Shown: in pieces, positions 1 to 64,000 of the stretch
Layout: each line of letters starts with the position of its first letter
How positions within the stretch are numbered: position 1 is the first letter of the stretch
Assembly: GCA_045614865.1 (NCBI GenBank)
Contig: JAZLDS010000002.1
Location: 4,252 to 68,251 of the forward strand
DNA length: 64,000 nt
DNA from: Paludibacteraceae bacterium
Lineage (GTDB): Bacteria; Bacteroidota; Bacteroidia; Bacteroidales; Paludibacteraceae
Direction: 5' to 3'
Program-made: the position numbers and the translations under genes
Notes under the pieces: model-generated
Told to the model about the DNA's origin: nothing
Seen by the model: only the letters and a program-made list of their open reading frames with translations
Databases searched by the model: none

Positions 1-52
1 ACTCATCACTCATAGTTCATAACTAACATCTTCCCTCATAGTTCATAACTAA
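1..52. repeat. junction repeat, A-box copies (one full, one partial)
   Basis: ACTCATCACTCATAGTTCATAACTAA at 1-26 and CTCATAGTTCATAACTAA at 35-52, just downstream of the ATPase gene stop (70). Confidence 0.9.
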
Positions 53-69
53 ACAGTAGGGGCACCCGC

Positions 70-1404
70 CTACAATAGTCCCGTCATATACACCGGTAGG
101 CATTGCAAAGCATTTTCATGGGTAGAATCTTTTGTATGAAGAATGTAAGGAGTTCCTACTCTTTCACTAAATCGTTGTACAAACTGATCTATAGATGAAT
201 GGGTTCTATAATTACTTGATTTGACCTCTATTGGACAGATCTTCTTGCCACGAGATAGCAAAAAATCTACCTCATAGTAATGTTTTTCGTCCTTTTCAAA
301 TGTATAATAAAACAATCTATTTCCCGAGGCAACCAACATTTGTGCCACAAGATTCTCATATACATATCCCAAGTTGGCAGAAAACTTATTGGATAAGAGT
401 TGCGTATAAATAGTATTTTCCGTATAATCTTTATCCCAAAAAGCTAAAGTAACGAACAAACCTGTATCACACACAAACATCTTGTAGTAGTCATAATTGG
501 CGGATAATGACATCCCTACAGTTGGATCATTTGCGTGATATGCTAAGCGAACCACTTGACTATCCTCCATTTGTGCCAACATTTCCGCTAATCTATTTTC
601 CGTAACCTCACCTATTACACTTGAAGGTACATAACGCTTCGCATTTCTACTTAGTTGCGCAGGAATAGCAGTAAACAATCGAGAAATACGACCTGTAGAA
701 TCTATCTTGCGAAAATCTTCTGCATAGAGTGTAAGAATTTCACGCTTCATAGCATCAACTTGAGATAGATTATTAGTCTCCAAATATGTTCTCACTGCCT
801 GAGGCATACCTCCTACCAACATGTACAACCGCAAATCACGCATCAAACTACGATGTGCTTGACCGAATCCACGGCGAGCTTCAAATTGCTGACGAATAAG
901 TGACATAGTTGTATTGTCGCCTAAAGCCCAAAGAAACTCTTCGTAGTCAAGTGGATGTAAGGTTACATGATGTTCTTCACTTGGGATGGTGATATCTTTC
1001 GTATTCTTATGCAAACGAATCAAAGAACCCGTCTCAATGTAGTCATACCGCCCATCCTGAACGAGGTACTTAATTGCTTGGCGAGCGCGTGGACACTGTT
1101 GCACCTCGTCAAACACAATTACTGATTGGCGTTTATGCAGCGAAATATGGTAATGTGCCTGAAGATTAAGGAAGAGAGTATCCAAATCAGAATAATCGTC
1201 AAATAGTGAAATTATATGCTTAGGTGCCATATTGAAGTCTATCACTATTGCCGACTTATATTCTTTTTTAGCAAACTGATTTACTAAGGTGGATTTACCT
1301 ACACGACGTGCACCTTCCACCAACAAGGCAGTACTACCATTGCTTGATGATTTCCAATCAAGCATAGTATCATATAACTTTCGCTTAAAAATAGGTGTTG
1401 CCAT
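70..1404 (-). CDS. AAA+ ATPase of the AAA_14/DUF4143 type (ATP-binding protein)
   Basis: 444-aa ORF with ATG start. Walker A GARRVGKST and Walker B-like VIVFDEVQ. Layout resembles the multi-copy DUF4143 ATPases of Bacteroidales. Own TAATTTTG box lies upstream. Confidence 0.8.
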   Translation of the reverse strand: MATPIFKRKLYDTMLDWKSSSNGSTALLVEGARRVGKSTLVNQFAKKEYKSAIVIDFNMAPKHIISLFDDYSDLDTLFLNLQAHYHISLHKRQSVIVFDEVQQCPRARQAIKYLVQDGRYDYIETGSLIRLHKNTKDITIPSEEHHVTLHPLDYEEFLWALGDNTTMSLIRQQFEARRGFGQAHRSLMRDLRLYMLVGGMPQAVRTYLETNNLSQVDAMKREILTLYAEDFRKIDSTGRISRLFTAIPAQLSRNAKRYVPSSVIGEVTENRLAEMLAQMEDSQVVRLAYHANDPTVGMSLSANYDYYKMFVCDTGLFVTLAFWDKDYTENTIYTQLLSNKFSANLGYVYENLVAQMLVASGNRLFYYTFEKDEKHYYEVDFLLSRGKKICPIEVKSSNYRTHSSIDQFVQRFSERVGTPYILHTKDSTHENALQCLPVYMTGLL

Positions 1405-1429
1405 ACGCTCATTTATTAGAATTTCGCCA

Positions 1430-1437
1430 CAAAATTA
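1430..1437 (-). promoter_or_regulatory. Bacteroidota -7 box TAATTTTG (ATPase gene)
   Basis: The reverse complement of CAAAATTA matches TAnnTTTG, about 25 nt upstream of ATG 1404. Confidence 0.6.
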
Positions 1438-1510
1438 CTATTTTTTTTTGACACCACAAAACAAAAACACAAAAAAACGATTATTCTATTGATTTTCTGC
1501 ACTTTAACAA

Positions 1511-1594
1511 TTTCCCCCAAAACTTTTATATGCCAAATCACATATTTCCCCAAAACTTTTACACGCCAAATCACCCGTTTCCCCAAAACTTCAG
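1511..1594. repeat. 33-bp tandem repeat, about 2.5 copies
   Basis: TTTCCCC(C)AAAACTTTTAYAYGCCAAATCAC at 1511-1544 and 1545-1577, with a partial copy at 1578-1594. It lies about 75 nt upstream of the ATPase -7 box. Confidence 0.9.
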
Positions 1595-1661
1595 CCTTTA
1601 CACTCTACACCTAGCCAGAAACTTCAACTGGTTAGTGGCACTAACCACTTCATTTCTCATT

Positions 1662-1723
1662 ACTCATCACTCATAGTTTATAACTAATAAGTGCTATCAC
1701 ATTAATTTATGTATTTAAGGGGA
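1662..1723. repeat. junction repeat (A-box plus degenerate hairpin part)
   Basis: ACTCATCACTCATAGTTTATAACTAA at 1662-1687, then CTATCACATTAATTTATGTA. It ends at the stop codon of the 1724-2263 gene. Confidence 0.85.
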
Positions 1724-2263
1724 TTAGAAATAGGTATATAATATGTAATCTTTATTGGCAGTGCGTTTGAGGTGATCCCCAAAGCATAGCAGAGGGATAC
1801 TTATTGATACTAATGAACTGCCGACTCCTAAGAGGGCTACTCCTGCCGCTTGCTTAGTTGGTTCTGTGTTACATGCAAAGATCGTTCCAATTATACATAG
1901 AGGGAGTCCAATACTAATAATCGGTGCACCAGCCTTAGAGAGTTGTTTTCCTAAGATATATTCATCGTATATCACTTTAGGGATTTGTATGGTTTCAGTT
2001 GTGGAATGGTGTGTTATAAATTCTTTTTGAGTTCCATTTAGATCTAGTAGCCAATTGCCATGTTTAGTTTCCATCCACTCTCCATACTCAGTGGATCTAT
2101 TGATACTCACTTTCAGTTCGTCAAAGCAGATCGTATTGGCAATCCTACTGGTATCTGTTGCTATTACTTTATCGGAAATTATATTTCTTAGTTGGTCGTA
2201 AGATTGCGCCATCATAATTACAGCATTCATCATCAACGCTAGTACTAGTAAAATCTTTTTCAT
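1724..2263 (-). CDS. hypothetical secreted/membrane protein
   Basis: 179-aa ORF. Signal-peptide-like N-terminus MKKILLVLALMMNAVIMMAQS and two C-terminal hydrophobic helices. No family recognised. Confidence 0.5.
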   Translation of the reverse strand: MKKILLVLALMMNAVIMMAQSYDQLRNIISDKVIATDTSRIANTICFDELKVSINRSTEYGEWMETKHGNWLLDLNGTQKEFITHHSTTETIQIPKVIYDEYILGKQLSKAGAPIISIGLPLCIIGTIFACNTEPTKQAAGVALLGVGSSLVSISIPLLCFGDHLKRTANKDYILYTYF

Positions 2264-2300
2264 ATCGTATTATTTTTCGGTTAATATTCTATTGTTTATC

Positions 2301-2374
2301 ACTCATCACTCATAGTTCATTCATAACTAAACTCCACCTTATCACAATATCACATGGAAATATGTGTTGGAGGG
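2301..2374. repeat. junction repeat (A-box + B-box + CACAT/ATGTG hairpin)
   Basis: A-box 2301-2330; B-core CTCCACCTTATCACAATATCACA 2332-2354; CACAT-N6-ATGTG 2351-2366. It ends at the stop codon of the 2375-3052 gene. Confidence 0.95.
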
Positions 2375-3052
2375 TTATTTCTTTTTATACGATTTGAGTT
2401 GGAACTTCACTTTGTACTTGCGATCGGACTGAGAACTCATCACATCGCTTTTGTAATAGGCATAATGGTCTTTATATCCATATCCTTCCAATTCAAAACT
2501 TTTAACAAAACCAGGTTCAATTGTTACTGCTTTTGTGAAGTCTTTATAATCCAACATATTACCAGACATATCGTAATAAATAATACGTCCCGTTACAGAT
2601 GTGATGGTTTGCGCGGTATTATTTTTGAGAGCAACCGTTGCCCTTGATTGCACCCAATCATGCGAATAATTGGCCAATGTCACATCATTAGCACTAACGG
2701 TTGTAGTCTGAGGTGTAGCGGTCGTAGCAACAGGCTGGGTGGTAGCAGTTGCTGCTGGCTTCGTTGTAGTTTGGGTTGTTTTTGCAGGTGCAGCGTTAAT
2801 TTTCTTAGCTAGTTCGTCGCGTAACTGTGCCACTTCGTTTTGCAACTGTTTCAATTGATTATTTACATCATTCCATTGTGCTTCTGTTACAACGAACTTC
2901 TCTTCTTGGACTACAGTAACCGATTCTTCATCTGTTTGAGAATCCGCTTCAACCTGTGGTATAAACCAGATAATCAAGAGTCCAACAAGAACTACAAGTA
3001 CCAAAATTAATGTCAATCCTCTTCTTGGTTTTTCTGTGTATTCTTCTCTCAT
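2375..3052 (-). CDS. hypothetical membrane-anchored coiled-coil protein (possible FxLYD-like C-terminal domain)
   Basis: 225-aa ORF. N-terminal TM segment [19 protein letters not shown], coiled-coil [19 protein letters not shown], Thr/Ala/Pro-rich linker, and a beta-rich C-terminus with IIYYD. The domain call is tentative. Confidence 0.5.
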
Positions 3053-3137
3053 AATTGTATTTTATTTTTTGGTTAATATACTAAACACTCAACAGTAGCA
3101 GCTCCGCCGCGTCCTCTAAACAGGCGCTCCGCGCCCT

Positions 3138-3214
3138 ACTCATCACTCATAGTTTATAACTAAACTCCACCTTATCACACTATCACATGAAAAAATGTGT
3201 TGAGGGGGGATTAT
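3138..3214. repeat. junction repeat (A-box + B-box + hairpin)
   Basis: A-box 3138-3163; B-core CTCCACCTTATCACACTATCACA 3165-3187; CACAT-N6-ATGTG 3184-3199; then a G7 tract. It ends at the stop of the HNH gene. Confidence 0.95.
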
Positions 3215-4420
3215 TTAGCAATAATCATCTATACTATCTGGACCATCCCATTCTTTATCTTGTGCTCTTGTATATGCTGCACGTACACCATTCTCTTCAA
3301 AGAATGTACCTTTAGATGTATGCACAAATACTTCTCCGTTCCATTCAATCTTAGACAAAGCAAAATGCTTTACTCCGTTTGGTATCTTTGTTGAGACAAT
3401 GATGTTATCTTTGTATAAGGTAAACTCAAATACAGTAGATTCTCCATAATTAGCAGTTACAAAAACTTTCCCTTCTTTCAAATTTCTCAAGTAATCTTGT
3501 AACGGTTGATCTGAAATCTCTGTAGGACAACAGGGGAACTCTGGGTTTGTATGTGGAGACCATCCAGTTTGAACAGCAATATCATTAGATGTTTTATAGT
3601 AAGCAATCTCATTTTCATCAGCTTTTTCTTCAATCTTTTGATTTTCTTCTTTCTTACTATATTCTTTGAGAAACTCTTCACCCCAAAAAGTAGCATCCAT
3701 TTTCGTTGGATCAATTGGTTCTCCCCAACCATCTTCCATCTTGTTACCACCATCATACTCTAATGGCTTACCCCAGACATCGTATTTTACTCTGGAAGGA
3801 GCTTGTATATCCGTCTTTAATGGAGCTATAGCATTTGGAATCCATGTACTAATTTTTACATTATATATCCAATCACCTATGCCTCCTGTATGTGTATTGT
3901 TTTTTATCAAATGCAATTCATGTAAATGCTTAAGATTATTGAAACATATTCTTGCTTCTTCCGCTGTTACTGCACTCATCCATGATATATTGGTATCTTG
4001 AGCACGCTGTGCTAATATTTTAGGATTCTCTATAAATTCTTGCAATGTACAATAATAAAGAATCTTTTTAAGTGTTAGTGGATTATTAAGTGCATTCTCT
4101 AGTTTGGTTACCCACCTTAGATTTTCTGGTCGATTATTCTGTCGATTGGTATCAATATGATCTACAACCATCTGATCATTTTCTGGTTTTCCAAGAAATG
4201 CAAATGCTACGACACGATGAACAACCTCTCCACAAAAAGCACAATATCCTTTATCGTTAGGGTCGCCAAATGTCCAAATATTATCCTTCGGACGAACTCT
4301 TGTGGTCTTGGGATGGCGCATGATAGCACCATTATCCCTCACGGAATAATGTTCACCTTTGTAGTCACATTCTCGGACTTCGGTAAAGGTATTTAGAAGT
4401 TGTTCTAATCGGTCGGTCAT
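3215..4420 (-). CDS. HNH endonuclease (HNH_3, homing-endonuclease-like) with long C-terminal extension
   Basis: 401-aa ORF. Motif VVDHIDTNRQNNRPENLRWVTKLEN sits in the N-terminal third, as in I-HmuI-type phage HNH enzymes. The roughly 280-aa C-terminal part is unassigned. Confidence 0.75.
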   Translation of the reverse strand: MTDRLEQLLNTFTEVRECDYKGEHYSVRDNGAIMRHPKTTRVRPKDNIWTFGDPNDKGYCAFCGEVVHRVVAFAFLGKPENDQMVVDHIDTNRQNNRPENLRWVTKLENALNNPLTLKKILYYCTLQEFIENPKILAQRAQDTNISWMSAVTAEEARICFNNLKHLHELHLIKNNTHTGGIGDWIYNVKISTWIPNAIAPLKTDIQAPSRVKYDVWGKPLEYDGGNKMEDGWGEPIDPTKMDATFWGEEFLKEYSKKEENQKIEEKADENEIAYYKTSNDIAVQTGWSPHTNPEFPCCPTEISDQPLQDYLRNLKEGKVFVTANYGESTVFEFTLYKDNIIVSTKIPNGVKHFALSKIEWNGEVFVHTSKGTFFEENGVRAAYTRAQDKEWDGPDSIDDYC

Positions 4421-4433
4421 AGATTAATTTTCT

Positions 4434-4471
4434 TTCACCTTATCACACTATCACATTAAAATATGTGTTGA
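4434..4471. repeat. junction repeat (B-box + hairpin only)
   Basis: TCACCTTATCACACTATCACA 4435-4455; CACAT-N6-ATGTG 4452-4467. It ends at the stop of the GIY-YIG gene. Confidence 0.95.
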
Positions 4472-5299
4472 TTACAAAATCACTAACTTATCTAAAATTT
4501 CACTTTTATCTCCAGTATAATCCTTAGCAACACACCAATTATAACCATAAGCAGATTTTTGCAATCCCTTAATTACATTACGAACATTCTCTGGTCGCTT
4601 TACACCGAAATATTGTGCAATTTCATTGAATGAGGTAAAAGCATTGCAAATTTTGTTTTCGTTATCTAACTGAATAATAGCATTATCTGACCAATATTCG
4701 GTTAATAAGAAGTATTCATTCTCTTTAATATACTCATCTGTTTCATCTTCGGCATCTGTTATCATAATATGCCATGAAAACTCTTGGGCATGCTCTTCCA
4801 TCATTTCACCTTTTTTCCCGTAGAAAGGATTGTTATCCTTCCAATAATGATCGAAGATCTTTTGTTCTCCATATGTCAAAGTACTACCTGCTATTTGTTT
4901 CTGTAGTATTGGGACATACTCCTCAAATTTTCTATTATAAATATCGTGGAACACTCTGCGATAAATATCTTCAAGTATCTCTTTGTTTGAAGCAGCAACA
5001 GTACCTTGGCTTTTTCTATTATACCCATAATCTTTACAATCAGCCTTGTGCAATTGAATCCAATAAGTCTCTCTTTTATTCAGTTCTTCAATGAGAGCTT
5101 GTGTACTATCATTTTCTATTGTTTCAATAATTTCATATTTAGGTTCTCCTAAACGTTTATAAGCCTCCCAAAAACCGCCATTCATTGGGCCAATCGTTTC
5201 ACTAAGATGCTCCTTATGCCTAATTTCAGGATCACGTCTAGTCTGACCAATGTATACTTTATTGTCAGAGAATGTGTATTTATAGATATAGCCTTTCAT
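4472..5299 (-). CDS. GIY-YIG nuclease (I-TevI/Seg-like free-standing endonuclease)
   Basis: GIY-YIG core GYIYKYTF..VYIGQTRR..RHKEH..ETYWI at the N-terminus. C-terminal NUMOD1/HTH-like FNEIAQYFGVKRPENVRNVIKG. The ORF-track start 5323 is a GTG inside the junction repeat, so ATG 5299 (MKGYIYKY) is preferred. Confidence 0.75.
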   Translation of the reverse strand: MKGYIYKYTFSDNKVYIGQTRRDPEIRHKEHLSETIGPMNGGFWEAYKRLGEPKYEIIETIENDSTQALIEELNKRETYWIQLHKADCKDYGYNRKSQGTVAASNKEILEDIYRRVFHDIYNRKFEEYVPILQKQIAGSTLTYGEQKIFDHYWKDNNPFYGKKGEMMEEHAQEFSWHIMITDAEDETDEYIKENEYFLLTEYWSDNAIIQLDNENKICNAFTSFNEIAQYFGVKRPENVRNVIKGLQKSAYGYNWCVAKDYTGDKSEILDKLVIL

Positions 5300-5316
5300 G
5301 GTAATTATTCTGTTTG

Positions 5317-5359
5317 ACTCCACCTTATCACACTACCACATTAAAAAATGTGTTGATAT
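5317..5359. repeat. junction repeat (B-box + hairpin only)
   Basis: CTCCACCTTATCACACTACCACA 5318-5340; CACAT-N6-ATGTG 5337-5352. It ends at the stop of the DUF2075 gene. Confidence 0.95.
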
Positions 5360-7414
5360 CTATATCTCCTTCACCCCTAGTTGCTTCAAATACTCATATG
5401 TTCCATTATAGAACGCATGATTGCGGGTTGGATCTTCTTTAGAACCCTCCGGCACGCAAATCACCATACCTTGACGTGCTCGAGTCAACAATACACGATA
5501 GGCGTTGAGTAAGTATGCTTTGCGGTCGTCCTTGTTGATTCTATTCCATTTGGTTCCGCCACTAAATTCGTAGAAAGCCCAATCGTTATCCTGACGACGT
5601 AAATCACCATCCCATACAAGGCATGTCCAATCCAATTCAAGACCTTGCACATCAAACTCAGAAGCAGCATCCTCCAAGAACAAAGAAGAACGTACATCAT
5701 TAATATCATCCAAGAACCAATGGACTGTATCCGGCTTACAACGAACATCAATAGCCAATGGCTTCAATCGATATGCTTTAGATGATACAAGCAAACCATA
5801 ACGCTCATTTCCGCGTGCTCGCTCACGGAGCCAAGCTTTGGCTTTGTCTAAATCTCTAGTTAAAACGATAGGGTATCGGTCTGCTATCTGAGCATACGTA
5901 TCACGAGCACTATCAATATCTCCATCAAGAATATAATGTACAATATGAGATAAACTCTCAGCACGGAAGCTACGCATAGAAACAGCCAAGTGCAAGTCCT
6001 CGGAGAATGTGACACGAGGATTATCCGACAGCAACTCCTTCACCTTTCCTTCGGCATACTCTTTGGCGGTCAGCTGGCTAGAGATATACACATTCCAATT
6101 AGGGAATGTTTCATTGAGTGCGCGAATCCATTCGCCGATACCCGCTTCGCCTGTATTAATTTCTTGTCCACCACCTACTAGACAAACAATGACTGCCCAG
6201 TCTGGACGTTGATCAAGCGACCAAATAAGGAATTCGCTTTCGGACATCGGGAAATCAGCAAAGCCCTTTTTACGCTTCAACCAACCAGCAATATGCTCTT
6301 TGTCCCACGAGCGTTGCGCCTCATCAAAGATAGCTATATTCTCCACCTCGCCATAACCAGCTGTCTGGTCTTTGAGCTCTTTGGTAGGGTCGATAACCAG
6401 TTGTCCGTTTTCCAGCATTACTTTGCTGAGCATATTATCACGATAGCGGTGGATAATCTGAATAAAGCGTTTTACCTCTCGTTCTGCTTCTTTCTTAGTA
6501 ATCTTATTGCCCTTTGCTTTCTTTTGCGCTTGTTTATCACGCGTGAGTGCTTCGGTAAGAACTTCTACCAGCGGACCATTACCGGACAAATAGACAGCTA
6601 AATCTTGGTCTTCCTCTTGCTGTACAGCCACGTTGAGTCCAACGAGCGTTTTACCAGCACCTGGAACTCCTGTTACAAAGCAAATACTCTTGCCTCTTTG
6701 CGCTTTGGTCTGACGGATGACGTCTTGTACGTATCGAGTAGTATTATCCAATTGTGCGCCTTCAGATTCGTGTTTAGTAATATCCGCAACACTATGATTA
6801 AGATAAAGCGAACGTGCCGCTTCTATGATAGTGGGCGTAGGTGCATAGCGACTACGAGCCCAATCGGACATGGCAACGGCATAGGTTGTAGATATCGCGT
6901 TTTCAGACAACACAAGAGCTATTGCGTCTGACAAATACTCCGCATTAGTCATCATTGGCTCATAGATGCCGTCATCATAATGTGAAGGTTGGCACAACGT
7001 AGCATAAGAATTGCTGTCAGTCGCTACGAGAATAGGAACGATAGCACGATCCACGCTACCTTGATGGAAATTCTTAAGGTCGAGAGCATAGTCTAAGACT
7101 TGATCTACGTCATGACGAAGGAAATTCTCCTCGCCTGCCTTGAACTCAATAACGAATACGCGTTCACGAAGCAAAAGAACTACGTCTATGCGTTTACCTA
7201 AACGGGGAATAGTGTATTCGAAAATGATTTGCCCTACTTCGTTAGCGTAAGGTACAAGAACAGACTTCATGATGTCGATTTCTTGTGACCATGCAAACTT
7301 CTGGGTAGAGGCGGTATCCATCTCATCCGCACGAGCCATGACACCAAATATCTGGTCTGTATTCTCAGACAAGAAAGTAGCGATATCTGCTTGATAAAAG
7401 AATCTGTTAGTCAT
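5360..7414 (-). CDS. DUF2075-type nuclease-helicase (Schlafen-like P-loop NTPase with N-terminal PD-(D/E)xK-like module)
   Basis: 684-aa ORF. RIDVVLL..VFVIEFK (nuclease-like), Walker A GVPGAGKT, Walker B-like IAIFDEAQ, and UvrD_C-like YRVLLTRARQGMVICV. TAACTTTG box lies upstream. Confidence 0.8.
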   Translation of the reverse strand: MTNRFFYQADIATFLSENTDQIFGVMARADEMDTASTQKFAWSQEIDIMKSVLVPYANEVGQIIFEYTIPRLGKRIDVVLLLRERVFVIEFKAGEENFLRHDVDQVLDYALDLKNFHQGSVDRAIVPILVATDSNSYATLCQPSHYDDGIYEPMMTNAEYLSDAIALVLSENAISTTYAVAMSDWARSRYAPTPTIIEAARSLYLNHSVADITKHESEGAQLDNTTRYVQDVIRQTKAQRGKSICFVTGVPGAGKTLVGLNVAVQQEEDQDLAVYLSGNGPLVEVLTEALTRDKQAQKKAKGNKITKKEAEREVKRFIQIIHRYRDNMLSKVMLENGQLVIDPTKELKDQTAGYGEVENIAIFDEAQRSWDKEHIAGWLKRKKGFADFPMSESEFLIWSLDQRPDWAVIVCLVGGGQEINTGEAGIGEWIRALNETFPNWNVYISSQLTAKEYAEGKVKELLSDNPRVTFSEDLHLAVSMRSFRAESLSHIVHYILDGDIDSARDTYAQIADRYPIVLTRDLDKAKAWLRERARGNERYGLLVSSKAYRLKPLAIDVRCKPDTVHWFLDDINDVRSSLFLEDAASEFDVQGLELDWTCLVWDGDLRRQDNDWAFYEFSGGTKWNRINKDDRKAYLLNAYRVLLTRARQGMVICVPEGSKEDPTRNHAFYNGTYEYLKQLGVKEI

Positions 7415-7433
7415 GGCGTTTCTTGTTACCCCG

Positions 7434-7441
7434 CAAAGTTA
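7434..7441 (-). promoter_or_regulatory. -7 box TAACTTTG (DUF2075 gene / cassette array)
   Basis: TAnnTTTG match about 20 nt upstream of ATG 7414. No comparable box is seen upstream of the four downstream cassettes. Confidence 0.6.
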
Positions 7442-7502
7442 CTACTTTTTTCGCAATAATCCAAAAAAAAGGACTAAATTTCTAAATTTAGACCTTCTTT
7501 CG

Positions 7503-7525
7503 CTCCACCTTATCACAATATCACA
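7503..7525. repeat. junction repeat B-core (outermost copy, upstream of the DUF2075 promoter)
   Basis: CTCCACCTTATCACAATATCACA, followed directly by the 71-bp repeat/terminator at 7528. Confidence 0.9.
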
Positions 7526-7527
7526 AG

Positions 7528-7598
7528 AAAAAAAGAGCGAAATACTCTTTTTTTAGTTTAGTGGACGGACCAAAGGTCCTACGGTTTAGGGTTTAGAG
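7528..7598. repeat. 71-bp repeat, copy 1 (A/T-flanked hairpin + GGACC-AAA-GGTCC hairpin + GTTTAGGGTTTAGAG)
   Basis: 62 of 71 positions are identical to 12180-12250 by hand alignment. Confidence 0.9.
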
Positions 7599-7604
7599 AC
7601 GAAG

Positions 7605-7663
7605 GGACGGCTGCGCCTATTGGACGCTGCGCTAATGGATAATGTACGGCGTGCCGCCTAATG
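7605..7663. repeat. three degenerate GC-rich repeats GGAC(G)GCTGCGC(C)TAATG
   Basis: GGACGGCTGCGCCTATTG, GACGCTGCGCTAATG and TACGGCGTGCCGCCTAATG. Related single copies occur at 10491-10508 and, inverted, at about 3092-3108. Confidence 0.8.
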
Positions 7664-7738
7664 GGCGATGAGGCAAAAGGCGAGGGGTGAAAGGTGAGAA
7701 AAATGGAGAATCGGCTCAAAAAGGTCGATTTTTTTGCA

Positions 7739-7765
7739 ATTATCGGCTCAAATTGAGCCGATAAT
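7739..7765. repeat. perfect 27-bp palindrome ATTATCGGCTCAA-A-TTGAGCCGATAAT
   Basis: 13-bp arms around a single central A. An extra half-site ATCGGCTCAA lies at 7710-7719. Confidence 0.95.
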
Positions 7766-7943
7766 CCAAATATTTTTTGTGATTTTGCACCGATTTACAA
7801 AAAAGACTATGGAAACAGCTCGTGAAATACTGCAATTTTTGTACTTGTACTTTCGCGCAACAATTCTCCTGCGCTGTAAATATTACCTATATGCCTCGTA
7901 ATAACAGACTTGGGGTGCTTTCGTGGGAGATATACACCAGCGA

Positions 7944-7976
7944 GAAAAAGAAATCGCCCCACGTTGGAGGCGATCG
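7944..7976 (-). terminator. intrinsic terminator of the NTase-phosphoesterase gene
   Basis: Stem ATCGCC/GGCGAT (7953-58 / 7969-74), followed on the minus strand by TTTCTTTTT. Confidence 0.6.
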
Positions 7977-8004
7977 GTTATATTCATGGTGATATGTGTA
8001 ACAA

Positions 8005-9486
8005 TTAAATATCTATATGACGTGCTGGATCAAAGCCGTTATGATGGTGCTCGCCGTGAGATATATAACCGAGTTGGTTGGAGAGAATTCGAGTACCACC
8101 TATCTGCGCATCTATATTACGATGCGAGTGGCCATAAATCCAATAGTCGATTCCTGAATCAACTATATACTCGCCCAACTCCACCGTAAAGGCTCCGCTG
8201 ATCGTACTACCACAGAACTCCTGTGCAGTACACAGATGTGTTGGCACATGGTGAGTAAGAACAATCTTGGTCTTAGCTTTACTCTCTACTACTGCCTGCT
8301 GGATAAATTGAAAACAACGTGCATGTTCGCGATTGAAGTCTTCGGCAGTCAAACGATGACCATTGTACTTAATTCGGTAGAAATCACTCACATTACGCTC
8401 AGTAAGGAAAGCATCACAAGGTTCGATCTTTGACCAAAGAGTAGAAATAATGATATCTATATCGCCAATCGAAACCACACTATTGTAGTAAGCATGGACA
8501 TTGTGGCGAATCTGACGGCAATAACCATCAGGCATCGTAGAGAGATCATAATGCGCATAGAAATCGTGATTGCCGAGGCAAACGATGACTTGCTGATAAT
8601 GTCTCGATGCCCAATCCCAAAAACTATAACTACCATAAGTATCGAGGTCCGAATCTGGCAAATCAAGATATGCGCTATCACCAGCGATAAGTAGAATATC
8701 ACCCGTTACTTGCAGCGGATGATCTTGCAGGTATTGTCGGTTTTGCGGGAACTCCAAATGCAGGTCGCTTACAAACTGAATCTTGAGGATTGGTGCTTGG
8801 TAGGATGCGATAGACTGAAGAATATCCAAAATCAAATCGGTACGCTCTATCTCTTCAGGAGTAATAGCACATTCAATCTCCTCTGTTAGATTAGGACGCT
8901 TGAGCATAGTCGCAAACTGTTGAGCCAAATAAGACTTGACCTGTCCTGTTTCTGCATTGAACTTATCGACGAACTCCGTACAATAGTTCAGCACATAGAC
9001 AATATCCTCAAAATCGTTAGCTCCGCGCCAATCCGAACCTCCACGAGAGAGAAGTGCATCAATCTTAGTTGCTACGTAATAAGTCACAGGAAGGCGATAG
9101 ATCTCTTGACCAGAAGGCAGAGCATACAACTCGCGATGAGCAAAACCTAGTTCATACCAACGGTTGCCAAACGAAAGACTTTGTTCGTTCATAGACATAA
9201 CATCTACCATCTCGCCATTATACACCCAACGGCAAATCACAGGCGGTTCAGAATCGTGATCGTTCTGAAAATGTTTCTTGCGGAGCAATTGCTCAAAAGC
9301 TGCATGCTCGGCATAGGAGTTGGAATCTACCACACAATCCACATCAATAGTAGTACGTGGTTCGGTAGCCGCAGGATCGGTAGCATATGCTCCTGCCACA
9401 GCTCCACCCACATAGACCAATCGTTCATTGAGTTCTTGCATGGCTGAAGCTATATACTGCAAGCGTTCGTTATTGGTTCTCTGCAT
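8005..9486 (-). CDS. fusion protein: AbiEii/MNT-like nucleotidyltransferase + calcineurin-like metallophosphoesterase
   Basis: N-terminal half has the NTase signature YVGGAVAG...TIDVDCVV. C-terminal half has all five phosphoesterase motifs (SDLHLE, AGDSAY, GNHDFY, LTHHVP, GHSHRN). The ORF-track start 9591 lies inside the upstream gene. ATG 9486 overlaps the upstream stop by 17 nt; ATG 9441 is an alternative. Confidence 0.7.
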   Translation of the reverse strand: MQRTNNERLQYIASAMQELNERLVYVGGAVAGAYATDPAATEPRTTIDVDCVVDSNSYAEHAAFEQLLRKKHFQNDHDSEPPVICRWVYNGEMVDVMSMNEQSLSFGNRWYELGFAHRELYALPSGQEIYRLPVTYYVATKIDALLSRGGSDWRGANDFEDIVYVLNYCTEFVDKFNAETGQVKSYLAQQFATMLKRPNLTEEIECAITPEEIERTDLILDILQSIASYQAPILKIQFVSDLHLEFPQNRQYLQDHPLQVTGDILLIAGDSAYLDLPDSDLDTYGSYSFWDWASRHYQQVIVCLGNHDFYAHYDLSTMPDGYCRQIRHNVHAYYNSVVSIGDIDIIISTLWSKIEPCDAFLTERNVSDFYRIKYNGHRLTAEDFNREHARCFQFIQQAVVESKAKTKIVLTHHVPTHLCTAQEFCGSTISGAFTVELGEYIVDSGIDYWIYGHSHRNIDAQIGGTRILSNQLGYISHGEHHHNGFDPARHIDI

Positions 9487-9988
9487 AGTTTTGGATTCGT
9501 TTGTTGAGTTCTGCAATTGCAATGGCTTTTTCGCGGGCGCGACCCATACGGAGCGTATCCACAATAACAAGCCATTGGTATAGTTCTTCATCTCTTAAAG
9601 CAGCCTGCAAAGCGGTAGGATACAGCGGTTCGATCTGTTGACCACGCGCTGTGCCTTTAACATCGTGCCATACATAACTATCAGAAGTAGAGGTGAGTTG
9701 CTCTTTGATAGGCGATGCACTCACATAGGCAGGTACACCACGCCCAACTCTGCCAGCCTGCACAGGAAAAACATACTGCACACCATGAATAAGAAACTCC
9801 TGAAGCGCCAAAGTGTTGACACGTTTCTTGTTGCGGTCAACCAGTTGTGCATTTTTACTTCGCTCAAGGCTCTCACTAACACTGGAGGGGTTCATACCTA
9901 AAGACGCAGCTAATCCACGACAAGAAAGATCTTTGCCATCTTGCGTCATTTTTTTTAAAAGAACCAATAAATCTTGCGGTTTCATCAT
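9470..9988 (-). CDS. winged-helix (MarR/AbiEi-like) DNA-binding protein
   Basis: wHTH-like LSCRGLAASLGMNPSSVSESLERSKNAQLV in the N-terminal half. The ORF-track start 10000 is TTG, so ATG 9988 (MMKPQDLL) is preferred. TACCTTTG box lies upstream. Confidence 0.6.
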   Translation of the reverse strand: MMKPQDLLVLLKKMTQDGKDLSCRGLAASLGMNPSSVSESLERSKNAQLVDRNKKRVNTLALQEFLIHGVQYVFPVQAGRVGRGVPAYVSASPIKEQLTSTSDSYVWHDVKGTARGQQIEPLYPTALQAALRDEELYQWLVIVDTLRMGRAREKAIAIAELNKRIQNYAENQ

Positions 9989-10052
9989 TTTATATATCAA
10001 TGGTTTATAGAAAAGTGTTATCCGTTCGTGAACAGATTACACGAATCCGCTG

Positions 10053-10060
10053 CAAAGGTA
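10053..10060 (-). promoter_or_regulatory. -7 box TACCTTTG (wHTH / NTase-phosphoesterase operon)
   Basis: TAnnTTTG match about 65 nt upstream of ATG 9988. Confidence 0.55.
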
Positions 10061-10524
10061 CTACAAAAAATGCACATATGCAAGTAAAGTGAGAAAATTT
10101 ATAAGAAAATAATAGATTTAGAATCTATTTGTACGGATTTCATCGCACTATAGGAGCTCGATCATGATAGTGAGAATGAAAATCAGCACAAAAAGGCGAA
10201 GCCGATTTTCTTATAAATTTGCGCGCGAACTTGCATATGGGCTGCATCGCGCGAACGTAGCTACGAGGGAATTGGCATCAGCCAAGGCAGATGTTCGAAG
10301 GTACTGCTTTTTATTGATATATGCAAGAAAATAATGAAATTATTTGTATTTTAAAAGTGTTTTTCATGAAATCATGCTGAAAAAACTGCGCAAATTTAAA
10401 GTTGCACTTTAAGATTGCGAAGATTTTGCGTGTACCAAAGGCGCAGGGTAGAGTGTAGGGTGTAAAGGCAGGCGCAAGCGCAGTTTAGAGGACGGCTGCG
10501 CTACAATTTAGAGTTTAGAGGCAA

Positions 10525-10556
10525 TAAAAAACCACCGCCCACAAGAGGCGATGGTT
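10525..10556 (-). terminator. intrinsic terminator of the Bro-N gene
   Basis: 10-bp stem AACCACCGCC/GGCGATGGTT (one G-T pair), with a T-run on the minus strand. Confidence 0.7.
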
Positions 10557-10572
10557 GTCTATTGAGAAGTAT

Positions 10573-11415
10573 TTATTCTTCTATAGGTTTTATTTCCTGC
10601 TCAGGCAGATAGTCAGTTGCTTTCGCCGAAGATATAACACTATGACCTAAACGTGCCTCTATCTCCTTGCGGGTATTACCTGCAATAGCACCACCCTCTT
10701 TAGCTACCTTAGCACTCGCACGGAATCCCTGTGGATTGCTCTGTTTGTGCAACTCCGCCGTAGTAATCTCAGCCAATGTATTGAGTGTCAATTCCAAATT
10801 GGTCATATTATCACGGAGGCTCTCCTTATGCAAACCCTTATGGCGTTTATACTCGCCTACTGTCTTACCGCTCCATGCTTGGGTGATGATATTCGTGAGC
10901 GATGCATATTGTTGCCCCTCTTCTACACCTGCACGCTTCCATTCGTCTGTCAACTCCTTGCGCACCTCAATGGAACGAATACGCTGATTGATCCATTTAT
11001 CGGAATATCCTAAACGTGCATAATCAGCGATGGCTTGTTGAATGGAAAGTTCTGGGTCTTGCAACTGATCCAAACGGTCAGACGCCACCTTAGCCATCCA
11101 TTGTTTGAACGGCTCGGCTTTAGGCGATGGCACCGATTGGATAATACGGAACAATTGCTCTTGATCGGCAACATCAGAGAGATAACGCTTACCGTCTGCG
11201 GCAAGCAATTTCAGTTGGTTACAATTTGTAACCGACTCGTTTCCCTCTTTCTTTAGTCGGTTTTTCAAGACCTTCCAATAATTACGAGGCGTAGGGCTAT
11301 CCGTTAAAATAGCGATTACATCCACTACAGAGAAGTACCACTTCTCTTGCACATCGTCCCAAATAGTGCGTACATTGCGCTCTTCAAAGAGTTGTATAGA
11401 TTGTTTCTGAGTCAT
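10573..11415 (-). CDS. Bro-N domain protein (phage antirepressor/DinD-like)
   Basis: 280-aa ORF. VRTIWDDVQEKWYFSVVDVIAILTDS..RNYWKVLKNRL..SPKAEPFKQWMAKV resembles Bacteroidales Bro-N proteins. It has its own promoter box and hairpin terminator. Confidence 0.7.
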   Translation of the reverse strand: MTQKQSIQLFEERNVRTIWDDVQEKWYFSVVDVIAILTDSPTPRNYWKVLKNRLKKEGNESVTNCNQLKLLAADGKRYLSDVADQEQLFRIIQSVPSPKAEPFKQWMAKVASDRLDQLQDPELSIQQAIADYARLGYSDKWINQRIRSIEVRKELTDEWKRAGVEEGQQYASLTNIITQAWSGKTVGEYKRHKGLHKESLRDNMTNLELTLNTLAEITTAELHKQSNPQGFRASAKVAKEGGAIAGNTRKEIEARLGHSVISSAKATDYLPEQEIKPIEE

Positions 11416-11444
11416 ATATATTCATTTCTGTGACCTTTGCGCTG

Positions 11445-11452
11445 CAAAGGTA
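11445..11452 (-). promoter_or_regulatory. -7 box TACCTTTG (Bro-N gene)
   Basis: TAnnTTTG match about 30 nt upstream of ATG 11415. Confidence 0.6.
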
Positions 11453-11478
11453 CAACATTTTTTTTATATTTCCAAATT

Positions 11479-11673
11479 CTAGAAATCATTATCCTCATAC
11501 GAATCCCAACCAGACATGCCATCGTTGTCATAGTCGCCACAATCCCAGTCCTCGCGAGAGGTCCAGTTGCCCGAACCTTGGACGCGATGACGACGACTCT
11601 CGCTAATGCTGCGATAATCCTCCCCGTTGAATTGATTAGAGGAGTCATCAAATAAAAAATCAAATAGTCCCAT
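11479..11673 (-). CDS. hypothetical very acidic small protein (64 aa)
   Basis: ATG ORF 41 nt downstream of the HIRAN gene stop on the same strand. Asp/Trp/Ser/Gly-rich (DWDCGDYDNDGMSGWDSYEDNDF). No family recognised; it may not be translated. Confidence 0.4.
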   Translation of the reverse strand: MGLFDFLFDDSSNQFNGEDYRSISESRRHRVQGSGNWTSREDWDCGDYDNDGMSGWDSYEDNDF

Positions 11674-11714
11674 TCTTGTTTAATGTTTAGAGTGTAGTGT
11701 TTAGAGAGATGTGA

Positions 11715-12050
11715 TTATGCTTCCTTCGCTTTTACAAAAATGCCAATATGCACTTGCTGTTCGGGATAGGCAGTAGGGTCGAGACCCTGCACATACACCT
11801 CAAACAAATCGCCATGGCCCATATCTAGCATAGAAGCCAGTTGCTCATTTTTGCTAGCAGGTACGTATCCGATATGCGTATCCCCATAGAAAATAGCTAC
11901 TGCATCATGGTCATAAGCATTCTCATCCTCACGAACCAATCGCAAAAGAGTACCAATCTTCAAATCATTAAACACCATACAACCCTCATAATGAGCGAAA
12001 CCTGCTACGTTGCAACTAACTAAGAGTTCTTTCTGTTTTTTAATCTTCAT
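11715..12050 (-). CDS. HIRAN domain protein
   Basis: 111-aa ORF with VAGFAHYEG..LVREDENAYDHDAVAIFY..HIGYVP, typical of stand-alone HIRAN domains. TAATTTTG box lies upstream. Confidence 0.7.
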   Translation of the reverse strand: MKIKKQKELLVSCNVAGFAHYEGCMVFNDLKIGTLLRLVREDENAYDHDAVAIFYGDTHIGYVPASKNEQLASMLDMGHGDLFEVYVQGLDPTAYPEQQVHIGIFVKAKEA

Positions 12051-12127
12051 AATCGTAAAATTGAAAAGTTTAACATATAGACTCCACCAAAAAGACCCAA
12101 AAATAGCACTTTTTCTGAAATCCGCTG

Positions 12128-12135
12128 CAAAATTA
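12128..12135 (-). promoter_or_regulatory. -7 box TAATTTTG (HIRAN operon)
   Basis: TAnnTTTG match about 78 nt upstream of ATG 12050. Confidence 0.5.
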
Positions 12136-12179
12136 CTACATCAAACTGCTAAAACTTGTCATAAGCTCAAAAAAATGCA

Positions 12180-12250
12180 AAAAAAAGAGCGATTTGCTCT
12201 TTTTTTAGTTTAGTGGACGGCACAAAGTGCCTACTGTTTAGTGTTTAGAG
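12180..12250. repeat. 71-bp repeat, copy 2 (A/T-flanked hairpin + GGCAC-AAA-GTGCC hairpin + GTTTAGTGTTTAGAG)
   Basis: Same orientation as copy 1. It forms the 3' region of the NlpC/P60 transcript. Confidence 0.9.
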
Positions 12251-12287
12251 GAGAACCGTTATTAACCGCTTAACCGCCTAACCGATA

Positions 12288-13196
12288 TCAAAAATAACGC
12301 TTGATCTGAATAAGGTCATGGGTCTTGGTGCCATCTGAGAGATAAATACCATCGGCATCAATCCGGTCAATATGCACACGGCCTCCCGCACAATGGATAA
12401 TCTCCGTAGGACTCAACAACAATCCTACATGCGTGATCCTAATGGCCAGTGTTTCGCTGTCAGTATAACCAAAAAAGGCTAAATCACCTGGCAAAGCCTC
12501 CGACAACAACTTGACCTCCTCACCCTGCGTGATCTGCTCGCGCGCATTGCGCAAGATAGTCACCCCCACAGCCGCATACACCACCTGCGTGAAACCCGAA
12601 CAATCGAGACCCATCGCATTCTTACCACCCCAGAGATAAGGGGTGTTGAGCAATGTTTGCGCAATGGCGCAAACCGTTTCTCGCCTCATCGCCTCATTGC
12701 CTTTAGCTTCTGGCCTTACACAAGTGGAATCGATGAGGTATTGCTGACCAAGGACCTCGAAGGTGCCCTGGGAGTAGTTGGGCAAACGGGTTCCGAGGGT
12801 GAGTAGCAAAGGGGTTCCGCCGTTGATAGGTGTGGCAGTGGCTATAGGATGGGCAACGACAGCGTCTAGGCGATCAGGCGAAAGGCTAGAGGCGATAACG
12901 CTAGAGATAGGGGTGAGCATGGAGGAGGAGACCCAGCCCACTTGGCCGTCCATAGTGTTGCGGATCTTGGTCCAACCGCGGTGACGCTCAATGAACTCAC
13001 ATACTTCGCCAAAGAGCAGTTGAGTGGCTTGCTCAGCGGAATAAGATGGACTCTCACGCACAGGACACACGGTAGCATTAGCCACAAGGTATTGGACCGT
13101 ATCGGAGGTGACAGGCGCAGAATCTTCGGCCGTAGTATATGGACATGCTAAAAGCAGGCAAAGAGATAAAAGACAAAGTTTAATGGATGGTTTCAT
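12288..13196 (-). CDS. NlpC/P60 (C40) peptidase with SH3b-like domain
   Basis: Signal peptide, SH3b-like middle region, catalytic GLDCSGFTQVVY and downstream ITHVGLL. Confidence 0.85.
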   Translation of the reverse strand: MKPSIKLCLLSLCLLLACPYTTAEDSAPVTSDTVQYLVANATVCPVRESPSYSAEQATQLLFGEVCEFIERHRGWTKIRNTMDGQVGWVSSSMLTPISSVIASSLSPDRLDAVVAHPIATATPINGGTPLLLTLGTRLPNYSQGTFEVLGQQYLIDSTCVRPEAKGNEAMRRETVCAIAQTLLNTPYLWGGKNAMGLDCSGFTQVVYAAVGVTILRNAREQITQGEEVKLLSEALPGDLAFFGYTDSETLAIRITHVGLLLSPTEIIHCAGGRVHIDRIDADGIYLSDGTKTHDLIQIKRYF

Positions 13197-13311
13197 AAAC
13201 GACAGCTATTTTGACGACAATACCGACAATTTTATTTCAACAATAATGACAATTATTTTTGTTATAAAGAAATCTGTGAATAATCCGTGAGATCTGTGGG
13301 GAAAATTAGCA

Positions 13312-14403
13312 TCAACGAACACTGACACCTGTGCCAGGTTTGTCCACCAAGGTCAGTTTGCCCTCTACGATTTGTATGCCCTCGTATGGGTCATTGCCCA
13401 ACAACACATGTCCATCTAAATCGGCATAGTCCACCAGCGCACTCAGCGTGGTTGCTGCGGAGATACCTGCACTAGTTTCCGTCATACAGCCAATCATCAC
13501 TTGCATACCCAACTCACGTGCCAAAGTGATCATCTTGCGTCCCTGAGCTACGCCGCCACATTTCATGAGCTTGATATTGATGCCATCGTAGTATGGTTGC
13601 AATGCAGCCACATCGTCGTAGGTCTGGCATGCCTCATCTGCGATAATAGGCAGTTCCACCTGCTCGCAGAGCCAACGATGCTCCTCGTTCATATGCTTAG
13701 GCATAGGTTGCTCGATGAGCACCACGCCTTGCTCTGACAGCCATTGGCACATCTTCAACGCATGCTCTTGGGTTGGCCAGCCTTGGTTGGCATCTACATA
13801 GATAGGTTTATCGCTAATGCTGCGGATGAGGTTGATCATACGTTTGTCCTCAGCCTCCTCACGGCCAAGTTTCACCTTGAGGATCTTCGCCCATTCGGCT
13901 TCGCGCACCTTGAGTAGCACCACCGAATCGGAGGCATCGTAGCCGATCGTATAGCTGGTGCAAGGAGTAGCATTAGGGTCGATATCCCATAGTTGCCACA
14001 ATGGCTGACCCTCTAGTTTGCCATAAAGATCGTGCAAGGCGATATCGATACTAGCTTTCGCCGCATGATTGCCTGGTGCGAGGGCGTTGACGAGTTGCAT
14101 GATACTATCCACATTGAGTGGAAGGCTGCAGTTGTTGATGACAGGTTCGGCTAATTTGAGGAAAGCACAAACGGACTCTTGGGTCTCTACCAAATAAGGA
14201 GGAAGAGCCGCTTCGCCGTAGCCCGTCTGGCCGTCGAGGGTGATGCGGGTAAGCACGATAGGAGTGGTGGTGCGGGTGTTGGTGGAGATACCAAAAGCAT
14301 GGCGCAACACGCCAGTAAAAGGTTCGTAACTCAGCTGTGCTGTCTTCTCGCACGACTGGAAGATCAATGCCACTACAATGGCTAGGAATAGGATGCGTTT
14401 CAT
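13312..14403 (-). CDS. dipeptide epimerase (L-Ala-D/L-Glu epimerase, enolase superfamily)
   Basis: Motifs KVKLG, YVDANQGW, LIEQP, IIADEA and IKLMKCGG. It sits next to an NlpC/P60 gene, as in the ykfB/ykfC arrangement. Confidence 0.85.
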   Translation of the reverse strand: MKRILFLAIVVALIFQSCEKTAQLSYEPFTGVLRHAFGISTNTRTTTPIVLTRITLDGQTGYGEAALPPYLVETQESVCAFLKLAEPVINNCSLPLNVDSIMQLVNALAPGNHAAKASIDIALHDLYGKLEGQPLWQLWDIDPNATPCTSYTIGYDASDSVVLLKVREAEWAKILKVKLGREEAEDKRMINLIRSISDKPIYVDANQGWPTQEHALKMCQWLSEQGVVLIEQPMPKHMNEEHRWLCEQVELPIIADEACQTYDDVAALQPYYDGINIKLMKCGGVAQGRKMITLARELGMQVMIGCMTETSAGISAATTLSALVDYADLDGHVLLGNDPYEGIQIVEGKLTLVDKPGTGVSVR

Positions 14404-14416
14404 AATATTATTTGGG

Positions 14417-14437
14417 GTGTAGGGTGTAGAGTGTAGG
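14417..14437. repeat. 7-bp tandem GTGTAGG/GTGTAGA/GTGTAGG
   Basis: Three exact head-to-tail units directly upstream (minus sense) of the epimerase start. Confidence 0.95.
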
Positions 14438-14474
14438 CGACGTAGTCGCGGTGAAGGCTTCGCGGTGAAACGGA

Positions 14475-14500
14475 TAACCGAAATTAACCGATACTAACCG
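14475..14500. repeat. three TAACCG units at exact 10-bp spacing
   Basis: TAACCG at 14475, 14485 and 14495. A related array TAACCG x3 at 8-bp spacing lies at 12263-12284. Confidence 0.95.
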
Positions 14501-14506
14501 ATTTAC

Positions 14507-14541
14507 AAAAAGAGGATGACCGAGTGGAACATCCTCTTTTT
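14507..14541 (-). terminator. intrinsic terminator of malQ (A/T-flanked, potentially bidirectional)
   Basis: Stem AGAGGATG/CATCCTCT, flanked by A5 and T5 runs. Confidence 0.75.
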
Positions 14542-14557
14542 GTGTATAGACAGGAAA

Positions 14558-17173
14558 TTATCTTACCTTAGTCAAGTCGCGCAAGTGAGCGTTGAAAGCG
14601 TCCTTCTTCAAGAGCTCCTCGAGGGTGAGGTGCATGCGGTAGTTCCAGAAATGCTCTGGATTAGAAGGCAAGTTGATACGCTCTGCGTGTTGGTCAGCCA
14701 AACGGATCTCACCATCGATAGCAAACCAGTCTTGCAATGGCAAGATCACCCACATAGCAGGGCTATACATGTGCTGATTAACGATGAACTCAGCAATCTC
14801 TGGAGTCATCACTTGTGGAGCTTCACCCCACCAACCCATTTGCTCGTTGTAGAACTTCTGAGTCACAGCGCGGTCCTCTTCCCACCAAGCACGAACAGGG
14901 TTCATATCGTGGGTACCGATGGTACAAACGCTCATATATGGCGCATCAGCAGGATGTGCAAACGCTACGGTTGGGTCCTTAGGCATGCGTTGGATCTCCA
15001 ATGATAGGATCTGCAATTGGCTCATCACATCAGGCACACAAGAAGGCACCATACCCAAGTCCTCGCCGCAGCAGAGCATGTCGGTAGCAGCAATGAGGGT
15101 AGGGAGTTTCTTGAGCGCTGACTCGCGCCAGAAGGATGTATGACGGTGGTAGAAATAGTCGTTGTGGATATCAGCCAAGAGTTGACGTTGGTCAGCATAG
15201 AGCTCTTGGTAGTTGTGCGACTGATAGAGCGCGATGCGTGGATGGAGCATCGATGGGTTCTTTTGGTCGCGCACGAAGAGCACCTCGCAATGCAAGTACA
15301 AGAGACCATTCATCACATTGTCGATATTGCAATGGTTCTCGTGAGCCGCACGGTTCTCAGGGTTGAGGAAGAAGGCCTGTACCTTGCGTTGGGTATCCAA
15401 GTACTCTGGGAAGAAATAGATATATCCGTCGTTGGTGCAGAGGAAATTGTTCTTCACATACTCGGTATCATAACCGAAAGTATCACCCAAGAAGTTAGAG
15501 CAGATATATGGTTTGGTGAGGCGATCCTCATCGAGCTTCACGCCCATGTTCCAGAGGTCGTGCATAGAGTATGGCATAGCAGGAGAGAAGTGACCGCAGA
15601 GGCCCCAAACATCCGTTTTGCGCATTTGCCAGATACGGAAGAAACCGAGGATATGGTCCACGCGGTATGCATCGAAATAGTCCGCCATCTTGGTGAAGCG
15701 GAACTTCCACCATTGGTAGTCGTCCTCAGCCATCACATCCCAGTTGTAAGTAGGGAAGCCCCAGTTCTGACCGCGTGCATCGAAATCATCTGGTGGCGCA
15801 CCCGCAGATGCAGAGAGGTTGAAGAGGTGAGGATCGGTACTTGCGTCCACAGAGTCAGGAGAGATACCAATAGGTATATCGCCCTTAAACGCGATACCTA
15901 CAGAGTGTGCATAGTCCACCGCTTCGCGGAGTTGTTTGTCCGCATGGAACTGGAGATAGCAGTAGTAGTCCTTAGGTTGTTTGTCGCGCTTAGACATGAA
16001 CGCAGCGTATGGGAGCAACCATCCCTCGTTGGCAGCGAGGAAAGCTTTGTACTCCTCAGAAGCAAAGAGCTCAGCTTTATTAGCTTTGTAGAGCGCCTTG
16101 AAGTATTTGATTTTCTCGTCATATACACATTGGTAGTCGGCGATAGTCTTCGCATTGAACTCGGCTTGGGTAGCGCGGTACTTCTTGAGTTGCGCAGGAG
16201 TGAGCTCGCCCATCTTTTCGATATTGAGGTAGATTGGGTGGAGTGCGAAGACGCTCACAGCGTTGTATGGATATGAGTCGTGGTTGTTGTGACGGAGCGT
16301 AGTGTCGTTGATAGGGAGGGTCTGGATCATCTTTTGACCTGTGAGTTTCGCCCAATCAGCGAGGAGCTTGAGGTCTTGGTACTCACCAATACCGAAGCCG
16401 TTCTCTGAACGGAGAGAGAACACAGGTACGGCTACGCCGGCACCCTTCCAGTTGGCTTGTGTGTAGCGGAAAGGAGAGTCGGTGAGCACATAGTGCTTAG
16501 CGCGTTGGATATCCCAGATCTTGCGGTTCTCGCCCCACTCCATATCCACGATCTCGCCTGATTGGAGATCATAGATCACGTACTTGTACTCTACTACAGA
16601 ACCGAGCTTAGCGTGGAAAGTGGCGGTCCATTCTGGGTTGTAGTTAGGCGATGAGGCGATAAGGCTATCAGGCGATTGGCTATTGGTCATAGGGAGTTTC
16701 TTAGCGCGATCCCATTCGCCGAGAGATGCGATATTACCCATGATAGCTACCCCTTGGTTGCGCTCGAGACGAGGCACATTGACTTTCACGGTGATGTTGC
16801 CAGTAGCTTTCTTAGCCGCTACAGGAGCACGGTGCGCGAAGAGCACTTGGCTGAAGACCTTAGATGCGAAGAGCGATTGGTCTTTGTCTTGCCAAAGGTC
16901 GCGGAGCACCACGTTGCCTGGTTGGCACTCAACCACGTGAGCTTTAGCCTCGCGGCGGATGATGTTGCCTTGCTCGTCGAGTACTACGTAGCAGTAAGAA
17001 ACGAACTTATGAATGTCACTCAGGGTGACTTGTGCAGACCACTCAGCAGAACCGTGGCAATCCATAGCGAGTTGCAAAGGTGATGCGGTTTGGAGGTCAG
17101 CATCCATCGCATATAGGACAGCAAGTTGGTTGCCCCATTGCGCTTGGTAGTTGATTGAAAAATGAAGTGTCAT
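14558..17173 (-). CDS. malQ: 4-alpha-glucanotransferase (GH77) with N-terminal starch-binding-like modules
   Basis: 871-aa ORF. GH77 motifs YRVDHILGFFRIW, CGEDLG and GTHD. A hairpin terminator follows. Confidence 0.9.
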   Translation of the reverse strand: MTLHFSINYQAQWGNQLAVLYAMDADLQTASPLQLAMDCHGSAEWSAQVTLSDIHKFVSYCYVVLDEQGNIIRREAKAHVVECQPGNVVLRDLWQDKDQSLFASKVFSQVLFAHRAPVAAKKATGNITVKVNVPRLERNQGVAIMGNIASLGEWDRAKKLPMTNSQSPDSLIASSPNYNPEWTATFHAKLGSVVEYKYVIYDLQSGEIVDMEWGENRKIWDIQRAKHYVLTDSPFRYTQANWKGAGVAVPVFSLRSENGFGIGEYQDLKLLADWAKLTGQKMIQTLPINDTTLRHNNHDSYPYNAVSVFALHPIYLNIEKMGELTPAQLKKYRATQAEFNAKTIADYQCVYDEKIKYFKALYKANKAELFASEEYKAFLAANEGWLLPYAAFMSKRDKQPKDYYCYLQFHADKQLREAVDYAHSVGIAFKGDIPIGISPDSVDASTDPHLFNLSASAGAPPDDFDARGQNWGFPTYNWDVMAEDDYQWWKFRFTKMADYFDAYRVDHILGFFRIWQMRKTDVWGLCGHFSPAMPYSMHDLWNMGVKLDEDRLTKPYICSNFLGDTFGYDTEYVKNNFLCTNDGYIYFFPEYLDTQRKVQAFFLNPENRAAHENHCNIDNVMNGLLYLHCEVLFVRDQKNPSMLHPRIALYQSHNYQELYADQRQLLADIHNDYFYHRHTSFWRESALKKLPTLIAATDMLCCGEDLGMVPSCVPDVMSQLQILSLEIQRMPKDPTVAFAHPADAPYMSVCTIGTHDMNPVRAWWEEDRAVTQKFYNEQMGWWGEAPQVMTPEIAEFIVNQHMYSPAMWVILPLQDWFAIDGEIRLADQHAERINLPSNPEHFWNYRMHLTLEELLKKDAFNAHLRDLTKVR

Positions 17174-17211
17174 ATGCTTTTAATTTGTTTAGATGTTCAG
17201 GGGTTTAGAAG

Positions 17212-18147
17212 TTATTTGGTTTTGCCGTTGCGGTAGAGGATGGATCCTATCAGCATAGGTAGAACCGTATTGATGAGCCAGATGAGCAGGACGGCAAGGG
17301 CGATGCCGGCTGTGTTCTGACTGAAAACGCCAAAAATAATCAGCGACCAACTGCCACGGATGGCGATATTGAGCGCTGGAAGGGATGGGAAGACAGCCAC
17401 GACCATGTAATAAAATGGGATGGCAATCATGTATTGCACCGGAGTCATATCCACATCGCAGAAATGCAATGTAAGCGCGAACTGCAGTGCCCAGATAAGG
17501 TATCGTAGCATCGACCATGCGATGGTCTTCATGAAGAGCGGATAGGACATATGCGACAAGGCCGCTGAGAGCTGGCGCATTTGGGTGTTCTGCCACTCGC
17601 GTCGCGAGAGATAGCGCACGATATGAGGCAGGAAGCTCAGGAGCAGGACCAACACAATGAACGCTACTGCGAAATACTGCATTGGGATATTAGGGTTGTA
17701 GCTAATAAAGAGCCAGGTAGCCGGTATGCCAAAGATGATCTCTACCACAAGTAGGGCGATAGTACCTACGAGCCCTAATCCGATGGCTGCGGAGAAATTG
17801 CTCTTGTCCTTCAGGAGCATCGCCCGAGCGGGATAGTCGCCCGCATGGTATGGTGTGATGAAAGCGCCTACATAGCCGTAATAGACTTGCCGCTGTGCAC
17901 CCCAGATAGTCATAGGCTCGGTCTTGCGAAGAAGCAAACGCCATTTCCCAGCCTCTGCAGCCACATTGAGCGGCATGAGCAGAAGAATAGCGACCAACGT
18001 GAAGCAAAGCCCCATATCTGCTGTCTGGAAAGCTGTAAGGAAAGATGCATAATCGTCAAAAATAGTAAGACGATAAACCAAATAACCGTACGCCGCAAGA
18101 ATAAGCAGCGTATTGAAAATACGAAGGTATGGTTTGTTGGCTTTCAT
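17212..18147 (-). CDS. LPG-synthase-TM/UPF0104 family (flippase-like) membrane protein
   Basis: Polytopic membrane ORF. The ORF-track TTG start 18159 falls inside the -7 box (18157-18164), so ATG 18147 (MKANKPY) is preferred. Confidence 0.65.
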   Translation of the reverse strand: MKANKPYLRIFNTLLILAAYGYLVYRLTIFDDYASFLTAFQTADMGLCFTLVAILLLMPLNVAAEAGKWRLLLRKTEPMTIWGAQRQVYYGYVGAFITPYHAGDYPARAMLLKDKSNFSAAIGLGLVGTIALLVVEIIFGIPATWLFISYNPNIPMQYFAVAFIVLVLLLSFLPHIVRYLSRREWQNTQMRQLSAALSHMSYPLFMKTIAWSMLRYLIWALQFALTLHFCDVDMTPVQYMIAIPFYYMVVAVFPSLPALNIAIRGSWSLIIFGVFSQNTAGIALAVLLIWLINTVLPMLIGSILYRNGKTK

Positions 18148-18156
18148 TTTCGGCTG

Positions 18157-18164
18157 CAAAGATA
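18157..18164 (-). promoter_or_regulatory. -7 box TATCTTTG (UPF0104 gene)
   Basis: TAnnTTTG match 10 nt upstream of ATG 18147. Confidence 0.5.
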
Positions 18165-18194
18165 GTGAAAATTATGCAGAAAAAAAAATTTTAT

Positions 18195-18264
18195 CTCAAA
18201 AATACATTTTTTTTTGAAAAAATTTGCGTATTTGCATTTTTTGTAGTACCTTTGCAGCCGATTT
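18195..18264 (+). promoter_or_regulatory. conserved tRNA promoter module (TACCTTTG at 18247-18254)
   Basis: About 70 bp nearly identical to 42600-42669: CTCAAAAA..GAAAAAATTTGCGTATTTGCAwTTTTTGTmGTACCTTTGCAGCCGATTT. Confidence 0.75.
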
Positions 18265-18276
18265 CGCAAGAATCAT

Positions 18277-18350
18277 GGCGGGATAGCTCAGCTGGTTAGA
18301 GCGCATGATTCATAATCATGAGGTCCCCAGTTCAATCCTGGGTCCCGCTA
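18277..18350 (+). tRNA. tRNA with CAT anticodon (elongator Met, or Ile2 if lysidine-modified)
   Basis: Cloverleaf read by hand: acceptor GGCGGGA/TCCCGCT, D-arm GCTC-AGCTGGTTA-GAGC, anticodon arm CATGA-TTCATAA-TCATG, T-arm CCCAG-TTCAATC-CTGGG. Confidence 0.9.
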
Positions 18351-18355
18351 CAAAA
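18305..18355 (+). repeat. attL core (3' part of the functional tRNA)
   Basis: ATGATTCATAATCATGAGGTCCCCAGTTCAATCCTGGGTCCCGCTACAAAA, identical to 28353-28403. Confidence 0.95.
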
Positions 18356-18360
18356 AAAGA

Positions 18361-18400
18361 ATCAGACACTTAGGTAAAATCCTGAATGTCTGATTTTTTT
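18361..18400 (+). terminator. terminator following tRNA(CAT), supplied by the inserted element
   Basis: Stem ATCAGACA/TGTCTGAT followed by T7. Confidence 0.7.
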
Positions 18401-18403
18401 GTT

Positions 18404-18430
18404 AAACCTACAACAAAACCTACAACATTT
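18404..18430 (+). repeat. internal sub-terminal repeat (candidate integrase arm site), left copy
   Basis: AAACCTACAACAAAACCTACAACATTT, itself a tandem of AAACCYACAAC. It matches 28227-28253 with one mismatch. Confidence 0.85.
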
Positions 18431-19019
18431 ATTTCTTATTTCCCATTAACCACTTCTCTAATTCGGTTACATTGATTCTTAATGCACATCCTTTTCCCTC
18501 CTGTTTGCAAGGGTAAAAGTTGTGTTTTTTACGCCATTGTGCATCCTTGACAGATTTTACACCTTTGAAGGAGTATTGTTTGATTAATTCGTCATAGGTT
18601 ATCCATTCGGCATTATGGTTACTTTGAGTATCTGACATAACAATGACTTCTGGTGCACTTGGAAGCTCAGGGAATAATTCCTCTATCATCTTCATTATTT
18701 TGTCGTAATAGTAAAGTTTGATTCCCTTTATATTGTACAAAGTATAATACCATGCAGCATCCTTCTTTAGGTCTGTATTAGTATCTATATCGTGTGTTAT
18801 CATTTCTATATCGATATTATCAATAGAAAGATAAGCATCCATTCTTGGGATTAAATCTTCGACCTGAATTTTGGTTGCTTGGTTTAATTCAGAAAAATCC
18901 GCTGCGGCAAACAATTCAGACAAATGACTGGTGTATTCTTCTGAAGTCTTAAATCCGTTAAATGTGTAATTGGTATGATTAACCTCTAAGCGAAGCAACT
19001 CTTTAATAAATGCTTTCAT
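18429..19019 (-). CDS. hypothetical protein with C-terminal excisionase-like HTH (possible Xis)
   Basis: 196-aa ORF. The C-terminal roughly 50 aa (EWITYDELIKQY..CALRINVTELEKWL) resembles the excisionase/MerR-type HTH of Bacteroidales elements. It lies next to attL, 4 nt after the XRE gene. Confidence 0.45.
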   Translation of the reverse strand: MKAFIKELLRLEVNHTNYTFNGFKTSEEYTSHLSELFAAADFSELNQATKIQVEDLIPRMDAYLSIDNIDIEMITHDIDTNTDLKKDAAWYYTLYNIKGIKLYYYDKIMKMIEELFPELPSAPEVIVMSDTQSNHNAEWITYDELIKQYSFKGVKSVKDAQWRKKHNFYPCKQEGKGCALRINVTELEKWLMGNKK

Positions 19020-19023
19020 GGTA

Positions 19024-19377
19024 TTATTTCTCTAATATTACTCTACTATCGTCAAACATTCTTTGTAGCAAATTCTGCAAATCCACTTGAGAGTTTATTT
19101 CAAAAGGTTCTCCTTTATAAACAAGAATACCGTACAAATCTTTTTGGTTATCTTGCTCAGGTTTCTTGAATAGTTCAGGAACTGACACATCGAGTGCCTC
19201 TGCCACCGCTGCCAATGTTGAATATTGAGGATTTCCACCCGATAGAACTCTTGATAATGCTTCACGTGCCATTCCAATTCGCTCTGCAAGTTCTGCTATC
19301 GTCATTCCTTTTGCCTTTAACAATTGTTTTACGCACAAATCGTCATGCGTAAGATTTTTCTTATAATATTCCTTCAT
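19024..19377 (-). CDS. XRE-family HTH transcriptional regulator
   Basis: HTH segment MTIAELAERIGMAREALSRVLSG. The ORF-track GTG 19401 abuts the -7 box (19404-19411), upstream of the expected transcription start, so ATG 19377 is preferred. Confidence 0.75.
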   Translation of the reverse strand: MKEYYKKNLTHDDLCVKQLLKAKGMTIAELAERIGMAREALSRVLSGGNPQYSTLAAVAEALDVSVPELFKKPEQDNQKDLYGILVYKGEPFEINSQVDLQNLLQRMFDDSRVILEK

Positions 19378-19403
19378 ATTGTATGTGATGTTAAAAATCA
19401 CGG

Positions 19404-19411
19404 CAAAATTA
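19404..19411 (-). promoter_or_regulatory. -7 box TAATTTTG (XRE / Xis-like operon)
   Basis: TAnnTTTG match about 27 nt upstream of ATG 19377. Confidence 0.6.
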
Positions 19412-19505
19412 CTACTTTTTTTTCAAATATACAACAAAAATCACAAAAAGTGATTTATTTTTGCATTTTTTCGTAAAAATATTTGCACATGTCAGAAAAA
19501 ATGTG

Positions 19506-19513
19506 TACCTTTG
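19506..19513 (+). promoter_or_regulatory. -7 box TACCTTTG (WYL_2-like gene)
   Basis: TAnnTTTG match about 49 nt upstream of ATG 19562. It is divergent from the XRE promoter. Confidence 0.6.
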
Positions 19514-19561
19514 CATCACATTTAAAAAGAATATGTAACTTATAAATCACAAACAGCAATT

Positions 19562-19924
19562 ATGACAACAATCACTACTATCAACAATTACAATGGTATT
19601 AACTCGATGGTTATTAATAATACAACTGCCCGTCATGCAGCAGTTATCGCGCGCCGTACAGGGTCTATGGAGATGGGCATGATGAAATCATTAATGATAG
19701 ATAACCTTAAAATTAAACTTCAAACAGGAGTAGCACATTTTTGGTATAAGAAGGTGGATGGTTCGGTTCGTGAAGCATGGGGAACTACTTCTCATCAACT
19801 TATGCAGGATAAGATTATTGGAACTGGGTACACCGGGGAACAAGTGAATGTAGTTAAATATTGGGATGTTTTGAAGGGAGGTTTTCGTTCGTTGCGCTAC
19901 GAAAATTTGATAGCGATTGAATAA
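19562..19924 (+). CDS. WYL_2/DUF2693-like SH3 beta-barrel protein
   Basis: FWYKKVDGSVREAWGTT and VVKYWDVLKGGFRSLRYENL resemble the DUF2693 family found on Bacteroidales mobile elements and phages. TACCTTTG box lies upstream. Confidence 0.5.
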   Translation: MTTITTINNYNGINSMVINNTTARHAAVIARRTGSMEMGMMKSLMIDNLKIKLQTGVAHFWYKKVDGSVREAWGTTSHQLMQDKIIGTGYTGEQVNVVKYWDVLKGGFRSLRYENLIAIE

Positions 19925-19966
19925 TGTCTAATAATGGGTGGCGATAACATCAAAACCCATTCACAT

Positions 19967-19990
19967 GCGCGCACGTATGCGCGTTCTTTT
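19967..19990 (+). terminator. terminator of the WYL_2-like gene
   Basis: Stem CGCGCA/TGCGCG with loop CGTA, then TTCTTTT. It is preceded by a second hairpin AATGGGT/ACCCATT at 19933-19961. Confidence 0.6.
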
Positions 19991-20088
19991 ATTAGATAGT
20001 AGCACCAAAGTGTACCAGTGGTCAAATGTACCACGAAAAATCAGATAAAATATAATTGATACATACCACATTTAATCTTTGATATAAA

Positions 20089-20757
20089 ATGACACAATCT
20101 GCAATAATATATGCCCGAACCTCATCCTCTGGCTCTATGGTTAATCGCCAAAATACCGACCGACAAACATATTCTTTGACGAAACTTATTGAAGCAAACG
20201 GAGACCACCTACTTCGTTCTTTTGAAGAACACATTTCAGGCGCAACAAAAAATCATGAACGCACAATTCTCAACGAGTGTATAGAATTTGCTATTCAGAA
20301 CAAAGTTGATATAATATACTTTAGTTCGCTGGATCGATTAGGTCGTGCAATATGGGAGGTTCAAGAAAATATCAAGCGTTTGTTGGATAATAAAATCAAC
20401 GCTTATTTTCAAAAAGAACAAATGTCTTTGTTTATCGAAGGTAAAGAAAATCCCTTCTTAGCAATATTTATTGCGGTTATTGCTACGTGTTCACAGATAG
20501 AGCGAGAAAGCATCCAATTCCGCTTAAATGATGCAAGACAAAAGAAGAAGGAATTAGCTATTGCTGCGGGAAAGACATTAGCAGAAGCAGGATTTGGTCG
20601 TCCGAGGGGTTCTTTCAAAAGCAAAGAACAGGCGCAAGAAGAATATAAAGAAGCATTATCTTTGCTGCGGAAGGGATATTCAGTTAGGAATGTAGCGAAA
20701 ATTCTAAATAAAAGTAAGACCACAATTCAGAAGATAAAGAACATGTTCGACTTGTAA
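20089..20757 (+). CDS. serine recombinase (resolvase/invertase family)
   Basis: N-terminal catalytic region IIYARTSSSGSMVNRQNTDRQ and SSLDRLGR. C-terminal HTH VRNVAKILNKSKTTIQKI. Confidence 0.8.
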   Translation: MTQSAIIYARTSSSGSMVNRQNTDRQTYSLTKLIEANGDHLLRSFEEHISGATKNHERTILNECIEFAIQNKVDIIYFSSLDRLGRAIWEVQENIKRLLDNKINAYFQKEQMSLFIEGKENPFLAIFIAVIATCSQIERESIQFRLNDARQKKKELAIAAGKTLAEAGFGRPRGSFKSKEQAQEEYKEALSLLRKGYSVRNVAKILNKSKTTIQKIKNMFDL

Positions 20758-20776
20758 ATGAAGGGCGGATATATGT

Positions 20777-20822
20777 AAAATGATTGATATAAATACAATA
20801 ATGTAGATGTATCAATCATTTT
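20777..20822 (+). terminator. 13-bp-stem hairpin after the serine recombinase gene (terminator or recombinase site)
   Basis: AAAATGATTGATA (20777-89) pairs with TATCAATCATTTT (20810-22); 20-nt loop. Confidence 0.5.
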
Positions 20823-20879
20823 ATTTATGTATTCCTATTGAAATCTTAAAAAAGATTTGTTAGTATCAGCATTTTTTTG

Positions 20880-20887
20880 TAACTTTG
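20880..20887 (+). promoter_or_regulatory. -7 box TAACTTTG (Type IIG RM operon)
   Basis: TAnnTTTG match 19 nt upstream of ATG 20906. Confidence 0.65.
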
Positions 20888-20905
20888 CCACCAAATTTTA
20901 GTACT

Positions 20906-23881
20906 ATGGCACTCTTTCAAAAAAATGTATTAAAGAAGCACTTGTCACTACTGGACAAAAGTGTGGTAACAGAAGCATACAAACGTTACCAATCATATTT
21001 TCTAAATACAGAAATACAAAGTAACATACGCAGTAGTAAGGAGGAGCAATTCCAAGAGGGATTTCTTCGTGAGTTATTTGTCAGGGTGCTTGGCTATACT
21101 TTAAATCCAAGTCCTAATTACAATTTAATTACAGAGCAGAAGAATGAAACTAATGCAAAGAAGGCAGATGGAGCAATCCTTGTAAATGGAAATGTAGTAG
21201 GTGTCATAGAATTAAAGGATGGCAAGACAACTGACTTGTCAAAGGTTGAGCAACAAGCATTTGGCTATAAAAGTCAGAACAAGAATGCAACATATGTTAT
21301 TATATCCAATTTTGAAAAACTTCGTTTTTATATAGATAACGCAGTTGAATATTATGAGTTCGACTTATTTCATTTGACGGAGAATGAGTTTGCAATTTTA
21401 TACTTATTATTGGCATATCCTCAGATAGAGAGAAATATTCCTAAACATATCAAAGAAGAATCTTTGTCACGAGAAGATGCTGTAACCAAAGCACTTTACA
21501 AGGACTATTCGGAATTTAAGAGAGAGTTATTTGCGAATATTCTTGAGCAGAATAAGGTAGATACGATAGATGAAAAGGTTGTTTTATTTAAAAAGACCCA
21601 AAAACTTCTGGATCGATTACTCTTTATTTTCTTTGCCGAGGATTCACTACTCCTTACACCAAATACCATGATTCGCATTATTAGCGATTGGGAGAAACTA
21701 AAAGAACTTGATGAGTATAAACCTTTGTATGAAAGAATAAAAAAGTATTTTGATTGGCTGAATCATGGTTACAAAGGTAAAGATTTTGAGGTGTTTGCAT
21801 ATAATGGTGGTCTTTTCAAAAACGATGACGTGTTGGATAGTCTGACTATTAGCGATGATGTGCTGCTAAAACACACACGTAAATTGAGTGAGTATGATTA
21901 TGCGAGTGAAGTGGATGTAAACATATTAGGGCATATCTTTGAAAACTCTTTGACCGAAATAGAAGATATAACCAATCAACTAAAAGAAGGTGGCTCTCCA
22001 TCTATTAGTAAACGTAAAAAGGATGGTGTTTTCTATACTCCTCAATATATTACAAAATACATAGTTGAGAATACCATTGGGAAATTATGTTATGATAAAA
22101 AGGCAGAGTTTGGGATTGTCGAATCTGAGTACTTCAGCGATAAAAAGAGACAAATAGCAACTAAAAAATCACTTTTGGATAAGTTAGAGAATTATCGAGA
22201 TTGGTTAAAAAACATAACTATATGTGACCCCGCTTGTGGTAGCGGTGCTTTCCTTAGTGCAGCACTACAATTTCTAAAGAAGGAGCATCATCTCATTAAC
22301 GAAATGCAAGCCAAGGTAACAGGAGGAGGAATTGCGTTTGCTTATTTTGATAACGATATTTTAGAGAACAATCTATATGGTGTGGATATAAACGAAGAAA
22401 GCGTAGAGATTGCTAAATTGGCTCTATGGTTGCGAACAGCCCAACCAAATCGTAAGCTTAGTTCGTTAAATAACAATATAAAGTGTGGTAATTCACTTGT
22501 TTCTGATCCTACTATTGCAGGCGATAAAGCATTTGATTGGGAAACAGAATTTCCTGAAGTATTTGAACATGGAGGATTTGATGTGATAATTGGCAATCCG
22601 CCATATGTTGTATTGCCTCCAACTCAATTACAGAGTTATCGTTACACAAAGGGAAATAATAACACATATGTTGCATTTGTTGAGCAAATACTTAGAATAA
22701 CAAATGATAAAAAAAATATTGGTTTAATTATTCCTACCACATGGTATGCTGGTGACAATTATTTAGATTTTAGAAATTATTTACTTTCAGAGAAATTGAT
22801 TCGACAAATAATACAATTACCATATAATATATTTGAAGCATATATAGATACAACTATTGTAATACTGAATGGAGAGAGTCAGCAGAAAGAAGTATCTGTT
22901 TATAAATATGATATTCATAATAATACTCACGAAATTAATGTGGATGCTTTTGAATATATTGATTCTTCTATTTGGTTGAAATATGGAAAAGTATTTTTAA
23001 ACAAGCAATTAATAAGCATATTTGATAAAGTGTGGAATAATGCTATTAATGTAAAACTTGGTACTATTGCTTCTGTTAATAGAGGTTGTTTACCACCTAA
23101 AGAGCATGAGTTGTCAAAAATAAAAGATTCATATTATAATATTCCATGGTTCTCATCTCAGGTTTTTAGATATACTATTGATACGCAAAGCAGGGATTAT
23201 GTGTCTTATGAAAATTTAAGAGAAAATAAAGCAATAGAATTGTATAATTCTGTCCCAAAGATTATGGCGCGACAATTATTAAGTCGTCAGTTTCGTATTA
23301 ATATGACTTTAATAACAGAGCCAACAGCATTTAAGAAAAATCTCTATGCAATCTATAATGTTGATCCCAAAATAGATATTCGCTATTTACTTGCATATTT
23401 AAATAGTAAATTATTTAGTTATTGCGAAGTAAACTTTAATTCGTCCTTGCAAAGAGATGATTTTCCTGCATTTAGTCTAACAGATTTTAAAGAATTTCCA
23501 ATTCCAATTGTGTCTCCATCTGAGCAATATCATTTCGTCAATCTTGTCAACTCAATGCTTGCGTTAAATAAAAATTTACAGGCTAAACGCAATCGTTTTT
23601 ATCATCGTTTAAAAGATAATTTTTTGAATGTAAAGATTACTGGTGCACTTGAAACATTTGACTTGTTGGATTTTAAACAATTTCTTCTCGAACTGAATAA
23701 ACAGAAAATAAAACTATCGTTGGTTCAACAGGATGAGTGGGAGGAGTATTTTGGTCAGTATAAATTGGAGTGCAATACCATTTCAGAGCAAATTTCTGAC
23801 ACCGATAAACAAATCGATCGATTAGTATATCAACTCTACAACTTAACAGAAGATGAGATAGCAATGGTAGAACAAAGTTGA
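20906..23881 (+). CDS. Type IIG restriction-modification enzyme (MmeI/Eco57I-like fused endonuclease-N6-adenine methyltransferase-specificity protein)
   Basis: PD-(D/E)xK ADGAILVNGNVVGVIELK near the N-terminus. SAM motif DPACGSGAFL, catalytic IGNPPYV, and a long C-terminal TaqI_C-like specificity region. The ORF-track TTG 20885 lies in the -7 box (20880-20887), so ATG 20906 is preferred. Confidence 0.85.
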   Translation: MALFQKNVLKKHLSLLDKSVVTEAYKRYQSYFLNTEIQSNIRSSKEEQFQEGFLRELFVRVLGYTLNPSPNYNLITEQKNETNAKKADGAILVNGNVVGVIELKDGKTTDLSKVEQQAFGYKSQNKNATYVIISNFEKLRFYIDNAVEYYEFDLFHLTENEFAILYLLLAYPQIERNIPKHIKEESLSREDAVTKALYKDYSEFKRELFANILEQNKVDTIDEKVVLFKKTQKLLDRLLFIFFAEDSLLLTPNTMIRIISDWEKLKELDEYKPLYERIKKYFDWLNHGYKGKDFEVFAYNGGLFKNDDVLDSLTISDDVLLKHTRKLSEYDYASEVDVNILGHIFENSLTEIEDITNQLKEGGSPSISKRKKDGVFYTPQYITKYIVENTIGKLCYDKKAEFGIVESEYFSDKKRQIATKKSLLDKLENYRDWLKNITICDPACGSGAFLSAALQFLKKEHHLINEMQAKVTGGGIAFAYFDNDILENNLYGVDINEESVEIAKLALWLRTAQPNRKLSSLNNNIKCGNSLVSDPTIAGDKAFDWETEFPEVFEHGGFDVIIGNPPYVVLPPTQLQSYRYTKGNNNTYVAFVEQILRITNDKKNIGLIIPTTWYAGDNYLDFRNYLLSEKLIRQIIQLPYNIFEAYIDTTIVILNGESQQKEVSVYKYDIHNNTHEINVDAFEYIDSSIWLKYGKVFLNKQLISIFDKVWNNAINVKLGTIASVNRGCLPPKEHELSKIKDSYYNIPWFSSQVFRYTIDTQSRDYVSYENLRENKAIELYNSVPKIMARQLLSRQFRINMTLITEPTAFKKNLYAIYNVDPKIDIRYLLAYLNSKLFSYCEVNFNSSLQRDDFPAFSLTDFKEFPIPIVSPSEQYHFVNLVNSMLALNKNLQAKRNRFYHRLKDNFLNVKITGALETFDLLDFKQFLLELNKQKIKLSLVQQDEWEEYFGQYKLECNTISEQISDTDKQIDRLVYQLYNLTEDEIAMVEQS

Positions 23882-23888
23882 TAGGGAT

Positions 23889-25313
23889 ATGAAAACCAAT
23901 GAAGAGCAAATAAGACGCATTGAGGACTATATCCAACATGGTCAGACCTTAGATGTTAGCAAACTTCGCCATTTCCTACTGAATGGTGCTGACGTTCCTT
24001 TGTATTGCATAGGTAGTGGTGGATTTGGTTTATCTATGAAACTCTGTGCGTTGCTTTATTCTGCTAATAAAGGGATGGCGCAAGCATGTACACCATTATT
24101 AATGAATCACGTATCAGACGCTACCTTAAAGAAATGCAAAGTCCTATTTTATAGTAAAGGTGGCAGTCAAGTTGATACAGGTTGGTTGTTCAAGCGAATG
24201 GCAGCGTTGAATCCACAAGGTATATTTGGGCTCGGTGCATTTAATCCAACATCCAAACATGCTAATACTATGATTAATCAGATCAGAGAAATTAGTGAAA
24301 ATTGGTGTTTATTCAATCTAAAAAAGGATAAAGAAACATTTGTTTCTACTGCTTCACACCTCACGATGACCACAGCAATATATCGTGCGTTTACTAACGA
24401 CGACAATCCTTTGCAAAGATTAACGCTGAGTGTGGATCATAACTATACATACGTTAATCGTGATGGAAGTACTCATTCACTACCCGCATTGAAAGACATT
24501 AAAACATATATCGCACTATTTGGTGGTTGGGGAGAACCTGTAGCCGCATCCTTCGAGAGTATTATGACTGAAGCAGGTCTTGCAAATGTACAAATATGTG
24601 ATCTGCGTAATTGGTGTCATGGTCGTTTTATATTCTTAAGTAATCACATAGAAGATTCTGTTTTGCTTTTATACTTAACTCCACGAGAAAAAGAGTATGC
24701 TATGCGATTGCTAAATGAAACAGGTATCTACGATAAAAACAAGTCTATTTTCCCTAATAACGTTCATATAATAACCATAGAGACGGAATACGATGAACCA
24801 TTAGCAACATTAGATTTAGCAATCAAAAATATCATGCTATTAAACGATATTGCTAACTCTTATGGGGTTGATATCGAGAATCCGATTAATAAGAGTGGAA
24901 TAGACAAACGTTTCCCTCGACGATTTAAGATGAAAGAACAAAAAGAGTTTGGTTCCGTTAATCTTGATTTTGGAAGAGCAGGAACATTAAAGGGAGTCTC
25001 GCGAAAAAAAGTCATCAATTATAATCCCCGATTGTCAATTGAACAACTCGCCAAGAAAAATAATGTATCCGCAGCAACTATACGACTATATATAAAAAAG
25101 AACCATATAGACAGAGAAAGAGACTCTCAATTATTGATATATTTAAGCATACATAAAAATATCAAAAAATATCCAAACATTACCATTAAAGACTTAGCAA
25201 AAAAAGCAAAATGCTCTGTCGCTACTGCAAAGAAATATATGGAAATGAAGACGTTCGACATACCCGTAAGGGAAGGACATGTTTCGCTTGTACACGATGA
25301 TATAAATAATTAA
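23889..25313 (+). CDS. double SIS-like domain protein with two C-terminal HTH motifs (unknown function)
   Basis: 474-aa ORF starting 7 nt after the RM stop. First SIS-like unit: LYCIGSGGFGLSMKLCALLY and FYSKGGSQVDTGWL. Second unit: FGGWGEPVAASFESIMTEAGLANVQICDLRNWCHGRF, reminiscent of the GlmS/AgaS isomerase SIS. HTH-like segments: SIEQLAKKNNVSAATIRLYIKK and TIKDLAKKAKCSVATAKKYM. Confidence 0.55.
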   Translation: MKTNEEQIRRIEDYIQHGQTLDVSKLRHFLLNGADVPLYCIGSGGFGLSMKLCALLYSANKGMAQACTPLLMNHVSDATLKKCKVLFYSKGGSQVDTGWLFKRMAALNPQGIFGLGAFNPTSKHANTMINQIREISENWCLFNLKKDKETFVSTASHLTMTTAIYRAFTNDDNPLQRLTLSVDHNYTYVNRDGSTHSLPALKDIKTYIALFGGWGEPVAASFESIMTEAGLANVQICDLRNWCHGRFIFLSNHIEDSVLLLYLTPREKEYAMRLLNETGIYDKNKSIFPNNVHIITIETEYDEPLATLDLAIKNIMLLNDIANSYGVDIENPINKSGIDKRFPRRFKMKEQKEFGSVNLDFGRAGTLKGVSRKKVINYNPRLSIEQLAKKNNVSAATIRLYIKKNHIDRERDSQLLIYLSIHKNIKKYPNITIKDLAKKAKCSVATAKKYMEMKTFDIPVREGHVSLVHDDINN

Positions 25314-25334
25314 ATAAATTTCATACAAGCACCA

Positions 25335-25375
25335 ATAGGGTAAGACGTATATGCCACGTTTTACCCTATTTTTTG
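25335..25375 (+). terminator. terminator of the RM / double-SIS operon
   Basis: Stem ATAGGGTAA/TTACCCTAT followed by TTTTTTGTTTTT. Confidence 0.7.
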
Positions 25376-25483
25376 TTTTTAAATAGAACAATATACTTTG
25401 CTCTATTTCATAGAATGTCAAATGGTTAAAGTTTACTTATTCTGCAATTAATTCATTTCTTAAGCACGAGGTGCAGAAAAAGT

Positions 25484-25738
25484 TTAATTTTCTTGAGTTT
25501 TTCGTCCATTTAGATAGTCTTGCATGCTTAAGTTTCCCGGTTGTTTGTTTTTGTCATATTCTGCCTTTGAAGGAATACCTCGCCAATACCTTTTCATTGC
25601 TTCTGACTGCTTACGCGCACATGCTCGCGCTGCTTCGGTTCCTTTGCTTTGATGGTATGCTTTCATCGATTTTGAAATAAGTTCTTTTGTTTCTGGGGTG
25701 TGTTCCCGAAATTGTCTCTTGTTGTATGTATTTTCCAT
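25484..25738 (-). CDS. small NUMOD3-motif protein (hypothetical)
   Basis: 84-aa ORF. HTPETKELISKSMKAYH resembles the NUMOD3 DNA-binding motif of homing endonucleases. No nuclease domain is present. Confidence 0.35.
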   Translation of the reverse strand: MENTYNKRQFREHTPETKELISKSMKAYHQSKGTEAARACARKQSEAMKRYWRGIPSKAEYDKNKQPGNLSMQDYLNGRKTQEN

Positions 25739-25997
25739 AATTTATTTAGTTTTTTATATATAAATACTTTAATTACTTTAAAAAGTTTATTTATTTGTTG
25801 ATTTTTTTGAAAATAAATGTATTTATTAAATAGATAGACTAAGTAATATAAGTAAACTTGCTTTTAAGCAAGCAAAAAAATGGTGTCTATCTGTCACAGC
25901 CACTTGGTACCTAACTTATCTAATTAAGGGGTAGGGGGTAGGTGATTTTTGTGGCGTGACGTTAAAATAATTGTCCACAATAAAAAATTAAAAAACT

Positions 25998-26810
25998 ATG
26001 GATAAAAAATTAAAAGTAAATCTTGATAGGTTAGAGGTTACCTATACTTGCTCCACAGAATGGAGAGAAATATTAGCAGATTCTAATAGATTAGTCTGCG
26101 GAGAGAATGGCGAAATAATATTGGAACGAGCAGAATCCACAACTTCATTATACAAGCATAACTATCGGGTGCTTTGTGATAATATCTTTGTCGGAAACTT
26201 GTTTTTTGGAAGCTATAATCCTAATCGCCCTTATATATATCTTGCTGTCGATAATAAGATGTTGTACACCCATTTAGCAGGCATAACTTATATTGAACAA
26301 GCATTGAATTTGCAATATTATCGCATTAGCAAGTTAGATATATGTTTAGACACCAATAGGAATATTATCAATAAGTTTTATAGATTATTGAAGGATGATT
26401 CAAAAACTATAATTATCAATAATAAAAGTATTAGGGATAGACGAGCTATTGTAGAAAATTTGATACATTTTTCTTCTGGATCATTAAGGTCAATTCGTAA
26501 GATTAAATCATTTATTATAAAAGGTAATGAGATAGAACTTGCAGGGTATAACAAGGGATTGGAAATAGATAAAACTGAGAAATATTATATCAAAGACAAT
26601 TTAGGGTTAGGCAATAAAATATATCGTTTAGAAATAAGGATGACCAATTACAAACAAATTAGTAAAGCATTAGAAATGTGTGCCATTAAAATGGATGAAA
26701 TATATTATAATCCATTTGGAGAATGTTTAAACAGAGTGTTTTACTATACTTTAAATCGAATTATTAGAATAAAACCTAATATTAGTATATTAGATTATCT
26801 CTTCAACTAA
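25998..26810 (+). CDS. possible Rep_trans-like replication initiator (hypothetical)
   Basis: 270-aa ORF. LDRLEVTY, YRISKLDICLDT and IYRLEIRM loosely recall the conserved blocks of Rep_trans (PF02486) rolling-circle initiators. It is preceded by a 260-bp AT-rich repeat-containing region. Weak call. Confidence 0.35.
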   Translation: MDKKLKVNLDRLEVTYTCSTEWREILADSNRLVCGENGEIILERAESTTSLYKHNYRVLCDNIFVGNLFFGSYNPNRPYIYLAVDNKMLYTHLAGITYIEQALNLQYYRISKLDICLDTNRNIINKFYRLLKDDSKTIIINNKSIRDRRAIVENLIHFSSGSLRSIRKIKSFIIKGNEIELAGYNKGLEIDKTEKYYIKDNLGLGNKIYRLEIRMTNYKQISKALEMCAIKMDEIYYNPFGECLNRVFYYTLNRIIRIKPNISILDYLFN

Positions 26811-26913
26811 AATTATTTATTTTTTGATTTGTATCATTTGTATGATTTCCAATACATTACTATCAGATAACACTCTCTACCAACCCTATTTGTTAATAGG
26901 TTGGGAATGTATA

Positions 26914-26941
26914 AAACAACCACTGGCTTCAGTGGTTGTTT
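26914..26941. terminator. bidirectional terminator between the Rep-like and integrase genes
   Basis: Perfect 11-bp stem AAACAACCACT/AGTGGTTGTTT with loop GGCTTC. Confidence 0.7.
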
Positions 26942-26947
26942 ATCATT

Positions 26948-28192
26948 CTATTTGTTAAGCATTGATGATATGTAATCTTTTGTTTTAAGCATTAAATCAT
27001 TTGTGATAGACTTTAAATACGTCTGTGTGGTCTTTAAATTTTTATGTCCAAGCAGTAACATTAACTGCTCTGCAGAAATCTTATGTTCCGCAGCATTGGC
27101 AGCAAAAGTATGTCGAATGTTATATGTGGTAAATGGTTCTATGTCTATTTCCCTACAAATTATTCGAATTCCCTTATTTATTCTTTTAATGACATCGCTC
27201 CGTTTGCTTGCTTGTTGTGCCTCGGTCATATTCTCCCGATAAAAAGGTAAGATGTAGGCATCAGGTTTTTTACTATTTATTACGCCATATTTCTTTAGAA
27301 GTTCCTTTACGTCGTCGGTAAGAGGAACGCCAACATTTGTGTCCACTCGTTCTGTTTTTTTACGAGTGAAATGTATCTGCTCATTAATGATAGAACGATT
27401 TTTTAATGATAGAATATCAGCAATATTTGCGCCACACATTGCAAATGATAGCATCGTAAAATCGTAGGCAAAATGAGTTAGGTCAGTCTGTGGAGAATAT
27501 GACCAAAACTTTTGCCAATCGTTAAGTTCTACTGCACGTTTGCTTCGTTCCGTTTGGATTATTTTAATTTTGGATGTTGGATTAGTTGTGATAATACCCT
27601 TCTCAATCGCAAAGTTAAATAAAGCACGCAATCCCCTCATGTACATTCCTAACGTATTTGAGGATATATCTTTATCATACTTATTTCTATATTGATTCTT
27701 TAGGTAACTTTCAAAACTTCTCAAAATCTCGTTCGTGGTATCTTGAATAGTTAATTCAGGATTGTACTTTTTAATCCAATTTATTGCAGTTCGGTAACTT
27801 TCAATTGTATTTGGTTTACATTGCTTCTCACGATTATATTCTTCCAATAAGAGATCAAAAGAGACCTTGTTTGATACAATGTGTTTGCCATAAACTTTTT
27901 GGTCGTATAGAATCTTAAATTGAGGGAAAGTAAATGATGCTCCAAGTTGCTCACATATTGAACAAGCAACTTTATAATCCTCCTCAGCTATTGCAAACGC
28001 TTCTTTTGTCTTTTTTAGACGTGGATTTTCAAATTCTTCCTTAGATAGGAGTTGTTTGCTGCGGGTTGTATATATTCTATTTACGCGCTGAAAGGTAACT
28101 CTTATCTTTATAGAACTAAGAATTCGAGTTTGTTTTTTGTTTGGAAACCATACTAAATTAACTTGGGCAATAGAATACATAATCTTGAACAT
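26948..28192 (-). CDS. tyrosine site-specific integrase
   Basis: 414-aa ORF. C-terminal catalytic region with FTRKKT, NIRHTFA, LLGHKNLKTTQTYL (R..HxxR..H..Y). SAM-like N-terminal domain typical of Bacteroidales integrases. TACCTTTG box lies upstream. Confidence 0.9.
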   Translation of the reverse strand: MFKIMYSIAQVNLVWFPNKKQTRILSSIKIRVTFQRVNRIYTTRSKQLLSKEEFENPRLKKTKEAFAIAEEDYKVACSICEQLGASFTFPQFKILYDQKVYGKHIVSNKVSFDLLLEEYNREKQCKPNTIESYRTAINWIKKYNPELTIQDTTNEILRSFESYLKNQYRNKYDKDISSNTLGMYMRGLRALFNFAIEKGIITTNPTSKIKIIQTERSKRAVELNDWQKFWSYSPQTDLTHFAYDFTMLSFAMCGANIADILSLKNRSIINEQIHFTRKKTERVDTNVGVPLTDDVKELLKKYGVINSKKPDAYILPFYRENMTEAQQASKRSDVIKRINKGIRIICREIDIEPFTTYNIRHTFAANAAEHKISAEQLMLLLGHKNLKTTQTYLKSITNDLMLKTKDYISSMLNK

Positions 28193-28205
28193 TTAAAATT
28201 TTGTG

Positions 28206-28213
28206 CAAAGGTA
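28206..28213 (-). promoter_or_regulatory. -7 box TACCTTTG (integrase)
   Basis: TAnnTTTG match about 14 nt upstream of ATG 28192. Confidence 0.6.
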
Positions 28214-28226
28214 CAAAATAAAAGTG

Positions 28227-28253
28227 AAACCCACAACAAAACCTACAACATTT
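28227..28253 (+). repeat. internal sub-terminal repeat (candidate integrase arm site), right copy
   Basis: AAACCCACAACAAAACCTACAACATTT, in the same orientation as the left copy. Confidence 0.85.
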
Positions 28254-28352
28254 TTCAAGAAAGTTTTCGAACAGAATAAAATATGTATTTATAAATAGCT
28301 TGTATTCATCGGATTACAAGAACAAAATAGAATAGAACAAAATAGCATTTCT

Positions 28353-28403
28353 ATGATTCATAATCATGAGGTCCCCAGTTCAATCCTGGGTCCCGCTACA
28401 AAA
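28353..28403 (+). repeat. attR core (displaced partial tRNA 3' half)
   Basis: The same 51 nt as 18305-18355. No tRNA 5' half lies upstream of it. Confidence 0.95.
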
Positions 28404-28404
28404 G

Positions 28405-28436
28405 AAAAAGCAACCTAATTCAAGGTTGCTTTTTTT
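28405..28436. terminator. original tRNA terminator, shared with the convergent porW-like gene
   Basis: Stem AGCAACCT/AGGTTGCT, flanked by A-rich and T7 runs. Confidence 0.7.
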
Positions 28437-28446
28437 GTGGTGTTTA

Positions 28447-31161
28447 CTATCGTTTGAAGTGCAAATAATCCTCTATGGTTAGTTGCGTATTGAGCAGTTT
28501 CTCGTTGTCTGCCGTGATGGCTATGACTTGTACGTTGAGGTCTTGCATGAGCAGACTGAGCGTTGCGTTTTTCTGGAGTAGTTGGATATACCATTCAGCT
28601 TCGTCCAATTTCTCAAATCCAGCAATTTGCAAAGCCATTTTTTCATCCCCGTAAACAGGTAATTGTGTCAGGTCGAAGTCCTTGATCATGAATTGTGAGA
28701 AGTTGTAGAGTGCCACCTCGTAGAGGAGTTGGTTGAGTTTCTCTTCATTGGCAGGCATGACTAGCAATACCAGAGAAGGAGCGTTGTTCTCCCGGCTAAA
28801 TTGTGCGGTAGTTTGTTCGTTTTCCTGCACATTTGTATTGGTGTAATCTCTTTTCTGTTGCAGGTCGGATAGTTTACCCTTTTGTGTCTCTGCACCTTGT
28901 CCCATGAGTGCGAGCATGTCTTTTCCCATGGCAGCCAGTTCGCTTTCAGGGTATCTAGCGACCATATCTTGTAGCTGTGCGATGAAGGCATTTTGTCCTT
29001 CGGTTTTAGCCACAGCTATGGCGTTGAGGAACAAGAATCGTGGCATCAGCGGAGTGAGCGGATAGTGTTGCTCCGCATATAGTTTGCTTTGTTTGACCGT
29101 CTTGAAGTCGTTGTTGCAATACGCTTTGTATGTATTTTCGTAGAGCGAATCTTGCTCTTGCGCCATTTGTTGTAGTCGCAGGAAGTAGTTAGGTTGGCTC
29201 ACGATGTATGCTTCGTCGGATTCAGGGAAGCGCGTAATGATCTGTTGTCGATATTGCTCAGCAGCTTTCTGGTCGTTGTTCTTGAGCGCTGTGAGGTACT
29301 GCATGTAGTACAGTTCGATGAGCAGTTCGTGATTAGGGAATCGACGGCAGAAATCCTGGAAGGCTTCGTCGCTGAGCGCTTGGTCTCCCAGTTGGTCACG
29401 ATAGATGTAGATCAGGTTGAAGAGTGCCTGTGCCAGCAGTTGGTTGGATTGCTCGATATCTGCCTTTGTTTTAGGGATCTGCTGCAGGTAATATTCTGGT
29501 TTGTGGTTATCTGTTTCGATGGTTGTCGTCTTGGCGATGTGTGTAGAGTCGTTGAATGTAGAATCGTTATCCCATTCTTCGTCGGCCATATCATCGTCAA
29601 AGATGGAGCTACTAGCCGCTTTGCTGAGTCGTCTCCAGTTGTCTTCTAGTGTACGGTTGCCCCATTGTGTGCGGAAGGACTGTTGTCCTGATCGCATGAG
29701 TTGTGGGTTGTAGAAGTACCAGTTAGCGTTGTTGGCACCTCCACCAATCATGTTGGAGGTATTGACACTTCTGCTTCCCGTATTGTTCTCAGCCTCTCTG
29801 GCCGCTTGTGCAGCTTTCTCTTTCTCTTCCTCTTCTGCTCGTATGAGTCTAGCGATGATGGAGTCCACCACTACTCGTTGCTCCTCTTCGGACAAGGTGG
29901 CAAGATGTTGTAGTGAGTCTTGCAGCTGAACCATAGAGTACTCTACCACAAGTTCGTCCAGCGTCTCCGATCTTCGTTGTATTTGCTCGTATTGTTCGCT
30001 ATCGGCCGACAGTATTTGTGTGGCTTCTTTGTAGCATGGGCTGGCCTTGATGTAGTCGCGTTGGATAAAATAGATATCTCCAGCAGTAATGAGTACTCGT
30101 GCTTTAGCTAGTCCATTCTTGGTACTTTCAGCGATGGCTGTTTCGTAGTTTTTGAGCGCATTCGCGGTGTCTTTTTGTGCGAGATACACATCTCCGATGG
30201 CTCCGTAGATCTGGTCTAGCAGCTCTTTGTTTTTGTCCAGTTTAGCCATTTTCGACAGCAGTTTGATGGCCTCTTTAGGGGATTCATCCATCTGCGCAAG
30301 TCGTAATCGCGTATTGAAATCCATCTCGTTGGATGGTTGTAGTTTGAGCACTTTCTTGTATACGTTTCTTGCAGCAGCTCTTTCGTTTTGCAGCTGATAG
30401 ATTTGTCCTAGGACGAAAAGGAAACGTGGTCTGCTATGTTTCTTATGTTCCTCTGGCAATGCAATTTTGATGAACGGTATAGCATCTCTATATCGTTTGT
30501 TTTTGAGCAATATATCCGCACTGACGGCAGCATATAGTGGTGCATGCTTTTTGCTCAGGTTGTCGATTTGCACCTTGCTGAGCATGTCTTCTGCTTCGTA
30601 CACCCATTCCATTTCCGCGTATGCGCGAGCAATCCATAATTGGCATCTAGCGACCATATCCGCATCGTGTGCGTAATGGCGCATGATATAGTTGAACGTA
30701 CTCACGCTACCCAGGAAATCACCCTTGTGAAACTCGGCCTGTGCGAGTAACATCCATGCATTTCCCATCTGATTGTTGAATTCCTCTTGTTTCGTCCATG
30801 CTTTGTATTTAGGGTCTCGTCTGACTTTATCGTAGTTGATATCTTTAGGCCTGGTCTTGATGCTATGCATCTTGATGCATTTGCGGCATTTCTCGATGGT
30901 TTTGTCCATTTGGGAAGCAGCCGCTGATGCTGCTTCATGATTGGATACAGGGTAGAGGTTCAGGATGGTGGAGTAGTCATCTTGATTGGCTTCGAGAATG
31001 GCTTTCTGACCTTCGTTATATGCAATTTTGCCGTTATAGTAGATATTGTATTTGGTTTTCATCTGGTGAAAACTGCGAGTTGCCCATGTGTTTTTCTTGG
31101 TAGAGCAAGCCGTCAGTGTGCTTACCAGGATGAGCAATAGGAAGATATATTTTGTTTTCAT
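28447..31161 (-). CDS. porW: TPR-repeat lipoprotein, PorW/SprE-like T9SS component
   Basis: 904-aa ORF. Lipobox LTAC followed by STKKNTWATRSFHQMKTKYNIYYNG, which matches my memory of the SprE/PorW N-terminal signature. TPR-like repeats throughout. Confidence 0.6.
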   Translation of the reverse strand: MKTKYIFLLLILVSTLTACSTKKNTWATRSFHQMKTKYNIYYNGKIAYNEGQKAILEANQDDYSTILNLYPVSNHEAASAAASQMDKTIEKCRKCIKMHSIKTRPKDINYDKVRRDPKYKAWTKQEEFNNQMGNAWMLLAQAEFHKGDFLGSVSTFNYIMRHYAHDADMVARCQLWIARAYAEMEWVYEAEDMLSKVQIDNLSKKHAPLYAAVSADILLKNKRYRDAIPFIKIALPEEHKKHSRPRFLFVLGQIYQLQNERAAARNVYKKVLKLQPSNEMDFNTRLRLAQMDESPKEAIKLLSKMAKLDKNKELLDQIYGAIGDVYLAQKDTANALKNYETAIAESTKNGLAKARVLITAGDIYFIQRDYIKASPCYKEATQILSADSEQYEQIQRRSETLDELVVEYSMVQLQDSLQHLATLSEEEQRVVVDSIIARLIRAEEEEKEKAAQAAREAENNTGSRSVNTSNMIGGGANNANWYFYNPQLMRSGQQSFRTQWGNRTLEDNWRRLSKAASSSIFDDDMADEEWDNDSTFNDSTHIAKTTTIETDNHKPEYYLQQIPKTKADIEQSNQLLAQALFNLIYIYRDQLGDQALSDEAFQDFCRRFPNHELLIELYYMQYLTALKNNDQKAAEQYRQQIITRFPESDEAYIVSQPNYFLRLQQMAQEQDSLYENTYKAYCNNDFKTVKQSKLYAEQHYPLTPLMPRFLFLNAIAVAKTEGQNAFIAQLQDMVARYPESELAAMGKDMLALMGQGAETQKGKLSDLQQKRDYTNTNVQENEQTTAQFSRENNAPSLVLLVMPANEEKLNQLLYEVALYNFSQFMIKDFDLTQLPVYGDEKMALQIAGFEKLDEAEWYIQLLQKNATLSLLMQDLNVQVIAITADNEKLLNTQLTIEDYLHFKR

Positions 31162-31200
31162 TATCGTATGGATTTTCGAATGAAAGAATTATATTGGCTG

Positions 31201-31208
31201 CAAAGGTA
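31201..31208 (-). promoter_or_regulatory. -7 box TACCTTTG (porW-like gene)
   Basis: TAnnTTTG match about 40 nt upstream of ATG 31161. Confidence 0.6.
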
Positions 31209-31283
31209 CTGCTAATTTTTGAGATATGCAACAATTGGTTGTAGAAAAATCTACTAAAACTTGCACAAATGAAAATAAATCTA

Positions 31284-31291
31284 TATCTTTG
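31284..31291 (+). promoter_or_regulatory. -7 box TATCTTTG (phoH operon)
   Basis: TAnnTTTG match about 57 nt upstream of ATG 31348. Confidence 0.55.
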
Positions 31292-31347
31292 CACTCGCGT
31301 TTGCAAATAGATACGCAATAGGTAGTAAAAAAAATCAATAATATATC

Positions 31348-32286
31348 ATGGAAGTAATCATCGAACTCAACGAGGCATTGGATACGGCTACGTTTTATGG
31401 TGTGAATAACCTTAATATCCTTTGTTTGAAGAATCAGCATCCAGACGTGCGCGTAGTGGCTCGTGGGTATCAAGTGAAAGTGATAGGTTCTCAGCCGGCG
31501 ATCACTCGTTTTGAGCAAAATATGCGCAAATGTGAAGCGTTTTGCATCAAGCATAATACGCTGACGGAGCAGCAGATATTGCAGATTCTGCATGGAGAGC
31601 AACCCAATGCGTATTTGCAAGATAATTTGATCCTTCATGGTGTGAATGGCAAGTCGATCGTGGCTCGTAGTGCGAATCAGCAGTTACTGGTGGATTTATA
31701 TGATGATAACGATCTGCTATTTGCGATAGGCCCAGCAGGTAGTGGCAAGACATATACTGCTATAGCTCTGGCAGTTAGAGCGCTGAAGAACCGTGAGGTG
31801 AAGCGTATAATCTTGTCGCGTCCGGCCGTGGAGGCCGGTGAGAAATTGGGCTTTCTCCCGGGCGATATGAAGGAGAAGATTGATCCATATCTTCAGCCCT
31901 TATACGATGCGCTGCAAGACATGATTCCAGGTGCTAAGCTCAATGAATATATGGAGCGTGGAGTGATTCAGATAGCTCCATTGGCCTTTATGCGCGGTCG
32001 AACATTAGCGGATGCAATTGTGATATTGGATGAAGCTCAGAACACGACAACGGCGCAGTTGAAGATGTTCTTGACGCGTTTGGGTGTGCATGGCAAGATG
32101 ATTGTGACGGGTGACCTGACGCAGATCGACCTGCCAGCAAGTCAGAAGTCGGGTTTGAAGGATGCGATAGAGAGGCTGAAAGATATTCATGGAATAGCGA
32201 TGGTAGAGTTTACGCAGAAAGATATCGTTCGTCACCATCTGGTGCAACGTATAGTGGATGCGTATGCAACTCGTCAGGATTCGTAA
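31348..32286 (+). CDS. phoH: PhoH-family ATPase
   Basis: Walker A GPAGSGKTYTAIA, and LDEAQNTT..MFLTRLG typical of PhoH. Confidence 0.9.
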   Translation: MEVIIELNEALDTATFYGVNNLNILCLKNQHPDVRVVARGYQVKVIGSQPAITRFEQNMRKCEAFCIKHNTLTEQQILQILHGEQPNAYLQDNLILHGVNGKSIVARSANQQLLVDLYDDNDLLFAIGPAGSGKTYTAIALAVRALKNREVKRIILSRPAVEAGEKLGFLPGDMKEKIDPYLQPLYDALQDMIPGAKLNEYMERGVIQIAPLAFMRGRTLADAIVILDEAQNTTTAQLKMFLTRLGVHGKMIVTGDLTQIDLPASQKSGLKDAIERLKDIHGIAMVEFTQKDIVRHHLVQRIVDAYATRQDS

Positions 32287-32297
32287 ATCAGGAGCGT

Positions 32298-32576
32298 ATG
32301 GTGGTTAGTACGGATAAGATGCCTTCTATATGGCTTTGTGTGTTGCTGGATGCGGTAGGTATGATCTCGTATTTTGTTCCTGTATGGGGCGAATGGATAG
32401 ATGTGGTATGGGCTCCATTGGCAGCCGTACTATTCTACGTGCTCTTAGGGGGTAAGACAGGTGCGATAGGTTCGGCTATTACATTTGCAGAAGAGATCCT
32501 GCCTTTTGCAGATATAGTTCCGATGTTCACCATCGGATATTTTATCCGCAAGCGTGAATTGCGTATGAATAGGTGA
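32298..32576 (+). CDS. small membrane protein (hypothetical)
   Basis: 92-aa ORF with two or three hydrophobic segments, tightly packed between phoH and recO. Confidence 0.45.
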   Translation: MVVSTDKMPSIWLCVLLDAVGMISYFVPVWGEWIDVVWAPLAAVLFYVLLGGKTGAIGSAITFAEEILPFADIVPMFTIGYFIRKRELRMNR

Positions 32577-32591
32577 TAAAAGTGGTAGATT

Positions 32592-33173
32592 ATGTCATCA
32601 GCAATTGTATTATCCGTAACCAAGTATTCTGATCGAGGTAGTGTAGTACACCTATATACGGCGGAGCATGGGCGTATGCAGTATATGGTGTATGGCAATA
32701 AATACAAGGGCATGTTGGCTCCGTTGTCGATGGTAGAGATTACAGCTTCTCGCAGGAACAACGCTCCGATGCAGATGGGCACATTGTCTTCGGTAGATTG
32801 GCTGTATTTACCTCAACGTTTGGCGGTGGATGTACAGCGCCAATGCGTGGCGATGTTTATGGCAGAAGTGCTGCAGCAGACCCTCCGTCATCCGATGAGT
32901 GACCCCTCGCTATATGCATGGCTCTGCTGGATGATCAAGCGACTGGATCAATCGGACGATATTTGCAATCTTCATTTGGAGTTTCTGTTGGAGTATGCGA
33001 CGTATCTGGGTATAGGTATAGATGATTCGGAGCATTCTGAGTGGTTCTCGCATCCCACTAGTCGTAGCGAGCGTCAGCAACGTCTGCGTGCGCTGGTAGC
33101 TTACTACCGCGAGCATATAGAAGAATTCAACACACCCAAATCCTTGGATGTGTTGATAGAAGTGTTTGATTAA
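32592..33173 (+). CDS. recO: DNA repair protein RecO (short form)
   Basis: N-terminal OB-fold-like AIVLSVTKYSDRGSVVHLYTAEHGRMQY and later FLLEYATYLGIGID resemble RecO. At 193 aa it is shorter than typical. Confidence 0.6.
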   Translation: MSSAIVLSVTKYSDRGSVVHLYTAEHGRMQYMVYGNKYKGMLAPLSMVEITASRRNNAPMQMGTLSSVDWLYLPQRLAVDVQRQCVAMFMAEVLQQTLRHPMSDPSLYAWLCWMIKRLDQSDDICNLHLEFLLEYATYLGIGIDDSEHSEWFSHPTSRSERQQRLRALVAYYREHIEEFNTPKSLDVLIEVFD

Positions 33174-33202
33174 GATGTAAGCCTAGATCTAGGCGAGTAA
33201 AA

Positions 33203-33967
33203 TCAAAGGGTATATACGAATGTGACCATCCATCCCCATTCATGGACCGTTTGTTTGGGCAGTACGGCTGTTTTCAGGATGTTGTTTAATCCGAAATCAT
33301 AGCCCGCTTGGAGTCGGTATTTATCCCATTCAAATCCTCCTCCTACTCCCCATTGTATATTGGTTCGATAGAGTTCGTTGGCAGCATATCGTTCGTAATT
33401 AGAAGTGCGAATGCCTTGTGCTTCCAGCCATTGAGTGGTCAGCTCGGAGGTCTTGTTTTGGATAATGTCGTAGTTGGTTAATCCAATTTGGAGTTGAGGT
33501 CCTGTGTAGAAGAACATGCGTAGTTTTTTCCATAATGTAATATTATAGTACGCGCGCACAGGTATAGTGAGCTGCAGTTGCAATAGGTTATGCTGCAGGA
33601 GGTTAATTTGGGCACTCTCTGCGTTGGTGGTAGCCCAGTGCTGGTTGTTTCGTCCGTATGTGAATGTAGTTAGAGCACCCGTTTGGATGGAGAAATTCTT
33701 TGGTAGGTTGAAATCCACGGTAGCTCCTATTCGGATACCATGTAGGTACATGGATGATGTATCCTGCCTTTGGTTTAGCTGTACGTATCCAGCCTCCACT
33801 CTCCAAGGTGCAGAGAATTGGTACTGCTCTTTGTTAGCATTTTTGCGTGTAGGGTCAAAGAACTCGGTGCTGGCCATTTGTAGGTCTGGCATGTTGGTTC
33901 TAGTATCCTGTGCGTATGCAAAGGTAGTTGCCAACAGGATGATGAGTAGGATATGAATAGTGCGCAT
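33203..33967 (-). CDS. outer-membrane beta-barrel protein (porin/PorT-like family)
   Basis: Signal peptide MRTIHILLIILLATTFAYAQ, alternating beta-strand pattern, and C-terminal aromatic residues (VTFVYTL). Confidence 0.6.
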   Translation of the reverse strand: MRTIHILLIILLATTFAYAQDTRTNMPDLQMASTEFFDPTRKNANKEQYQFSAPWRVEAGYVQLNQRQDTSSMYLHGIRIGATVDFNLPKNFSIQTGALTTFTYGRNNQHWATTNAESAQINLLQHNLLQLQLTIPVRAYYNITLWKKLRMFFYTGPQLQIGLTNYDIIQNKTSELTTQWLEAQGIRTSNYERYAANELYRTNIQWGVGGGFEWDKYRLQAGYDFGLNNILKTAVLPKQTVHEWGWMVTFVYTL

Positions 33968-33996
33968 TTTTATTGTTTATTGTCAAATTTAGGGCA

Positions 33997-34004
33997 CAAA
34001 GGTA
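33997..34004 (-). promoter_or_regulatory. -7 box TACCTTTG (OM beta-barrel gene)
   Basis: TAnnTTTG match about 30 nt upstream of ATG 33967. Confidence 0.6.
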
Positions 34005-34087
34005 GTAATTTTAGGCGAAATATGCAATTTTTTTGTAAAAAATATGCTTTTTCTCTCAAAAAATTTGCACAATTAAAAAAAAGATAG

Positions 34088-34095
34088 TACCTTTG
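34088..34095 (+). promoter_or_regulatory. -7 box TACCTTTG (tRNA-Glu / rpsT)
   Basis: TAnnTTTG followed by CAGCCGATTT, as at the other tRNA promoters. About 30 nt upstream of the tRNA. Confidence 0.7.
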
Positions 34096-34125
34096 CAGCC
34101 GATTTTCGCCCATAGTGGAGAAAAA

Positions 34126-34198
34126 GGTGCCATCGTCTATCGGTTAGGACAAGAGATTTTCATTCTCTAAAGCGGGGTTCGATTCCCCGTGGCACTAC
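34126..34198 (+). tRNA. tRNA-Glu (TTC)
   Basis: Acceptor GGTGCCA/TGGCACT, anticodon arm AGAGA-TTTTCAT-TCTCT, T-arm GGGGT-TCGATTC-CCCGT region. Confidence 0.9.
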
Positions 34199-34243
34199 AA
34201 TTAACAAGAAAGTATAACAACAAAATTACATTAGATTAAAGAG

Positions 34244-34495
34244 ATGGCAAATCATAAATCATCTTTGAAGCGTATTCGCCAAACGGCTACTCGTAAGGCT
34301 CACAACCACTACTATGCAAAGACTACTCGCAACGCAGTTCGCGTATTGCGTGCTACTACTGACAAGGCAGCTGCTGAGGCTCTCTTGCCAAAGGTAAGTT
34401 CTATGTTGGATAAATTGGCAAAGAAGAATATTATCCATCGCAACAAAGCTGCAAACTTGAAATCAAGTTTGGCTTTGCACACCAACGCTCTCTAA
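34244..34495 (+). CDS. rpsT: 30S ribosomal protein S20
   Basis: [13 protein letters not shown]... is the canonical S20 N-terminus; 83 aa. Confidence 0.95.
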
Positions 34496-34571
34496 GAAAT
34501 TAAGCACAACCACAATATAGTGGGGCTACCGAATGGTAGCCCCTTTTGTGCATAAGTATGTTTGCTGTGAT

Positions 34572-35384
34572 TTATGATTGCAGGTATTCTGTGATGGCTG
34601 TCTGGTTGAACAGGTCTCTTTCTTTGTCGCAGAACCATCCCCATTTATTGAAGTATCGACACATGTTGATCGCATGTATCCAGAACATCTTGATTGATTT
34701 GTAAGATGCTTTCTCGTGATTATGTATGATCGTAGCATGTGGGAAATAGACAGTCAGATAATCTCGATGGATGCGTCGTGTGAGATCCATATCTTCTGGG
34801 TACATGAAAAATTGCTCGTCAAAGAGTCTAGCCTGTTGTACCGCTTTTGTTCGCAGCAGCATGAAGCATCCGCTAAGATATGGGATATTCATGATTTGGT
34901 TGTATCCAGAATCTCTCATTTCGTAGCGTCGGTTGCGTTTGTAGAACCACTGTTTAGGCAAGAACCTTCGGGTAATCACATCTAGGGGGGTAGGTAGTAG
35001 TTTGCAGAGGTATTGCTGTGTACCATCTGGATAAAGCACTCTCGGCATGAGGCATCCTACTCGGTGTTGTTGCTGAATAAATTGTAGCATTGTATCTAGC
35101 GCTTCCAAGGTGAGTGTGATATCAGGGTTGATAACCAGATGGAAGGGGATATCGTGGTAGATACTCTCTCGGATGGCGATATTGTGTGCTGCACCATATC
35201 CTAGATTGTGATTGTTGTAGTGATATTCTATACGTTCTGATAGTTGTGGTGGTTGGGTAGTAGGCGTAGGCGAGTTGTCAATCCAGTAGATTCGATTGAC
35301 GTCATTCGATTGGAGCAGCGTTTGGGTTAAAAGTGTGATTTGCTGCCAATCGGGTTGATATAGAACAATGGAAACGTTGAGCAT
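34572..35384 (-). CDS. glycosyltransferase family 2
   Basis: 270-aa ORF. The N-terminal VSIVLYQ..IDNSP and YGAAHN region is typical of GT2. It overlaps the upstream gene by 1 nt. Confidence 0.8.
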   Translation of the reverse strand: MLNVSIVLYQPDWQQITLLTQTLLQSNDVNRIYWIDNSPTPTTQPPQLSERIEYHYNNHNLGYGAAHNIAIRESIYHDIPFHLVINPDITLTLEALDTMLQFIQQQHRVGCLMPRVLYPDGTQQYLCKLLPTPLDVITRRFLPKQWFYKRNRRYEMRDSGYNQIMNIPYLSGCFMLLRTKAVQQARLFDEQFFMYPEDMDLTRRIHRDYLTVYFPHATIIHNHEKASYKSIKMFWIHAINMCRYFNKWGWFCDKERDLFNQTAITEYLQS

Positions 35385-36511
35385 TATTCTTTATTTTCTA
35401 TCAAAAAATGTTCTCGTAATGTATTTTTATAGATATCAATAGTCTTCTTCTCGTCAAAGTTCTTCAGCACATGCTCTCTACCTCTTTTTCCGAATTTATC
35501 TCTTTCTTCTTGTGGTAATGCAAGGATATGCATCATACACATGACGAGGCTCTTGGTATCTTGTACTTCGCAGAGGAATCCGTTGTGTCCATCAATAACG
35601 ATCTCTCGGCACCCTGGTACATCGGTGGCAATGATAGGTCGTTCCATGGATGCGGCTTCTAGAAGTACGCGTGAAACGCCTTCTCGGTATGAAGGGAGTA
35701 CGATGCAGTGAGCTTGTTCGATATATGGTAATACGTTGGATGTTTCGCCAATGTATTTGATAGCTCGTGTGCGTTCCCATTCTTCCATTTGTTGGATGCT
35801 GACACATGCAGGATTGTTGGCACCGAGCTGTCCAAGGATTTTGAACTGAACTTTAGGGTGTTGCTTCTTGATTACTCGTGCAGCCTCTACATATTCTCCT
35901 ACTCCTTTATCCCATAGAACACGTCCAACGAAGAGGAAAGTAAATGGGCATGATGAAGGTTTGATGGTTGTTTTATAGTGGCTGACATTTACGCCTTCTC
36001 CATAGATGAGTCGAGATTTGAAGTGTGCGACTAGGTTTTGCTCAATGAACAGTGTTTTGTCTTCCTGGTTGAGAAACCACACTTCGTTGGCAGATTTGAG
36101 CGCTAGTTTATACAGGAATCGAGCTATTCGGTTGACCCATCCTTTGCGGATAAAAGTGTATCCTAATCCAGTGATAACGGATATTTGTGGGATACGAACG
36201 CTTCGAGCTGCCCATGATCCGTAGATGACAGGTTTGATCGTGAAATGAAAGATGAAGTCAAAGCGCTCTTGCTGGTATATTTTTTTGAGTGTTTTAACCA
36301 CTTGCATATCCACAATAGGGTTCATTCCTTTGCAGTCCATTTCTATGGGAATGAGTCGTATTTGTGCTTGTTTGAGGGCTGTGATATCGCTATCTTTAGG
36401 AGCGATAACTACGACTTCATATCCCTCTCGCACGAGTTCAGACATTACTCCCATGCGGAAGTTGCACATGGTTTGTAAACTATTTCCTACGAATGCTATT
36501 TTTTTTGCCAT
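35384..36511 (-). CDS. glycosyltransferase family 4 (GT-B, group 1)
   Basis: 375-aa ORF. C-terminal LPSYREGVSRVLLEAASMERPIIATDVPGCRE (E-x7-E region). Confidence 0.85.
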   Translation of the reverse strand: MAKKIAFVGNSLQTMCNFRMGVMSELVREGYEVVVIAPKDSDITALKQAQIRLIPIEMDCKGMNPIVDMQVVKTLKKIYQQERFDFIFHFTIKPVIYGSWAARSVRIPQISVITGLGYTFIRKGWVNRIARFLYKLALKSANEVWFLNQEDKTLFIEQNLVAHFKSRLIYGEGVNVSHYKTTIKPSSCPFTFLFVGRVLWDKGVGEYVEAARVIKKQHPKVQFKILGQLGANNPACVSIQQMEEWERTRAIKYIGETSNVLPYIEQAHCIVLPSYREGVSRVLLEAASMERPIIATDVPGCREIVIDGHNGFLCEVQDTKSLVMCMMHILALPQEERDKFGKRGREHVLKNFDEKKTIDIYKNTLREHFLIENKE

Positions 36512-36516
36512 GGTAT

Positions 36517-37629
36517 TTAGATTGAATCAATAATTTCTTGTGTTTTTTTGCCAGTTATCTCCCAACTATAGTGTGTAAGTTGTTGTGTTTGCTTGGCGAT
36601 TAATGTGTCATGATTATCATTTTTCATGCATTGTACCAATTTGTCTGCGATATCATTCACATCATATGGATCAAAGTATATGGCTGCATCGCCTGCCACT
36701 TCTGGCAGTGATGCTTGGTTGCTGAGCAACAGCGGTATCTTATAGAAGAAAGCTTCTAGTACCGGTATTCCAAACCCCTCACTAAGTGATGGGAAAATAA
36801 ATGCTTTGGCGTTGCGGAAGTAGCTGTTGAGCTGTTGGTCGCTTACCCATCCCGTGAGATGTATTGTTTTTTTGTCGTGGTTGAGATCTTGGATCTCCTG
36901 TAATTGTTCAGGTCTGAACATCTTGGTGTTACCCACGATGACTACTCCCGTACCATCTGGTATCTGGTGTTGGCTCTGTTTGACAGCTGCCACCAGTCTT
37001 GATAGATTCTTATGGCCTCGTGAGCTACCCACGTATAGGATATATTGCTTGAACCCAGTTTCCACAGCGGGAGTATCTGCTACAGCATTTCTGAGTAGGT
37101 GTTCCCAGCCCTCGTGTATGACTTGGATCTTGTGTGCGAATTGCTGGCCATGGTATTTTAGGATCTCTTGTCGTGTATAATTGGAAACAGCCACCACCTT
37201 CTTCGCCATGCGTAATCCTATGCGAACGACACAACGGAGATAGTATTTTTTTAGCCATGCTAATCGTCCTAGTTGCTCAGGGAATTGTTCGTAGATTAAG
37301 TCATGAATAACGTATAATGAAGGTAGTCGCAATGCCAATGGAAACTGATTGCTAGGGATGTAGGCTGCATCAAATTGCTTGTGCTGGCTCAGGTAGCGCG
37401 CAAATTGCAGGTCTCTAATAGGTCCGATAGGGGAGATGTTAGCCTCTTCTATTTCAATGCCCTTAGCCAATAGCAGTTGTGCATACTCAGTTGGACACTC
37501 GTTCGGACGCATCAGTAAGGTATAGTGGGTAGTAGATGTGTCCAGACGTAGCACTACATTAAGAATGTATTGCGTCAGTCCGTCAATATGTCGAGAAACG
37601 GGCGTTCCGTCTATGAGTATATGTTTCAT
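36517..37629 (-). CDS. glycosyltransferase family 4 (GT-B, group 1)
   Basis: FPSLSEGFGIPVLEAFFYKIPLLLSN motif. ATG 37629 forms an ATGA overlap with the upstream stop; the ORF-track start 37647 is GTG. Confidence 0.85.
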   Translation of the reverse strand: MKHILIDGTPVSRHIDGLTQYILNVVLRLDTSTTHYTLLMRPNECPTEYAQLLLAKGIEIEEANISPIGPIRDLQFARYLSQHKQFDAAYIPSNQFPLALRLPSLYVIHDLIYEQFPEQLGRLAWLKKYYLRCVVRIGLRMAKKVVAVSNYTRQEILKYHGQQFAHKIQVIHEGWEHLLRNAVADTPAVETGFKQYILYVGSSRGHKNLSRLVAAVKQSQHQIPDGTGVVIVGNTKMFRPEQLQEIQDLNHDKKTIHLTGWVSDQQLNSYFRNAKAFIFPSLSEGFGIPVLEAFFYKIPLLLSNQASLPEVAGDAAIYFDPYDVNDIADKLVQCMKNDNHDTLIAKQTQQLTHYSWEITGKKTQEIIDSI

Positions 37630-38534
37630 ATATATCGTCTTAAGCACATCTTGATAAGTAGCAAGATGGTGGAGTCAAATAACTGAAATTGGTATTGTAT
37701 GATATGTATTGTGCGTGTAATGCAATTCTGCTTTGGCATATCTAGGAAGGCTTCTATGAGCATTTTATCCGTTGCGGAAATTCTGGAAGAGAAATGTTCG
37801 TAGAAAGCTTTAAGTCCATCGTAATGCTGTTTACTAACCAGTCGAACGTGTCGATTTTGCCACATGAGGGCAATTTTTTTAGCGATGCTGCCAGGTGCAT
37901 TTCCCGTTACATTATGTTCGTGCTGACGATAATACATCAGTGGTTCGTGTAGGTAGTGTACCTGTCCAAAGCATATTCCAGCCAACAATAATACATGATC
38001 GTGCATTGCGTAGAATGACAATGGTTGGTTGACTATTTCGCACATTGCTCGGTTGAATATTGCAGCAGCTCCTTGGATACCGGTGTTTAGGAATAATGTT
38101 TGACGGATTGTAGTAGGGTAGGTCAGGGTATTTTTATTGGATATGATTCCCACTTCAGGATTCCATAAAAATGCATTGGAATATAGTACCTGCGGTATCG
38201 TCTGATCGTATGACTCAATAGCGCGTAGCATTTTTTCCACTTTGTTAGGAAGCCATACATCATCTTGGTCGCAGAACATGCAATAGGGAGCTGTAGTGTC
38301 GCGGAGAAGATGGATGAAATTCCGCGCTACTCCCAGATGCTGCACGTTGTCCTCTATCAGCATGATTCGGCTATCTTCTTGCGCGAGGCGATGTAGGATA
38401 TCTATGGTGGAATCAGTAGAGCCGTCGTCGTGAATGAGCAAATGCCAATCTGTAAAAGACTGCTGGATGATGCTACGTATTTGTTCCTCTACAAATGCTT
38501 CACCATTATATGTTGCCATCAAGATATCAATCAT
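37626..38534 (-). CDS. glycosyltransferase family 2
   Basis: IDILMATYNGEAFVEEQIRSI..DDGSTD..CDQDDVW are classic GT2 motifs. Confidence 0.85.
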   Translation of the reverse strand: MIDILMATYNGEAFVEEQIRSIIQQSFTDWHLLIHDDGSTDSTIDILHRLAQEDSRIMLIEDNVQHLGVARNFIHLLRDTTAPYCMFCDQDDVWLPNKVEKMLRAIESYDQTIPQVLYSNAFLWNPEVGIISNKNTLTYPTTIRQTLFLNTGIQGAAAIFNRAMCEIVNQPLSFYAMHDHVLLLAGICFGQVHYLHEPLMYYRQHEHNVTGNAPGSIAKKIALMWQNRHVRLVSKQHYDGLKAFYEHFSSRISATDKMLIEAFLDMPKQNCITRTIHIIQYQFQLFDSTILLLIKMCLRRYI

Positions 38535-39717
38535 TGCGTTTTATGAGATTGGAAAAAAGATTGTACTTGCTGATAATAAAAGGGATGATTGCAGCTACAA
38601 GGTATTGGATGTTTTGGGATAAGACCGTGAAGAACGTGTCTCCAATAAATTGCATGACAATTGTTCCAGCCAAGATGGCATATAGCACCAGGGAGAAGTG
38701 GCTATTATCTTCTGCCGTCTTGAATAGATATCCGAAAATGAGACCTAAGATGACGGCAAAGATCATTACTCCGTTTTTGCCAAAATCCTTGTAGAAAGGA
38801 TATAAGGTGGTATAGGTGTTAGAACCAAAGACGAATTCTCCCACTTCTACGCGTTTGAAGTCCAAGATTGGATCAACAGGTTTGGTACGACCTCCATCGA
38901 GTGAAGATTTGACGGCGTAGAACAATCGGAACGTGTTCTCTCCAAAATGTTCTGCTGTTTCAGGCTGTAGGTTGGTGTTGAGATTTCCCATACTGCTGGT
39001 TAGATATAGAGCCGCAAATTTTTTAGGAGTAGTATATGATCCACGGATGGTTTGAATACCGATAAAAAGAAATAAGAGTAGTACGCCTCCGATAGCTAGG
39101 TGCCATAGCTTGATGATTTTTTGTTGCGTCAGTATGATAGCGGAAGCCAAGAAAAGAATCATAAAGTTCATCTTTCCCATGGATATAAAGGCGTAGAACA
39201 AATTGATGAAAAACAGCAGGATAACTCGACCGATATTGTTTTTGCTGATCACCTGTAGCTCGATAAGATAGCTAATCATCCAGAATATGACGAAGAACCC
39301 GGTAGTTCGAATGCCGTTTGTTTCTGATACATTGGCATCTCGTAGCGCACTAAACGGATTACCACCACTTCTTGCAATTACCCATACGACAGATAGAATC
39401 ATCAAAGGCAGCGTGGCTAGTGAGAAATAGTAGTAGATATCTCGTGCAGTAACGCTAGTGGTTACATCCTTAAAAATAGGCTTGATATATACAGACTGTA
39501 CGCACCATGCTGGTAGGCAGAAGCATGTGAGCCATGATGTGATGATCGTGCATGTATGGTTGGTCAATGGGTGTAATCCATGATCGATCCACGCATATGC
39601 AATCAGACTAACTAACCATACGCCTGTGGCCAATACCGTAGGAGCGTACCAACGACGTCGTGAAAAGACGAGGCTAAAGGTAAATAGTAGTGAACTTATG
39701 ATGATTAGTTTTGTCAT
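38527..39717 (-). CDS. Wzy/EpsG-like polysaccharide polymerase (polytopic membrane protein)
   Basis: 396-aa ORF with about 10 hydrophobic helices. It is the first gene of the glycosyltransferase operon, with a TACCTTTG box upstream. Confidence 0.6.
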   Translation of the reverse strand: MTKLIIISSLLFTFSLVFSRRRWYAPTVLATGVWLVSLIAYAWIDHGLHPLTNHTCTIITSWLTCFCLPAWCVQSVYIKPIFKDVTTSVTARDIYYYFSLATLPLMILSVVWVIARSGGNPFSALRDANVSETNGIRTTGFFVIFWMISYLIELQVISKNNIGRVILLFFINLFYAFISMGKMNFMILFLASAIILTQQKIIKLWHLAIGGVLLLFLFIGIQTIRGSYTTPKKFAALYLTSSMGNLNTNLQPETAEHFGENTFRLFYAVKSSLDGGRTKPVDPILDFKRVEVGEFVFGSNTYTTLYPFYKDFGKNGVMIFAVILGLIFGYLFKTAEDNSHFSLVLYAILAGTIVMQFIGDTFFTVLSQNIQYLVAAIIPFIISKYNLFSNLIKRND

Positions 39718-39746
39718 GATATTCTCGGTTCATCCCAAATAGCCTA

Positions 39747-39754
39747 CAAAGGTA
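39747..39754 (-). promoter_or_regulatory. -7 box TACCTTTG (Wzy/glycosyltransferase operon)
   Basis: TAnnTTTG match about 30 nt upstream of ATG 39717. Confidence 0.6.
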
Positions 39755-39773
39755 ATGCTTTTTTTTTACATAC

Positions 39774-39816
39774 ACAAAAAAAAGAGCTCAAAACATAGTT
39801 TTGAACTCTTTTTCCT
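39774..39816 (-). terminator. terminator of rpsP
   Basis: 12-bp stem AGAGCTCAAAAC/GTTTTGAACTCT (one mismatch), flanked by A and T runs. Confidence 0.7.
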
Positions 39817-39835
39817 TCGTAATTCTGTACAATAA

Positions 39836-40375
39836 TTACTCAGCTGTTGCCTCTGTCTCAGCAGCAGCTGCCTCTTGAGCAGCCTCTACTGCAGCAGCAG
39901 CGAGTGCATCAGCAGCTTCTTGGCGTTTTTTAGCTACCTCAGCAGCCTTAGCCTTGTTAGTCTCAACTTCTTGAGCGAGAAGAGCAGCAGCTACAGCAGC
40001 TTTCTTGTCTGCCTCAGCTTGGCTAATCTTACCTGCCTTAGCATCTTTTTGAGCCTTCCATGCATCAAAACGCTTTTGAGCCTCTTCTGCAGAGAAAGCA
40101 CCCTTAGCTACACCACCATTCAAGTGCTTCATCAGCATAACGCCCTCACCAGAGAGGATGTTGCGAACAGTGTCAGTAGGTTGAGCACCAACGTTTACCC
40201 AGTACAAAGCGCGATCAAACTTAAGATCTACTTTAGCAGGGTTGTTGTTTGGGTTGTAAGAACCAATACGCTCAATAATTTTGCCATCACGTGGCGAACG
40301 GCTGTCTGCTACTACGATGTGATAGTAAGCGTAGTCTTTGTGACCGTGACGAGCCAAACGAATTTTTGTTGCCAT
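39836..40375 (-). CDS. rpsP: 30S ribosomal protein S16 with Ala/Lys/Glu-rich C-terminal extension
   Basis: [32 protein letters not shown] is canonical S16. About 90 extra low-complexity residues sit at the C-terminus. ATG 40375 is preferred over 40387. Confidence 0.9.
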
Positions 40376-40465
40376 TTGTTTTGTCATTTGTGGACTACAA
40401 CTGCACGAGTTGCATGTCCGGGTTAATAATTATTTAATGGTATGCTTTTTTCACGAAAAAGCGTG

Positions 40466-40473
40466 CAAAGGTA
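40466..40473 (-). promoter_or_regulatory. -7 box TACCTTTG (rpsP)
   Basis: TAnnTTTG match about 90 nt upstream of ATG 40375. The leader contains two short hairpins. Confidence 0.6.
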
Positions 40474-40572
40474 CTGCTTTTATTTTATTTGTGCAAATTT
40501 TTATCTAAATTTATTACAACTATTTAGAAAAAAACACAGATTTATGCGTGTTTTATCTTGCGGAGAGAAGTA

Positions 40573-42531
40573 TTACTTCGCTTTCTTGCTTGCAAGAATG
40601 AAGTAAACAATCAAGGCAATATATGCCGCTACGCCCACGAGAGCAGCGCCCTTGCTAGTAGCCCAAACGCCCAGATAGCACTCTACGCCGCAGAACTTAA
40701 TCAAGGCACTTACTACACCCATCAACGCACCACCTGCGATGAAACCAGAGGCAATCAAAGTACCCTTCTCGTTGCGAGCCGCAGCCATTTCCTCTGCCTT
40801 CTCGCCATCCTTCTCGCGCTTGCGAGATACCAACCAAGAGATAGCACCACCTACGAGCAATGGAGTATTCAGGCTCAGTGGGATAAACATACCCAAAGCA
40901 AATGCCAATACTGGTACGCCTAAGATATTGAGAATCAACGCCAAAATAGCGCCTGCGAGATACAACATCCATGGTGCGCCTTGACCACTCATCAATGGCT
41001 CGATCACCGCAGCCATCGCGTTGGCTTGAGGAGCAACAAGCGCGTTGTCGCCTACGAAACCGTATGTCTTATTCAGAATAATCATCACACCACCTACGGT
41101 AGCTGCACTCACGAGGGTACCGAGGAACTTCCATGTCTCTTGTTTGCGAGGAGTAGTACCAATCCAGTAACCGATCTTGAGGTCGGTAATGAAACCACCA
41201 GCCATAGACAAGGCGGTACAAACCACACCACCAATAACCATGGCACCAACCATACCACTTGCCCCCTTCATGCCTACAGCTACGAAGATCACAGAAGCGA
41301 TAATGAGGGTCATCAAGGTCATACCACTAACAGGGTTGCTACCTACGATCGCAATCGCATTAGCTGCTACGGTAGTGAAGAGGAAAGCAATAATAGCCAC
41401 TACTAAGAAGGCCACTATGGCTTGCCATATATTGCCCAATACGCCAATCCAGAAGAATACCAAAGTTACGAGCAATGCTACTGCAATAGCCAAGACGATG
41501 AACTTCATGCTGAGATCTTTCTCTGTGCGGAGCGATGCAGTAATAACGGCTTTGCCTTTACCGCCAAGCTCTTTACCTGCCAAGCCAACAGCAGATTTGA
41601 TTACACCCCAACTCTTAACAATACCGATCAAACCAGCCATAGCAATAGCACCAATACCGATATTACGGCCATAATCCTTGAACATCAAGTCGGGATCCAT
41701 CGCTTCCATACCTGGCACGCTACCGAGCAATGGGAGCAACACCCACCACACAAAGAACGAACCCGCACAGATAACCGCAGCGTACTTGAGACCGATAATA
41801 TAACCCAAACCAAGTACCGCAGCAGAGGTGTTGATAGAGAACACGAGTTTGAACTTAGCTGCCAATGCCTCGCCCCAACCCGTCATACGGGTAGTGAGTT
41901 GCTCGGTCCAAAGGCCGAAAGTAGAAACAGCAAAATCGTACAAACCTCCGATTCCAGCGGCCCAAATAAGGGGTTTAGCTTGGTTGCCACCGCCCTCGCC
42001 AGACACAAGGACCTGGGTAGTAGCCGTAGCCTCAGGGAATGGATATTCGCCATGTTTTTCCTGCACGAAGTATTTACGGAAAGGAATGAGGAATAATATA
42101 CCCAAGCAGCCACCTAGTAAGGATGACAAGAACACTTGCATGAAGTTGACGGTAATCTCTGGATACTTAGCCTGCAAAATGTAGAGCGCAGGGAGGGTGA
42201 AGATAGCACCTGCTACGATCACACCAGAAGAAGCACCAATAGATTGGATGATGACATTCTCGCCAAGAGCGTTCTTGCGCTTCATAGCAGACGACAAACC
42301 TACGGCGATGATAGCGATCGGAATAGCAGCCTCGAATACTTGACCTACTTTGAGGCCCAGATAAGCAGCTGCGGCAGAGAAAATGACTGCCATCACTACA
42401 CCCATGATCACACTATAAGGGGTAATCTCAGGGTATGAATTTTGTGGTTTGAGAATAGGCTCGTACTTCTCTCCTGGCTTGAGAGGACGAGAGGCATTCT
42501 CGGGTAGTTGAATTTTGTTAGTTTCTTGCAT
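40573..42531 (-). CDS. OPT-family oligopeptide transporter
   Basis: 652-aa polytopic ORF. The N-terminus PLKPGEKYEPIL..ITPYSVIMGV and overall layout fit the OPT superfamily. Confidence 0.8.
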   Translation of the reverse strand: MQETNKIQLPENASRPLKPGEKYEPILKPQNSYPEITPYSVIMGVVMAVIFSAAAAYLGLKVGQVFEAAIPIAIIAVGLSSAMKRKNALGENVIIQSIGASSGVIVAGAIFTLPALYILQAKYPEITVNFMQVFLSSLLGGCLGILFLIPFRKYFVQEKHGEYPFPEATATTQVLVSGEGGGNQAKPLIWAAGIGGLYDFAVSTFGLWTEQLTTRMTGWGEALAAKFKLVFSINTSAAVLGLGYIIGLKYAAVICAGSFFVWWVLLPLLGSVPGMEAMDPDLMFKDYGRNIGIGAIAMAGLIGIVKSWGVIKSAVGLAGKELGGKGKAVITASLRTEKDLSMKFIVLAIAVALLVTLVFFWIGVLGNIWQAIVAFLVVAIIAFLFTTVAANAIAIVGSNPVSGMTLMTLIIASVIFVAVGMKGASGMVGAMVIGGVVCTALSMAGGFITDLKIGYWIGTTPRKQETWKFLGTLVSAATVGGVMIILNKTYGFVGDNALVAPQANAMAAVIEPLMSGQGAPWMLYLAGAILALILNILGVPVLAFALGMFIPLSLNTPLLVGGAISWLVSRKREKDGEKAEEMAAARNEKGTLIASGFIAGGALMGVVSALIKFCGVECYLGVWATSKGAALVGVAAYIALIVYFILASKKAK

Positions 42532-42559
42532 ATAAACCTTAATTTTATGATTTGACCGA

Positions 42560-42567
42560 CAAAGGTA
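42560..42567 (-). promoter_or_regulatory. -7 box TACCTTTG (OPT transporter)
   Basis: TAnnTTTG match about 29 nt upstream of ATG 42531. Confidence 0.6.
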
Positions 42568-42599
42568 CTACTTTTTTCTGAAAAATATTCTCTTTTTCA

Positions 42600-42669
42600 C
42601 TCAAAAAAACATTTTTTCTAGAAAAAATTTGCGTATTTGCAATTTTTGTCGTACCTTTGCAGCCGATTT
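42600..42669 (+). promoter_or_regulatory. conserved tRNA promoter module (TACCTTTG at 42652-42659)
   Basis: Near-identical to 18195-18264. About 20 nt upstream of tRNA-Cys. Confidence 0.75.
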
Positions 42670-42678
42670 GAAAATTAT

Positions 42679-42749
42679 GGTACCTTGCCCGAGCGGTTAG
42701 GGATCGGTCTGCAAAACCGGGGACGGCGGTTCGAATCCGCCAGGTACCT
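42679..42749 (+). tRNA. tRNA-Cys (GCA)
   Basis: Acceptor GGTACCT/AGGTACC, anticodon loop CTGCAAA, T-arm GGCGG-TTCGAAT-CCGCC. Confidence 0.9.
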
Positions 42750-42753
42750 CTCG

Positions 42754-42782
42754 AGAAGCCGCTTGAAAAAGCGGCTTCTTTT
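42754..42782 (+). terminator. terminator after tRNA-Cys
   Basis: Stem GAAGCCGC/GCGGCTTC with loop TTGAAAAA, then TTTT. Confidence 0.75.
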
Positions 42783-42835
42783 GATTTAATAACTCCGTTT
42801 TTTCGGAAGGTCCGGGTAGTCCGGAGATATATAAT

Positions 42836-44266
42836 ATGAAAGAAATAGAAGAAATTACCAAACAAGAATATAAGTACGGCTTTACCACAGATGTAGAGAC
42901 CGATATTATTCCTGTGGGATTGAGCGAAGATATTGTTCGACTGATTTCTGCGAAGAAGAATGAGCCGGATTGGCTATTGGAGTTTCGATTGAAAGCATAT
43001 CGAAAGTGGTTGACAATGGAGCATCCCAATTGGGCACATCTAGATATTCCTGAGATAGATTTTCAGGCGTTGTCGTATTATGCGGCACCTAAGACACACA
43101 CGGGCGAGGAGAAGAAAGAGATTGATCCTGAACTCTTGAAAACGTTTGATAAATTGGGTATTCCGTTGGAGGAACGGGCTGCATTGGCAGGTAATATGGC
43201 TGTGGATGCAGTGATGGATTCCGTGTCTGTTAAAACGACTTTCCGTGAAACACTTGCTGAGAAAGGAATAATCTTCTGCTCGATATCTGAGGCTGTACAT
43301 GAGTATCCTGAATTGGTAAAGCAGTATTTGGGTTCGGTAGTACCTGCAAGTGATAATTTCTACGCAGCCTTGAACTCGGCGGTATTCTCAGATGGATCAT
43401 TCGTGTATATCCCTAAGGGTATTCGTTGCCCGATGGAGTTGAGTACTTATTTCCGTATAAACGCCGGTAATACTGGTCAGTTTGAACGTACGTTGTTGGT
43501 AGCAGATGAGGGCGCGTATTTGAGTTATTTGGAGGGGTGCACTGCTCCGATGCGTGATGAGAACCAATTGCATGCAGCCATCGTAGAGATTGTAGTGCAC
43601 AAAGATGCTGAGGTGAAATATTCTACCGTGCAAAACTGGTATCCTGGTGATAAGGATGGTAAAGGTGGTATTTATAATTTCGTTACCAAACGTGGTATTA
43701 CGCATGAAAACGCTCGCTTGAGTTGGACACAAGTAGAGACAGGTTCTGCTATTACATGGAAGTACCCTAGTTGTATTTTGAAGGGTGATAACTCTAATGC
43801 CGAATTTTACTCGGTGGCAGTAACCAATAACTATCAACAGGCGGATACGGGAACGAAGATGATTCATATTGGCAAGAACACGCGCTCGCGTATAATAAGT
43901 AAAGGTATATCTGCAGGTAGAAGCCAGAATGCGTATCGTGGTTTGGTGCGCGTGATGCCAAATGCAGAGAATGTTCGCAACTATAGCCAATGCGATAGCC
44001 TATTGTTGGGTGACAAATGTGGTGCGCATACTTTCCCTACAATGCGCATACAAAATCCTACTGCAATCATTGAGCACGAGGCCACGACAAGTAAGATTAG
44101 CGAGGATCAATTATTCTATTGTCAGCAAAGAGGTATCGGTGTGGAAGATGCTGTTGGCTTGATCGTGAATGGCTATGCCAAGGAAGTAATGGACAAACTG
44201 CCAATGGAGTTTGCCGTAGAAGCACAAAAGTTGTTGCAAGTAAGCTTGGAAGGTAGTGTGGGTTAA
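42836..44266 (+). CDS. sufB: Fe-S cluster assembly protein SufB
   Basis: 476-aa [27 protein letters not shown] and GYAKEV.. are typical of SufB. Confidence 0.9.
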
Positions 44267-44287
44267 GATGATGGGGCAGCAAGGCGC

Positions 44288-44491
44288 TTAATCAAAGAGA
44301 GTAGGTGAATCGCTGTCAAATCGCTTAAGAATATTGCGCATGAGCGTCTCGCGAATCAAGCGAGAACGATTTTTTACGGTATATTGGTTACAATAGCGTT
44401 CCAAGGCACGCATTTCGCTATCGTTCAGCAAGATCGATATGCGATTTTTACGTGCGGCTGGTTTGCTATGTAATTTTTTAATTGTTTTCAT
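44288..44491 (-). CDS. ribbon-helix-helix (CopG-like) small protein
   Basis: RISILLNDSEMRALERYC..NRSRLIRETLMR fits a strand-helix-helix pattern. The TAACTTTG box at 44513-20 favours ATG 44491. Confidence 0.45.
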   Translation of the reverse strand: MKTIKKLHSKPAARKNRISILLNDSEMRALERYCNQYTVKNRSRLIRETLMRNILKRFDSDSPTLFD

Positions 44492-44512
44492 CAGAAAAAA
44501 CGATTTGCGCTG

Positions 44513-44520
44513 CAAAGTTA
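44513..44520 (-). promoter_or_regulatory. -7 box TAACTTTG (RHH small gene)
   Basis: TAnnTTTG match about 22 nt upstream of ATG 44491. Confidence 0.55.
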
Positions 44521-44561
44521 CAATTATTTTTGCATATACGCAAATCGTGACGTTCAGTTTG

Positions 44562-46199
44562 TCAAAATTCTTTATCCTCTATTATTGCAAAATCAATGAG
44601 TTTGCGTTCGATATCCACTTTGGTTACTCGTACTCGAACAGGATCTGAAAGCGTGTATGTCTTGCCACTACGGGCTGCGATCAAGCAGTAGTTTTCTTCG
44701 TCGAATTGCATATAATCATTAGGTGCAATCGTGCGAATAGGTACTAATCCTTCGGTCAGAGTATCAGTGAGTTGTACAAAGAGTCCAAATTCTGTAACAC
44801 CACTGATGACTGCATCAAATTCTTCTCCCAGATGACTACTAATCCATTTGGCGTGCATCTCTTTTACGGAATCTCGTTCTGCCGTTTGAGCTGCTAATTC
44901 GCATTCTGAGCAATGTACGCATGCTTGCTCCAGTTCTTCCTTATCGCTGCGGCATTTTTCCTTTGATTGCAAAAGATATTTAGATACGAGTCGGTGTACC
45001 ATCATATCGGGATAACGGCGAATCGGTGAGGTAAAATGGGTATAGTAAGGAAAAGATAGTCCATAGTGACCGATGTTATCGGTAGAATACAGCGCTTTTG
45101 CCATGGCGCGAATAGTGAGCGTCTCGATAAGCGTTTGTGATGGTTTACCTTGGCAATCGTCAAGCAAAGCATTGATATGCTTGTGGGTTGTTTTGTTGTT
45201 GCTGGATACTTTGAGATTAAAACCAAATCGTTTGATAAAGTTGCTGAGTTTGCTGATTTTCTCAGGATCAGGGTTATCATGTACGCGGTAAACAAAAGGT
45301 TTGGCTTCTTGCTTTGCACTTGCTTGATCGTTTTCCAGTTTTTTCTTCTTACCTATCTCAGTGGCTACTATACGATTGGCGAGAAGCATGAATTCTTCGA
45401 TTAAGTGATTGGTATCAAATGACTTGTGGAAGAATATCTCAATAGGATTATTATTATCGTCTAGTCGGAAATGTACCTCTGGTGATTCGAAGTTGATAGC
45501 TCCTTGTCTAAATCGGTTGGCACGTAATTGCTTGGCCAGTTGATTGATGGATTGAAGGGCTGTCACTAGGTGTAAGTCGGAAGGCACCTCGATACTATCA
45601 AGGATGTTTTGTGCTTGCCGATATGTGAGTCGATGGGTAGAACGGATGACTGTACGACAAATCTTATGGCGAACCACTTTAGCTTGCTGATCCATTTCTA
45701 GGATAACAGACATGCAAAGTTTATCTTCATTGGGGCGAAGGCTACACAACTCGTTGCTCAATCGCTCAGGGAGCATAGGTACTACTCTATCAACGAAATA
45801 GACGCTTGTTCCTCGTTGATAGGCTTCATCGTCGAGGGCTGTTTGCTCATGGACATAGTGTGTCACATCGGCAATATGAACCCCGACTTGGTAGTTGCCT
45901 GTGTCAAGGATTGTGAATGATATGGCATCGTCAAAATCTTTCGCTTCGTCAGGGTCAATAGTAAAAGTCAAAACGTCGCGCATGTCTCTACGACGGAGTA
46001 TCTCGTTGTGCGGAATGGTGGTAGGCAATTGCTTAGCTTCATCCAGAACTTCGTCGGTAAAAGAGTCTGAAATAATATACTCTTTCATCTCTTTGTCCGT
46101 ATGAGCAAGCTTTTGTTGCGCTTGGATATTATTGCGATTCCTACGTTCAAGGGCTTTCTCTCGACGAAGTTTTTTTGCTATGAGATCTTTTGTTCGCAT
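44562..46199 (-). CDS. RNase II/R-family 3'-5' exoribonuclease (RNB + S1 domains, no N-terminal cold-shock domains)
   Basis: RNB motifs TIDPDEAKDFDDAIS and HFTSPIRRYPD. C-terminal S1-like EFDAVISGVTEFGLFV. Only about 95 basic residues precede the RNB domain. ATG 46199 (MRTKDL) is preferred over 46289. Confidence 0.8.
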   Translation of the reverse strand: MRTKDLIAKKLRREKALERRNRNNIQAQQKLAHTDKEMKEYIISDSFTDEVLDEAKQLPTTIPHNEILRRRDMRDVLTFTIDPDEAKDFDDAISFTILDTGNYQVGVHIADVTHYVHEQTALDDEAYQRGTSVYFVDRVVPMLPERLSNELCSLRPNEDKLCMSVILEMDQQAKVVRHKICRTVIRSTHRLTYRQAQNILDSIEVPSDLHLVTALQSINQLAKQLRANRFRQGAINFESPEVHFRLDDNNNPIEIFFHKSFDTNHLIEEFMLLANRIVATEIGKKKKLENDQASAKQEAKPFVYRVHDNPDPEKISKLSNFIKRFGFNLKVSSNNKTTHKHINALLDDCQGKPSQTLIETLTIRAMAKALYSTDNIGHYGLSFPYYTHFTSPIRRYPDMMVHRLVSKYLLQSKEKCRSDKEELEQACVHCSECELAAQTAERDSVKEMHAKWISSHLGEEFDAVISGVTEFGLFVQLTDTLTEGLVPIRTIAPNDYMQFDEENYCLIAARSGKTYTLSDPVRVRVTKVDIERKLIDFAIIEDKEF

Positions 46200-46324
46200 G
46201 TAGTTGTCTGTAATAGTTTCAATATATCTGTACAAAAAGTATGCAAAAAAAGTATAAGGCTGACAAAATGGCAAAAAACAAGAGTGCACTTGGCACTCTT
46301 GTCTTTTATTTGATGTAGAAATGA

Positions 46325-49189
46325 TTATTTAATCTCTTGTCCCATCATGTTGAAGGTCTTGCCATCACGGATGATGAGCACTTGACCGTTGCGGATAACC
46401 TTATGTGTTTGAGAAGCAACGGTAGCGTTCTCGAGAGCAGTACCAGTACCTTGTGCTCTTTGAGTGAAAGCATGAACTTGTTTATCAGCAAGCAAGTAGA
46501 TGGTCAAGTAACCCTCGTTGTCAACAAATGCGGTAGCAGCTGCTGTGGTAGCATCTACTGCAGGTGAAATCTCGGTATAGGTAGTGATTTCCTTTGCATT
46601 GTTGAATCCATCTGTAATACCCAATATCTTCACACCAGCTAAGAAGCCCTCTGAATCAGCATAAGGAGCAATCATGAGATGGTGATCGTCGTGGTTCTTG
46701 AGATAGCTAGCACCGCTGTATTTCTTGCCGAGGAGATCTGCATCAAGCGCAGTGTAAGTGCTAATTGCTACTCCATTTTCCGCTACGAACTCAATAGGTG
46801 AACTCAAATCACCATCTACTACCCACTTACCTTTAGCGAGAGGTGATGCATTTAACTGATATGTTTCCGCACCGATAACATCATTGTTAAGTTGAGCTAT
46901 TTCTCGACTATATTTGTAGTTGGCATCTGTGTAGCTACCATCTACAACTTCAAGATGTGAGAAACGGGTTTTTGCATTTGATTTGTTGAATGCAGAAATA
47001 GTTACTTGTGCATTAGTAGAAGTACCATTCACAGCCATGGTGTATCCCATATATGCATCGTTGAAGTTACCAGACTTTTGAGATGTGAACCATACTGTAG
47101 GATCACTAGCTAGGTCATTCCAAATGTAGAAATAAGATGTATTAGAAGCTGTGAAAGTGCAATGTACATAGTTACATGCTACGAGTTTACCATCTTCTGT
47201 AACTGCAATGTCAGAGATAGAAATGAATCCTTCTGCTGCAGGTTCTACACCATCAGTTGAAATCTTGGTGATGGTGTTAGTCGCATGATCGATGCTATAG
47301 ATATAAGGAGTTTTCTCATCGTCGTGTGAGAGAACGATTATATTCGCACCCTTTTGAACTACACGTTTAATTTTACCAACAATGTCTCCGCTATAATCTT
47401 GAACATGTAGAGGATTCAAGTTGATAGATGCAGGAAGAGACATACGGAAGTTAGCAGTAATTTCTTCTTCTTTAGTTACAATAACGTTCAAAGGGTTCTC
47501 TGTACTGCCATTGCTCCAATTAACAAATTCGTATCCGTCGTTTTCAGTTGCAAATAATTCAATGGTAGTATTATAGTCATACAAACCGCTACCGGTTACA
47601 CTACCATACTCATCGTTGTTAGCAATCGCATTAACGGTATATTTGAGTGCCTCGAAGTTGGCAGTAACGAATACATCGCGATCAACATTAAGTGTCAATG
47701 GATTCTCGGTATATGTGTCACCATCAATAGTCCAACTAATGAACTCATATCCTGTATTAGGAGTAGCAGTGAGAGTTGCAGTTGTTCCCTCAAGATAGTT
47801 ACCTTTACCTTCTACCTTGCCCATATTTTCATCGTGGTTAACCTCTACAGCATAGAATGTACCTTCTACGCCACCTTCTTGCAAGGTAAATTGATATTTA
47901 GTAGCACATGGAGTAGAGACTGTACCTCCGTATGGCATAGCATAGAAAGTAAGGGTCTCAGCAGAGCGGTTTGTTACGTATAAGTTACCAGCATAGTCCC
48001 AGGAAAGTGCAGTATGGTTCTTTCCGGCGGTAGTTATCGTATATTGGGATGTCAAGGTGATTTTCCCACTTCCATTTCTAGAAACTGCGTAGATGGTGAG
48101 TTTTTGGGTTCCAGCACCAACAACAGCTAGTAAACTGCCATCAGGACTAATAGCTATACCACCATTGGTTGTTCCATTGTGTGAAAGTCCTTCGTTGAAA
48201 TTATTATAGTCTACGCCTGATGCAATGACGTGTGCAATAGTAGGCTCGGTGGTTGTAGCAGTTGCACGGTGTTGTGTAAGCCATATACCGTCATTTAGAT
48301 CATAAGATATGTATGCGTTGTCAGTTACAAGTGAGAGCGATTTTTCTGTAGTAAGATCTTTTTTTACATATGTACGGGAAGGTGTAGTCTCTGTCCATGT
48401 TGTAGCTGTGCCCAAATCATATTCTGTAATGATACGTTCGTCTGTAGATAGCATAACGAGTTGCAAGTCTTCACCTGCACCCTTTACGTCGATACCGATG
48501 GTTTTACCCTTAATAGTAGTAAATATATCTTTAAAATCCTCATTCAAATCAGCAGGATTCACTTCAACAACAGGAGATACTTCAGTAGGGGTAAAACGAG
48601 AAACAAATACGCGACCGTCTCCAGCTACAACAACGCGACTGATATCATCTGTTCCATATGTGATACCACCTGTAAACACATAGCCACCTGTAGCATTTTG
48701 AATAGGAGTTAATGTTGGATCAAAGGCGTAGAGTCCCTTACCTTCTTTTGAGTGGTATGCATTACCACCGGCAGTTGCTTCTGTTGCATAAATACGACCA
48801 AAGTATGGGCTTTCTGGACTGTTGTCAACATCTACACCGCGAGGTAGACAAAAACCGAATTGTGTGTCCTGCAGGGTAGGAGCAGATACAGAATTACCCT
48901 CTACAACTACTCTCCAAGATTGTGGAGAAGCAGTAGGGATACCTTCGGTAGAAATCTCTACAGAATGTGAACCTTTCTGGAGGTTAGATCCAGTACATTC
49001 AACTTCTTTAGCATCATTGCCAATAATGATTCTCACAGATGTAGCATCTGCGTTGAGCGAATAGTTAACGGTCAACGTCTTTTGATCTAGAGACAAGTGA
49101 GAAGAAAGAGCGTAAGCAAATGGGTTCAATGCAGCAAATGATACTGCGCTGAATAGCAATGCAATCGCAAAAAGAGATAGTTTCTTCAT
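46325..49189 (-). CDS. secreted T9SS cargo protein with InlB-B-repeat-like modules and C-terminal sorting domain
   Basis: Signal peptide. Two GYEF(I/V)(S/N)W..NPL..V..D..(I/V)TANF repeats. The C-terminal KVIRNGQVLIIRDGKTFNMMGQEIK resembles a Por_Secre_tail CTD. Confidence 0.7.
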   Translation of the reverse strand: MKKLSLFAIALLFSAVSFAALNPFAYALSSHLSLDQKTLTVNYSLNADATSVRIIIGNDAKEVECTGSNLQKGSHSVEISTEGIPTASPQSWRVVVEGNSVSAPTLQDTQFGFCLPRGVDVDNSPESPYFGRIYATEATAGGNAYHSKEGKGLYAFDPTLTPIQNATGGYVFTGGITYGTDDISRVVVAGDGRVFVSRFTPTEVSPVVEVNPADLNEDFKDIFTTIKGKTIGIDVKGAGEDLQLVMLSTDERIITEYDLGTATTWTETTPSRTYVKKDLTTEKSLSLVTDNAYISYDLNDGIWLTQHRATATTTEPTIAHVIASGVDYNNFNEGLSHNGTTNGGIAISPDGSLLAVVGAGTQKLTIYAVSRNGSGKITLTSQYTITTAGKNHTALSWDYAGNLYVTNRSAETLTFYAMPYGGTVSTPCATKYQFTLQEGGVEGTFYAVEVNHDENMGKVEGKGNYLEGTTATLTATPNTGYEFISWTIDGDTYTENPLTLNVDRDVFVTANFEALKYTVNAIANNDEYGSVTGSGLYDYNTTIELFATENDGYEFVNWSNGSTENPLNVIVTKEEEITANFRMSLPASINLNPLHVQDYSGDIVGKIKRVVQKGANIIVLSHDDEKTPYIYSIDHATNTITKISTDGVEPAAEGFISISDIAVTEDGKLVACNYVHCTFTASNTSYFYIWNDLASDPTVWFTSQKSGNFNDAYMGYTMAVNGTSTNAQVTISAFNKSNAKTRFSHLEVVDGSYTDANYKYSREIAQLNNDVIGAETYQLNASPLAKGKWVVDGDLSSPIEFVAENGVAISTYTALDADLLGKKYSGASYLKNHDDHHLMIAPYADSEGFLAGVKILGITDGFNNAKEITTYTEISPAVDATTAAATAFVDNEGYLTIYLLADKQVHAFTQRAQGTGTALENATVASQTHKVIRNGQVLIIRDGKTFNMMGQEIK

Positions 49190-49255
49190 GATTAAATTGA
49201 TTTAAAGTTAATAATATGGTTAATTATGGTGTTTTTATCGTAAAGATAACCGGCG

Positions 49256-49263
49256 CAAAGGTA
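49256..49263 (-). promoter_or_regulatory. -7 box TACCTTTG (T9SS cargo gene)
   Basis: TAnnTTTG match about 67 nt upstream of ATG 49189. Confidence 0.5.
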
Positions 49264-49346
49264 AGAAAATATTTTCGGATATGCAAATATAAAATCAAAA
49301 AAATGAAAATTTATGTTAATAGGTTGCGTATTTCAAAAAAAAGTAG

Positions 49347-49354
49347 TAACTTTG
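49347..49354 (+). promoter_or_regulatory. -7 box TAACTTTG (DUF5063 / exonuclease / rlmI operon)
   Basis: TAnnTTTG match about 33 nt upstream of ATG 49387, preceded by TTGCGTATTTC as in the tRNA modules. Confidence 0.6.
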
Positions 49355-49386
49355 CCACGAATTTTGTGCAGACAGAAACCGCGATT

Positions 49387-49911
49387 ATGACAAAGGCCAA
49401 TACGCATTATGTATATCAAGAGCCAGCTATAGAATTTGTGACTGTAGCGGTGCAGTTGTGCTTATACTTGGAGCAAGCAGATACACAAGAAAAATCCGAT
49501 TTCATCGATAAAATGTTGTGTCTCTTGCCCCTCTTATATTTGAAAGCGCGTCTCCTTCCAAAGGGTAGGGAGGAAATGGAAGGCTATGTAGAGCGCTTTG
49601 TAACGGAAGTGGAGTATGAGGATATGCGACAAATGGTAGCGGCAAAACTGGGTTCGGATGATGCGTATTTAGAGGTTTTTGTGGAGGATATGCGCTATTC
49701 AGATGAGCCGATTACCGCGTTTGTGTCGGAAAACATAGCGGATATATATCAAGAAGTCAAAGATTTAGCATGCAACTATCAAACAAGAGAAGAGGCCGTG
49801 ATGAATGATGCTTTGGTAAGTTGTATAGACGCTTTTGAACAGCATTGGGGACAGAAATTACTAAATGTATTGCGTGCGTTGCATGCATTGTCGTTATTAG
49901 AAGATGAGTAG
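49387..49911 (+). CDS. DUF5063-like protein
   Basis: The TAACTTTG box at 49347-54 excludes the ORF-track start 49216; ATG 49387 (MTKANTHYVYQEP) is preferred. The family call is from memory of the gene that commonly precedes the 3'-5' exonuclease in Bacteroidales. Confidence 0.55.
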   Translation: MTKANTHYVYQEPAIEFVTVAVQLCLYLEQADTQEKSDFIDKMLCLLPLLYLKARLLPKGREEMEGYVERFVTEVEYEDMRQMVAAKLGSDDAYLEVFVEDMRYSDEPITAFVSENIADIYQEVKDLACNYQTREEAVMNDALVSCIDAFEQHWGQKLLNVLRALHALSLLEDE

Positions 49912-50629
49912 TTTTTTGCCAAATACGTTTGCTGCACACATTGATAAGGTAGCTATTCAGGAGTTGCCAGTTGTGTGGTTTGAGGGAGATGTGATCGTGA
50001 TAGATCGTCCTGAGATGGTAGCAGAAGCTGCTGCGTATTTGCGTGAGCATACCGTTTTGGGTGTAGATACGGAGGCGCGTCCCTCTTTCAAACGTGGGGT
50101 GCATTATCCGACGGCTTTGGTGCAGATTGCGACGCTCGAGAGATGCTATCTATTTCGATTAACGCATGTGGGTTTACCCGTTGAAATCGCAGAAATCTTG
50201 GCAAATCCAGCGATCTGTAAGGTGGGATTGGCGTTCAAAGATGATATTAACGGACTGAGAAGAAGGCGCGATTTTAAGCCAGCGAATTGTGTGGATTTGC
50301 AGTCGATTGTGTGTAAATATGGTATAATGGAACTGGGTTTGCAGAAGATTTTTGCCATTATCTTCGGTAAAAAAATCAGTAAAGCTCAGCAATTAACCAA
50401 TTGGGAAAATTCGCATCTTACGCCCGAGCAAGCGCGCTATGCCTCGACAGACGCATGGGCGACACTAAGCATTTATTTGGCATTACAACAGGTCAAACCA
50501 TTGTCTAAAAGGGCGGTAGAAGCACTGAAACGTGCAGAAAGAGAGGCGCAGATACAACGTCAGATGGAGGCCATGGCGAAAAAGCAACAAGAAAACGAAA
50601 AACTGAAAGCTGAAAACGAAAAGGTATGA
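49904..50629 (+). CDS. 3'-5' exonuclease (DEDDy, RNase D-like domain)
   Basis: VLGVDTEARPSF (ExoI), ..FKDDINGL.. and YASTDAW (ExoIII). Confidence 0.8.
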   Translation: MSSFLPNTFAAHIDKVAIQELPVVWFEGDVIVIDRPEMVAEAAAYLREHTVLGVDTEARPSFKRGVHYPTALVQIATLERCYLFRLTHVGLPVEIAEILANPAICKVGLAFKDDINGLRRRRDFKPANCVDLQSIVCKYGIMELGLQKIFAIIFGKKISKAQQLTNWENSHLTPEQARYASTDAWATLSIYLALQQVKPLSKRAVEALKRAEREAQIQRQMEAMAKKQQENEKLKAENEKV

Positions 50630-51837
50630 CAACAATCATTTTAAAACCACATAAAGAAGAGTCGCTGTTGCGAATGCACCCTTGGGTATTTTCAGGGGCT
50701 ATCAAGAGTGTTCAGCTAGATGCCGATTATCCACATGCGGAGCCAAAAGAGGGCGAAATAGTGCAGGTGGTTGATTGCAAAGGGAATGTATTGGGTGTGG
50801 GCCATTATCAGATAGGCTCAATAGCTGTACGTATTTTGTGCTTTGGAGTGGCGAATCTACCCGAAGGATTTTGGCAGGAGCGAATAGCTGTGGCATACAA
50901 GGTACGTCAAGATTTGGGATTGATTACGGCAGAAAATAATACATTCCGTCTCATACATGGCGAGGGAGACTTTTTGCCGGGGTTGATTGTGGATATTTAT
51001 GCGGATACAGCGGTGATTCAAGCCCATTCCATCGGTATGCACTGCCATCGTGAAGAGATTGCAGAGGCTATTGTGAAGGTGGTGGATCAGGTAGATAAGG
51101 TGTATTATAAATCAGATGACACTTTGCCTCATAAGGCAGTAGTGGAAGGTGCACGTGTGGGATACCTGATTGGTGAAGAAAAAGCCGATTTCAACGGAGA
51201 TTTTTGGGCAAAAGAGAATGGATTGGACTTCAGAATTGATTGGTTGAAGGGACAAAAGACAGGCTTTTTTATTGATCAACGAGAGAATCGAGCATTATTG
51301 GAGAAGTACGCCAAAGGCAAAGAGGTGCTGAATATGTTCTGCTATACGGGTGGATTTTCGGTCTATGCTTTGCGTGGCGGAGCTAAATTGGTACACTCGG
51401 TAGATGTCAGTCAGAAAGCAATAGACCTCGTTAAGAGCAATGTGGCACATAACTTTGGAGATACGGCACCCCATGAAGCCTATGCGGAAGAAGCGTTTGA
51501 GTTCATGGCTAAGAATCAAAATAAATATGATTTGATCGTACTCGATCCCCCTGCTTTTGCAAAACATCGTGATGCAGTTAAGAATGCGTTGAGGGGGTAT
51601 CAGCGCTTGAATGCTAAGGGTATTCAGAGTATTCGTCCTGGAGGTATATTATTTACTTTCTCTTGCTCGCAAGCTATTGATAAAGATATGTTTAGGTTAG
51701 CTGTTTTCTCTGCTGCCGCACAAGTGGGGAGAAAAGTGAGAATATTGCACCAATTACATCAGCCTGCCGACCACCCAATCAATATCTACCACCCAGAAGG
51801 AGAGTATTTGAAGGGATTGGTATTGCAGATAGAATAA
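50626..51837 (+). CDS. rlmI: SAM-dependent 23S rRNA (cytosine-C5) methyltransferase RlmI-like
   Basis: PUA-like N-terminus HPWVFSGAI, and VLNMFCYTGGFSV..DLIVLDPPAF methyltransferase motifs. ATGA overlap with the upstream gene. Confidence 0.8.
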   Translation: MTTIILKPHKEESLLRMHPWVFSGAIKSVQLDADYPHAEPKEGEIVQVVDCKGNVLGVGHYQIGSIAVRILCFGVANLPEGFWQERIAVAYKVRQDLGLITAENNTFRLIHGEGDFLPGLIVDIYADTAVIQAHSIGMHCHREEIAEAIVKVVDQVDKVYYKSDDTLPHKAVVEGARVGYLIGEEKADFNGDFWAKENGLDFRIDWLKGQKTGFFIDQRENRALLEKYAKGKEVLNMFCYTGGFSVYALRGGAKLVHSVDVSQKAIDLVKSNVAHNFGDTAPHEAYAEEAFEFMAKNQNKYDLIVLDPPAFAKHRDAVKNALRGYQRLNAKGIQSIRPGGILFTFSCSQAIDKDMFRLAVFSAAAQVGRKVRILHQLHQPADHPINIYHPEGEYLKGLVLQIE

Positions 51838-51857
51838 TACTAAACCGCTTTAACATA

Positions 51858-54128
51858 ATGAGTTATCTAAATGAATTAAATGAAGCACAGCGTGCTGCCG
51901 TGGAGTATAATGACGGACCGCATCTGGTAATAGCAGGTGCAGGCTCGGGTAAGACGCGCGTTCTTACTTATAAGATAGCATATCTCTTGGAGCACGGTAT
52001 TCATGCTGGCAATATCTTGGCGCTGACCTTTACCAATAAAGCTGCTCGAGAGATGAAAAGTCGCATTGCTAATTTGGTAGGAGATCAAGTGGCGAGATAT
52101 CTTTGGATGGGTACTTTTCACTCTATTTGTACACGTATCTTGCGTCAAGAGGCAGAGTCAATAGGTTATACTAGAGATTTTACTATTTACGATACAACCG
52201 ACTCTAAATCAGTGATTAAGCATATTGTGAAGGATATGCAATTGGATGAGAAAGTGTACAAACCCAATGTGGTTTTATCACGTATATCGTTGGCTAAAAA
52301 TCAGCTGTTATCACCTACATCATATAGTGCGAATCGCGATTATACGATGCAGGATAGGTTTGCTCGAATCCCTGACGTGTCCCGCATATACTCAGAGTAC
52401 AATCGCAGATTGAAAGCTTGCAATGCGATGGATTTTGACGATCTGTTATTTTTGACCAACACATTATTCAAAAAGAATGAGGAGGCCTTGCGCAAATATC
52501 AAGAGTATTTTCGCTATATCCTGGTAGATGAGTATCAAGATACGAATTATTCGCAATACCTGATTGTCAAGCGTTTGGCAGAGCCGGAGAATCGGATTTG
52601 TGTCGTGGGAGATGATGCACAATCCATCTATTCTTTCCGTGGTGCGAACATTGAGAATATTTTGACTTTCCAAAAAGGATATGCAGATGCCAAATTATTT
52701 AAGCTAGAACGGAATTATCGTTCTACACAGACCATTGTTAATGCGGCAAATTCCTTGATTCGCCATAACCGTGGACAGATCCCCAAGGCGGTATATTCGG
52801 AGTTGGCTCTCGGCGAGCGACTGCAATTGAGCACCTACATGTCGGATCGCGATGAAGGTAAGGCGGTTGCACAACAGGTAAAACTGCTCTATCGTCAAGG
52901 GTTTGATTATGAGTCAATTGCGGTAATGTACCGCACGAATGCACAGTCGCGTGTAATAGAAGATGAGTTGCGCCATTTGGGTATCCCTTATCGCATTTAT
53001 GGAGGTATGAGCTTCTACCAACGCAAGGAGATCAAAGATGCGATTGCGTATTTCCGTTTGGCACTTAACCCACATGATAATGAGGCATTTGCACGTGTGA
53101 TTAATTATCCATTGCGAGGAATAGGCGATACAACCGTGATGAAGGTGCGCGAGGCAAGTCGTATGTCGGGCTGCTCGATGATGGAGGTAATTATGAATCC
53201 TGAAGCGGCCAAGTTGGAGGTTTCGGCTGCTACGATGAAGAAGCTAACTGCTTTTGCTGAAATGATGCACGGCTATACGGAGCGTGTCGCAACCACAGAT
53301 GCATATGAGTTTGCGACGATGATGATGCGTGATACGGGTGTCATGCGTGAAGCTAAAGCGGACACTTCGCAGGAGGGTATCGCGCGTCTAGAAAACTTGG
53401 AGGAGATGTTAGCGGGTATTCATGAGTTTGTCGATCAGCAACTGCGTGATGGAAAGACTTTTGCCCCGATGGCAGAATTCTTGTCCGAAGTGAGTCTGCT
53501 GACAGATCAGGATGAGAATCAAGAGGATAACCAAGCTCGTGTTACTCTCTTGACCGTACATGCAGCGAAGGGGTTGGAGTTTAAGGTGACGTTTATTGTG
53601 GGATTAGAAGAAAACTTGTTCCCATCGCAGTTCTGCCAAGCTCCTAGAGAGATTGAAGAGGAGCGTCGATTGCTGTATGTGGCGATTACTCGTTCGATGG
53701 AACGTTGCTATTTGACCAATGCACGTCAGCGCTTCCGAAATGGACAGACCGTCTTCTCTTCGCCATCAAGATTCTTGAAGGATATTGATACATGCTATGT
53801 GCAGCAGACACAAGCCATGTCTGTATTCACTACACCACCGGTTAAAATTCAAACGAGAACAACGAGCATGTCGTCTAGCACTTCGACGCTTACTTCCAAC
53901 TCGAAATTGAAGAGTGTGTCGAAGCAAGTGGGGTCCTCCACCTCTAAAACGCGCAAGGAAGTACGGTCTGAATGGAAGAAAAACGATCGCGTTGTACACA
54001 AGGTGTTTGGAGCAGGTGTGGTGTTGGATGTTTATCACGAAAACGAAAACGATAAGATTGATATTCAGTTTGATAACGTGGGTAAGAAAACCTTACTCTT
54101 GACGTATGCCAAACTGACACATGAATAA
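51858..54128 (+). CDS. UvrD/PcrA/Rep-family ATP-dependent DNA helicase
   Basis: AGAGSGKT, LVDEYQDTN, VGDDAQSIYSFRGA, YRS, TVHAAKGLEF, LLYVAITR. Confidence 0.9.
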   Translation: MSYLNELNEAQRAAVEYNDGPHLVIAGAGSGKTRVLTYKIAYLLEHGIHAGNILALTFTNKAAREMKSRIANLVGDQVARYLWMGTFHSICTRILRQEAESIGYTRDFTIYDTTDSKSVIKHIVKDMQLDEKVYKPNVVLSRISLAKNQLLSPTSYSANRDYTMQDRFARIPDVSRIYSEYNRRLKACNAMDFDDLLFLTNTLFKKNEEALRKYQEYFRYILVDEYQDTNYSQYLIVKRLAEPENRICVVGDDAQSIYSFRGANIENILTFQKGYADAKLFKLERNYRSTQTIVNAANSLIRHNRGQIPKAVYSELALGERLQLSTYMSDRDEGKAVAQQVKLLYRQGFDYESIAVMYRTNAQSRVIEDELRHLGIPYRIYGGMSFYQRKEIKDAIAYFRLALNPHDNEAFARVINYPLRGIGDTTVMKVREASRMSGCSMMEVIMNPEAAKLEVSAATMKKLTAFAEMMHGYTERVATTDAYEFATMMMRDTGVMREAKADTSQEGIARLENLEEMLAGIHEFVDQQLRDGKTFAPMAEFLSEVSLLTDQDENQEDNQARVTLLTVHAAKGLEFKVTFIVGLEENLFPSQFCQAPREIEEERRLLYVAITRSMERCYLTNARQRFRNGQTVFSSPSRFLKDIDTCYVQQTQAMSVFTTPPVKIQTRTTSMSSSTSTLTSNSKLKSVSKQVGSSTSKTRKEVRSEWKKNDRVVHKVFGAGVVLDVYHENENDKIDIQFDNVGKKTLLLTYAKLTHE

Positions 54129-54155
54129 AAAATAATCGTCTAAATAGCTTAGATT

Positions 54156-56447
54156 ATGAACAAGATTGTAAGCAAGCGTTTCTATTCGGAGAACGTAGCG
54201 GAAATAGTGGTGGAAGCTCCATTGATCGCTCGTAGTAGGAAAGCGGGGCACTTTGTGATTGTGCGTGTGGATAAGAATGGCGAACGAATGCCGCTAACTA
54301 TTTCTGATGCGGATCTTGAGAAAGGAACAATCACGTTGGTCGTTCAGCGTATTGGAGTGTCGTCCAGTAAGTTGTGCGCATTGAATGATGGTGATTATGT
54401 GGCGGATTTGGTGGGTCCTTTGGGAAAAGCAACAGATATTCGCAATTTCGGTACAGTAGTATGTGCTTGTGGTGGTGTGGGGGCTGCGCCTATGTTGCCT
54501 ATTGCCCAAGCCTTGAAGAAAGCGGGTAATAAAGTGGTTACCGTGTTGGCTGCTCGCAACAAAGATTTGATTATCTTGCATGATCAGTTAGCAGCGGTGT
54601 CAGACGAAGTAATTGTGATGACCGATGATGGATCAATGGGGCAAAAAGGTCTTGTGACAGAGGGAGTTGAGCAGGTTATCAAGCGCGAGCAGGTTGATAA
54701 ATGTGTGACCATTGGACCTGCGATCATGATGAAATTCGTGGCATTGACCACAAAAAAATACAACATACCAACTGAGGCAAGTTTGAATACAATCATGGTG
54801 GATGGCACAGGAATGTGTGGCGCCTGCCGTGTCACAGTAGGAGGGAAAACGAAGTTCGTTTGTGTGGATGGTCCCGAGTTTGATGCGCATCAAGTCGATT
54901 TTGATGAGATGTTGTCGCGTTTACGTCAGTATAAGGCAGAGGAAACTAGAAGTTCTGAGATCCTCGGTTCTATAGAAAATGCTTCTGAACAAGCGCAAAG
55001 CACGCCTGAACAGCAGAACAGAGGCCAAGCATCTTCTAAACCTCTGGCTCCATTTGAAGGAAAAGCGAAGGATAGAGTAGCTATTCCGCGAGTGAAAATG
55101 AATGAGTTAGAGCCACAAGATCGTATTCAGTCTTTGGATGCAGAGGTTAATCAGGGACTAACTTTTGAGCAAGCTATTACCGAAGCACACCGTTGCTTGA
55201 ATTGTAAGAATCCAACCTGTGTGGAGGGATGTCCTGTGAATATCAATATCCCTGGTTTTATCAAGCAGTTGGAGCTTGGAAACGTGTTGGGTGCCGCCCA
55301 AATAATAAGCGAAAGTAGCACATTACCAGCTGTTTGCGGCCGTGTCTGCCCTCAAGAGAAACAGTGCGAATCCAAATGTATTCACCTGAAAATGGGCAAG
55401 GAAGCTGTGGCGATTGGCTACTTAGAGCGTTTTGTGGCGGATAATAATACGGCAGAAAACAAGAGTCAGGTATCTACAAATGGCAAGAGGATTGCTGTTG
55501 TAGGTAGTGGTCCTGCGGGATTGGCTTTTGCGGGAGATATGGCAAAATATGGCTATGAAGTGACTGTCTTTGAGGCTCTGCATGAGATTGGTGGCGTGCT
55601 GAAATATGGTATTCCAGAGTTCCGTCTGCCTAACAGAATTGTGGATAAAGAGATAAACGGTTTGCGCGCATTGGGAGTAACTTTCCAAACGGATACAATC
55701 ATTGGCAAAACGCTGAGTATGAAAGACTTGCAGGATATGGGATTCGAAGGCGTTTTCGTTGGAAGTGGTGCTGGTCTGCCTCGTTTTATGGGTATTCCTG
55801 GAGAGAACTTGAACGGTGTCATGTCTTGCAACGAGTACCTTACCCGGGTCAACTTGATGAATGCTGCTTCTGACAACTCCGATACACCAATATTGAAAGC
55901 CAAGAATGTAGTAGTTATTGGTGGTGGAAATACTGCAATGGATGCAGTTCGGACTGCCAAACGACTAGGAGCTGAGCGTGCAATTGTCGTTTATCGTCGT
56001 AGCGAGGAGGAGATGCCTGCACGTGTAGAGGAAGTGCGCCATGCCAAGGAAGAGGGTGTAGAGTTCATGACCTTGCATAACCCTATTGAGTATCACGCCG
56101 ACGAGAATGGACGCGTGAACGAGGCTGTATTGCAAGTAATGGAACTGGGCGAACCAGACGAATCTGGCAGACGTAGTCCTCTGGCTGTAGAGGGAAAAAC
56201 CGTGACGATAGCTGTGGACGAAGTGATTGTGAGTGTAGGAGTTAGCCCTAATCCGTTAATCCCATCTTCGGTTGAAGGTTTGGATGTTTCGAAGCGTGGA
56301 ACAATCGTAGTTAACGAGCAAATGCAATCTTCTATCCCAACCTTATTTGCTGGTGGTGATATTGTTCGTGGTGGTGCAACAGTAATCCTTGCGATGGCTG
56401 ATGGACGTAAAGCTGCCAAGGAAATGCATAGATATTTATCGGAGTAG
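54156..56447 (+). CDS. fusion of PyrK-like ferredoxin-NADP reductase module and NADPH-dependent glutamate synthase small-subunit (GltD/SudA-like) module
   Basis: N-terminal FAD/NAD-binding and 2Fe-2S CGACRV region. C-terminal CxxCxxPxCxxxCP ferredoxin motifs plus two GxGxxG dinucleotide folds (VVGSGPAG, VIGGGNTA). Confidence 0.85.
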   Translation: MNKIVSKRFYSENVAEIVVEAPLIARSRKAGHFVIVRVDKNGERMPLTISDADLEKGTITLVVQRIGVSSSKLCALNDGDYVADLVGPLGKATDIRNFGTVVCACGGVGAAPMLPIAQALKKAGNKVVTVLAARNKDLIILHDQLAAVSDEVIVMTDDGSMGQKGLVTEGVEQVIKREQVDKCVTIGPAIMMKFVALTTKKYNIPTEASLNTIMVDGTGMCGACRVTVGGKTKFVCVDGPEFDAHQVDFDEMLSRLRQYKAEETRSSEILGSIENASEQAQSTPEQQNRGQASSKPLAPFEGKAKDRVAIPRVKMNELEPQDRIQSLDAEVNQGLTFEQAITEAHRCLNCKNPTCVEGCPVNINIPGFIKQLELGNVLGAAQIISESSTLPAVCGRVCPQEKQCESKCIHLKMGKEAVAIGYLERFVADNNTAENKSQVSTNGKRIAVVGSGPAGLAFAGDMAKYGYEVTVFEALHEIGGVLKYGIPEFRLPNRIVDKEINGLRALGVTFQTDTIIGKTLSMKDLQDMGFEGVFVGSGAGLPRFMGIPGENLNGVMSCNEYLTRVNLMNAASDNSDTPILKAKNVVVIGGGNTAMDAVRTAKRLGAERAIVVYRRSEEEMPARVEEVRHAKEEGVEFMTLHNPIEYHADENGRVNEAVLQVMELGEPDESGRRSPLAVEGKTVTIAVDEVIVSVGVSPNPLIPSSVEGLDVSKRGTIVVNEQMQSSIPTLFAGGDIVRGGATVILAMADGRKAAKEMHRYLSE

Positions 56448-56885
56448 ATTCTTACAGCCTGCGACTACATCTCGATATGTGGCTTCAAAATCACCTGTGT
56501 ACCAGGGGTCTGCCACATCGCGATCTAGCAACTTGCCTATCTTTGGCTGAGCCAGAGAAGAGTCAGATTGCATGATTGCTTCGCCTAATACGCGGCGAAG
56601 ATTGCGAAGATTATACTCTTCCATACAGAGTATGAGGTCAAAATGCTGATAGTCCGATTGTGTAATTTGGCGGGCTGAATGTCTGGTAAATGGTACCCCG
56701 TGAGCACTTAGACAACGCTTGGCTGGAGGATAAATATCATTGCCAATCTCCTCGCGAGATGTTGCACACGAATCTATTTCCCAATCTTGTTCTACACCAA
56801 GTTCTGCTACCATATGTCGCATTACCATCTCTGCCATCACGCTGCGGCAGATATTTCCATGACAAACAAATAATACTTTCTTCAT
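56436..56885 (-). CDS. low-molecular-weight protein-tyrosine phosphatase
   Basis: VLFVCHGNICRS P-loop and DPWY. ATG 56885 (MKKVLF) is preferred. Confidence 0.85.
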   Translation of the reverse strand: MKKVLFVCHGNICRSVMAEMVMRHMVAELGVEQDWEIDSCATSREEIGNDIYPPAKRCLSAHGVPFTRHSARQITQSDYQHFDLILCMEEYNLRNLRRVLGEAIMQSDSSLAQPKIGKLLDRDVADPWYTGDFEATYRDVVAGCKNLLR

Positions 56886-56923
56886 ACCTCTAAACAATAG
56901 CGAAGCATTCGCTAAACGATCTT

Positions 56924-57298
56924 TTACTTAAATCCAAAGACAAAATAAACTGCTGCTACCAAACACAATGCAGCTACAATGTGGTTCCATTTGACGTGCA
57001 TGTGAAAGGCCAATACAGAGAATACCACAAACACAACCAATGTGATCACTTCTTGCAAAATCTTGAGTTGCATCAGCGAAAATGGGCCACCATTCCCCTC
57101 AAAACCAATACGATTTGCTGGCACTTGCAGACAATACTCAAAAAAGGCAATACACCAGGAAATAGCTACCACTCCGATCAAAGGAAGAGCCTTAAACCAT
57201 GAAAACTCAGCCATCTTGAGATGACCATACCATGCGAGCGTCATAAAGACATTAGACGCCACCAACAACAATATTGTATAAAAACTAGTCATATTCAA
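56924..57298 (-). CDS. DMT-superfamily small membrane protein (DUF486-like)
   Basis: 124-aa ORF with four hydrophobic helices; WYGHLK motif near the N-terminus. Confidence 0.6.
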   Translation of the reverse strand: MNMTSFYTILLLVASNVFMTLAWYGHLKMAEFSWFKALPLIGVVAISWCIAFFEYCLQVPANRIGFEGNGGPFSLMQLKILQEVITLVVFVVFSVLAFHMHVKWNHIVAALCLVAAVYFVFGFK

Positions 57299-57313
57299 TT
57301 TACCTACTAATTC

Positions 57314-57344
57314 TTAGTGATTACTTAGTGATTAGTTAGTTATT
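57314..57344. repeat. three TTAGTGATTA-like units at 11-bp spacing
   Basis: TTAGTGATTA 57314-23, TTAGTGATTA 57325-34 and TTAGTTATT 57336-44, between ttcA and the DMT gene. Confidence 0.9.
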
Positions 57345-57371
57345 CATATACCAATCAGTATCTCGAAATAG

Positions 57372-58151
57372 TTATTTCTTTATTTTTTTAGGCAGATAAA
57401 CATCTTTTATGTTCTCTAATGCACCCATAATGGACTCTCTCACATTAGGATTGAGAGCCTCCAGCTGCTGAAGCAACCCCTTCACGACAGCGCGATTACT
57501 CACCTTTTCTAATGGACAAAGCTTCGTTTGTTTCTGATAATCACTTAGTTCCGCATAACGTTGTATGTCTTTTTCTTCAATCAAACACAACGGACGAATC
57601 ATCTGAATAGGCATCTTCTCCATCTCTAGTAGCGGAGGAATAGTGCCTATACTACCTTGAAAAATAAGATTCATTAGCAATGTTTCCACCACATCATCCA
57701 TATGATGCCCTAGGGCTATCTTGTTACATCCAAGTTCTTGTGCCACATCAAACAGCACTTTTCGTCGATACCATGAGCATAGAAAACATGGATTCTTTTC
57801 CTTCTTGCTTTCACCTTTATCCGCTTCTTGCTCGCCAATTTCTGTATCGCGTACTATCAAAGGTACGCGCGCACGCATGCAAAACTCCTCCAGATAACTC
57901 AAATCTGAATGATAATCACGCTCCTTCACGCGAACATGTACCGCTGTCACTTTAAAACGAGGAACATGAATCTGAGCACGTTTGCCCAATAATTCAACCA
58001 ATGCCAGAGAATCTTTACCGCCACTTAGACCAATTAAAATATGATCGCCATCAGCAATCAGCCCGTAATCTGCACAGGCTTTATGAAAGCGTTTCGTCAG
58101 GCGAGATCGCAAACGGATAAGCTCTATTTCTGCTGCTGGTTTTTCTTGCAT
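57372..58151 (-). CDS. ttcA: TtcA-family tRNA 2-thiocytidine PP-loop ATPase
   Basis: PP-loop SGGKDS, CFLCSWYRR and LGHHMDD. Confidence 0.8.
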   Translation of the reverse strand: MQEKPAAEIELIRLRSRLTKRFHKACADYGLIADGDHILIGLSGGKDSLALVELLGKRAQIHVPRFKVTAVHVRVKERDYHSDLSYLEEFCMRARVPLIVRDTEIGEQEADKGESKKEKNPCFLCSWYRRKVLFDVAQELGCNKIALGHHMDDVVETLLMNLIFQGSIGTIPPLLEMEKMPIQMIRPLCLIEEKDIQRYAELSDYQKQTKLCPLEKVSNRAVVKGLLQQLEALNPNVRESIMGALENIKDVYLPKKIKK

Positions 58152-58169
58152 AAACTACGAAAAATCGCA

Positions 58170-58177
58170 CAAAGGTA
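58170..58177 (-). promoter_or_regulatory. -7 box TACCTTTG (ttcA)
   Basis: TAnnTTTG match about 19 nt upstream of ATG 58151. Confidence 0.6.
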
Positions 58178-58271
58178 GTGAAAAAATCGCAATTCCCACA
58201 CAAAAACACAGAAAAATGCACTTTTTTTGCATTTTTTTGTCGAATTATTTGGTCAGTTCAAAAAAAAGCAG

Positions 58272-58279
58272 TACCTTTG
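58272..58279 (+). promoter_or_regulatory. -7 box TACCTTTG (tRNA Gly-Leu-Leu cluster)
   Basis: TAnnTTTG match about 40 nt upstream of tRNA-Gly. Confidence 0.65.
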
Positions 58280-58318
58280 CACTCGCTTTCGGTTGAGAGC
58301 GATGTTCTTTAACATTTT

Positions 58319-58391
58319 GCGGCAGTAGCTCAGTTGGTAGAGCACAACCTTGCCAAGGTTGGGGTCGCGAGTTCGAGTCTCGTCTGCCGCT
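58319..58391 (+). tRNA. tRNA-Gly (GCC)
   Basis: Acceptor GCGGCAG/CTGCCGC, anticodon loop CTTGCCAAG context, T-arm GCGAG-TTCGAGT-CTCGT. Confidence 0.9.
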
Positions 58392-58403
58392 CTATAGGAA
58401 TGA

Positions 58404-58430
58404 GCAGGACATAGTTCCTGCTTTATTTTT
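58404..58430 (+). terminator. hairpin after tRNA-Gly
   Basis: Stem GCAGGA/TCCTGC followed by TTTATTTTT. It lies within the tRNA cluster, so it may be only partial. Confidence 0.45.
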
Positions 58431-58465
58431 CTCAAAACGGTCTGTGCAACAGCGCATTCCGACGA

Positions 58466-58547
58466 GCCCAAATGGCGGAATTGGTAGACGCGCTCGTTTC
58501 AGGTGCGCGTGTTGAGAGACGTGCAGGTTCGAGTCCTGTTTTGGGCA
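58466..58547 (+). tRNA. tRNA-Leu (CAG), class II
   Basis: Same architecture as E. coli tRNA-Leu(CAG): GCCCAAA-TG-GCGG-AATTGGTAGA-CGCG, anticodon loop TTCAGGT and a long variable arm. One mismatch in the anticodon stem. Confidence 0.8.
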
Positions 58548-58612
58548 CAACCTAAAAAAGTGATCATAAATACATTAGATAAACTAACGAGGACTTTCTG
58601 AGCCCGAGTTAA

Positions 58613-58696
58613 GCGCAGGTGGTGAAATTGGTATACACGCTACTTTGAGGGGGTAGTGGTCGCAAGACCGTGTGAGTTCGAGTCTCATCCTGCGCA
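58613..58696 (+). tRNA. tRNA-Leu (GAG), class II
   Basis: Acceptor GCGCAGG/CCTGCGC, anticodon arm CTACT-TTGAGGG-GGTAG, long variable arm TGGTCGCAAGACCGT. Confidence 0.85.
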
Positions 58697-58702
58697 CACA
58701 GA

Positions 58703-58733
58703 AAGAGTAATTCTTTGAATTACTCTTTTTTTT
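58703..58733 (+). terminator. terminator of the tRNA Gly-Leu-Leu cluster
   Basis: 11-bp stem AAGAGTAATTC/GAATTACTCTT followed by a T-run. Confidence 0.75.
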
Positions 58734-58768
58734 GTTTTATAACTATTGCATATTTCCAAAAAAAGCAG

Positions 58769-58776
58769 TAATTTTG
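58769..58776 (+). promoter_or_regulatory. -7 box TAATTTTG (marC-family gene)
   Basis: TAnnTTTG match about 36 nt upstream of ATG 58812. Confidence 0.6.
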
Positions 58777-58811
58777 CAGCATAATTGTTAAACTTCTTAT
58801 TTTGTGGATGT

Positions 58812-59405
58812 ATGAAAGAATTTTTTGGATCTTTTGAAATCTGGCAGGTCTTGTCATCTTTTATCTTTCTATTTGCTATCGTTGACCCTCTGGGAAATAT
58901 TCCTGTGACCCTCAACATGGAGAGAAAGGGTGTGAAAATATCACCATGGCAAGTATCCTTGGCCACAATCGTAATATTGATCACCTTCCTTTTTGCTGGA
59001 GAATGGGTACTCAAGCTATTTGGCGTGAAAATTGAGTATTTCGCGATTGCCGGTGGATTTGTGATTTTCTTGATGGCAATGGAAATGGTATTAGATGTTT
59101 CCATCTTCAAAAACGAAGGATTAGAGGGATCAGGTAGTATTGTACCATTAGCTTTCCCAATGTACGCTGGACCTGGTGCTTTTACGGCAGTTCTATCAAT
59201 TACTGCTGAGTACGATATCATTAACCTTGTGATAGCCATCACGCTTAATACCGTAGTGCTTTTTGCGATTCTTTCTGGTACAAAATGGCTCACAAAATAC
59301 ATCGGACAAACGACTCTGTATATCTTACGGAAGTTCTTTGGTATCATTGTGTTAGCTATCGCATGTAAGTTGATGTTTGCAAATCTTGCAATGGTATTTA
59401 GTTAA
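58812..59405 (+). CDS. MarC-family (UPF0056) membrane protein
   Basis: FAIVDPLGNIP motif and six hydrophobic segments. The TAATTTTG box at 58769-76 favours ATG 58812. Confidence 0.8.
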   Translation: MKEFFGSFEIWQVLSSFIFLFAIVDPLGNIPVTLNMERKGVKISPWQVSLATIVILITFLFAGEWVLKLFGVKIEYFAIAGGFVIFLMAMEMVLDVSIFKNEGLEGSGSIVPLAFPMYAGPGAFTAVLSITAEYDIINLVIAITLNTVVLFAILSGTKWLTKYIGQTTLYILRKFFGIIVLAIACKLMFANLAMVFS

Positions 59406-59414
59406 TTAAAAGTC

Positions 59415-60485
59415 ATGAAATTGAATAGTAAAATTGTTGGATTATTGCTGTTGGTAGCCTCTTTGGTGGCATGCCAGCATGCTCCTTCTTTTCAGGTTAA
59501 TGGCGTTATAGCGAATGCCGAAGGAAAAACGCTCTATTTGGAGCATACGGCATTGGTTAAAACGACTATAGTGGATTCATGTGTGTTGGGTGAAAAAGGT
59601 GATTTCGCACTCAATGCTCCAGCTCCAGAGTACCCTGATTTCTATCGTCTGAGAGTAGCGAATCTTTCTTTGCCTCTGGCAGTTGACTCCAATGAAACAA
59701 TATCTGTGTTCGCAACTTGTGATAGTTTGCCACTCACGTCATCTATCAACGGTAGCGAGCAGTCGCTCACCATGGCGCAATTGCGTGCTACGGCTCGTAA
59801 CGCTTCCAGAGAGAACTTGCGTGAAGCGGCTAAGAACGTTATTGTGGCTAATCCCAAATCTTTAGCTGCCTATTATGCACTCTTCCTCAAACTACAAGGA
59901 GAGAGTATATGGAATATCCTTGATCCTGCGGATCGACGTATGTATCAAGCAGTTGCAACTTCATTTAATACTTGGATGCCCAATTATGAACGTTCGAAAG
60001 CTCTCTACAACCAGGTCAGAGATGTCTTATCCGCTGAGCGTGCTGTTAAACAACAAGTGATCGTCAACCAAATGATCAGCGAAGCTGAAAATGCATTCTT
60101 GGATATTACACTCACGGATGATAACGGCAAGAGCCAATCTCTAGAGAACCTTAAAGGAAAAGTCGTTGTGTTAGACTTTTCTGCAATTGAAATGGAGCAG
60201 AGCAAAGGCTATATTTTTGAGCTACGTGACCTTTATAACGCATATAACAAACGTGGCATGGAGATCTATTCCGTATCCTTTGATCGCAATAAATTGCTCT
60301 GGGAAGATGGTGTGCTAAACCTCCCATGGATCAATGTATATGCTGGCGAGAAAGCCGGAGAAGTGCTCGTACGCTATAATGTGCAAACATTACCTACGCT
60401 CTTCTTGCTGGATCGTAAGGGCAACGTACAAGGTCGTTATTCTGATTTCAAAGCACTTGAAGCCGACATCAATAAATATCTGTGA
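59415..60485 (+). CDS. thioredoxin-fold (TlpA/AhpC-like, DUF4369 N-domain) lipoprotein lacking the CxxC motif
   Basis: Lipobox LVAC. The C-terminal thioredoxin-like block KGKVVVLDFSAIEMEQS..LPTLFLLDRKGNV has no cysteines where WCxPC is expected. Confidence 0.65.
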   Translation: MKLNSKIVGLLLLVASLVACQHAPSFQVNGVIANAEGKTLYLEHTALVKTTIVDSCVLGEKGDFALNAPAPEYPDFYRLRVANLSLPLAVDSNETISVFATCDSLPLTSSINGSEQSLTMAQLRATARNASRENLREAAKNVIVANPKSLAAYYALFLKLQGESIWNILDPADRRMYQAVATSFNTWMPNYERSKALYNQVRDVLSAERAVKQQVIVNQMISEAENAFLDITLTDDNGKSQSLENLKGKVVVLDFSAIEMEQSKGYIFELRDLYNAYNKRGMEIYSVSFDRNKLLWEDGVLNLPWINVYAGEKAGEVLVRYNVQTLPTLFLLDRKGNVQGRYSDFKALEADINKYL

Positions 60486-61182
60486 TCTTGCTCTCAAAGT
60501 CGGCTTCGATGCTTGTGGCATAGCACCTGTGCGTCGATTAGATGACGATGCGCTATTCATGGATCGTTGGATTCAACAAGGATTACATGGCAACATGGAC
60601 TACTTGGAGCGCAACTGTGAGAAGAGATACGATCCATCCCTCTTAGTGTCTGGTGCACAGTCGGTACTAGTGTGTCTGCTGACCTTTGAGAAATCGGGTA
60701 GAGATTATCATAGGCGCGTAAAATCATTGCTTTATACACTTGAAGCAAAGCTAAAAGAGGCGTTTGGAGATGACATTGTTTCGCAAACGCACCAACATAT
60801 TTTTTGCGACTCAGCTCCTATGCTTGAACGGCGTTGGTGTGTTGAAGCTGGATTAGGGTTTATTGGAAAAAATCACCAATTCATCCATCCTAAATTCGGA
60901 AGTTTGGTACATCCTGGAGAAATACTCTTGAATGTACCTATCAACTCCGATACCACCTCGTTATCACCCAAAAGGGAATTCGAAGAGATACCCGAATTAT
61001 TATCGGGGATTGACGAGTCCATAGGCACACGCTGCGCTGATTGCCAATTATGTCTCGAAGCATGCCCTACTGGGGCTCTGCGAAACGAACTATGGAACGC
61101 AACACAATGTATAGCATATACTACGCATCATTGCTTGGAATGTCAGCTTGTCTGTCCATATAACCACCATGATATTAATTGA
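60457..61182 (+). CDS. queG: epoxyqueuosine reductase QueG (short form; start codon uncertain)
   Basis: LALKVGFDACGIAPV, GRDYH, DSAPMLERRWCVEAGLGFIGKN, CADCQLCLEACPTGAL and CLECQLVCPYN. The only in-frame ATGs lie more than 100 nt upstream, inside the preceding gene. TTG 60457 is my guess; the ORF-track start 60334 is unlikely. Confidence 0.65.
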   Translation: MKPTSINICDLALKVGFDACGIAPVRRLDDDALFMDRWIQQGLHGNMDYLERNCEKRYDPSLLVSGAQSVLVCLLTFEKSGRDYHRRVKSLLYTLEAKLKEAFGDDIVSQTHQHIFCDSAPMLERRWCVEAGLGFIGKNHQFIHPKFGSLVHPGEILLNVPINSDTTSLSPKREFEEIPELLSGIDESIGTRCADCQLCLEACPTGALRNELWNATQCIAYTTHHCLECQLVCPYNHHDIN

Positions 61183-61197
61183 TAAAAATAAACTATA

Positions 61198-61638
61198 ATG
61201 AAAAATCTCAAACTCGGAATTGCGTCTGACCATGCTGGTTTTGCGCTCAAACAAACTGTTATTGATTGGCTTACGGAGCAAGGTGTACAAGTAACCGACT
61301 ATGGTTGTCCTTCTACAGACAGCTGCGATTACCCTGATTTTGCTCACCCAATGGCAACATCCGTAGAGGATGGTACCAATGATTTCGGTATCGCCATTTG
61401 TTCTACGGGTAATGGCATTACGATGACTTGTAACCACCACCAAGCTATCCGTGCTGCACTCTGCTGGGATGAACCTTTAGCAGCTCTTGCACGTCAACAC
61501 AACAATGCCAACGTCCTTGGATTACCTGCTAACTATATTTCTGCAGAGAAAGCCCTTGAATTGGTAAAAATATTTCTCACCACCGAGTTTGAAGGTGGCC
61601 GACACGAGCGCCGTGTTAATAAGATTGCTTGCAAGTAG
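61198..61638 (+). CDS. rpiB: ribose-5-phosphate isomerase B
   Basis: LGIASDHAGF..CSTGNGI..NVLGLPA..FEGGRHERRV are typical of RpiB/LacAB. Confidence 0.9.
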   Translation: MKNLKLGIASDHAGFALKQTVIDWLTEQGVQVTDYGCPSTDSCDYPDFAHPMATSVEDGTNDFGIAICSTGNGITMTCNHHQAIRAALCWDEPLAALARQHNNANVLGLPANYISAEKALELVKIFLTTEFEGGRHERRVNKIACK

Positions 61639-61651
61639 GATTTTCAACCAA

Positions 61652-62656
61652 TTGCGTTGTTGGACTAGTTACGCACTATCTCATCTTGGGGTAGTGCGTG
61701 TCCGTCATCTACCTACCTTTGTCAGCGTTGAGCCTGCCAATTTTTGTCAACTTCGATGCCCCGAATGTCCTGTGGGAAGATGGAATAAGGAACTGCGAGA
61801 TAAGACAAAAGACTCATCAGCTTCAATCGAACTAGCAAAAGCAAAAAATACGATGAGTATGGAGATGTTTGCTAGAATACTGCAGCAAGTGCAGGCGACT
61901 GCTCATACGATCCAGTTTTATTTCCAGGGAGAACCTTTGCTCAATCGACTGCTACCAGAGATGATTGCTGCCGCACATAAACTTGGGCTTTATACAATTG
62001 TTTCTACCAATGCACAGGCGCTAAACCAACTTATGGCACAAGCGCTCATTAAAAGTGGGCTCAACCGTATTATTGTTTCAATCGACGGATTCTCCGAGGA
62101 GTCATATGCAGCCTACAGAACAGGAGGAAGTCTTGAAAAAGCATTGGAGGGATTGCATTTCTTGTACGAGACCAAAACGCAATATCGAAGCCATATTCGT
62201 ATTGAATTGCAAGTTCTTCGACTCAAAACCAACGAGCACGAATGGCAATGGATCAAGAAGAACTACAAGAAACTCGGGGCTACACATCTGGTGTTCAAGA
62301 CTGCTCAACTCTATGATTTTGAGCATGGTCATCCTCTTATACCTACTGATGAGCGATATTCTCGCTACAAGAAAATTGCGGATAATACCTATGTGCACAA
62401 AAAAAATAGAATTCAAAATTCAAAATTCTTAATTCCACATACCCCTTGCCTTCGCCTTTTCTCTGGCTGTGTGATCACTACCAACGGTGATGTACTTCCT
62501 TGCTGTTATGATAAAGAGCATCGTTATTCGTATGGCAACATCGCGGAACAATCGTTGTTAGACTTATTTCACTCTACTAAGGCGAATGCGTTGCGTCAGT
62601 GCGTATTGTTGCAAAACAATGCTGTACCCGAAATGTGTAAAAATTGTGATCGTTGA
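61652..62656 (+). CDS. radical SAM protein with SPASM-like C-terminal domain (start codon uncertain)
   Basis: CQLRCPEC (CxxxCxxC) and the C-terminal Cys cluster CLRLFSGC..LPCCYD..MCKNC. No ATG precedes the Cys motif; candidates are TTG 61589, TTG 61652 and GTG 61694. Confidence 0.7.
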   Translation: MRCWTSYALSHLGVVRVRHLPTFVSVEPANFCQLRCPECPVGRWNKELRDKTKDSSASIELAKAKNTMSMEMFARILQQVQATAHTIQFYFQGEPLLNRLLPEMIAAAHKLGLYTIVSTNAQALNQLMAQALIKSGLNRIIVSIDGFSEESYAAYRTGGSLEKALEGLHFLYETKTQYRSHIRIELQVLRLKTNEHEWQWIKKNYKKLGATHLVFKTAQLYDFEHGHPLIPTDERYSRYKKIADNTYVHKKNRIQNSKFLIPHTPCLRLFSGCVITTNGDVLPCCYDKEHRYSYGNIAEQSLLDLFHSTKANALRQCVLLQNNAVPEMCKNCDR

Positions 62657-62661
62657 AAAAT

Positions 62662-63345
62662 ATGAAAGAAATACTCAACTTTTTAACGGAATTAGCGTGC
62701 AATAACAACCGCGAATGGTTTAATGAGCACAAAGATTGGTATATACGTTGCAACCAGCAGTTTGAGCTCTTTACGGCTCAATGGCTGGAGCGATTGGTGG
62801 AGATGGATCCCGAGATGAAGGCGCTTACACCTAAGGATTGTATTTGGCGCATTTATCGTGATGTGCGTTTCTCGCATGACAAACGTCCGTTCAAAGAGTG
62901 GTTTGGGGCTTTCCCTGCAGTAAAAGGTGGCAAGAAAAGCGATAGAGGTGGATTTTACGTGCATTTGCAACCAGGAAAGTGTCTATTTGCAGGAGGTATA
63001 TGGTGCCCAAATAAGGATCTACTTCATGCCTTGCGTCGCGAAGTGTTGGCGAACTATGATGAGGTTGAAGAACTATTTGCTAATCCGCAAGTAAGCAAGT
63101 ATTTTCAAGATTTCGATACCGATCAAATGCTTAAGAAAGTGCCTCAGGGTTTTCCGTCTGACTTCCTGCATGCTGACTGGTTAAAGCGCAAGGCCTATAC
63201 GTTCTCTACTCCGCTGACCGATGAGCAAGTCTGTGCGCCTGATTTTTTGGATCTTGTGACTGATATCTCCCGTGCCGCTAAACCTATCAATGATTTTCTC
63301 AATTATACCTTTGAGGAATACGGCGAGTTCCCAGATAGGAGGTAG
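62662..63345 (+). CDS. DUF2461 (TIGR02453) family protein
   Basis: NNNREWFNEHKDWY and IYRDVRFSHDKRPFK are typical of DUF2461. ATG 62662 is preferred over TTG 62653. Confidence 0.75.
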   Translation: MKEILNFLTELACNNNREWFNEHKDWYIRCNQQFELFTAQWLERLVEMDPEMKALTPKDCIWRIYRDVRFSHDKRPFKEWFGAFPAVKGGKKSDRGGFYVHLQPGKCLFAGGIWCPNKDLLHALRREVLANYDEVEELFANPQVSKYFQDFDTDQMLKKVPQGFPSDFLHADWLKRKAYTFSTPLTDEQVCAPDFLDLVTDISRAAKPINDFLNYTFEEYGEFPDRR

Positions 63346-63457
63346 TTGATAGGTTAATAAAGTGGTAAAATGCTTCACGTTTCACTTTCGTGTTTCATTT
63401 CCAGGTCATGTTCCGCGAGCGAACCGATTACATGAGTAATTATAGTACATTCTGCAC

Positions 63458-63487
63458 AAAAAAAAACAGCCCGAAAGCTGTTTTTTT
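63458..63487. terminator. bidirectional terminator between the DUF2461 gene and htpG
   Basis: A9-ACAGC-CCGAAA-GCTGT-T7. Confidence 0.7.
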
Positions 63488-63530
63488 ATTCTTCAGATAT
63501 CTTCCGACCCATTTGAATGTCTTGATATCC

Positions 63531-64000
63531 TTAGAGCAATTCTACGGAGCGGTTGACGAATTTCGCGAGCGCTTCGCCTTTAAGTTGACCAGCCGCTAAC
63601 ATGGCAATGTCAATGAGCTGATGAATCTTCTCAGAAGATGTTGCATAGGCCGCATATTGCTCTTTTAACTGCATCTTCAATGCGGCTAGTTCCTTTGTAA
63701 CGTTGGTTACTGCATCTTTCTCCTCTTGGGTGAGATCGGCTTCTTTTTTACCCTTCTGTGCTTCTTGCAAAGTAGTTTCCTCTACTTTCTTAATGGCAAT
63801 CTGCTCCAAAAGTGGTTTAACACCTGCCTCACAAGCATTATTGATATCTGCCAAAAGGCTCATTACTTTCTCATTGGCAGTATTAATCACCAAATTATAT
63901 TGGTCTGGCATATTGCCATAGAATGCCATGCCTTGTTGGTGGGCGGACATCTCCTTCATGCGGCGCATAAACTCGTTTTGCGTAAGGAAAACAGGGAGTG
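63531..64000 (-). CDS. htpG: molecular chaperone HtpG (Hsp90), C-terminal part; gene continues past the window end
   Basis: The reading frame is open to position 64000. The C-terminal LKGEALAKFVNRSVELL and YNLVINTANEKV resemble the HtpG C-terminal domain. Confidence 0.6.
   Translation of the reverse strand, partial: LPVFLTQNEFMRRMKEMSAHQQGMAFYGNMPDQYNLVINTANEKVMSLLADINNACEAGVKPLLEQIAIKKVEETTLQEAQKGKKEADLTQEEKDAVTNVTKELAALKMQLKEQYAAYATSSEKIHQLIDIAMLAAGQLKGEALAKFVNRSVELL

Follow-up and report, generated by a model that had tools for sequence, protein, structure and literature searches.

Among the described systems closest to the locus studied here are the recombinase-associated acquired interbacterial defence (rAID-1) arrays of the Bacteroidales (Ross et al. 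2019, bioRxiv 10.1101/471110; PMC12247911) and the mobile regulatory cassettes known as PeSL, from T4-type phages (Arbiol et al. 2010, PMC2839356; PMC4122927). The current analysis concerns a gene array within a 64-kb window (the whole stretch of DNA that was analyzed), in which the junctions carry a recurring element, hereafter the linker. The rAID-1 arrays, which we compared by description, as their motif is published only as a figure, come from the same order and are alike in their co-oriented, mostly short genes, a GC content below that of the genome, repetitive conserved intergenic motifs, strain-variable content, and an integron-like impression. Unlike rAID-1, the linker island has no recombinase at its visible 5' end or elsewhere in the island, and most linker-array genes are nucleases, helicases, and ATPases matching phage-defence candidates. 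PeSL, too, are short, conserved cassettes between genes; in hypervariable regions they flank non-essential ORFs and bound insertions, deletions, and replacements between close relatives, while their exchange via recombination between copies, with no dedicated integrase, parallels what we propose below. However, a PeSL combines a promoter with a terminator stem-loop and belongs to phages, whereas the linker has neither and resides on a bacterial chromosome. A PeSL-like composition is found only in the separate head junction of the array (terminator plus promoter, 7434-7553).

Integron attC sites and sedentary chromosomal integrons are comparable in their promoter-less, co-oriented cassettes, in repeats that follow or overlap the stop codon and are homogeneous within a lineage, and in carrying defence genes as cargo. 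In contrast, linker arrays have no IntI, attI, or Pc, their cassette boundaries do not fall at one fixed nucleotide, and the linker, at ~45 nt with a 4-5 bp stem, has neither the R''/R' (RYYYAAC/GTTRRRY) pair nor the extrahelical-base architecture of attC. An earlier note on this DNA had suggested integron-like exchange, which stands insofar as gene content varies at the repeats; an attC identity was rejected, there being no integrase, attC architecture, or fixed crossover point. The REP/BIME elements of enterobacteria are likewise mosaics, their short motifs lying in transcribed 3' intergenic regions, and REP effects on translation depend upon closeness to the stop codon. REPs are nonetheless genome-wide, with hundreds of copies forming structured palindromes with a 5' GTAG, whereas the linker has no copies outside arrays in the examined sequence and no supported structure; separate GTAG-hairpin units of this genome are more REP-like than the linker is. 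The Xer-dependent, integrase-less pdif/IMEX systems similarly consist of small modules with 28-bp-type sites (inverted arms, 6-nt spacer) and no recombinase of their own, but pdif sites alternate in orientation on plasmids, whereas linker sites are all direct and chromosomal, and the likeness of the linker arms to dif appears weak.

The linker array belongs to a defence island (~1-12255), with an array GC content of 35-40% vs 48-52% in the adjoining core genes, and most array genes match PADLOC candidate-defence families. The gene families named in the earlier note were all recovered (as AAA_14/DUF4143, HNH_3, GIY-YIG, and a SLFN-g3/DUF2075 helicase), while two array genes (179 aa and 225 aa) have no Pfam family above the curated cut-off. 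The features are as follows, with related contigs and loci denoted by L numbers.

1-52 (1-26, 27-52), minus strand: two tandem A-boxes, downstream of DUF4143; here the array leaves the window
70-1404, minus strand: AAA_14/DUF4143 ATPase, a candidate defence gene in PADLOC (PDC-S01), served by a promoter of its own
1430-1437, minus strand: -7 promoter box (TAnnTTTG), preceding the DUF4143 gene
1662-1726, minus strand: degenerate linker J5, B-core deleted, A-box 1662-1687, E 0.13
1724-2263, minus strand: 179-aa cassette gene, signal-peptide-like hydrophobic start (read from the translation), no Pfam/PADLOC family
2267-2290, minus strand: A-rich leader, common to 3056-3080 and to small genes in L019 and L018
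2301-2377, minus strand: full linker J4, 58.6 bits (stop 2375-2377, CCCTCC, hairpin 2351-2369, B-core 2332-2354, A-box 2301-2330)
2375-3052, minus strand: 225-aa cassette gene, hydrophobic stretch near the N-terminus (read from the translation)
3138-3217, minus strand: full linker J3, 63.3 bits (HNH stop 3215-3217, TAAT-C6, hairpin 3184-3202, B-core 3165-3187, A-box 3138-3163)
3215-4420, minus strand: HNH_3 endonuclease cassette, PADLOC 'HEase'
4433-4474, minus strand: short linker J2 (stop 4472-4474, hairpin 4452-4470, B-core truncated after AAGGTG)
4472-5299, minus strand: GIY-YIG endonuclease cassette, directly repeated linkers on both sides
5318-5362, minus strand: short linker J1 (helicase stop 5360-5362, hairpin 5337-5355, B-core 5318-5340)
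5360-7414, minus strand: SLFN-g3/DUF2075 helicase, PADLOC PDC-S41, first gene behind the head promoter
7434-7553, minus strand: head junction (-7 box 7434-7441, solo right half plus B-core 7499-7533, terminator hairpin 7527-7553)
7528-7603, minus strand: terminator plus REP-like unit; second copy at 12180-12255, 86% identity
7604-12255, minus strand: rest of the island, no B-core; its border adjoins NlpC/P60
8005-9591 and 9470-10000, minus strand: Metallophos and 176-aa genes, PADLOC PDC-M21B/A
10573-11415 and 11715-12050, minus strand: Bro-N and HIRAN, rest of the island
12288-13196: NlpC/P60 gene, conserved; the island is placed after it

Co-oriented accessory genes extend right to ~12255, the B-core being absent from that part. 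The GIY-YIG gene most likely starts at ATG 5299, which predicts a 275-aa product, 100% covered by a 97%-identical relative. The SLFN-g3/DUF2075 helicase is also first in arrays L019-L023, and the 225-aa gene is 43% identical to a gene at another place in the L019 array. The island is additionally rich in other short repeats, including REP-like GTAG-hairpin units, GATGAG tracts, and A-boxes, the latter being found solitary, tandem, and inverted.

The repeat reported in the earlier note is real, with B-core, hairpin, and A-box lying where it had placed them and 0 matches expected by chance, and the leader shared by 2267-2290 and 3056-3080 is present as well. The B-core, CTCCACCTTATCACAMTAYCACA on the plus strand, occurs at 2332, 3165, 4433 (2 mismatches), 5318, and 7503 (zero chance matches expected from 100 shuffles). 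CACAT-N6-ATGTGTTG is found at 2351, 3184, 4452, and 5337, ending 1-12 nt from the right-hand stop codon, and the A-box at 1-26, 27-52 (partial), 1662-1687, 2301-2330 (4-nt insertion), and 3138-3163. The proposed division into two parts was not retained: since the repeat starts directly at the upstream gene's stop codon or includes it (TAAT plus a C-run), we count it as a single larger linker, which measures 45-77 nt. Its gene-strand formula is TAA-T-C(n)-CAACACAT-N6-ATGTG-RTAKTGTGATAAGGTGGRG; after CAACACAT-N6-ATGTG it continues RTAK and then the invariant TGTGATAAGGTG, while a long form adds the optional 26-nt A-box, ending in ATG AGT GAT GAG plus a stop codon. The sixth junction (1694-1726) also bears a degenerate hairpin half, plus an A-box; on the gene strand this junction (J5) reads stop TAA, TCCCC, AATACAT-AAATTA-ATGTGATAG. 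Some linkers are halved, with only the right half present at 7499-7533 and in L006, and only the left half in L010 and L029 (9197). The cut points of the B-core vary, falling after AAGGTG, TGTG, or GTG upstream of HNH and elsewhere in the loop or after GGTA, and the spacers differ between adjacent copies (TTTTTA, ATTTTA, TTTTTC, ATTTCC). At 7503-7525, a right half stands alone between the canonical terminator hairpin (7527-7553) and the promoter; the same head junction lies ahead of other genes in L006, L002, and L041, and the L019 and L041 heads are without the B-core insert. In agreement with the earlier note, gene-strand TAnnTTTG boxes occur in junctions only at 7434-7441 and 1430-1437, ahead of the first and last genes, and the middle junctions have no Bacteroidetes promoter box.

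Conservation of the linker resides in its primary sequence. TGTGATAAGGTG shows no variation among 14 copies, which come from several species-level genomes, and mean linker identity is 90% inside the window vs 88% between genomes. A 12-nt core is invariant, and ~40 nt keep 85-90% identity between genomes with 60-90% identity in their orthologous proteins. Read on the gene strand, the linker contains 2.5% G in its left half and 1.3% C in its right half, vs 22% G and 17% C locally. The consensus stem has 4 bp at -2.1 kcal/mol; with a stem mismatch in 8 of 20 copies, 0 compensatory changes, no covariation, and folding z-scores from -1.6 to +0.4, an RNA hairpin was not supported as the selected feature. 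An Rfam search with the linker gave no match to any family, even at E<=5. The termination module that had been suggested was not supported either, and the linker is not an intrinsic terminator: its AT-rich stem of 4-5 bp lacks a U-tract, whereas a canonical terminator lies nearby at 7527-7553.

Scanned for exact matches, 185,579 species genomes yielded 10 stretches, about 5 of which are true copies, all in Paludibacteraceae MAGs. Such MAGs are also the sole named relatives of linker-bearing loci, and the linker is absent from the phage and plasmid collections searched. It is not a generic genome-wide repeat, a possibility raised in the earlier note: every copy within the window falls at 1-7533, with none in the other 56 kb, and no copy lies outside arrays in any locus examined. 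Among 21 non-redundant copies, 17 start 1-19 nt past the stop of a long ORF, the linker's own TAAT being the stop codon in at least 11 of these 17, after unrelated ORFs; 20 are co-oriented with the genes, while the L004 copy is inverted relative to both neighbours. The linkers do bound cassettes, the genes of which differ across strains and species. NlpC/P60 is 82-86% identical in relatives without an island at this site, and in the closest relative (93%) an island is present with other genes inside. One 77-nt linker allele (92% identity) joins HNH to the 225-aa gene in the window, HNH to a 192-aa gene in L018, and a 62-aa ORF to NERD in L019; J3 is 92% identical to L019 8736-8813, between different genes there. 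The helicase is followed by GIY-YIG in the window vs the 62-aa ORF in L019, and homology to L019 on the helicase side stops inside J1, at 5334. HNH homology to L019 (92.5% nt) spans exactly the ORF length, and this gene is met in three contexts, with boundaries that match the ORF exactly. Furthermore, the helicase and HNH genes reappear beside other neighbours in related contigs, and the positions of Bro-N, the 225-aa gene, and DUF4268 vary from array to array.

Because the intervening genes vary by strain while the linker persists, we tentatively favour a reading of the linker as a cassette-junction element, where recombination between copies swaps genes. Against this reading, we saw neither an excision product nor an empty site or a circle. 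As the linkers are alike, BLAST is unable to locate crossovers within them, and the varying B-core truncation points fit deletions as well as recombination. The reading is further weakened in that a shared 45-77 nt at ~88% identity is short for RecA-type exchange. Arrays of the same gene families also occur without the linker (L043-L052, L032-35), so arrays of this kind do not depend on it. A role at the RNA or translation level explains the strict co-orientation and the closeness to stop codons equally well. Such an intercistronic element, acting in the transcript or during transcription (anti-polarity/antitermination that sustains expression of downstream genes lacking promoters, tuning of translation termination or re-initiation, or an RNase site) with cassette variability being incidental, is possible, though we consider it rather unlikely. 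It would accommodate the absence of promoters from linker-carrying junctions and the strand-specific bipartite composition, in which a C-poor spacer would make a poor Rho substrate. The 4-codon mini-ORF of the A-box always closes with a stop (TAG, TGA, or TAA), and in L019 its ATG is the start of the NERD gene; the GTGGTAGTGTG allele may also resemble the E. coli ops element, GGCGGTAGCGTG. However, neither the structural data nor Rfam lends support, the distance from linker to next start ranges from 15 to >70 nt, and other polycistronic junctions of the same arrays manage without a linker.

The remaining readings appear less probable still. We regard it as unlikely that the linker is the site of a site-specific recombinase encoded elsewhere (host Xer or a rAID-type XerD-like enzyme). 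Its core would then be (A)ACACAT / ATGTGRT, an imperfect inverted repeat with an AT-rich spacer of 6 nt, a further TGTGATA in direct repeat would serve as accessory site, and cassettes would resemble integrase-less IMEX/pdif modules. Arms of 7 nt around a 6-nt spacer, as seen here, are typical tyrosine-recombinase core geometry. These arms are conserved as sequence rather than structure, half sites exist, and every site has the direct orientation. The rAID arrays of Bacteroidales, furthermore, pair an XerD-like recombinase with repetitive intergenic motifs (10.1101/471110), and use of dif-like sites has been proposed for integrase-less Bacteroidales proviruses (PMC3091885). Yet no recombinase adjoins any linker-bearing locus examined, L021 with its IS transposase excepted, a separate element at tRNA-Met accounts for the window's tyrosine integrase and resolvase, neighbouring copies carry different spacers, and the breakpoints are not at one position. 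A functionless linker, either a non-autonomous MITE/REP-like repeat inserted after stops or ancestral intergenic DNA copied along with cassettes, seems quite improbable; the abundance of other repeat 'words' in the island, linker decay by deletion in many junctions, and the inverted L004 copy would fit, whereas the invariant core, the lack of terminal inverted repeats or target duplications, and the confinement to arrays would not. It is most improbable that the linker is a target of the HNH and GIY-YIG homing-type endonucleases, spreading by cutting endonuclease-free linkers. Both genes do lie directly between linkers, HNH has its ORF-exact boundaries and a PADLOC label of 'homing endonuclease', and one source names GIY-YIG relatives group I intron endonuclease, but GIY-YIG has complete linkers on both sides, although no duplication of the target results from homing, and linkers also flank cassettes in arrays, such as L005, with no endonuclease gene in the part examined.

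Under the cassette-junction reading, with PeSL cassettes (PMC2839356) and rAID arrays (bioRxiv 10.1101/471110) as precedents, the strong conservation of primary sequence without that of structure suggests a further reader of the linker, either a protein or the translation or transcription machinery. In an uncultured gut Bacteroidales genome, the linker would be the standard junction of a horizontally acquired, low-GC, defence-type gene array, and the array's genes are probably co-transcribed from a few promoter-bearing junctions. Each cassette would comprise one or a few genes plus a linker and would be gained, lost, or replaced at linkers, the copies providing directly repeated, portable homology for recombination. 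The outcome would presumably be integron-like or PeSL-like, without a linked integrase.

The data show that the linker, an element of 45-77 nt starting at the stop codon of the array genes, is the junction element of a horizontally exchanged defense-gene cassette array. Its parts, as described in the earlier note, were recovered here: the B-core (23 nt) in five plus-strand copies, with 0 matches in 100 dinucleotide-preserving shuffles as the chance expectation, the A-box (an optional 26-nt 3' part, present in the long form), and a CACAT-N6-ATGTGTTG hairpin behind four of the B-cores. The description of the six minus-strand ORFs as unrelated likewise stands, as they comprise AAA_14/DUF4143, HNH_3, GIY-YIG and SLFN-g3/DUF2075 helicase proteins plus two without a Pfam family above the curated cut-off, and so does the report that the Bacteroidetes -7 box TAnnTTTG is confined, among the junctions, to two places on the gene strand.

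Linker parts and associated signals (window positions unless stated)
2332, plus strand: B-core
3165, plus strand: B-core
4433, plus strand: B-core with two mismatches
5318, plus strand: B-core
7503, plus strand: B-core; this linker copy is the right half alone, with a canonical terminator hairpin (7527-7553) on one side and the promoter on the other
1694-1726: sixth junction, a decayed linker copy
1-26: A-box
27-52: A-box, partial
1662-1687: A-box, with mini-ORF at 1662-1676
2301-2330: A-box, with mini-ORF at 2301-2315
3138-3163: A-box, with mini-ORF at 3138-3152
L019 (a linker-bearing array with an HNH relative) 8801: mini-ORF in A-box
1430 and 7434, gene (minus) strand: TAnnTTTG boxes

Read on the gene (minus) strand, the junctions align as a single unit, TAA-T-C(3-10)-(T)TCAACACAT-N6-ATGTG-RTAKTGTGATAAGGTGGRG, to which the long form adds TTTAGTTATRAACTATGAGTGATGAGT on the 3' side; its sequence words are TGTGATAAGGTGG and CAACACAT-N6-ATGTG. 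The window and its related loci together provide 21 non-redundant copies, and 17 of these stand behind a long ORF that ends 1-19 nt before the left arm. TAA is the stop codon of 16 of these 17 ORFs, and in at least 11 cases it is the TAAT of the linker itself that serves as the stop, behind unrelated ORFs. The linker is G-free (2.5% G) in its left half and C-free (1.3% C) in its right half, and TGTGATAAGGTG is without variation across 14 copies. The A-box ends in a mini-ORF of four codons, ATG AGT GAT GAG followed by TAG, TGA or TAA (MSDE and stop), and in L019 a 256-aa NERD protein begins at the ATG of this mini-ORF, from which it follows that stop and start codons alike can come from the linker. 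Other properties differ from copy to copy: the B-core is cut off after AAGGTG, TGTG, GTG or GGTA or inside the loop, depending on the junction, the spacers of adjacent copies are unlike, and the B-core occurs in the alleles ATAG, ATAT and GTAG, all three common to several genomes. The GTAG allele, TGTGGTAGTGTG (window 5337-5347, as well as L002, L004, L005, L010 and L018 among the compared loci), agrees at 9 of 12 positions with GGCGGTAGCGTG, which we take to be the ops antitermination element of E. coli, while the remaining alleles have GATAG in place of GGTAG. Antisense ORFs beginning in the hairpin loop exhibited, by reading, no conservation from copy to copy.

The interpretation put forward in the earlier note is supported in part: cassette exchange at the repeats holds, whereas the readings as an integron proper, as a terminator and as a structured RNA fail. 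The consensus fold of the linker is a 4-bp stem of -2.1 kcal/mol with zero compensatory changes, and its arms, read by eye, carry a stem mismatch in 8 of 20 copies. An outer helix between the C-run and GGTGG is paired in 77% of cells, yet not above shuffles, and the z-scores of whole-module folds range from -1.6 to +0.4. In the proposed Rfam comparison, the window had no match at gathering score, and at E<=5 no match in 1-12400 overlapped a linker. An RNA hairpin was rejected as the conserved feature, given the lack of covariation and an outer helix no better than shuffles, as was an intrinsic terminator composed of a GC-rich hairpin and a U-tract: the CACA/TGTG stem encloses an AT-rich loop and leads into RTAKTGTG, and there is no U-tract at the linker. 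The conserved property of the linker is its primary sequence.

A generic intergenic repeat, which the earlier note had named as the outcome contrary to its proposal, does not describe the linker either. A profile search with the linker unit found zero copies in window 7534-64000. In 185,579 species genomes, exact 20-nt matching yielded 10 stretches, about 5 of them true copies and all of these in Paludibacteraceae MAGs; the JGI metagenomes contributed two true copies. Neither the B-core nor the A-box had an exact match in IMG/VR, BLAST comparisons of the linker with plasmids and of the array with phages yielded no relevant match, and no linker copy lies in the flanking housekeeping regions of L018, L019 and L036-L042. 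From these scans of genomes, metagenomes, IMG/VR, plasmids and phages, it is evident that the linker is rare and lineage-restricted. Exact matches in L007, L009 and L012-L016 were set aside, as they have neither the hairpin nor the other module parts and look like chance or low complexity. Those in the Bacteroides loci L001, L003 and L008 were also rejected, as the GTGATAAGGTGG words sit there in single long inverted repeats (L001 3355-3445, L008 660-750, L003 720-800) and not in arrays; the arms of these repeats, GTGATAAGG(T/C)GG and GTGATAAAGTGG, recall the vocabulary of the B-core, while the architecture is unlike. Literature text searches for the motif found only unrelated primers, and those for integron-like cassettes in Bacteroidales defense islands found no paper.

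Three window proteins were without a database record in exact look-ups, and as these were negative, near relatives were used instead. Near relatives of the HNH protein led to arrays of different content.

Gene orders of two arrays with HNH relatives
L019: head / helicase / 62 aa / linker / NERD / 121 aa / truncated linker / HNH / 190 aa / linker / Bro-N / LRR / Bro-N / 236 aa / RhuM
L018: PD-(D/E)XK nuclease / 186 aa / linker / HNH / linker / 192 aa / 199 aa / housekeeping mutase

As under one of the two readings in the earlier note, gene content differs at the repeats between relatives, with the same genes and linker alleles present in other combinations in L018 and L019. The helicase block is 86% identical between the window and L019, with homology stopping within the linker at 5334. 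For the HNH gene (92.5% identity), homology coincides exactly with the ORF, 3214-4420, and the 77-nt window linker behind it is 92% identical to an L019 linker located between two other genes. In a Paludibacteraceae MAG, a type I R-M operon stands behind the same head junction as in the window, with linkers further on, behind a PD-(D/E)XK and a 130-aa gene. Genes common to several arrays stand at different positions in them. Concerted evolution within a genome was considered and rejected, as linker identity is 90% within the window vs 88% between genomes and the three B-core alleles are shared across genomes.

The array lies within a low-GC island (~1-12255), its GC content being 35-40% vs 48-52% in the adjacent core genes. 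The core block of LPG-synthase, GH77, epimerase and NlpC/P60 genes is syntenic among relatives that have a convergent MerR gene directly after NlpC/P60 and are devoid of the island, and in the closest relative (NlpC/P60 93%) the same site is occupied by an island with other genes. The window's island additionally contains HIRAN, Bro-N and a Metallophos pair, whose junctions are of the promoter type and do not consist of the linker. Most island genes match PADLOC candidate-defense families (PDC-S01, S41, M21A/B, S13, M03B, homing endonuclease); at 8005-10000, a Metallophos protein (528 aa) and an overlapping 176-aa ORF match a two-gene PADLOC candidate system, PDC-M21B/PDC-M21A. The long junction that separates this pair from Bro-N contains a weak tRNA-like match (10088-10150; 25.6 bits against a gathering score of 29), which may be an attachment-site relic. 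REP-like units, CTAAAC-N-GTAG-[3-5 bp stem, 3-nt loop]-CGTCC(A/T)CTAAAC on the gene strand, occur at window 7556-7603, 12208-12255, 3090-3125 and 10470-10500 and at L037 10960-11000, and their pairing is kept although the stem sequence varies by copy. In island-free relatives, such units are found in the core intergenic region after NlpC/P60, and the island starts directly behind one. Upstream of the DUF4143 ATPase gene, a 33-nt tandem repeat is present in 2.5 copies (1510-1591), and a 61%-identical orthologue is preceded by three ~33-nt repeats of other sequence (GCAGAAATCCGTAAAT...; L002 2440-2570); these may be regulator-binding arrays. Junctions of a second standard type consist of a promoter cassette that is conserved, ...CTGACAAG(A/T)3TAGCAGTTTG-N8-TAnnTTTGCAGC, and precede HIRAN, Bro-N, RhuM and further island genes in several genomes.

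Promoter-cassette junctions
Window 12095-12140
L019 12080-12140, 14590-14640 and 16340-16400
L041 3870-3915
L010 4180-4240

Distinct from the cassette array is an integrated defense element at tRNA-Met, 18277-28412. The last 60 nt of the tRNA gene (18305-18364) are duplicated at 28353-28412 with 95% identity, and the 10 kb between the repeats are 28-36% GC. In the relatives L037-L039, an RmuC gene directly adjoins the LPG-synthase gene, on the side on which the window has tRNA-Met and the element.

Genes of the tRNA-Met element
HTH protein
WYL_2 protein
20089-20757: serine resolvase
20885-23881: MmeI-like type IIG restriction-modification enzyme
26948-28192: tyrosine integrase

The integrase and resolvase of the window belong to this element and not to the array. 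Pfam searches, which covered ORFs of at least 60 aa in window 70-18159 as well as larger flanking ORFs of L002, L004-L006, L010 and L018, together with the precomputed families of L018-L029, found no IntI-type tyrosine recombinase at the array, the sole recombinase being an rve IS transposase in L021. Integrons, in contrast, have IntI with attI and Pc heading the array. Their attC sites are imperfect palindromes of 57-141 nt with R'' RYYYAAC, R' GTTRRRY and extrahelical bases, unlike the ~45-nt linker with its 4-bp stem; CTTCAAC in the linker resembles R'', and its partner GTTRRRY is, by reading, absent. Furthermore, the integron boundary is one fixed position in the site, whereas B-core truncation points vary. 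What the two share are co-oriented cassettes without promoters and a content varying between strains. The rAID-1 arrays have a XerD-like tyrosine recombinase at the 5' end (>44% identity to BF9343_RS08045), whereas no recombinase is found at the visible array 5' ends of the window (NlpC/P60, then island) and L019 (OPT, then array). Like rAID-1, which is delimited by at least two co-oriented downstream genes with GC <=41%, the array keeps its genes on a single strand and is of 34.5-39.8% GC over 1-6000. Bacteroidales rAID arrays also carry repetitive intergenic motifs (10.1101/471110), a likeness to the linker by description, as the rAID motif was published as a figure. Their cargo is orphan immunity genes, as opposed to the HNH, GIY-YIG, SLFN-type helicase and DUF4143 ATPase genes found here, mostly PADLOC phage-defense candidates; two small array genes have hydrophobic N-terminal stretches and no family given. 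PeSL elements resemble the linker in bounding indels and replacements between close relatives, but they combine a strong promoter with a terminator stem-loop, while the linker is without a TAnnTTTG box and a U-tract terminator; promoter and terminator occur together only at the separate head junction, 7434-7553. REP/BIME elements exist in many dispersed genome-wide copies, unlike the linker with 0 in 7534-64000 and none in the housekeeping flanks examined.

The mechanism we favor is that linker copies in direct repeat recombine with one another, as in the PeSL cassettes of phages (PMC2839356), through which cassettes would be exchanged with an outcome resembling that of integrons and Bacteroidales rAID arrays. 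It is also possible that a trans-acting tyrosine recombinase acts on the 7-6-7 core of the linker. A dedicated recombination system is difficult to reconcile with the lack of a recombinase in or beside any module-bearing locus examined, with the variable B-core truncation points and unlike spacers of neighboring copies, and with the existence of same-family arrays (Bro-N, LRR_5, GIY-YIG, AAA_14; HTH-HNH) that do not have the linker. A role purely at the RNA or translation level is possible as well; the linker lies next to stop codons, is strand-specific and has a C-poor spacer and, in the A-box, a mini-ORF, all of which speak for it. These scenarios are not mutually exclusive, and whatever moves the cassettes, the invariance of the core suggests a reader of the linker sequence. 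A more novel scenario, which we consider improbable, is that in some gut Bacteroidales, defense islands are built by an integron-analogous cassette system without a linked integrase, in which the linker, providing the stop and, in its long form, the start codon, would be read by a trans-acting recombinase or the host recombination machinery, such that single defense genes would be captured and shuffled with ORF-to-ORF precision.

Defense islands are mosaic, and to our knowledge, the entry and exit of their single genes are mostly unexplained except in integrons. At the current locus, one conserved linker separates unrelated defense-type genes, and other genomes have the same genes and linker alleles in recombined form. 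Should the linker be an exchange site, it would represent a simple recombinase-independent (or trans-recombinase) route by which cassettes are captured in Bacteroidales, the order dominating the gut, and would provide a tie to rAID arrays, whose intergenic motifs are unexplained. Should it be an expression element, it would amount to a new intercistronic signal, in a phylum without Shine-Dalgarno-led initiation. Both scenarios are testable in existing gut metagenomes and metatranscriptomes.

Follow-up and report, generated by a model that had tools for sequence, protein, structure and literature searches.

Metallophosphoesterases (MPEs) are repeatedly linked to nucleotidyltransferases (NTases) of the DUF1814 type, the family of the AbiE and MenT toxins. 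Herein, we describe a gene pair in which the two enzymes are fused, found in a 64,000-nt stretch of a gut Bacteroidales genome (the window). We hold it highly probable that the two genes form a module of the AbiE/MenAT kind, complete in itself and horizontally mobile, in which the MPE works with the NTase as a functional partner and is no passenger. Tentatively, and at somewhat less than an even chance, we suggest that DUF1814 toxin systems include an unrecognised third component, a fused or adjacent MPE that erases the inhibitory auto-phosphorylation of the toxin. Such systems would be writer/eraser switches, in which antitoxin-induced self-phosphorylation is set against a dedicated phosphatase and which fire when the antitoxin is lost; the fusion in the window would then be their most compact form, a single chain that holds both the toxin and the phosphatase that reactivates it. 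In the literature that we searched, DUF1814/AbiE/MenT toxins were nowhere linked to a dedicated metallophosphoesterase, in keeping with the initial annotation, which knew of no such fusion in AbiE-type modules.

The gene pair and the two halves of the fusion

Coordinates are positions in the window, and all features described below lie on its minus strand. Gene A (9470..9988) encodes a 172-aa winged-helix protein, from an ATG at 9988 to a TAA stop at 9472-9470; its homologues are mostly 171 aa long and start one Met later (9985). The fusion gene, B::MPE (8005..9486), encodes 493 aa, from an ATG at 9486 to a stop at 8007-8005, and overlaps gene A by 17 nt (9486..9470), exactly as the initial annotation had placed the two genes. 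The reading frame of gene B is open further 5' to an ATG at 9591 (528 aa, a mechanical ORF). The start at 9486 was taken instead because three lines of evidence agree on it: the length of at least 120 full-length fusion homologues (490-519 aa), independent gene calls with the same 17-nt overlap at loci L006, L007, L010 and L012, and the start position of stand-alone relatives of gene B.

The pair is already catalogued, minus the fusion, as the PADLOC defence candidate PDC-M21 (Payne et al., bioRxiv 10.1101/2024.01.29.577857). The PDC-M21A HMM matched gene A (2.9e-42; residues 16-166 against 48-203 of 205) and the PDC-M21B HMM matched gene B (1.1e-43; residues 4-228 against 7-230 of 234), both over nearly the full model and in adjacent, co-oriented genes in the same order as in the PADLOC definition. 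Stand-alone versions at loci L004 and L005 matched as well. However, the 234 positions of the PDC-M21B model cover the NTase alone, and gene B has 265 C-terminal residues beyond it, which hold the MPE; the two-gene definition likewise excludes the upstream lambda-phosphatase-like MPE of the nearest stand-alone clade. The candidate is thus extended from two components to three.

The N-terminal half of the fusion (residues 1-228; 8803..9486), the part covered by PDC-M21B, is a divergent AbiEii/MenT (DUF1814) NTase. The window protein itself had no match to PF08843 even at E<=1, below the gathering threshold, and it therefore represents a divergent branch that is reached only through relatives, profiles and structure. 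PF08843 was matched by 44 of 59 family members (best 1.8e-11), and the family profile matched PDB entries 5uvd (9e-8) and MenT1 (8an4; 3e-6). A Foldseek search with the AlphaFold model returned MenT1 in the MenAT1 complex (8an5_B; E 1.2e-5, TM (target) 0.60, 228 columns). The AF2 model of residues 1-228 has a pLDDT of about 90; that of the whole fusion protein has a pLDDT of 89.5 and a pTM of 0.68, a value at which the packing of the domains is uncertain. The NTase fold that had been read from a minimal signature was thereby borne out by both profiles and structure.

Motifs I-IV of AbiEii-type NTases, as defined by Dy et al. 2014 (PMC3985639), can all be located. Motif I (hGG; V26-G27-G28, in YVGGAVAG, with G27-G28 at 9403..9408) shows no variation across the family alignments or among 121 fusions, and motif II (R44-T-T46-I-D48-V-D50, in TIDVDCVV; 9337..9357) is invariant in the same 121 fusions. 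In motif III (K141-I-D-A144-L-L-S-R148, pattern KLxAaxxR; 9043..9066), K141 is invariant, while conservation of A144 and R148 is at least 90% across the family and complete in the fusions. Motif IV (D158-F-E-D161, DxxD; 9004..9015) is invariant; the residue before D158 is N here and H in most relatives, as against the K/R that precedes DxxD in the defined motif.

A very short linker (residues 229-234; 8785..8802) runs from the last NTase helix to the first MPE strand, as judged from the secondary structure of the model and the sequence. The MPE domain that follows (residues 235-493; 8008..8784) is a complete, active-looking dimetal phosphoesterase of the calcineurin-like type. All the motifs named in the initial annotation for either half were recovered, and the five of the MPE are invariant: DxH (SDLHLE; D241, H243; 8758-8766), GD (AGD; D270; 8677-8682), GNHD (N306, H307; 8563-8574), HH (THH; H412, H413; 8248-8253) and GHxH, here GHSH (H453, H455; 8122-8133). 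The C-terminal half scored 55.7 bits against PF00149 (cut-off 21.5; 1.1e-14), and the MPE matched PHROG 1649 (2e-35) and viral metallophosphatases in BFVD (down to E 6e-17). Its Foldseek matches included Rv0805 (top), PptH, Dbr1, purple acid phosphatase and Mre11. Assignment to the PPP/lambda-phosphatase type was considered and rejected, the motifs being SDLHLE/AGDSAYLD/GNHD and not GDxHG/GDxxDRG/GNHE; PPP structures were absent from the top 50 Foldseek matches.

The fusion is no assembly artefact, for it recurs across many independent metagenomes, in 311 clusters at 90% identity. The catalytic residues of both halves are all invariant in the 121 fusion proteins (64-98% identity), which argues that both enzymes are under selection; together with the PF00149 and PDC-M21A/B scores, this invariance also shows that the motif matches are not due to chance. 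Within a large family of ~230-aa stand-alone NTases, the fusions form a single narrow Bacteroidales clade. Gene A lies directly upstream of gene B at every locus examined. The genes that flank the A+B::MPE pair with its 17-nt overlap differ wholly among L006, L007, L010, L012 and the window, and since the same pair sits between unrelated flanks, the module is mobile. As the initial annotation had noted of the setting, the surroundings in the window look like a defence island. The GC of the region is lower as well.

Recurrent linkage of MPEs to DUF1814-type NTases

Stand-alone relatives of gene B, at 40-45% identity, are found in MPE>A>B operons with an MPE of 219-222 aa (L099, L100, L101, L102, L106 and L108/L109), and L107 has a decayed MPE remnant. 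The MPE of these sister operons has the motifs GDIHG/GDYIDRG/GNHE and is lambda-phosphatase/Pnkp-like. Its profile matched CthPnkp (4j6o) at 9e-14 versus 6e-12 for lambda Ser/Thr phosphatase (1g5b); it also matched NCBIfam bacter_Pnkp (1e-15) and the ApaH/PrpE bis(5'-nucleosyl)-tetraphosphatases (1e-17 to 1e-23, below the family cut-offs). The fused and the lambda-phosphatase-like MPEs belong to different subfamilies (BLASTP E 1.8), and the latter is absent wherever the former is present. This complementary distribution suggests that the two types may play equivalent roles.

The closest relatives of the fused MPE, at 48-58% identity, lie in 80 IMG/VR (viral-contig) loci. In 65 of these, overlapping genes follow the order X(320 aa)>NTase(260 aa)>MPE, and in 12 the order is MPE>AbiEi_4>AbiEii; L037 has both arrangements. 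Altogether, the MPE directly adjoins an AbiE-type NTase, of two other kinds, in 76 of the 80 loci. Phosphoesterases of two unrelated subfamilies have therefore been attached to these toxins repeatedly in evolution, by fusion and by upstream or downstream adjacency. Because this happened with DUF1814-type NTases in four arrangements, we regard the MPE as a functional partner. The linkage also offers a plausible role for an MPE family that is common in gut Bacteroidales mobile elements and has uncharacterised relatives in jumbo phages and giant viruses.

What the phosphoesterase may act on

AbiE/MenT toxins occur in a wide range of bacteria, Mycobacterium tuberculosis and streptococci among them, and work from 2024-2026 has established that they are kept inactive by auto-phosphorylation. 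In MenT1 (T39), MenT3 (S78) and AbiEii (T65), the antitoxin induces the toxin to silence itself in this way, and the phospho-acceptor is the Thr/Ser two residues before the catalytic Asp (PMC11375011; bioRxiv 10.64898/2026.01.19.700257). Reactivation has been shown only in vitro and only with housekeeping PP2C phosphatases: the Mn-dependent Ser/Thr phosphatases PstP and SaSTP strip the silencing phosphate, and NTase activity was regained for AbiEii (SaSTP). The substrates of MenT and AbiEii toxins are tRNA 3'-CCA ends (PMC10435456, PMC11541572).

When the family profile was compared with the PDB, motif II aligned with T39-R-D41-V-D43 of MenT1, which places T46 at the position of the three phospho-acceptors. 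T46 never varies among the 121 fusions and reaches at least 90% conservation in the wider family, and R-x-T-x-D-x-D was found in every MPE-linked NTase. A conserved Thr sits in the catalytic motif of nearly all DUF1814 enzymes, and T46 is for this reason necessary but not diagnostic. Since related toxins are silenced at this Thr/Ser and T46 is invariant here, we propose, with confidence that stops below one half, that the module encodes its own phosphatase in the MPE, which would reactivate the toxin by removing the phosphate with which the toxin inhibits itself.

We infer that the NTase would be toxic, that protein A would act as its antitoxin, that T46 would be phosphorylated and that phospho-T46 would be the substrate of the MPE. 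In resting cells, the NTase would be bound by protein A and induced to auto-phosphorylate T46, two residues before the catalytic D48, which would block the active site. The MPE domain would remove this phosphate, and the state of the module would reflect the balance between A-induced auto-phosphorylation and dephosphorylation by the MPE. Were A lost, titrated or inhibited, as upon phage infection or loss of the element, the tethered MPE would quickly turn the stored phospho-toxin active. The NTase of gene B would then add nucleotides to tRNA 3'-CCA ends and stop translation, leading to abortive infection or growth arrest. The MPE is thus a concrete, testable candidate for the missing step of toxin reactivation, and the fusion offers a natural single-chain construct for biochemistry.

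Several observations bear on the phosphatase proposal. In its favour, when TM-scores are normalised to the target, the fused MPE is closest in structure to PptH (6unc; TM 0.63), to which it also has a weak sequence match. The phosphoester that PptH hydrolyses sits on a serine of a protein. Against it, the fused MPE is not of the PPP type, and most of its structural neighbours are phosphodiesterases or nucleases (Rv0805, Dbr1, Mre11). The sister-clade MPE scores slightly better on the RNA-end-healing CthPnkp than on lambda phosphatase, and it also matches ApaH. The fused-MPE family is common as a lone gene in jumbo phages, T4-like phages and giant viruses that have no such toxin, which speaks for a general substrate, for example nucleotides or the ends of nucleic acids. 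Moreover, a permanently tethered phosphatase would counter the antitoxin unless it were regulated.

A second reading, which we judge doubtful although it is the strongest competitor, is that the MPE acts on the nucleic-acid substrate or product of the NTase and not on the NTase itself. As a tRNA/RNA 3'-end phosphoesterase, it could clear 2',3'-cyclic or 3'-phosphates and thereby ready the end for extension by the NTase, or it could trim the nucleotides added by the NTase as a recovery function; in either version the fusion would unite a writer and an end-processor on one tRNA 3' end. The action of MenT/AbiEii on tRNA 3'-CCA ends fits this reading, as do the resemblance of the fused MPE to phosphodiesterases and nucleases, including Dbr1 and Mre11, and the presence of its lone homologues in tRNA-rich jumbo/T4-like phages and giant viruses, where RNA-end repair is plausible. 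Yet healing would be superfluous for a toxin that attacks normal tRNA 3'-OH ends, a fused eraser would reverse the work of the toxin unless it were regulated, and RNA exonuclease activity is unusual in the MPE superfamily. The MPE half also has no visible RNA-binding module, and none of the four architectures encodes an RNase partner. If the reading is true, the MPE would be a new tRNA-end-processing partner for AbiE/MenT toxins.

Two enzymes offer comparisons for 3'-end processing. The bacterial class II CCA-adding enzymes are a precedent, in that one chain combines a pol-beta NTase for tRNA 3' ends with a metal-dependent 2',3'-cyclic phosphodiesterase/phosphatase domain. They differ in that the NTase is of another subfamily, the phosphoesterase has the HD fold and is not calcineurin-like, and the enzyme is a housekeeping repair enzyme, not a toxin, without an antitoxin partner. 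The other is Pnkp of the Pnkp/Hen1 system (Clostridium thermocellum; 4j6o), an RNA-repair enzyme whose phosphatase domain comes closer than any other solved structure to the MPE of the sister MPE>A>B operons. It joins a lambda-phosphatase-like MPE for RNA 3' ends to a nucleotidyl-transfer (adenylyltransferase) domain. However, the fused MPE of the window comes from another MPE subfamily, and the transferase of Pnkp has a ligase-type fold, not that of pol-beta, and lacks a TA-like partner.

It is improbable that the MPE is a nucleotide-directed phosphodiesterase that hydrolyses a cyclic nucleotide, an Ap4A-like dinucleoside polyphosphate, an alarmone or a product or by-product of the NTase, and so tunes the NTase substrate pool or degrades a signal. 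The top Foldseek match is indeed the cyclic-nucleotide phosphodiesterase Rv0805, and the ApaH/PrpE matches of the sister-clade MPE, below family cut-offs as they are, point the same way. But the characterised DUF1814 enzymes modify tRNA and none makes a diffusible signal, no architecture includes a receptor or effector gene, and covalent fusion and strict adjacency fit a shared macromolecular substrate better than a soluble metabolite. The signalling nucleotide had been among the functions listed in the initial annotation, a list that is broad; the evidence points most specifically to a phospho-toxin or the tRNA 3' end, and much less to such a signal.

Defence proteins often fuse unrelated effector domains. 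Even so, we consider it very improbable that the MPE is an independent second effector (a nuclease, DNase or other toxic phosphoesterase) in a two-warhead toxin under one antitoxin, its halves without biochemical interplay: Mre11/SbcD nucleases are among the structural matches and there is a weak match to the single-gene defence candidate PDC-S10 (4e-7), but two unrelated MPE subfamilies with a complementary distribution on the same NTase family indicate a specific shared role, the sister-clade MPE is of lambda-phosphatase/Pnkp/ApaH type and not nuclease type, and the model lacks an Mre11-style capping or DNA-binding domain.

Gene A, related modules and operon signals

The wHTH of gene A spans residues ~1-75 (nt 9764-9988), where the AF2 model (pLDDT 76.6) shows a confident H-H-H-wing; residues 79-120 are of low confidence, and residues 126-170 form a helical hairpin. 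Pfam gave weak wHTH matches (Fe_dep_repress, ArsR, GntR), and the Foldseek matches of the model were all weak and mostly to wHTH regulators, which supports the winged-helix reading of the initial annotation. Gene A was also considered as an AbiEi protein (COG5340; AbiEi_1 to AbiEi_4) and rejected, as it has only 172 aa and a short helical C-terminus. No AbiEi family was among its Pfam matches at E<=1, and no AbiEi or MenA3 structure was among its best 50 Foldseek matches listed. Because this wHTH protein has no AbiEi Pfam or structural match, the earlier label "AbiE-like" holds for the toxin and the gene order and fails for the antitoxin. Gene A is the presumed antitoxin/autorepressor, which probably represses the operon and neutralises the toxin.

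Like AbiE (AbiEi/AbiEii; Streptococcus agalactiae, Lactococcus; PMC3985639), now reclassified as type VII (bioRxiv 10.64898/2026.01.19.700257), the module is bicistronic, with overlapping genes for a wHTH regulator and then a DUF1814 pol-beta NTase toxin. The two share motifs I (hGG), II (R-x-T-x-D-x-D), III (K..A...R) and IV (DxxD), a Thr at the phospho-acceptor position (T65 in AbiEii, T46 here) and a palindromic element in the promoter region. They differ in that the window toxin is ~60 residues shorter and under the PF08843 threshold, gene A lacks the AbiEi C-terminal domain, and the toxin carries a 260-aa MPE that AbiE lacks; the reactivation of AbiEii has so far been ascribed only to a housekeeping PP2C phosphatase, in vitro.

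Of the solved structures, MenT1 (~190 aa) of Mycobacterium tuberculosis (MenAT1/MenAT3; PMC10435456, PMC11375011) matches the N-terminal half best in both structure and sequence, although sequence identity is only ~19%. This minimal DUF1814 NTase lengthens the acceptor ends of tRNAs and is silenced by antitoxin-induced auto-phosphorylation of T39, and its antitoxin, as is gene A, is small and unrelated to AbiEi. In contrast, MenA1 is not a wHTH protein, and MenAT loci as described have no phosphoesterase inside or adjacent.

In an alignment of seven loci with otherwise unrelated upstream regions and flanks, an element GTTCGCnnTTCGCGAACnGCGAAC is conserved 40-55 nt upstream of gene A. Its form in the window, the palindrome GTTCACGAAC (10024..10033), is a candidate operator; AbiEi antitoxins repress their own operons through inverted repeats in the promoter. 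Further upstream, TAccTTTG (10053..10060), which we take to fit the Bacteroidetes -7 promoter element TAnnTTTG, is partly conserved in the same alignment and is a candidate promoter element of the A-B operon. At the other end, a consensus scan only placed a terminator-like hairpin (7952..7975) 30 nt past the stop of the fusion gene.

Architecture of gene B and identity of its two halves

The module lies on the minus strand of the window. Gene A, a winged-helix (wHTH) gene of 172 aa, runs from ATG 9988 to the stop at 9470, and gene B, which encodes a 493-aa protein with a nucleotidyltransferase (NTase) in its N-half and a metallophosphoesterase (MPE) in its C-half, runs from ATG 9486 to the stop at 8005. 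The mechanical open reading frame of gene B reaches farther upstream, to ATG 9591. The start was placed at 9486 because of the lengths of the homologues (at least 120 have 490–519 aa), the 17-nt overlap between genes A and B, which recurs in independent gene calls at four other loci, and the N-termini of stand-alone relatives. The two-gene layout of the initial annotation, with this overlap and start, was thus borne out, and all NTase and MPE motifs that it quoted were found in the sequence. A frameshift or assembly artefact as the source of the fusion was rejected on the basis of the homologue set, the other loci and the residues invariant in 121 fusion proteins.

The two halves were then identified separately, the N-half as DUF1814-type and the C-half as a PF00149 match. 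As a single query, the N-half had no Pfam or NCBIfam match; it matched PADLOC PDC-M21B (1.1e-43), and its NTase identity was visible only through a family alignment. The only matches from phmmer against the PDB, to triose-phosphate isomerase, were spurious, caused by the GHSH region. When residues 1–230 were searched exhaustively against 1.84 billion representative proteins (E<=1e-3), 2,682 clusters were matched, nearly all of them stand-alone proteins of ~230 aa; the fusion architecture accounted for one of the top 150 matches (homologous protein P0114, 492 aa). No additional Pfam domain was found in the longer family members P0178, P0193 and P0261, which were checked for other C-terminal fusions, and no more than four loci were recovered when viral contigs were scanned with the NTase alignment.

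In the alignment of 59 diverse family members, G27, G28, D48, D50, D95, K141, D158 and D161 are invariant, while R44, T46, A144 and R148 are kept in at least 90%. These residues correspond to AbiEii motifs I–IV, namely hG[GS], R-x-T-x-D-x-D, KLxAaxxR and DxxD (PMC3985639). PF08843 (AbiEii) was matched by 44/59 members (best 1.8e-11), the family profile matched an NTase-like structure (5uvd, 9e-8) and the toxin MenT1 (8an4, 3e-6), and the structural model matched MenT1 in the MenAT1 complex by Foldseek (8an5_B, E 1.2e-5, TM 0.60). The nucleotidyltransferase signature that had been noticed in the N-half is therefore that of a divergent, minimal DUF1814 NTase. Its motifs, profile and fold place it in the AbiEii/MenT superfamily, although the window protein itself falls under the Pfam threshold. 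It is not an MNT-type enzyme; the MNT/HEPN pairing was rejected, as a HEPN gene is absent nearby and PF01909 was touched by a single one of the 59 relatives (E 0.096).

The calcineurin-like phosphoesterase proposed for the last ~230 aa was confirmed by several searches. Residues 235–456 match PF00149 with 55.7 bits (cut-off 21.5) and residues 213–483 match PHROG 1649, “metallo-phosphoesterase” (2e-35). All five motifs for metal binding and catalysis are complete (D241-x-H243, G-D270, G-N306-H307-D, H412-H413 and G-H453-S-H455), and none of them varies across the 121 fusion proteins. In the AlphaFold model of the fusion (pLDDT 89.5), the MPE half matched Rv0805, PptH, Dbr1, purple acid phosphatases and Mre11 by Foldseek, with PptH giving the best target TM (0.63); many uncharacterised phage and giant-virus metallophosphatases also matched structurally, down to E 6e-17. 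PPP/lambda-type protein phosphatases carry a GDxHG/GDxxDRG signature, which the fused MPE lacks.

The winged-helix partner and the genomic setting

Gene A matches PADLOC PDC-M21A (2.9e-42), and its matches to wHTH families are weak. Its model is confident for a wHTH at residues 1–75, poorly predicted in the middle, and ends in a C-terminal helical hairpin. Foldseek matches of the model were weak, mostly wHTH regulators, and included no AbiEi. An AbiE-type wHTH partner had been proposed initially; the wHTH stands, while membership in the AbiEi family was rejected by both the family search and Foldseek. The gene A product is thus a winged-helix partner outside the AbiEi family. Together, A and B equal the catalogued PADLOC candidate PDC-M21, for which no paper mentioning it was found.

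Terminator-like hairpins follow gene B (7975..7952, minus strand) and the upstream Bro-N gene (10556..10530, minus strand), so A and B appear to be transcribed together as a separate unit. A sigma-70 promoter scan gave no excess of sites (9 versus 6.8 +/- 2.7 by chance) with a model inapplicable to Bacteroidetes promoters. A palindromic element 40–55 nt upstream of A, with consensus GTTCGCnnTTCGCGAACnGCGAAC, recurs in conserved form at seven loci with otherwise unrelated flanks. Its copy in the window, GTTCACGAAC (10033..10024, minus strand), is a candidate operator, and the conservation of the palindrome fits a putative autoregulation.

Gene A was directly upstream of gene B at every locus examined. 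A search for the conservation and neighbourhoods of the pair found the fused version between differing flanks at four homologous loci: Suf/DnaK (L006), MacB/FtsX transporters (L007), RhuM/DsbD (L010) and AAA_14/DUF4143 (L012). The A + B pair is mobile as a module, and the window's copy lies within a defence-like island of lower GC (positions 1–12000, 35–46%, versus 48–52% farther along, at 12000–18000), where the adjoining housekeeping genes encode NlpC/P60, dipeptide epimerase-like and GH77 proteins. GC falls back to 35% at 18–20 kb, beside a tRNA-Met (18277–18351). The closest genome match to the window was a Paludibacteraceae MAG from roe-deer colon (98% identity).

The impression of a region rich in phage-defence-like genes was upheld, with every PDC entry near the module being a PADLOC candidate only. 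All of the neighbours are on the minus strand. Just upstream of the module are a Bro-N/DinD-like protein (10573–11415; PDC-S13, 9.5e-131) and a stand-alone HIRAN protein of 111 aa (11715–12050), which matches the C-terminal part of PDC-M03B only. On the other side is a 684-aa Schlafen group 3/DUF2075-type helicase protein (5360–7414; PF09848, 1.8e-70) with a NERD/Cas4-like N-terminal region, a full-length match to the single-gene candidate PDC-S41 (1.7e-266); the gap between the helicase and fusion genes is 0.6 kb in the window versus ~4.4 kb in L001, a 98%-identical genome. The island also holds GIY-YIG (4472–5323) and HNH_3 (3215–4420) nuclease proteins and an AAA_14/DUF4143 ATPase (70–1404; PDC-S01). 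AAA_14/DUF4143 genes are likewise found beside the module in L012, and upstream of the MPE in L053 and L062.

Linkage of metallophosphoesterases to DUF1814-type nucleotidyltransferases

The nearest stand-alone B proteins, with 40–45% identity to the N-half of the window protein, are found in three-gene operons, MPE>A>B, encoding an MPE of 219–222 aa, an A protein of 173–195 aa and a B protein of 230 aa (L099, L100, L101, L102, L106 and L108/L109); in L100, for example, the MPE gene spans 4758–5426. In L107, where the A>B pair is intact, all that is left of the lambda-phosphatase-like MPE upstream is a short, decayed remnant (3180–3422, E 7.6e-17); evidently, the MPE can be lost while the pair stays. 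No MPE was found at more distant A>B pairs (31–38% identity; L004, L005 and L103–L105). The MPE of this sister clade is unrelated to the fused MPE at the sequence level: its signature is GDIHG/GDYIDRG/GNHE, and its profile matches the CthPnkp phosphatase domain (9e-14), lambda Ser/Thr phosphatase (6e-12) and ApaH. Neither a lambda-phosphatase-like MPE nor a decayed remnant of one was found ahead of gene A at the fusion loci, the window included. In L099 (4774–11614) and L106 (2769–8066), a type I restriction-modification (RM) S subunit and an AAA_15/AAA_21 ATPase directly follow the MPE>A>B operon, with HsdM additionally in L099; these genes fit the origin of the PDC-M21 candidate, “embedded in RM systems”.

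The closest relatives of the fused MPE (48–58% identity) occur at 80 IMG/VR loci, which hold 32 distinct MPE sequences. At 76 of the 80, the MPE is directly beside an AbiE-type NTase. The arrangement X>NTase>MPE, with genes abutting or overlapping by 4 nt, was present at 65/80 loci (L015, 2272–4762; L016, 2245–4765; ~63 more among L019–L098), on human-gut “phage” contigs where this operon of overlapping genes is abundant. Here X has 320–327 aa, the NTase 260 aa and the MPE 253 aa. In a second group (12/80; L056–L067 and L037, e.g. L057 3986–6286), the MPE lies directly upstream of a canonical pair, AbiEi_4 (PF13338, 3.7e-9) followed by AbiEii (PF08843, 5.9e-49). L037 holds both arrangements side by side and was counted in each group. 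At two further loci the MPE follows an AAA_14/DUF4143 gene, and at two it has no partner, one of these being truncated. The 260-aa NTase carries R-A-T-x-D-I-D and belongs, as a distant member, to the superfamily of the window family (hhalign probability 76%, E 2e-5). X had no Pfam or PADLOC match and is related neither to gene A nor to an AbiEi_1 protein. A Mob_Pre relaxase adjoins the L015 operon; part of these contigs may therefore represent mobilisable elements and not phages. In L017 (792–2175) and L027 (4001–5531), both lacking an NTase, a PHROG-1649-like MPE adjoins a smaller second MPE (198–201 aa). A rough neighbour-joining tree places the fused MPEs together in one clade, beside the NTase-adjacent clade, which suggests that the MPE was fused to the NTase in one event.

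DUF1814-type NTases have thus acquired partners from two unrelated MPE subfamilies; four arrangements are seen, and the distribution of the subfamilies is complementary. On comparative grounds this is strong evidence of a shared function, the fusion being a “Rosetta stone” case. No paper was found that links DUF1814/AbiEii/MenT proteins with a metallophosphoesterase, or that describes the fusion, the MPE>A>B operons or the association of MPE genes with canonical AbiE loci. Such a recurrent linkage would surprise a specialist.

Possible roles of the phosphoesterase

The known DUF1814 toxins MenT1, MenT3 (Mycobacterium tuberculosis) and AbiEii extend tRNA 3′ ends (PMC10435456, PMC11541572). Each is driven by its antitoxin to phosphorylate itself on a Thr or Ser located two positions ahead of the first catalytic Asp (MenT1 T39, MenT3 S78, AbiEii T65), and activity is thereby lost; in vitro, PstP and SaSTP remove the phosphate from the toxins, which for AbiEii restores activity (PMC11375011, bioRxiv 10.64898/2026.01.19.700257). 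In the window protein, the residue aligned with MenT1 T39 is T46, which does not vary within the fusion clade. The simplest reading, which we hold tentatively, is that the MPE would take the inhibitory phosphate off the NTase; in the sister clade, the NTase has a lambda-phosphatase-like enzyme as its partner. The recurrent linkage makes the question of toxin reactivation directly testable.

The main rival, possible though on balance improbable, is that the MPE heals or trims the tRNA 3′ end. This reading is supported by the resemblance of the sister-clade MPE to CthPnkp, by the phosphodiesterases and nucleases among the structural neighbours of the fused MPE, and by lone homologues in jumbo and T4-like phages and in giant viruses. 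There is also a precedent, since some CCA-adding enzymes carry a phosphohydrolase domain. Besides dephosphorylation of the NTase and action on tRNA, a role as a nucleotide hydrolase appears unlikely, and an independent nuclease effector more unlikely still.
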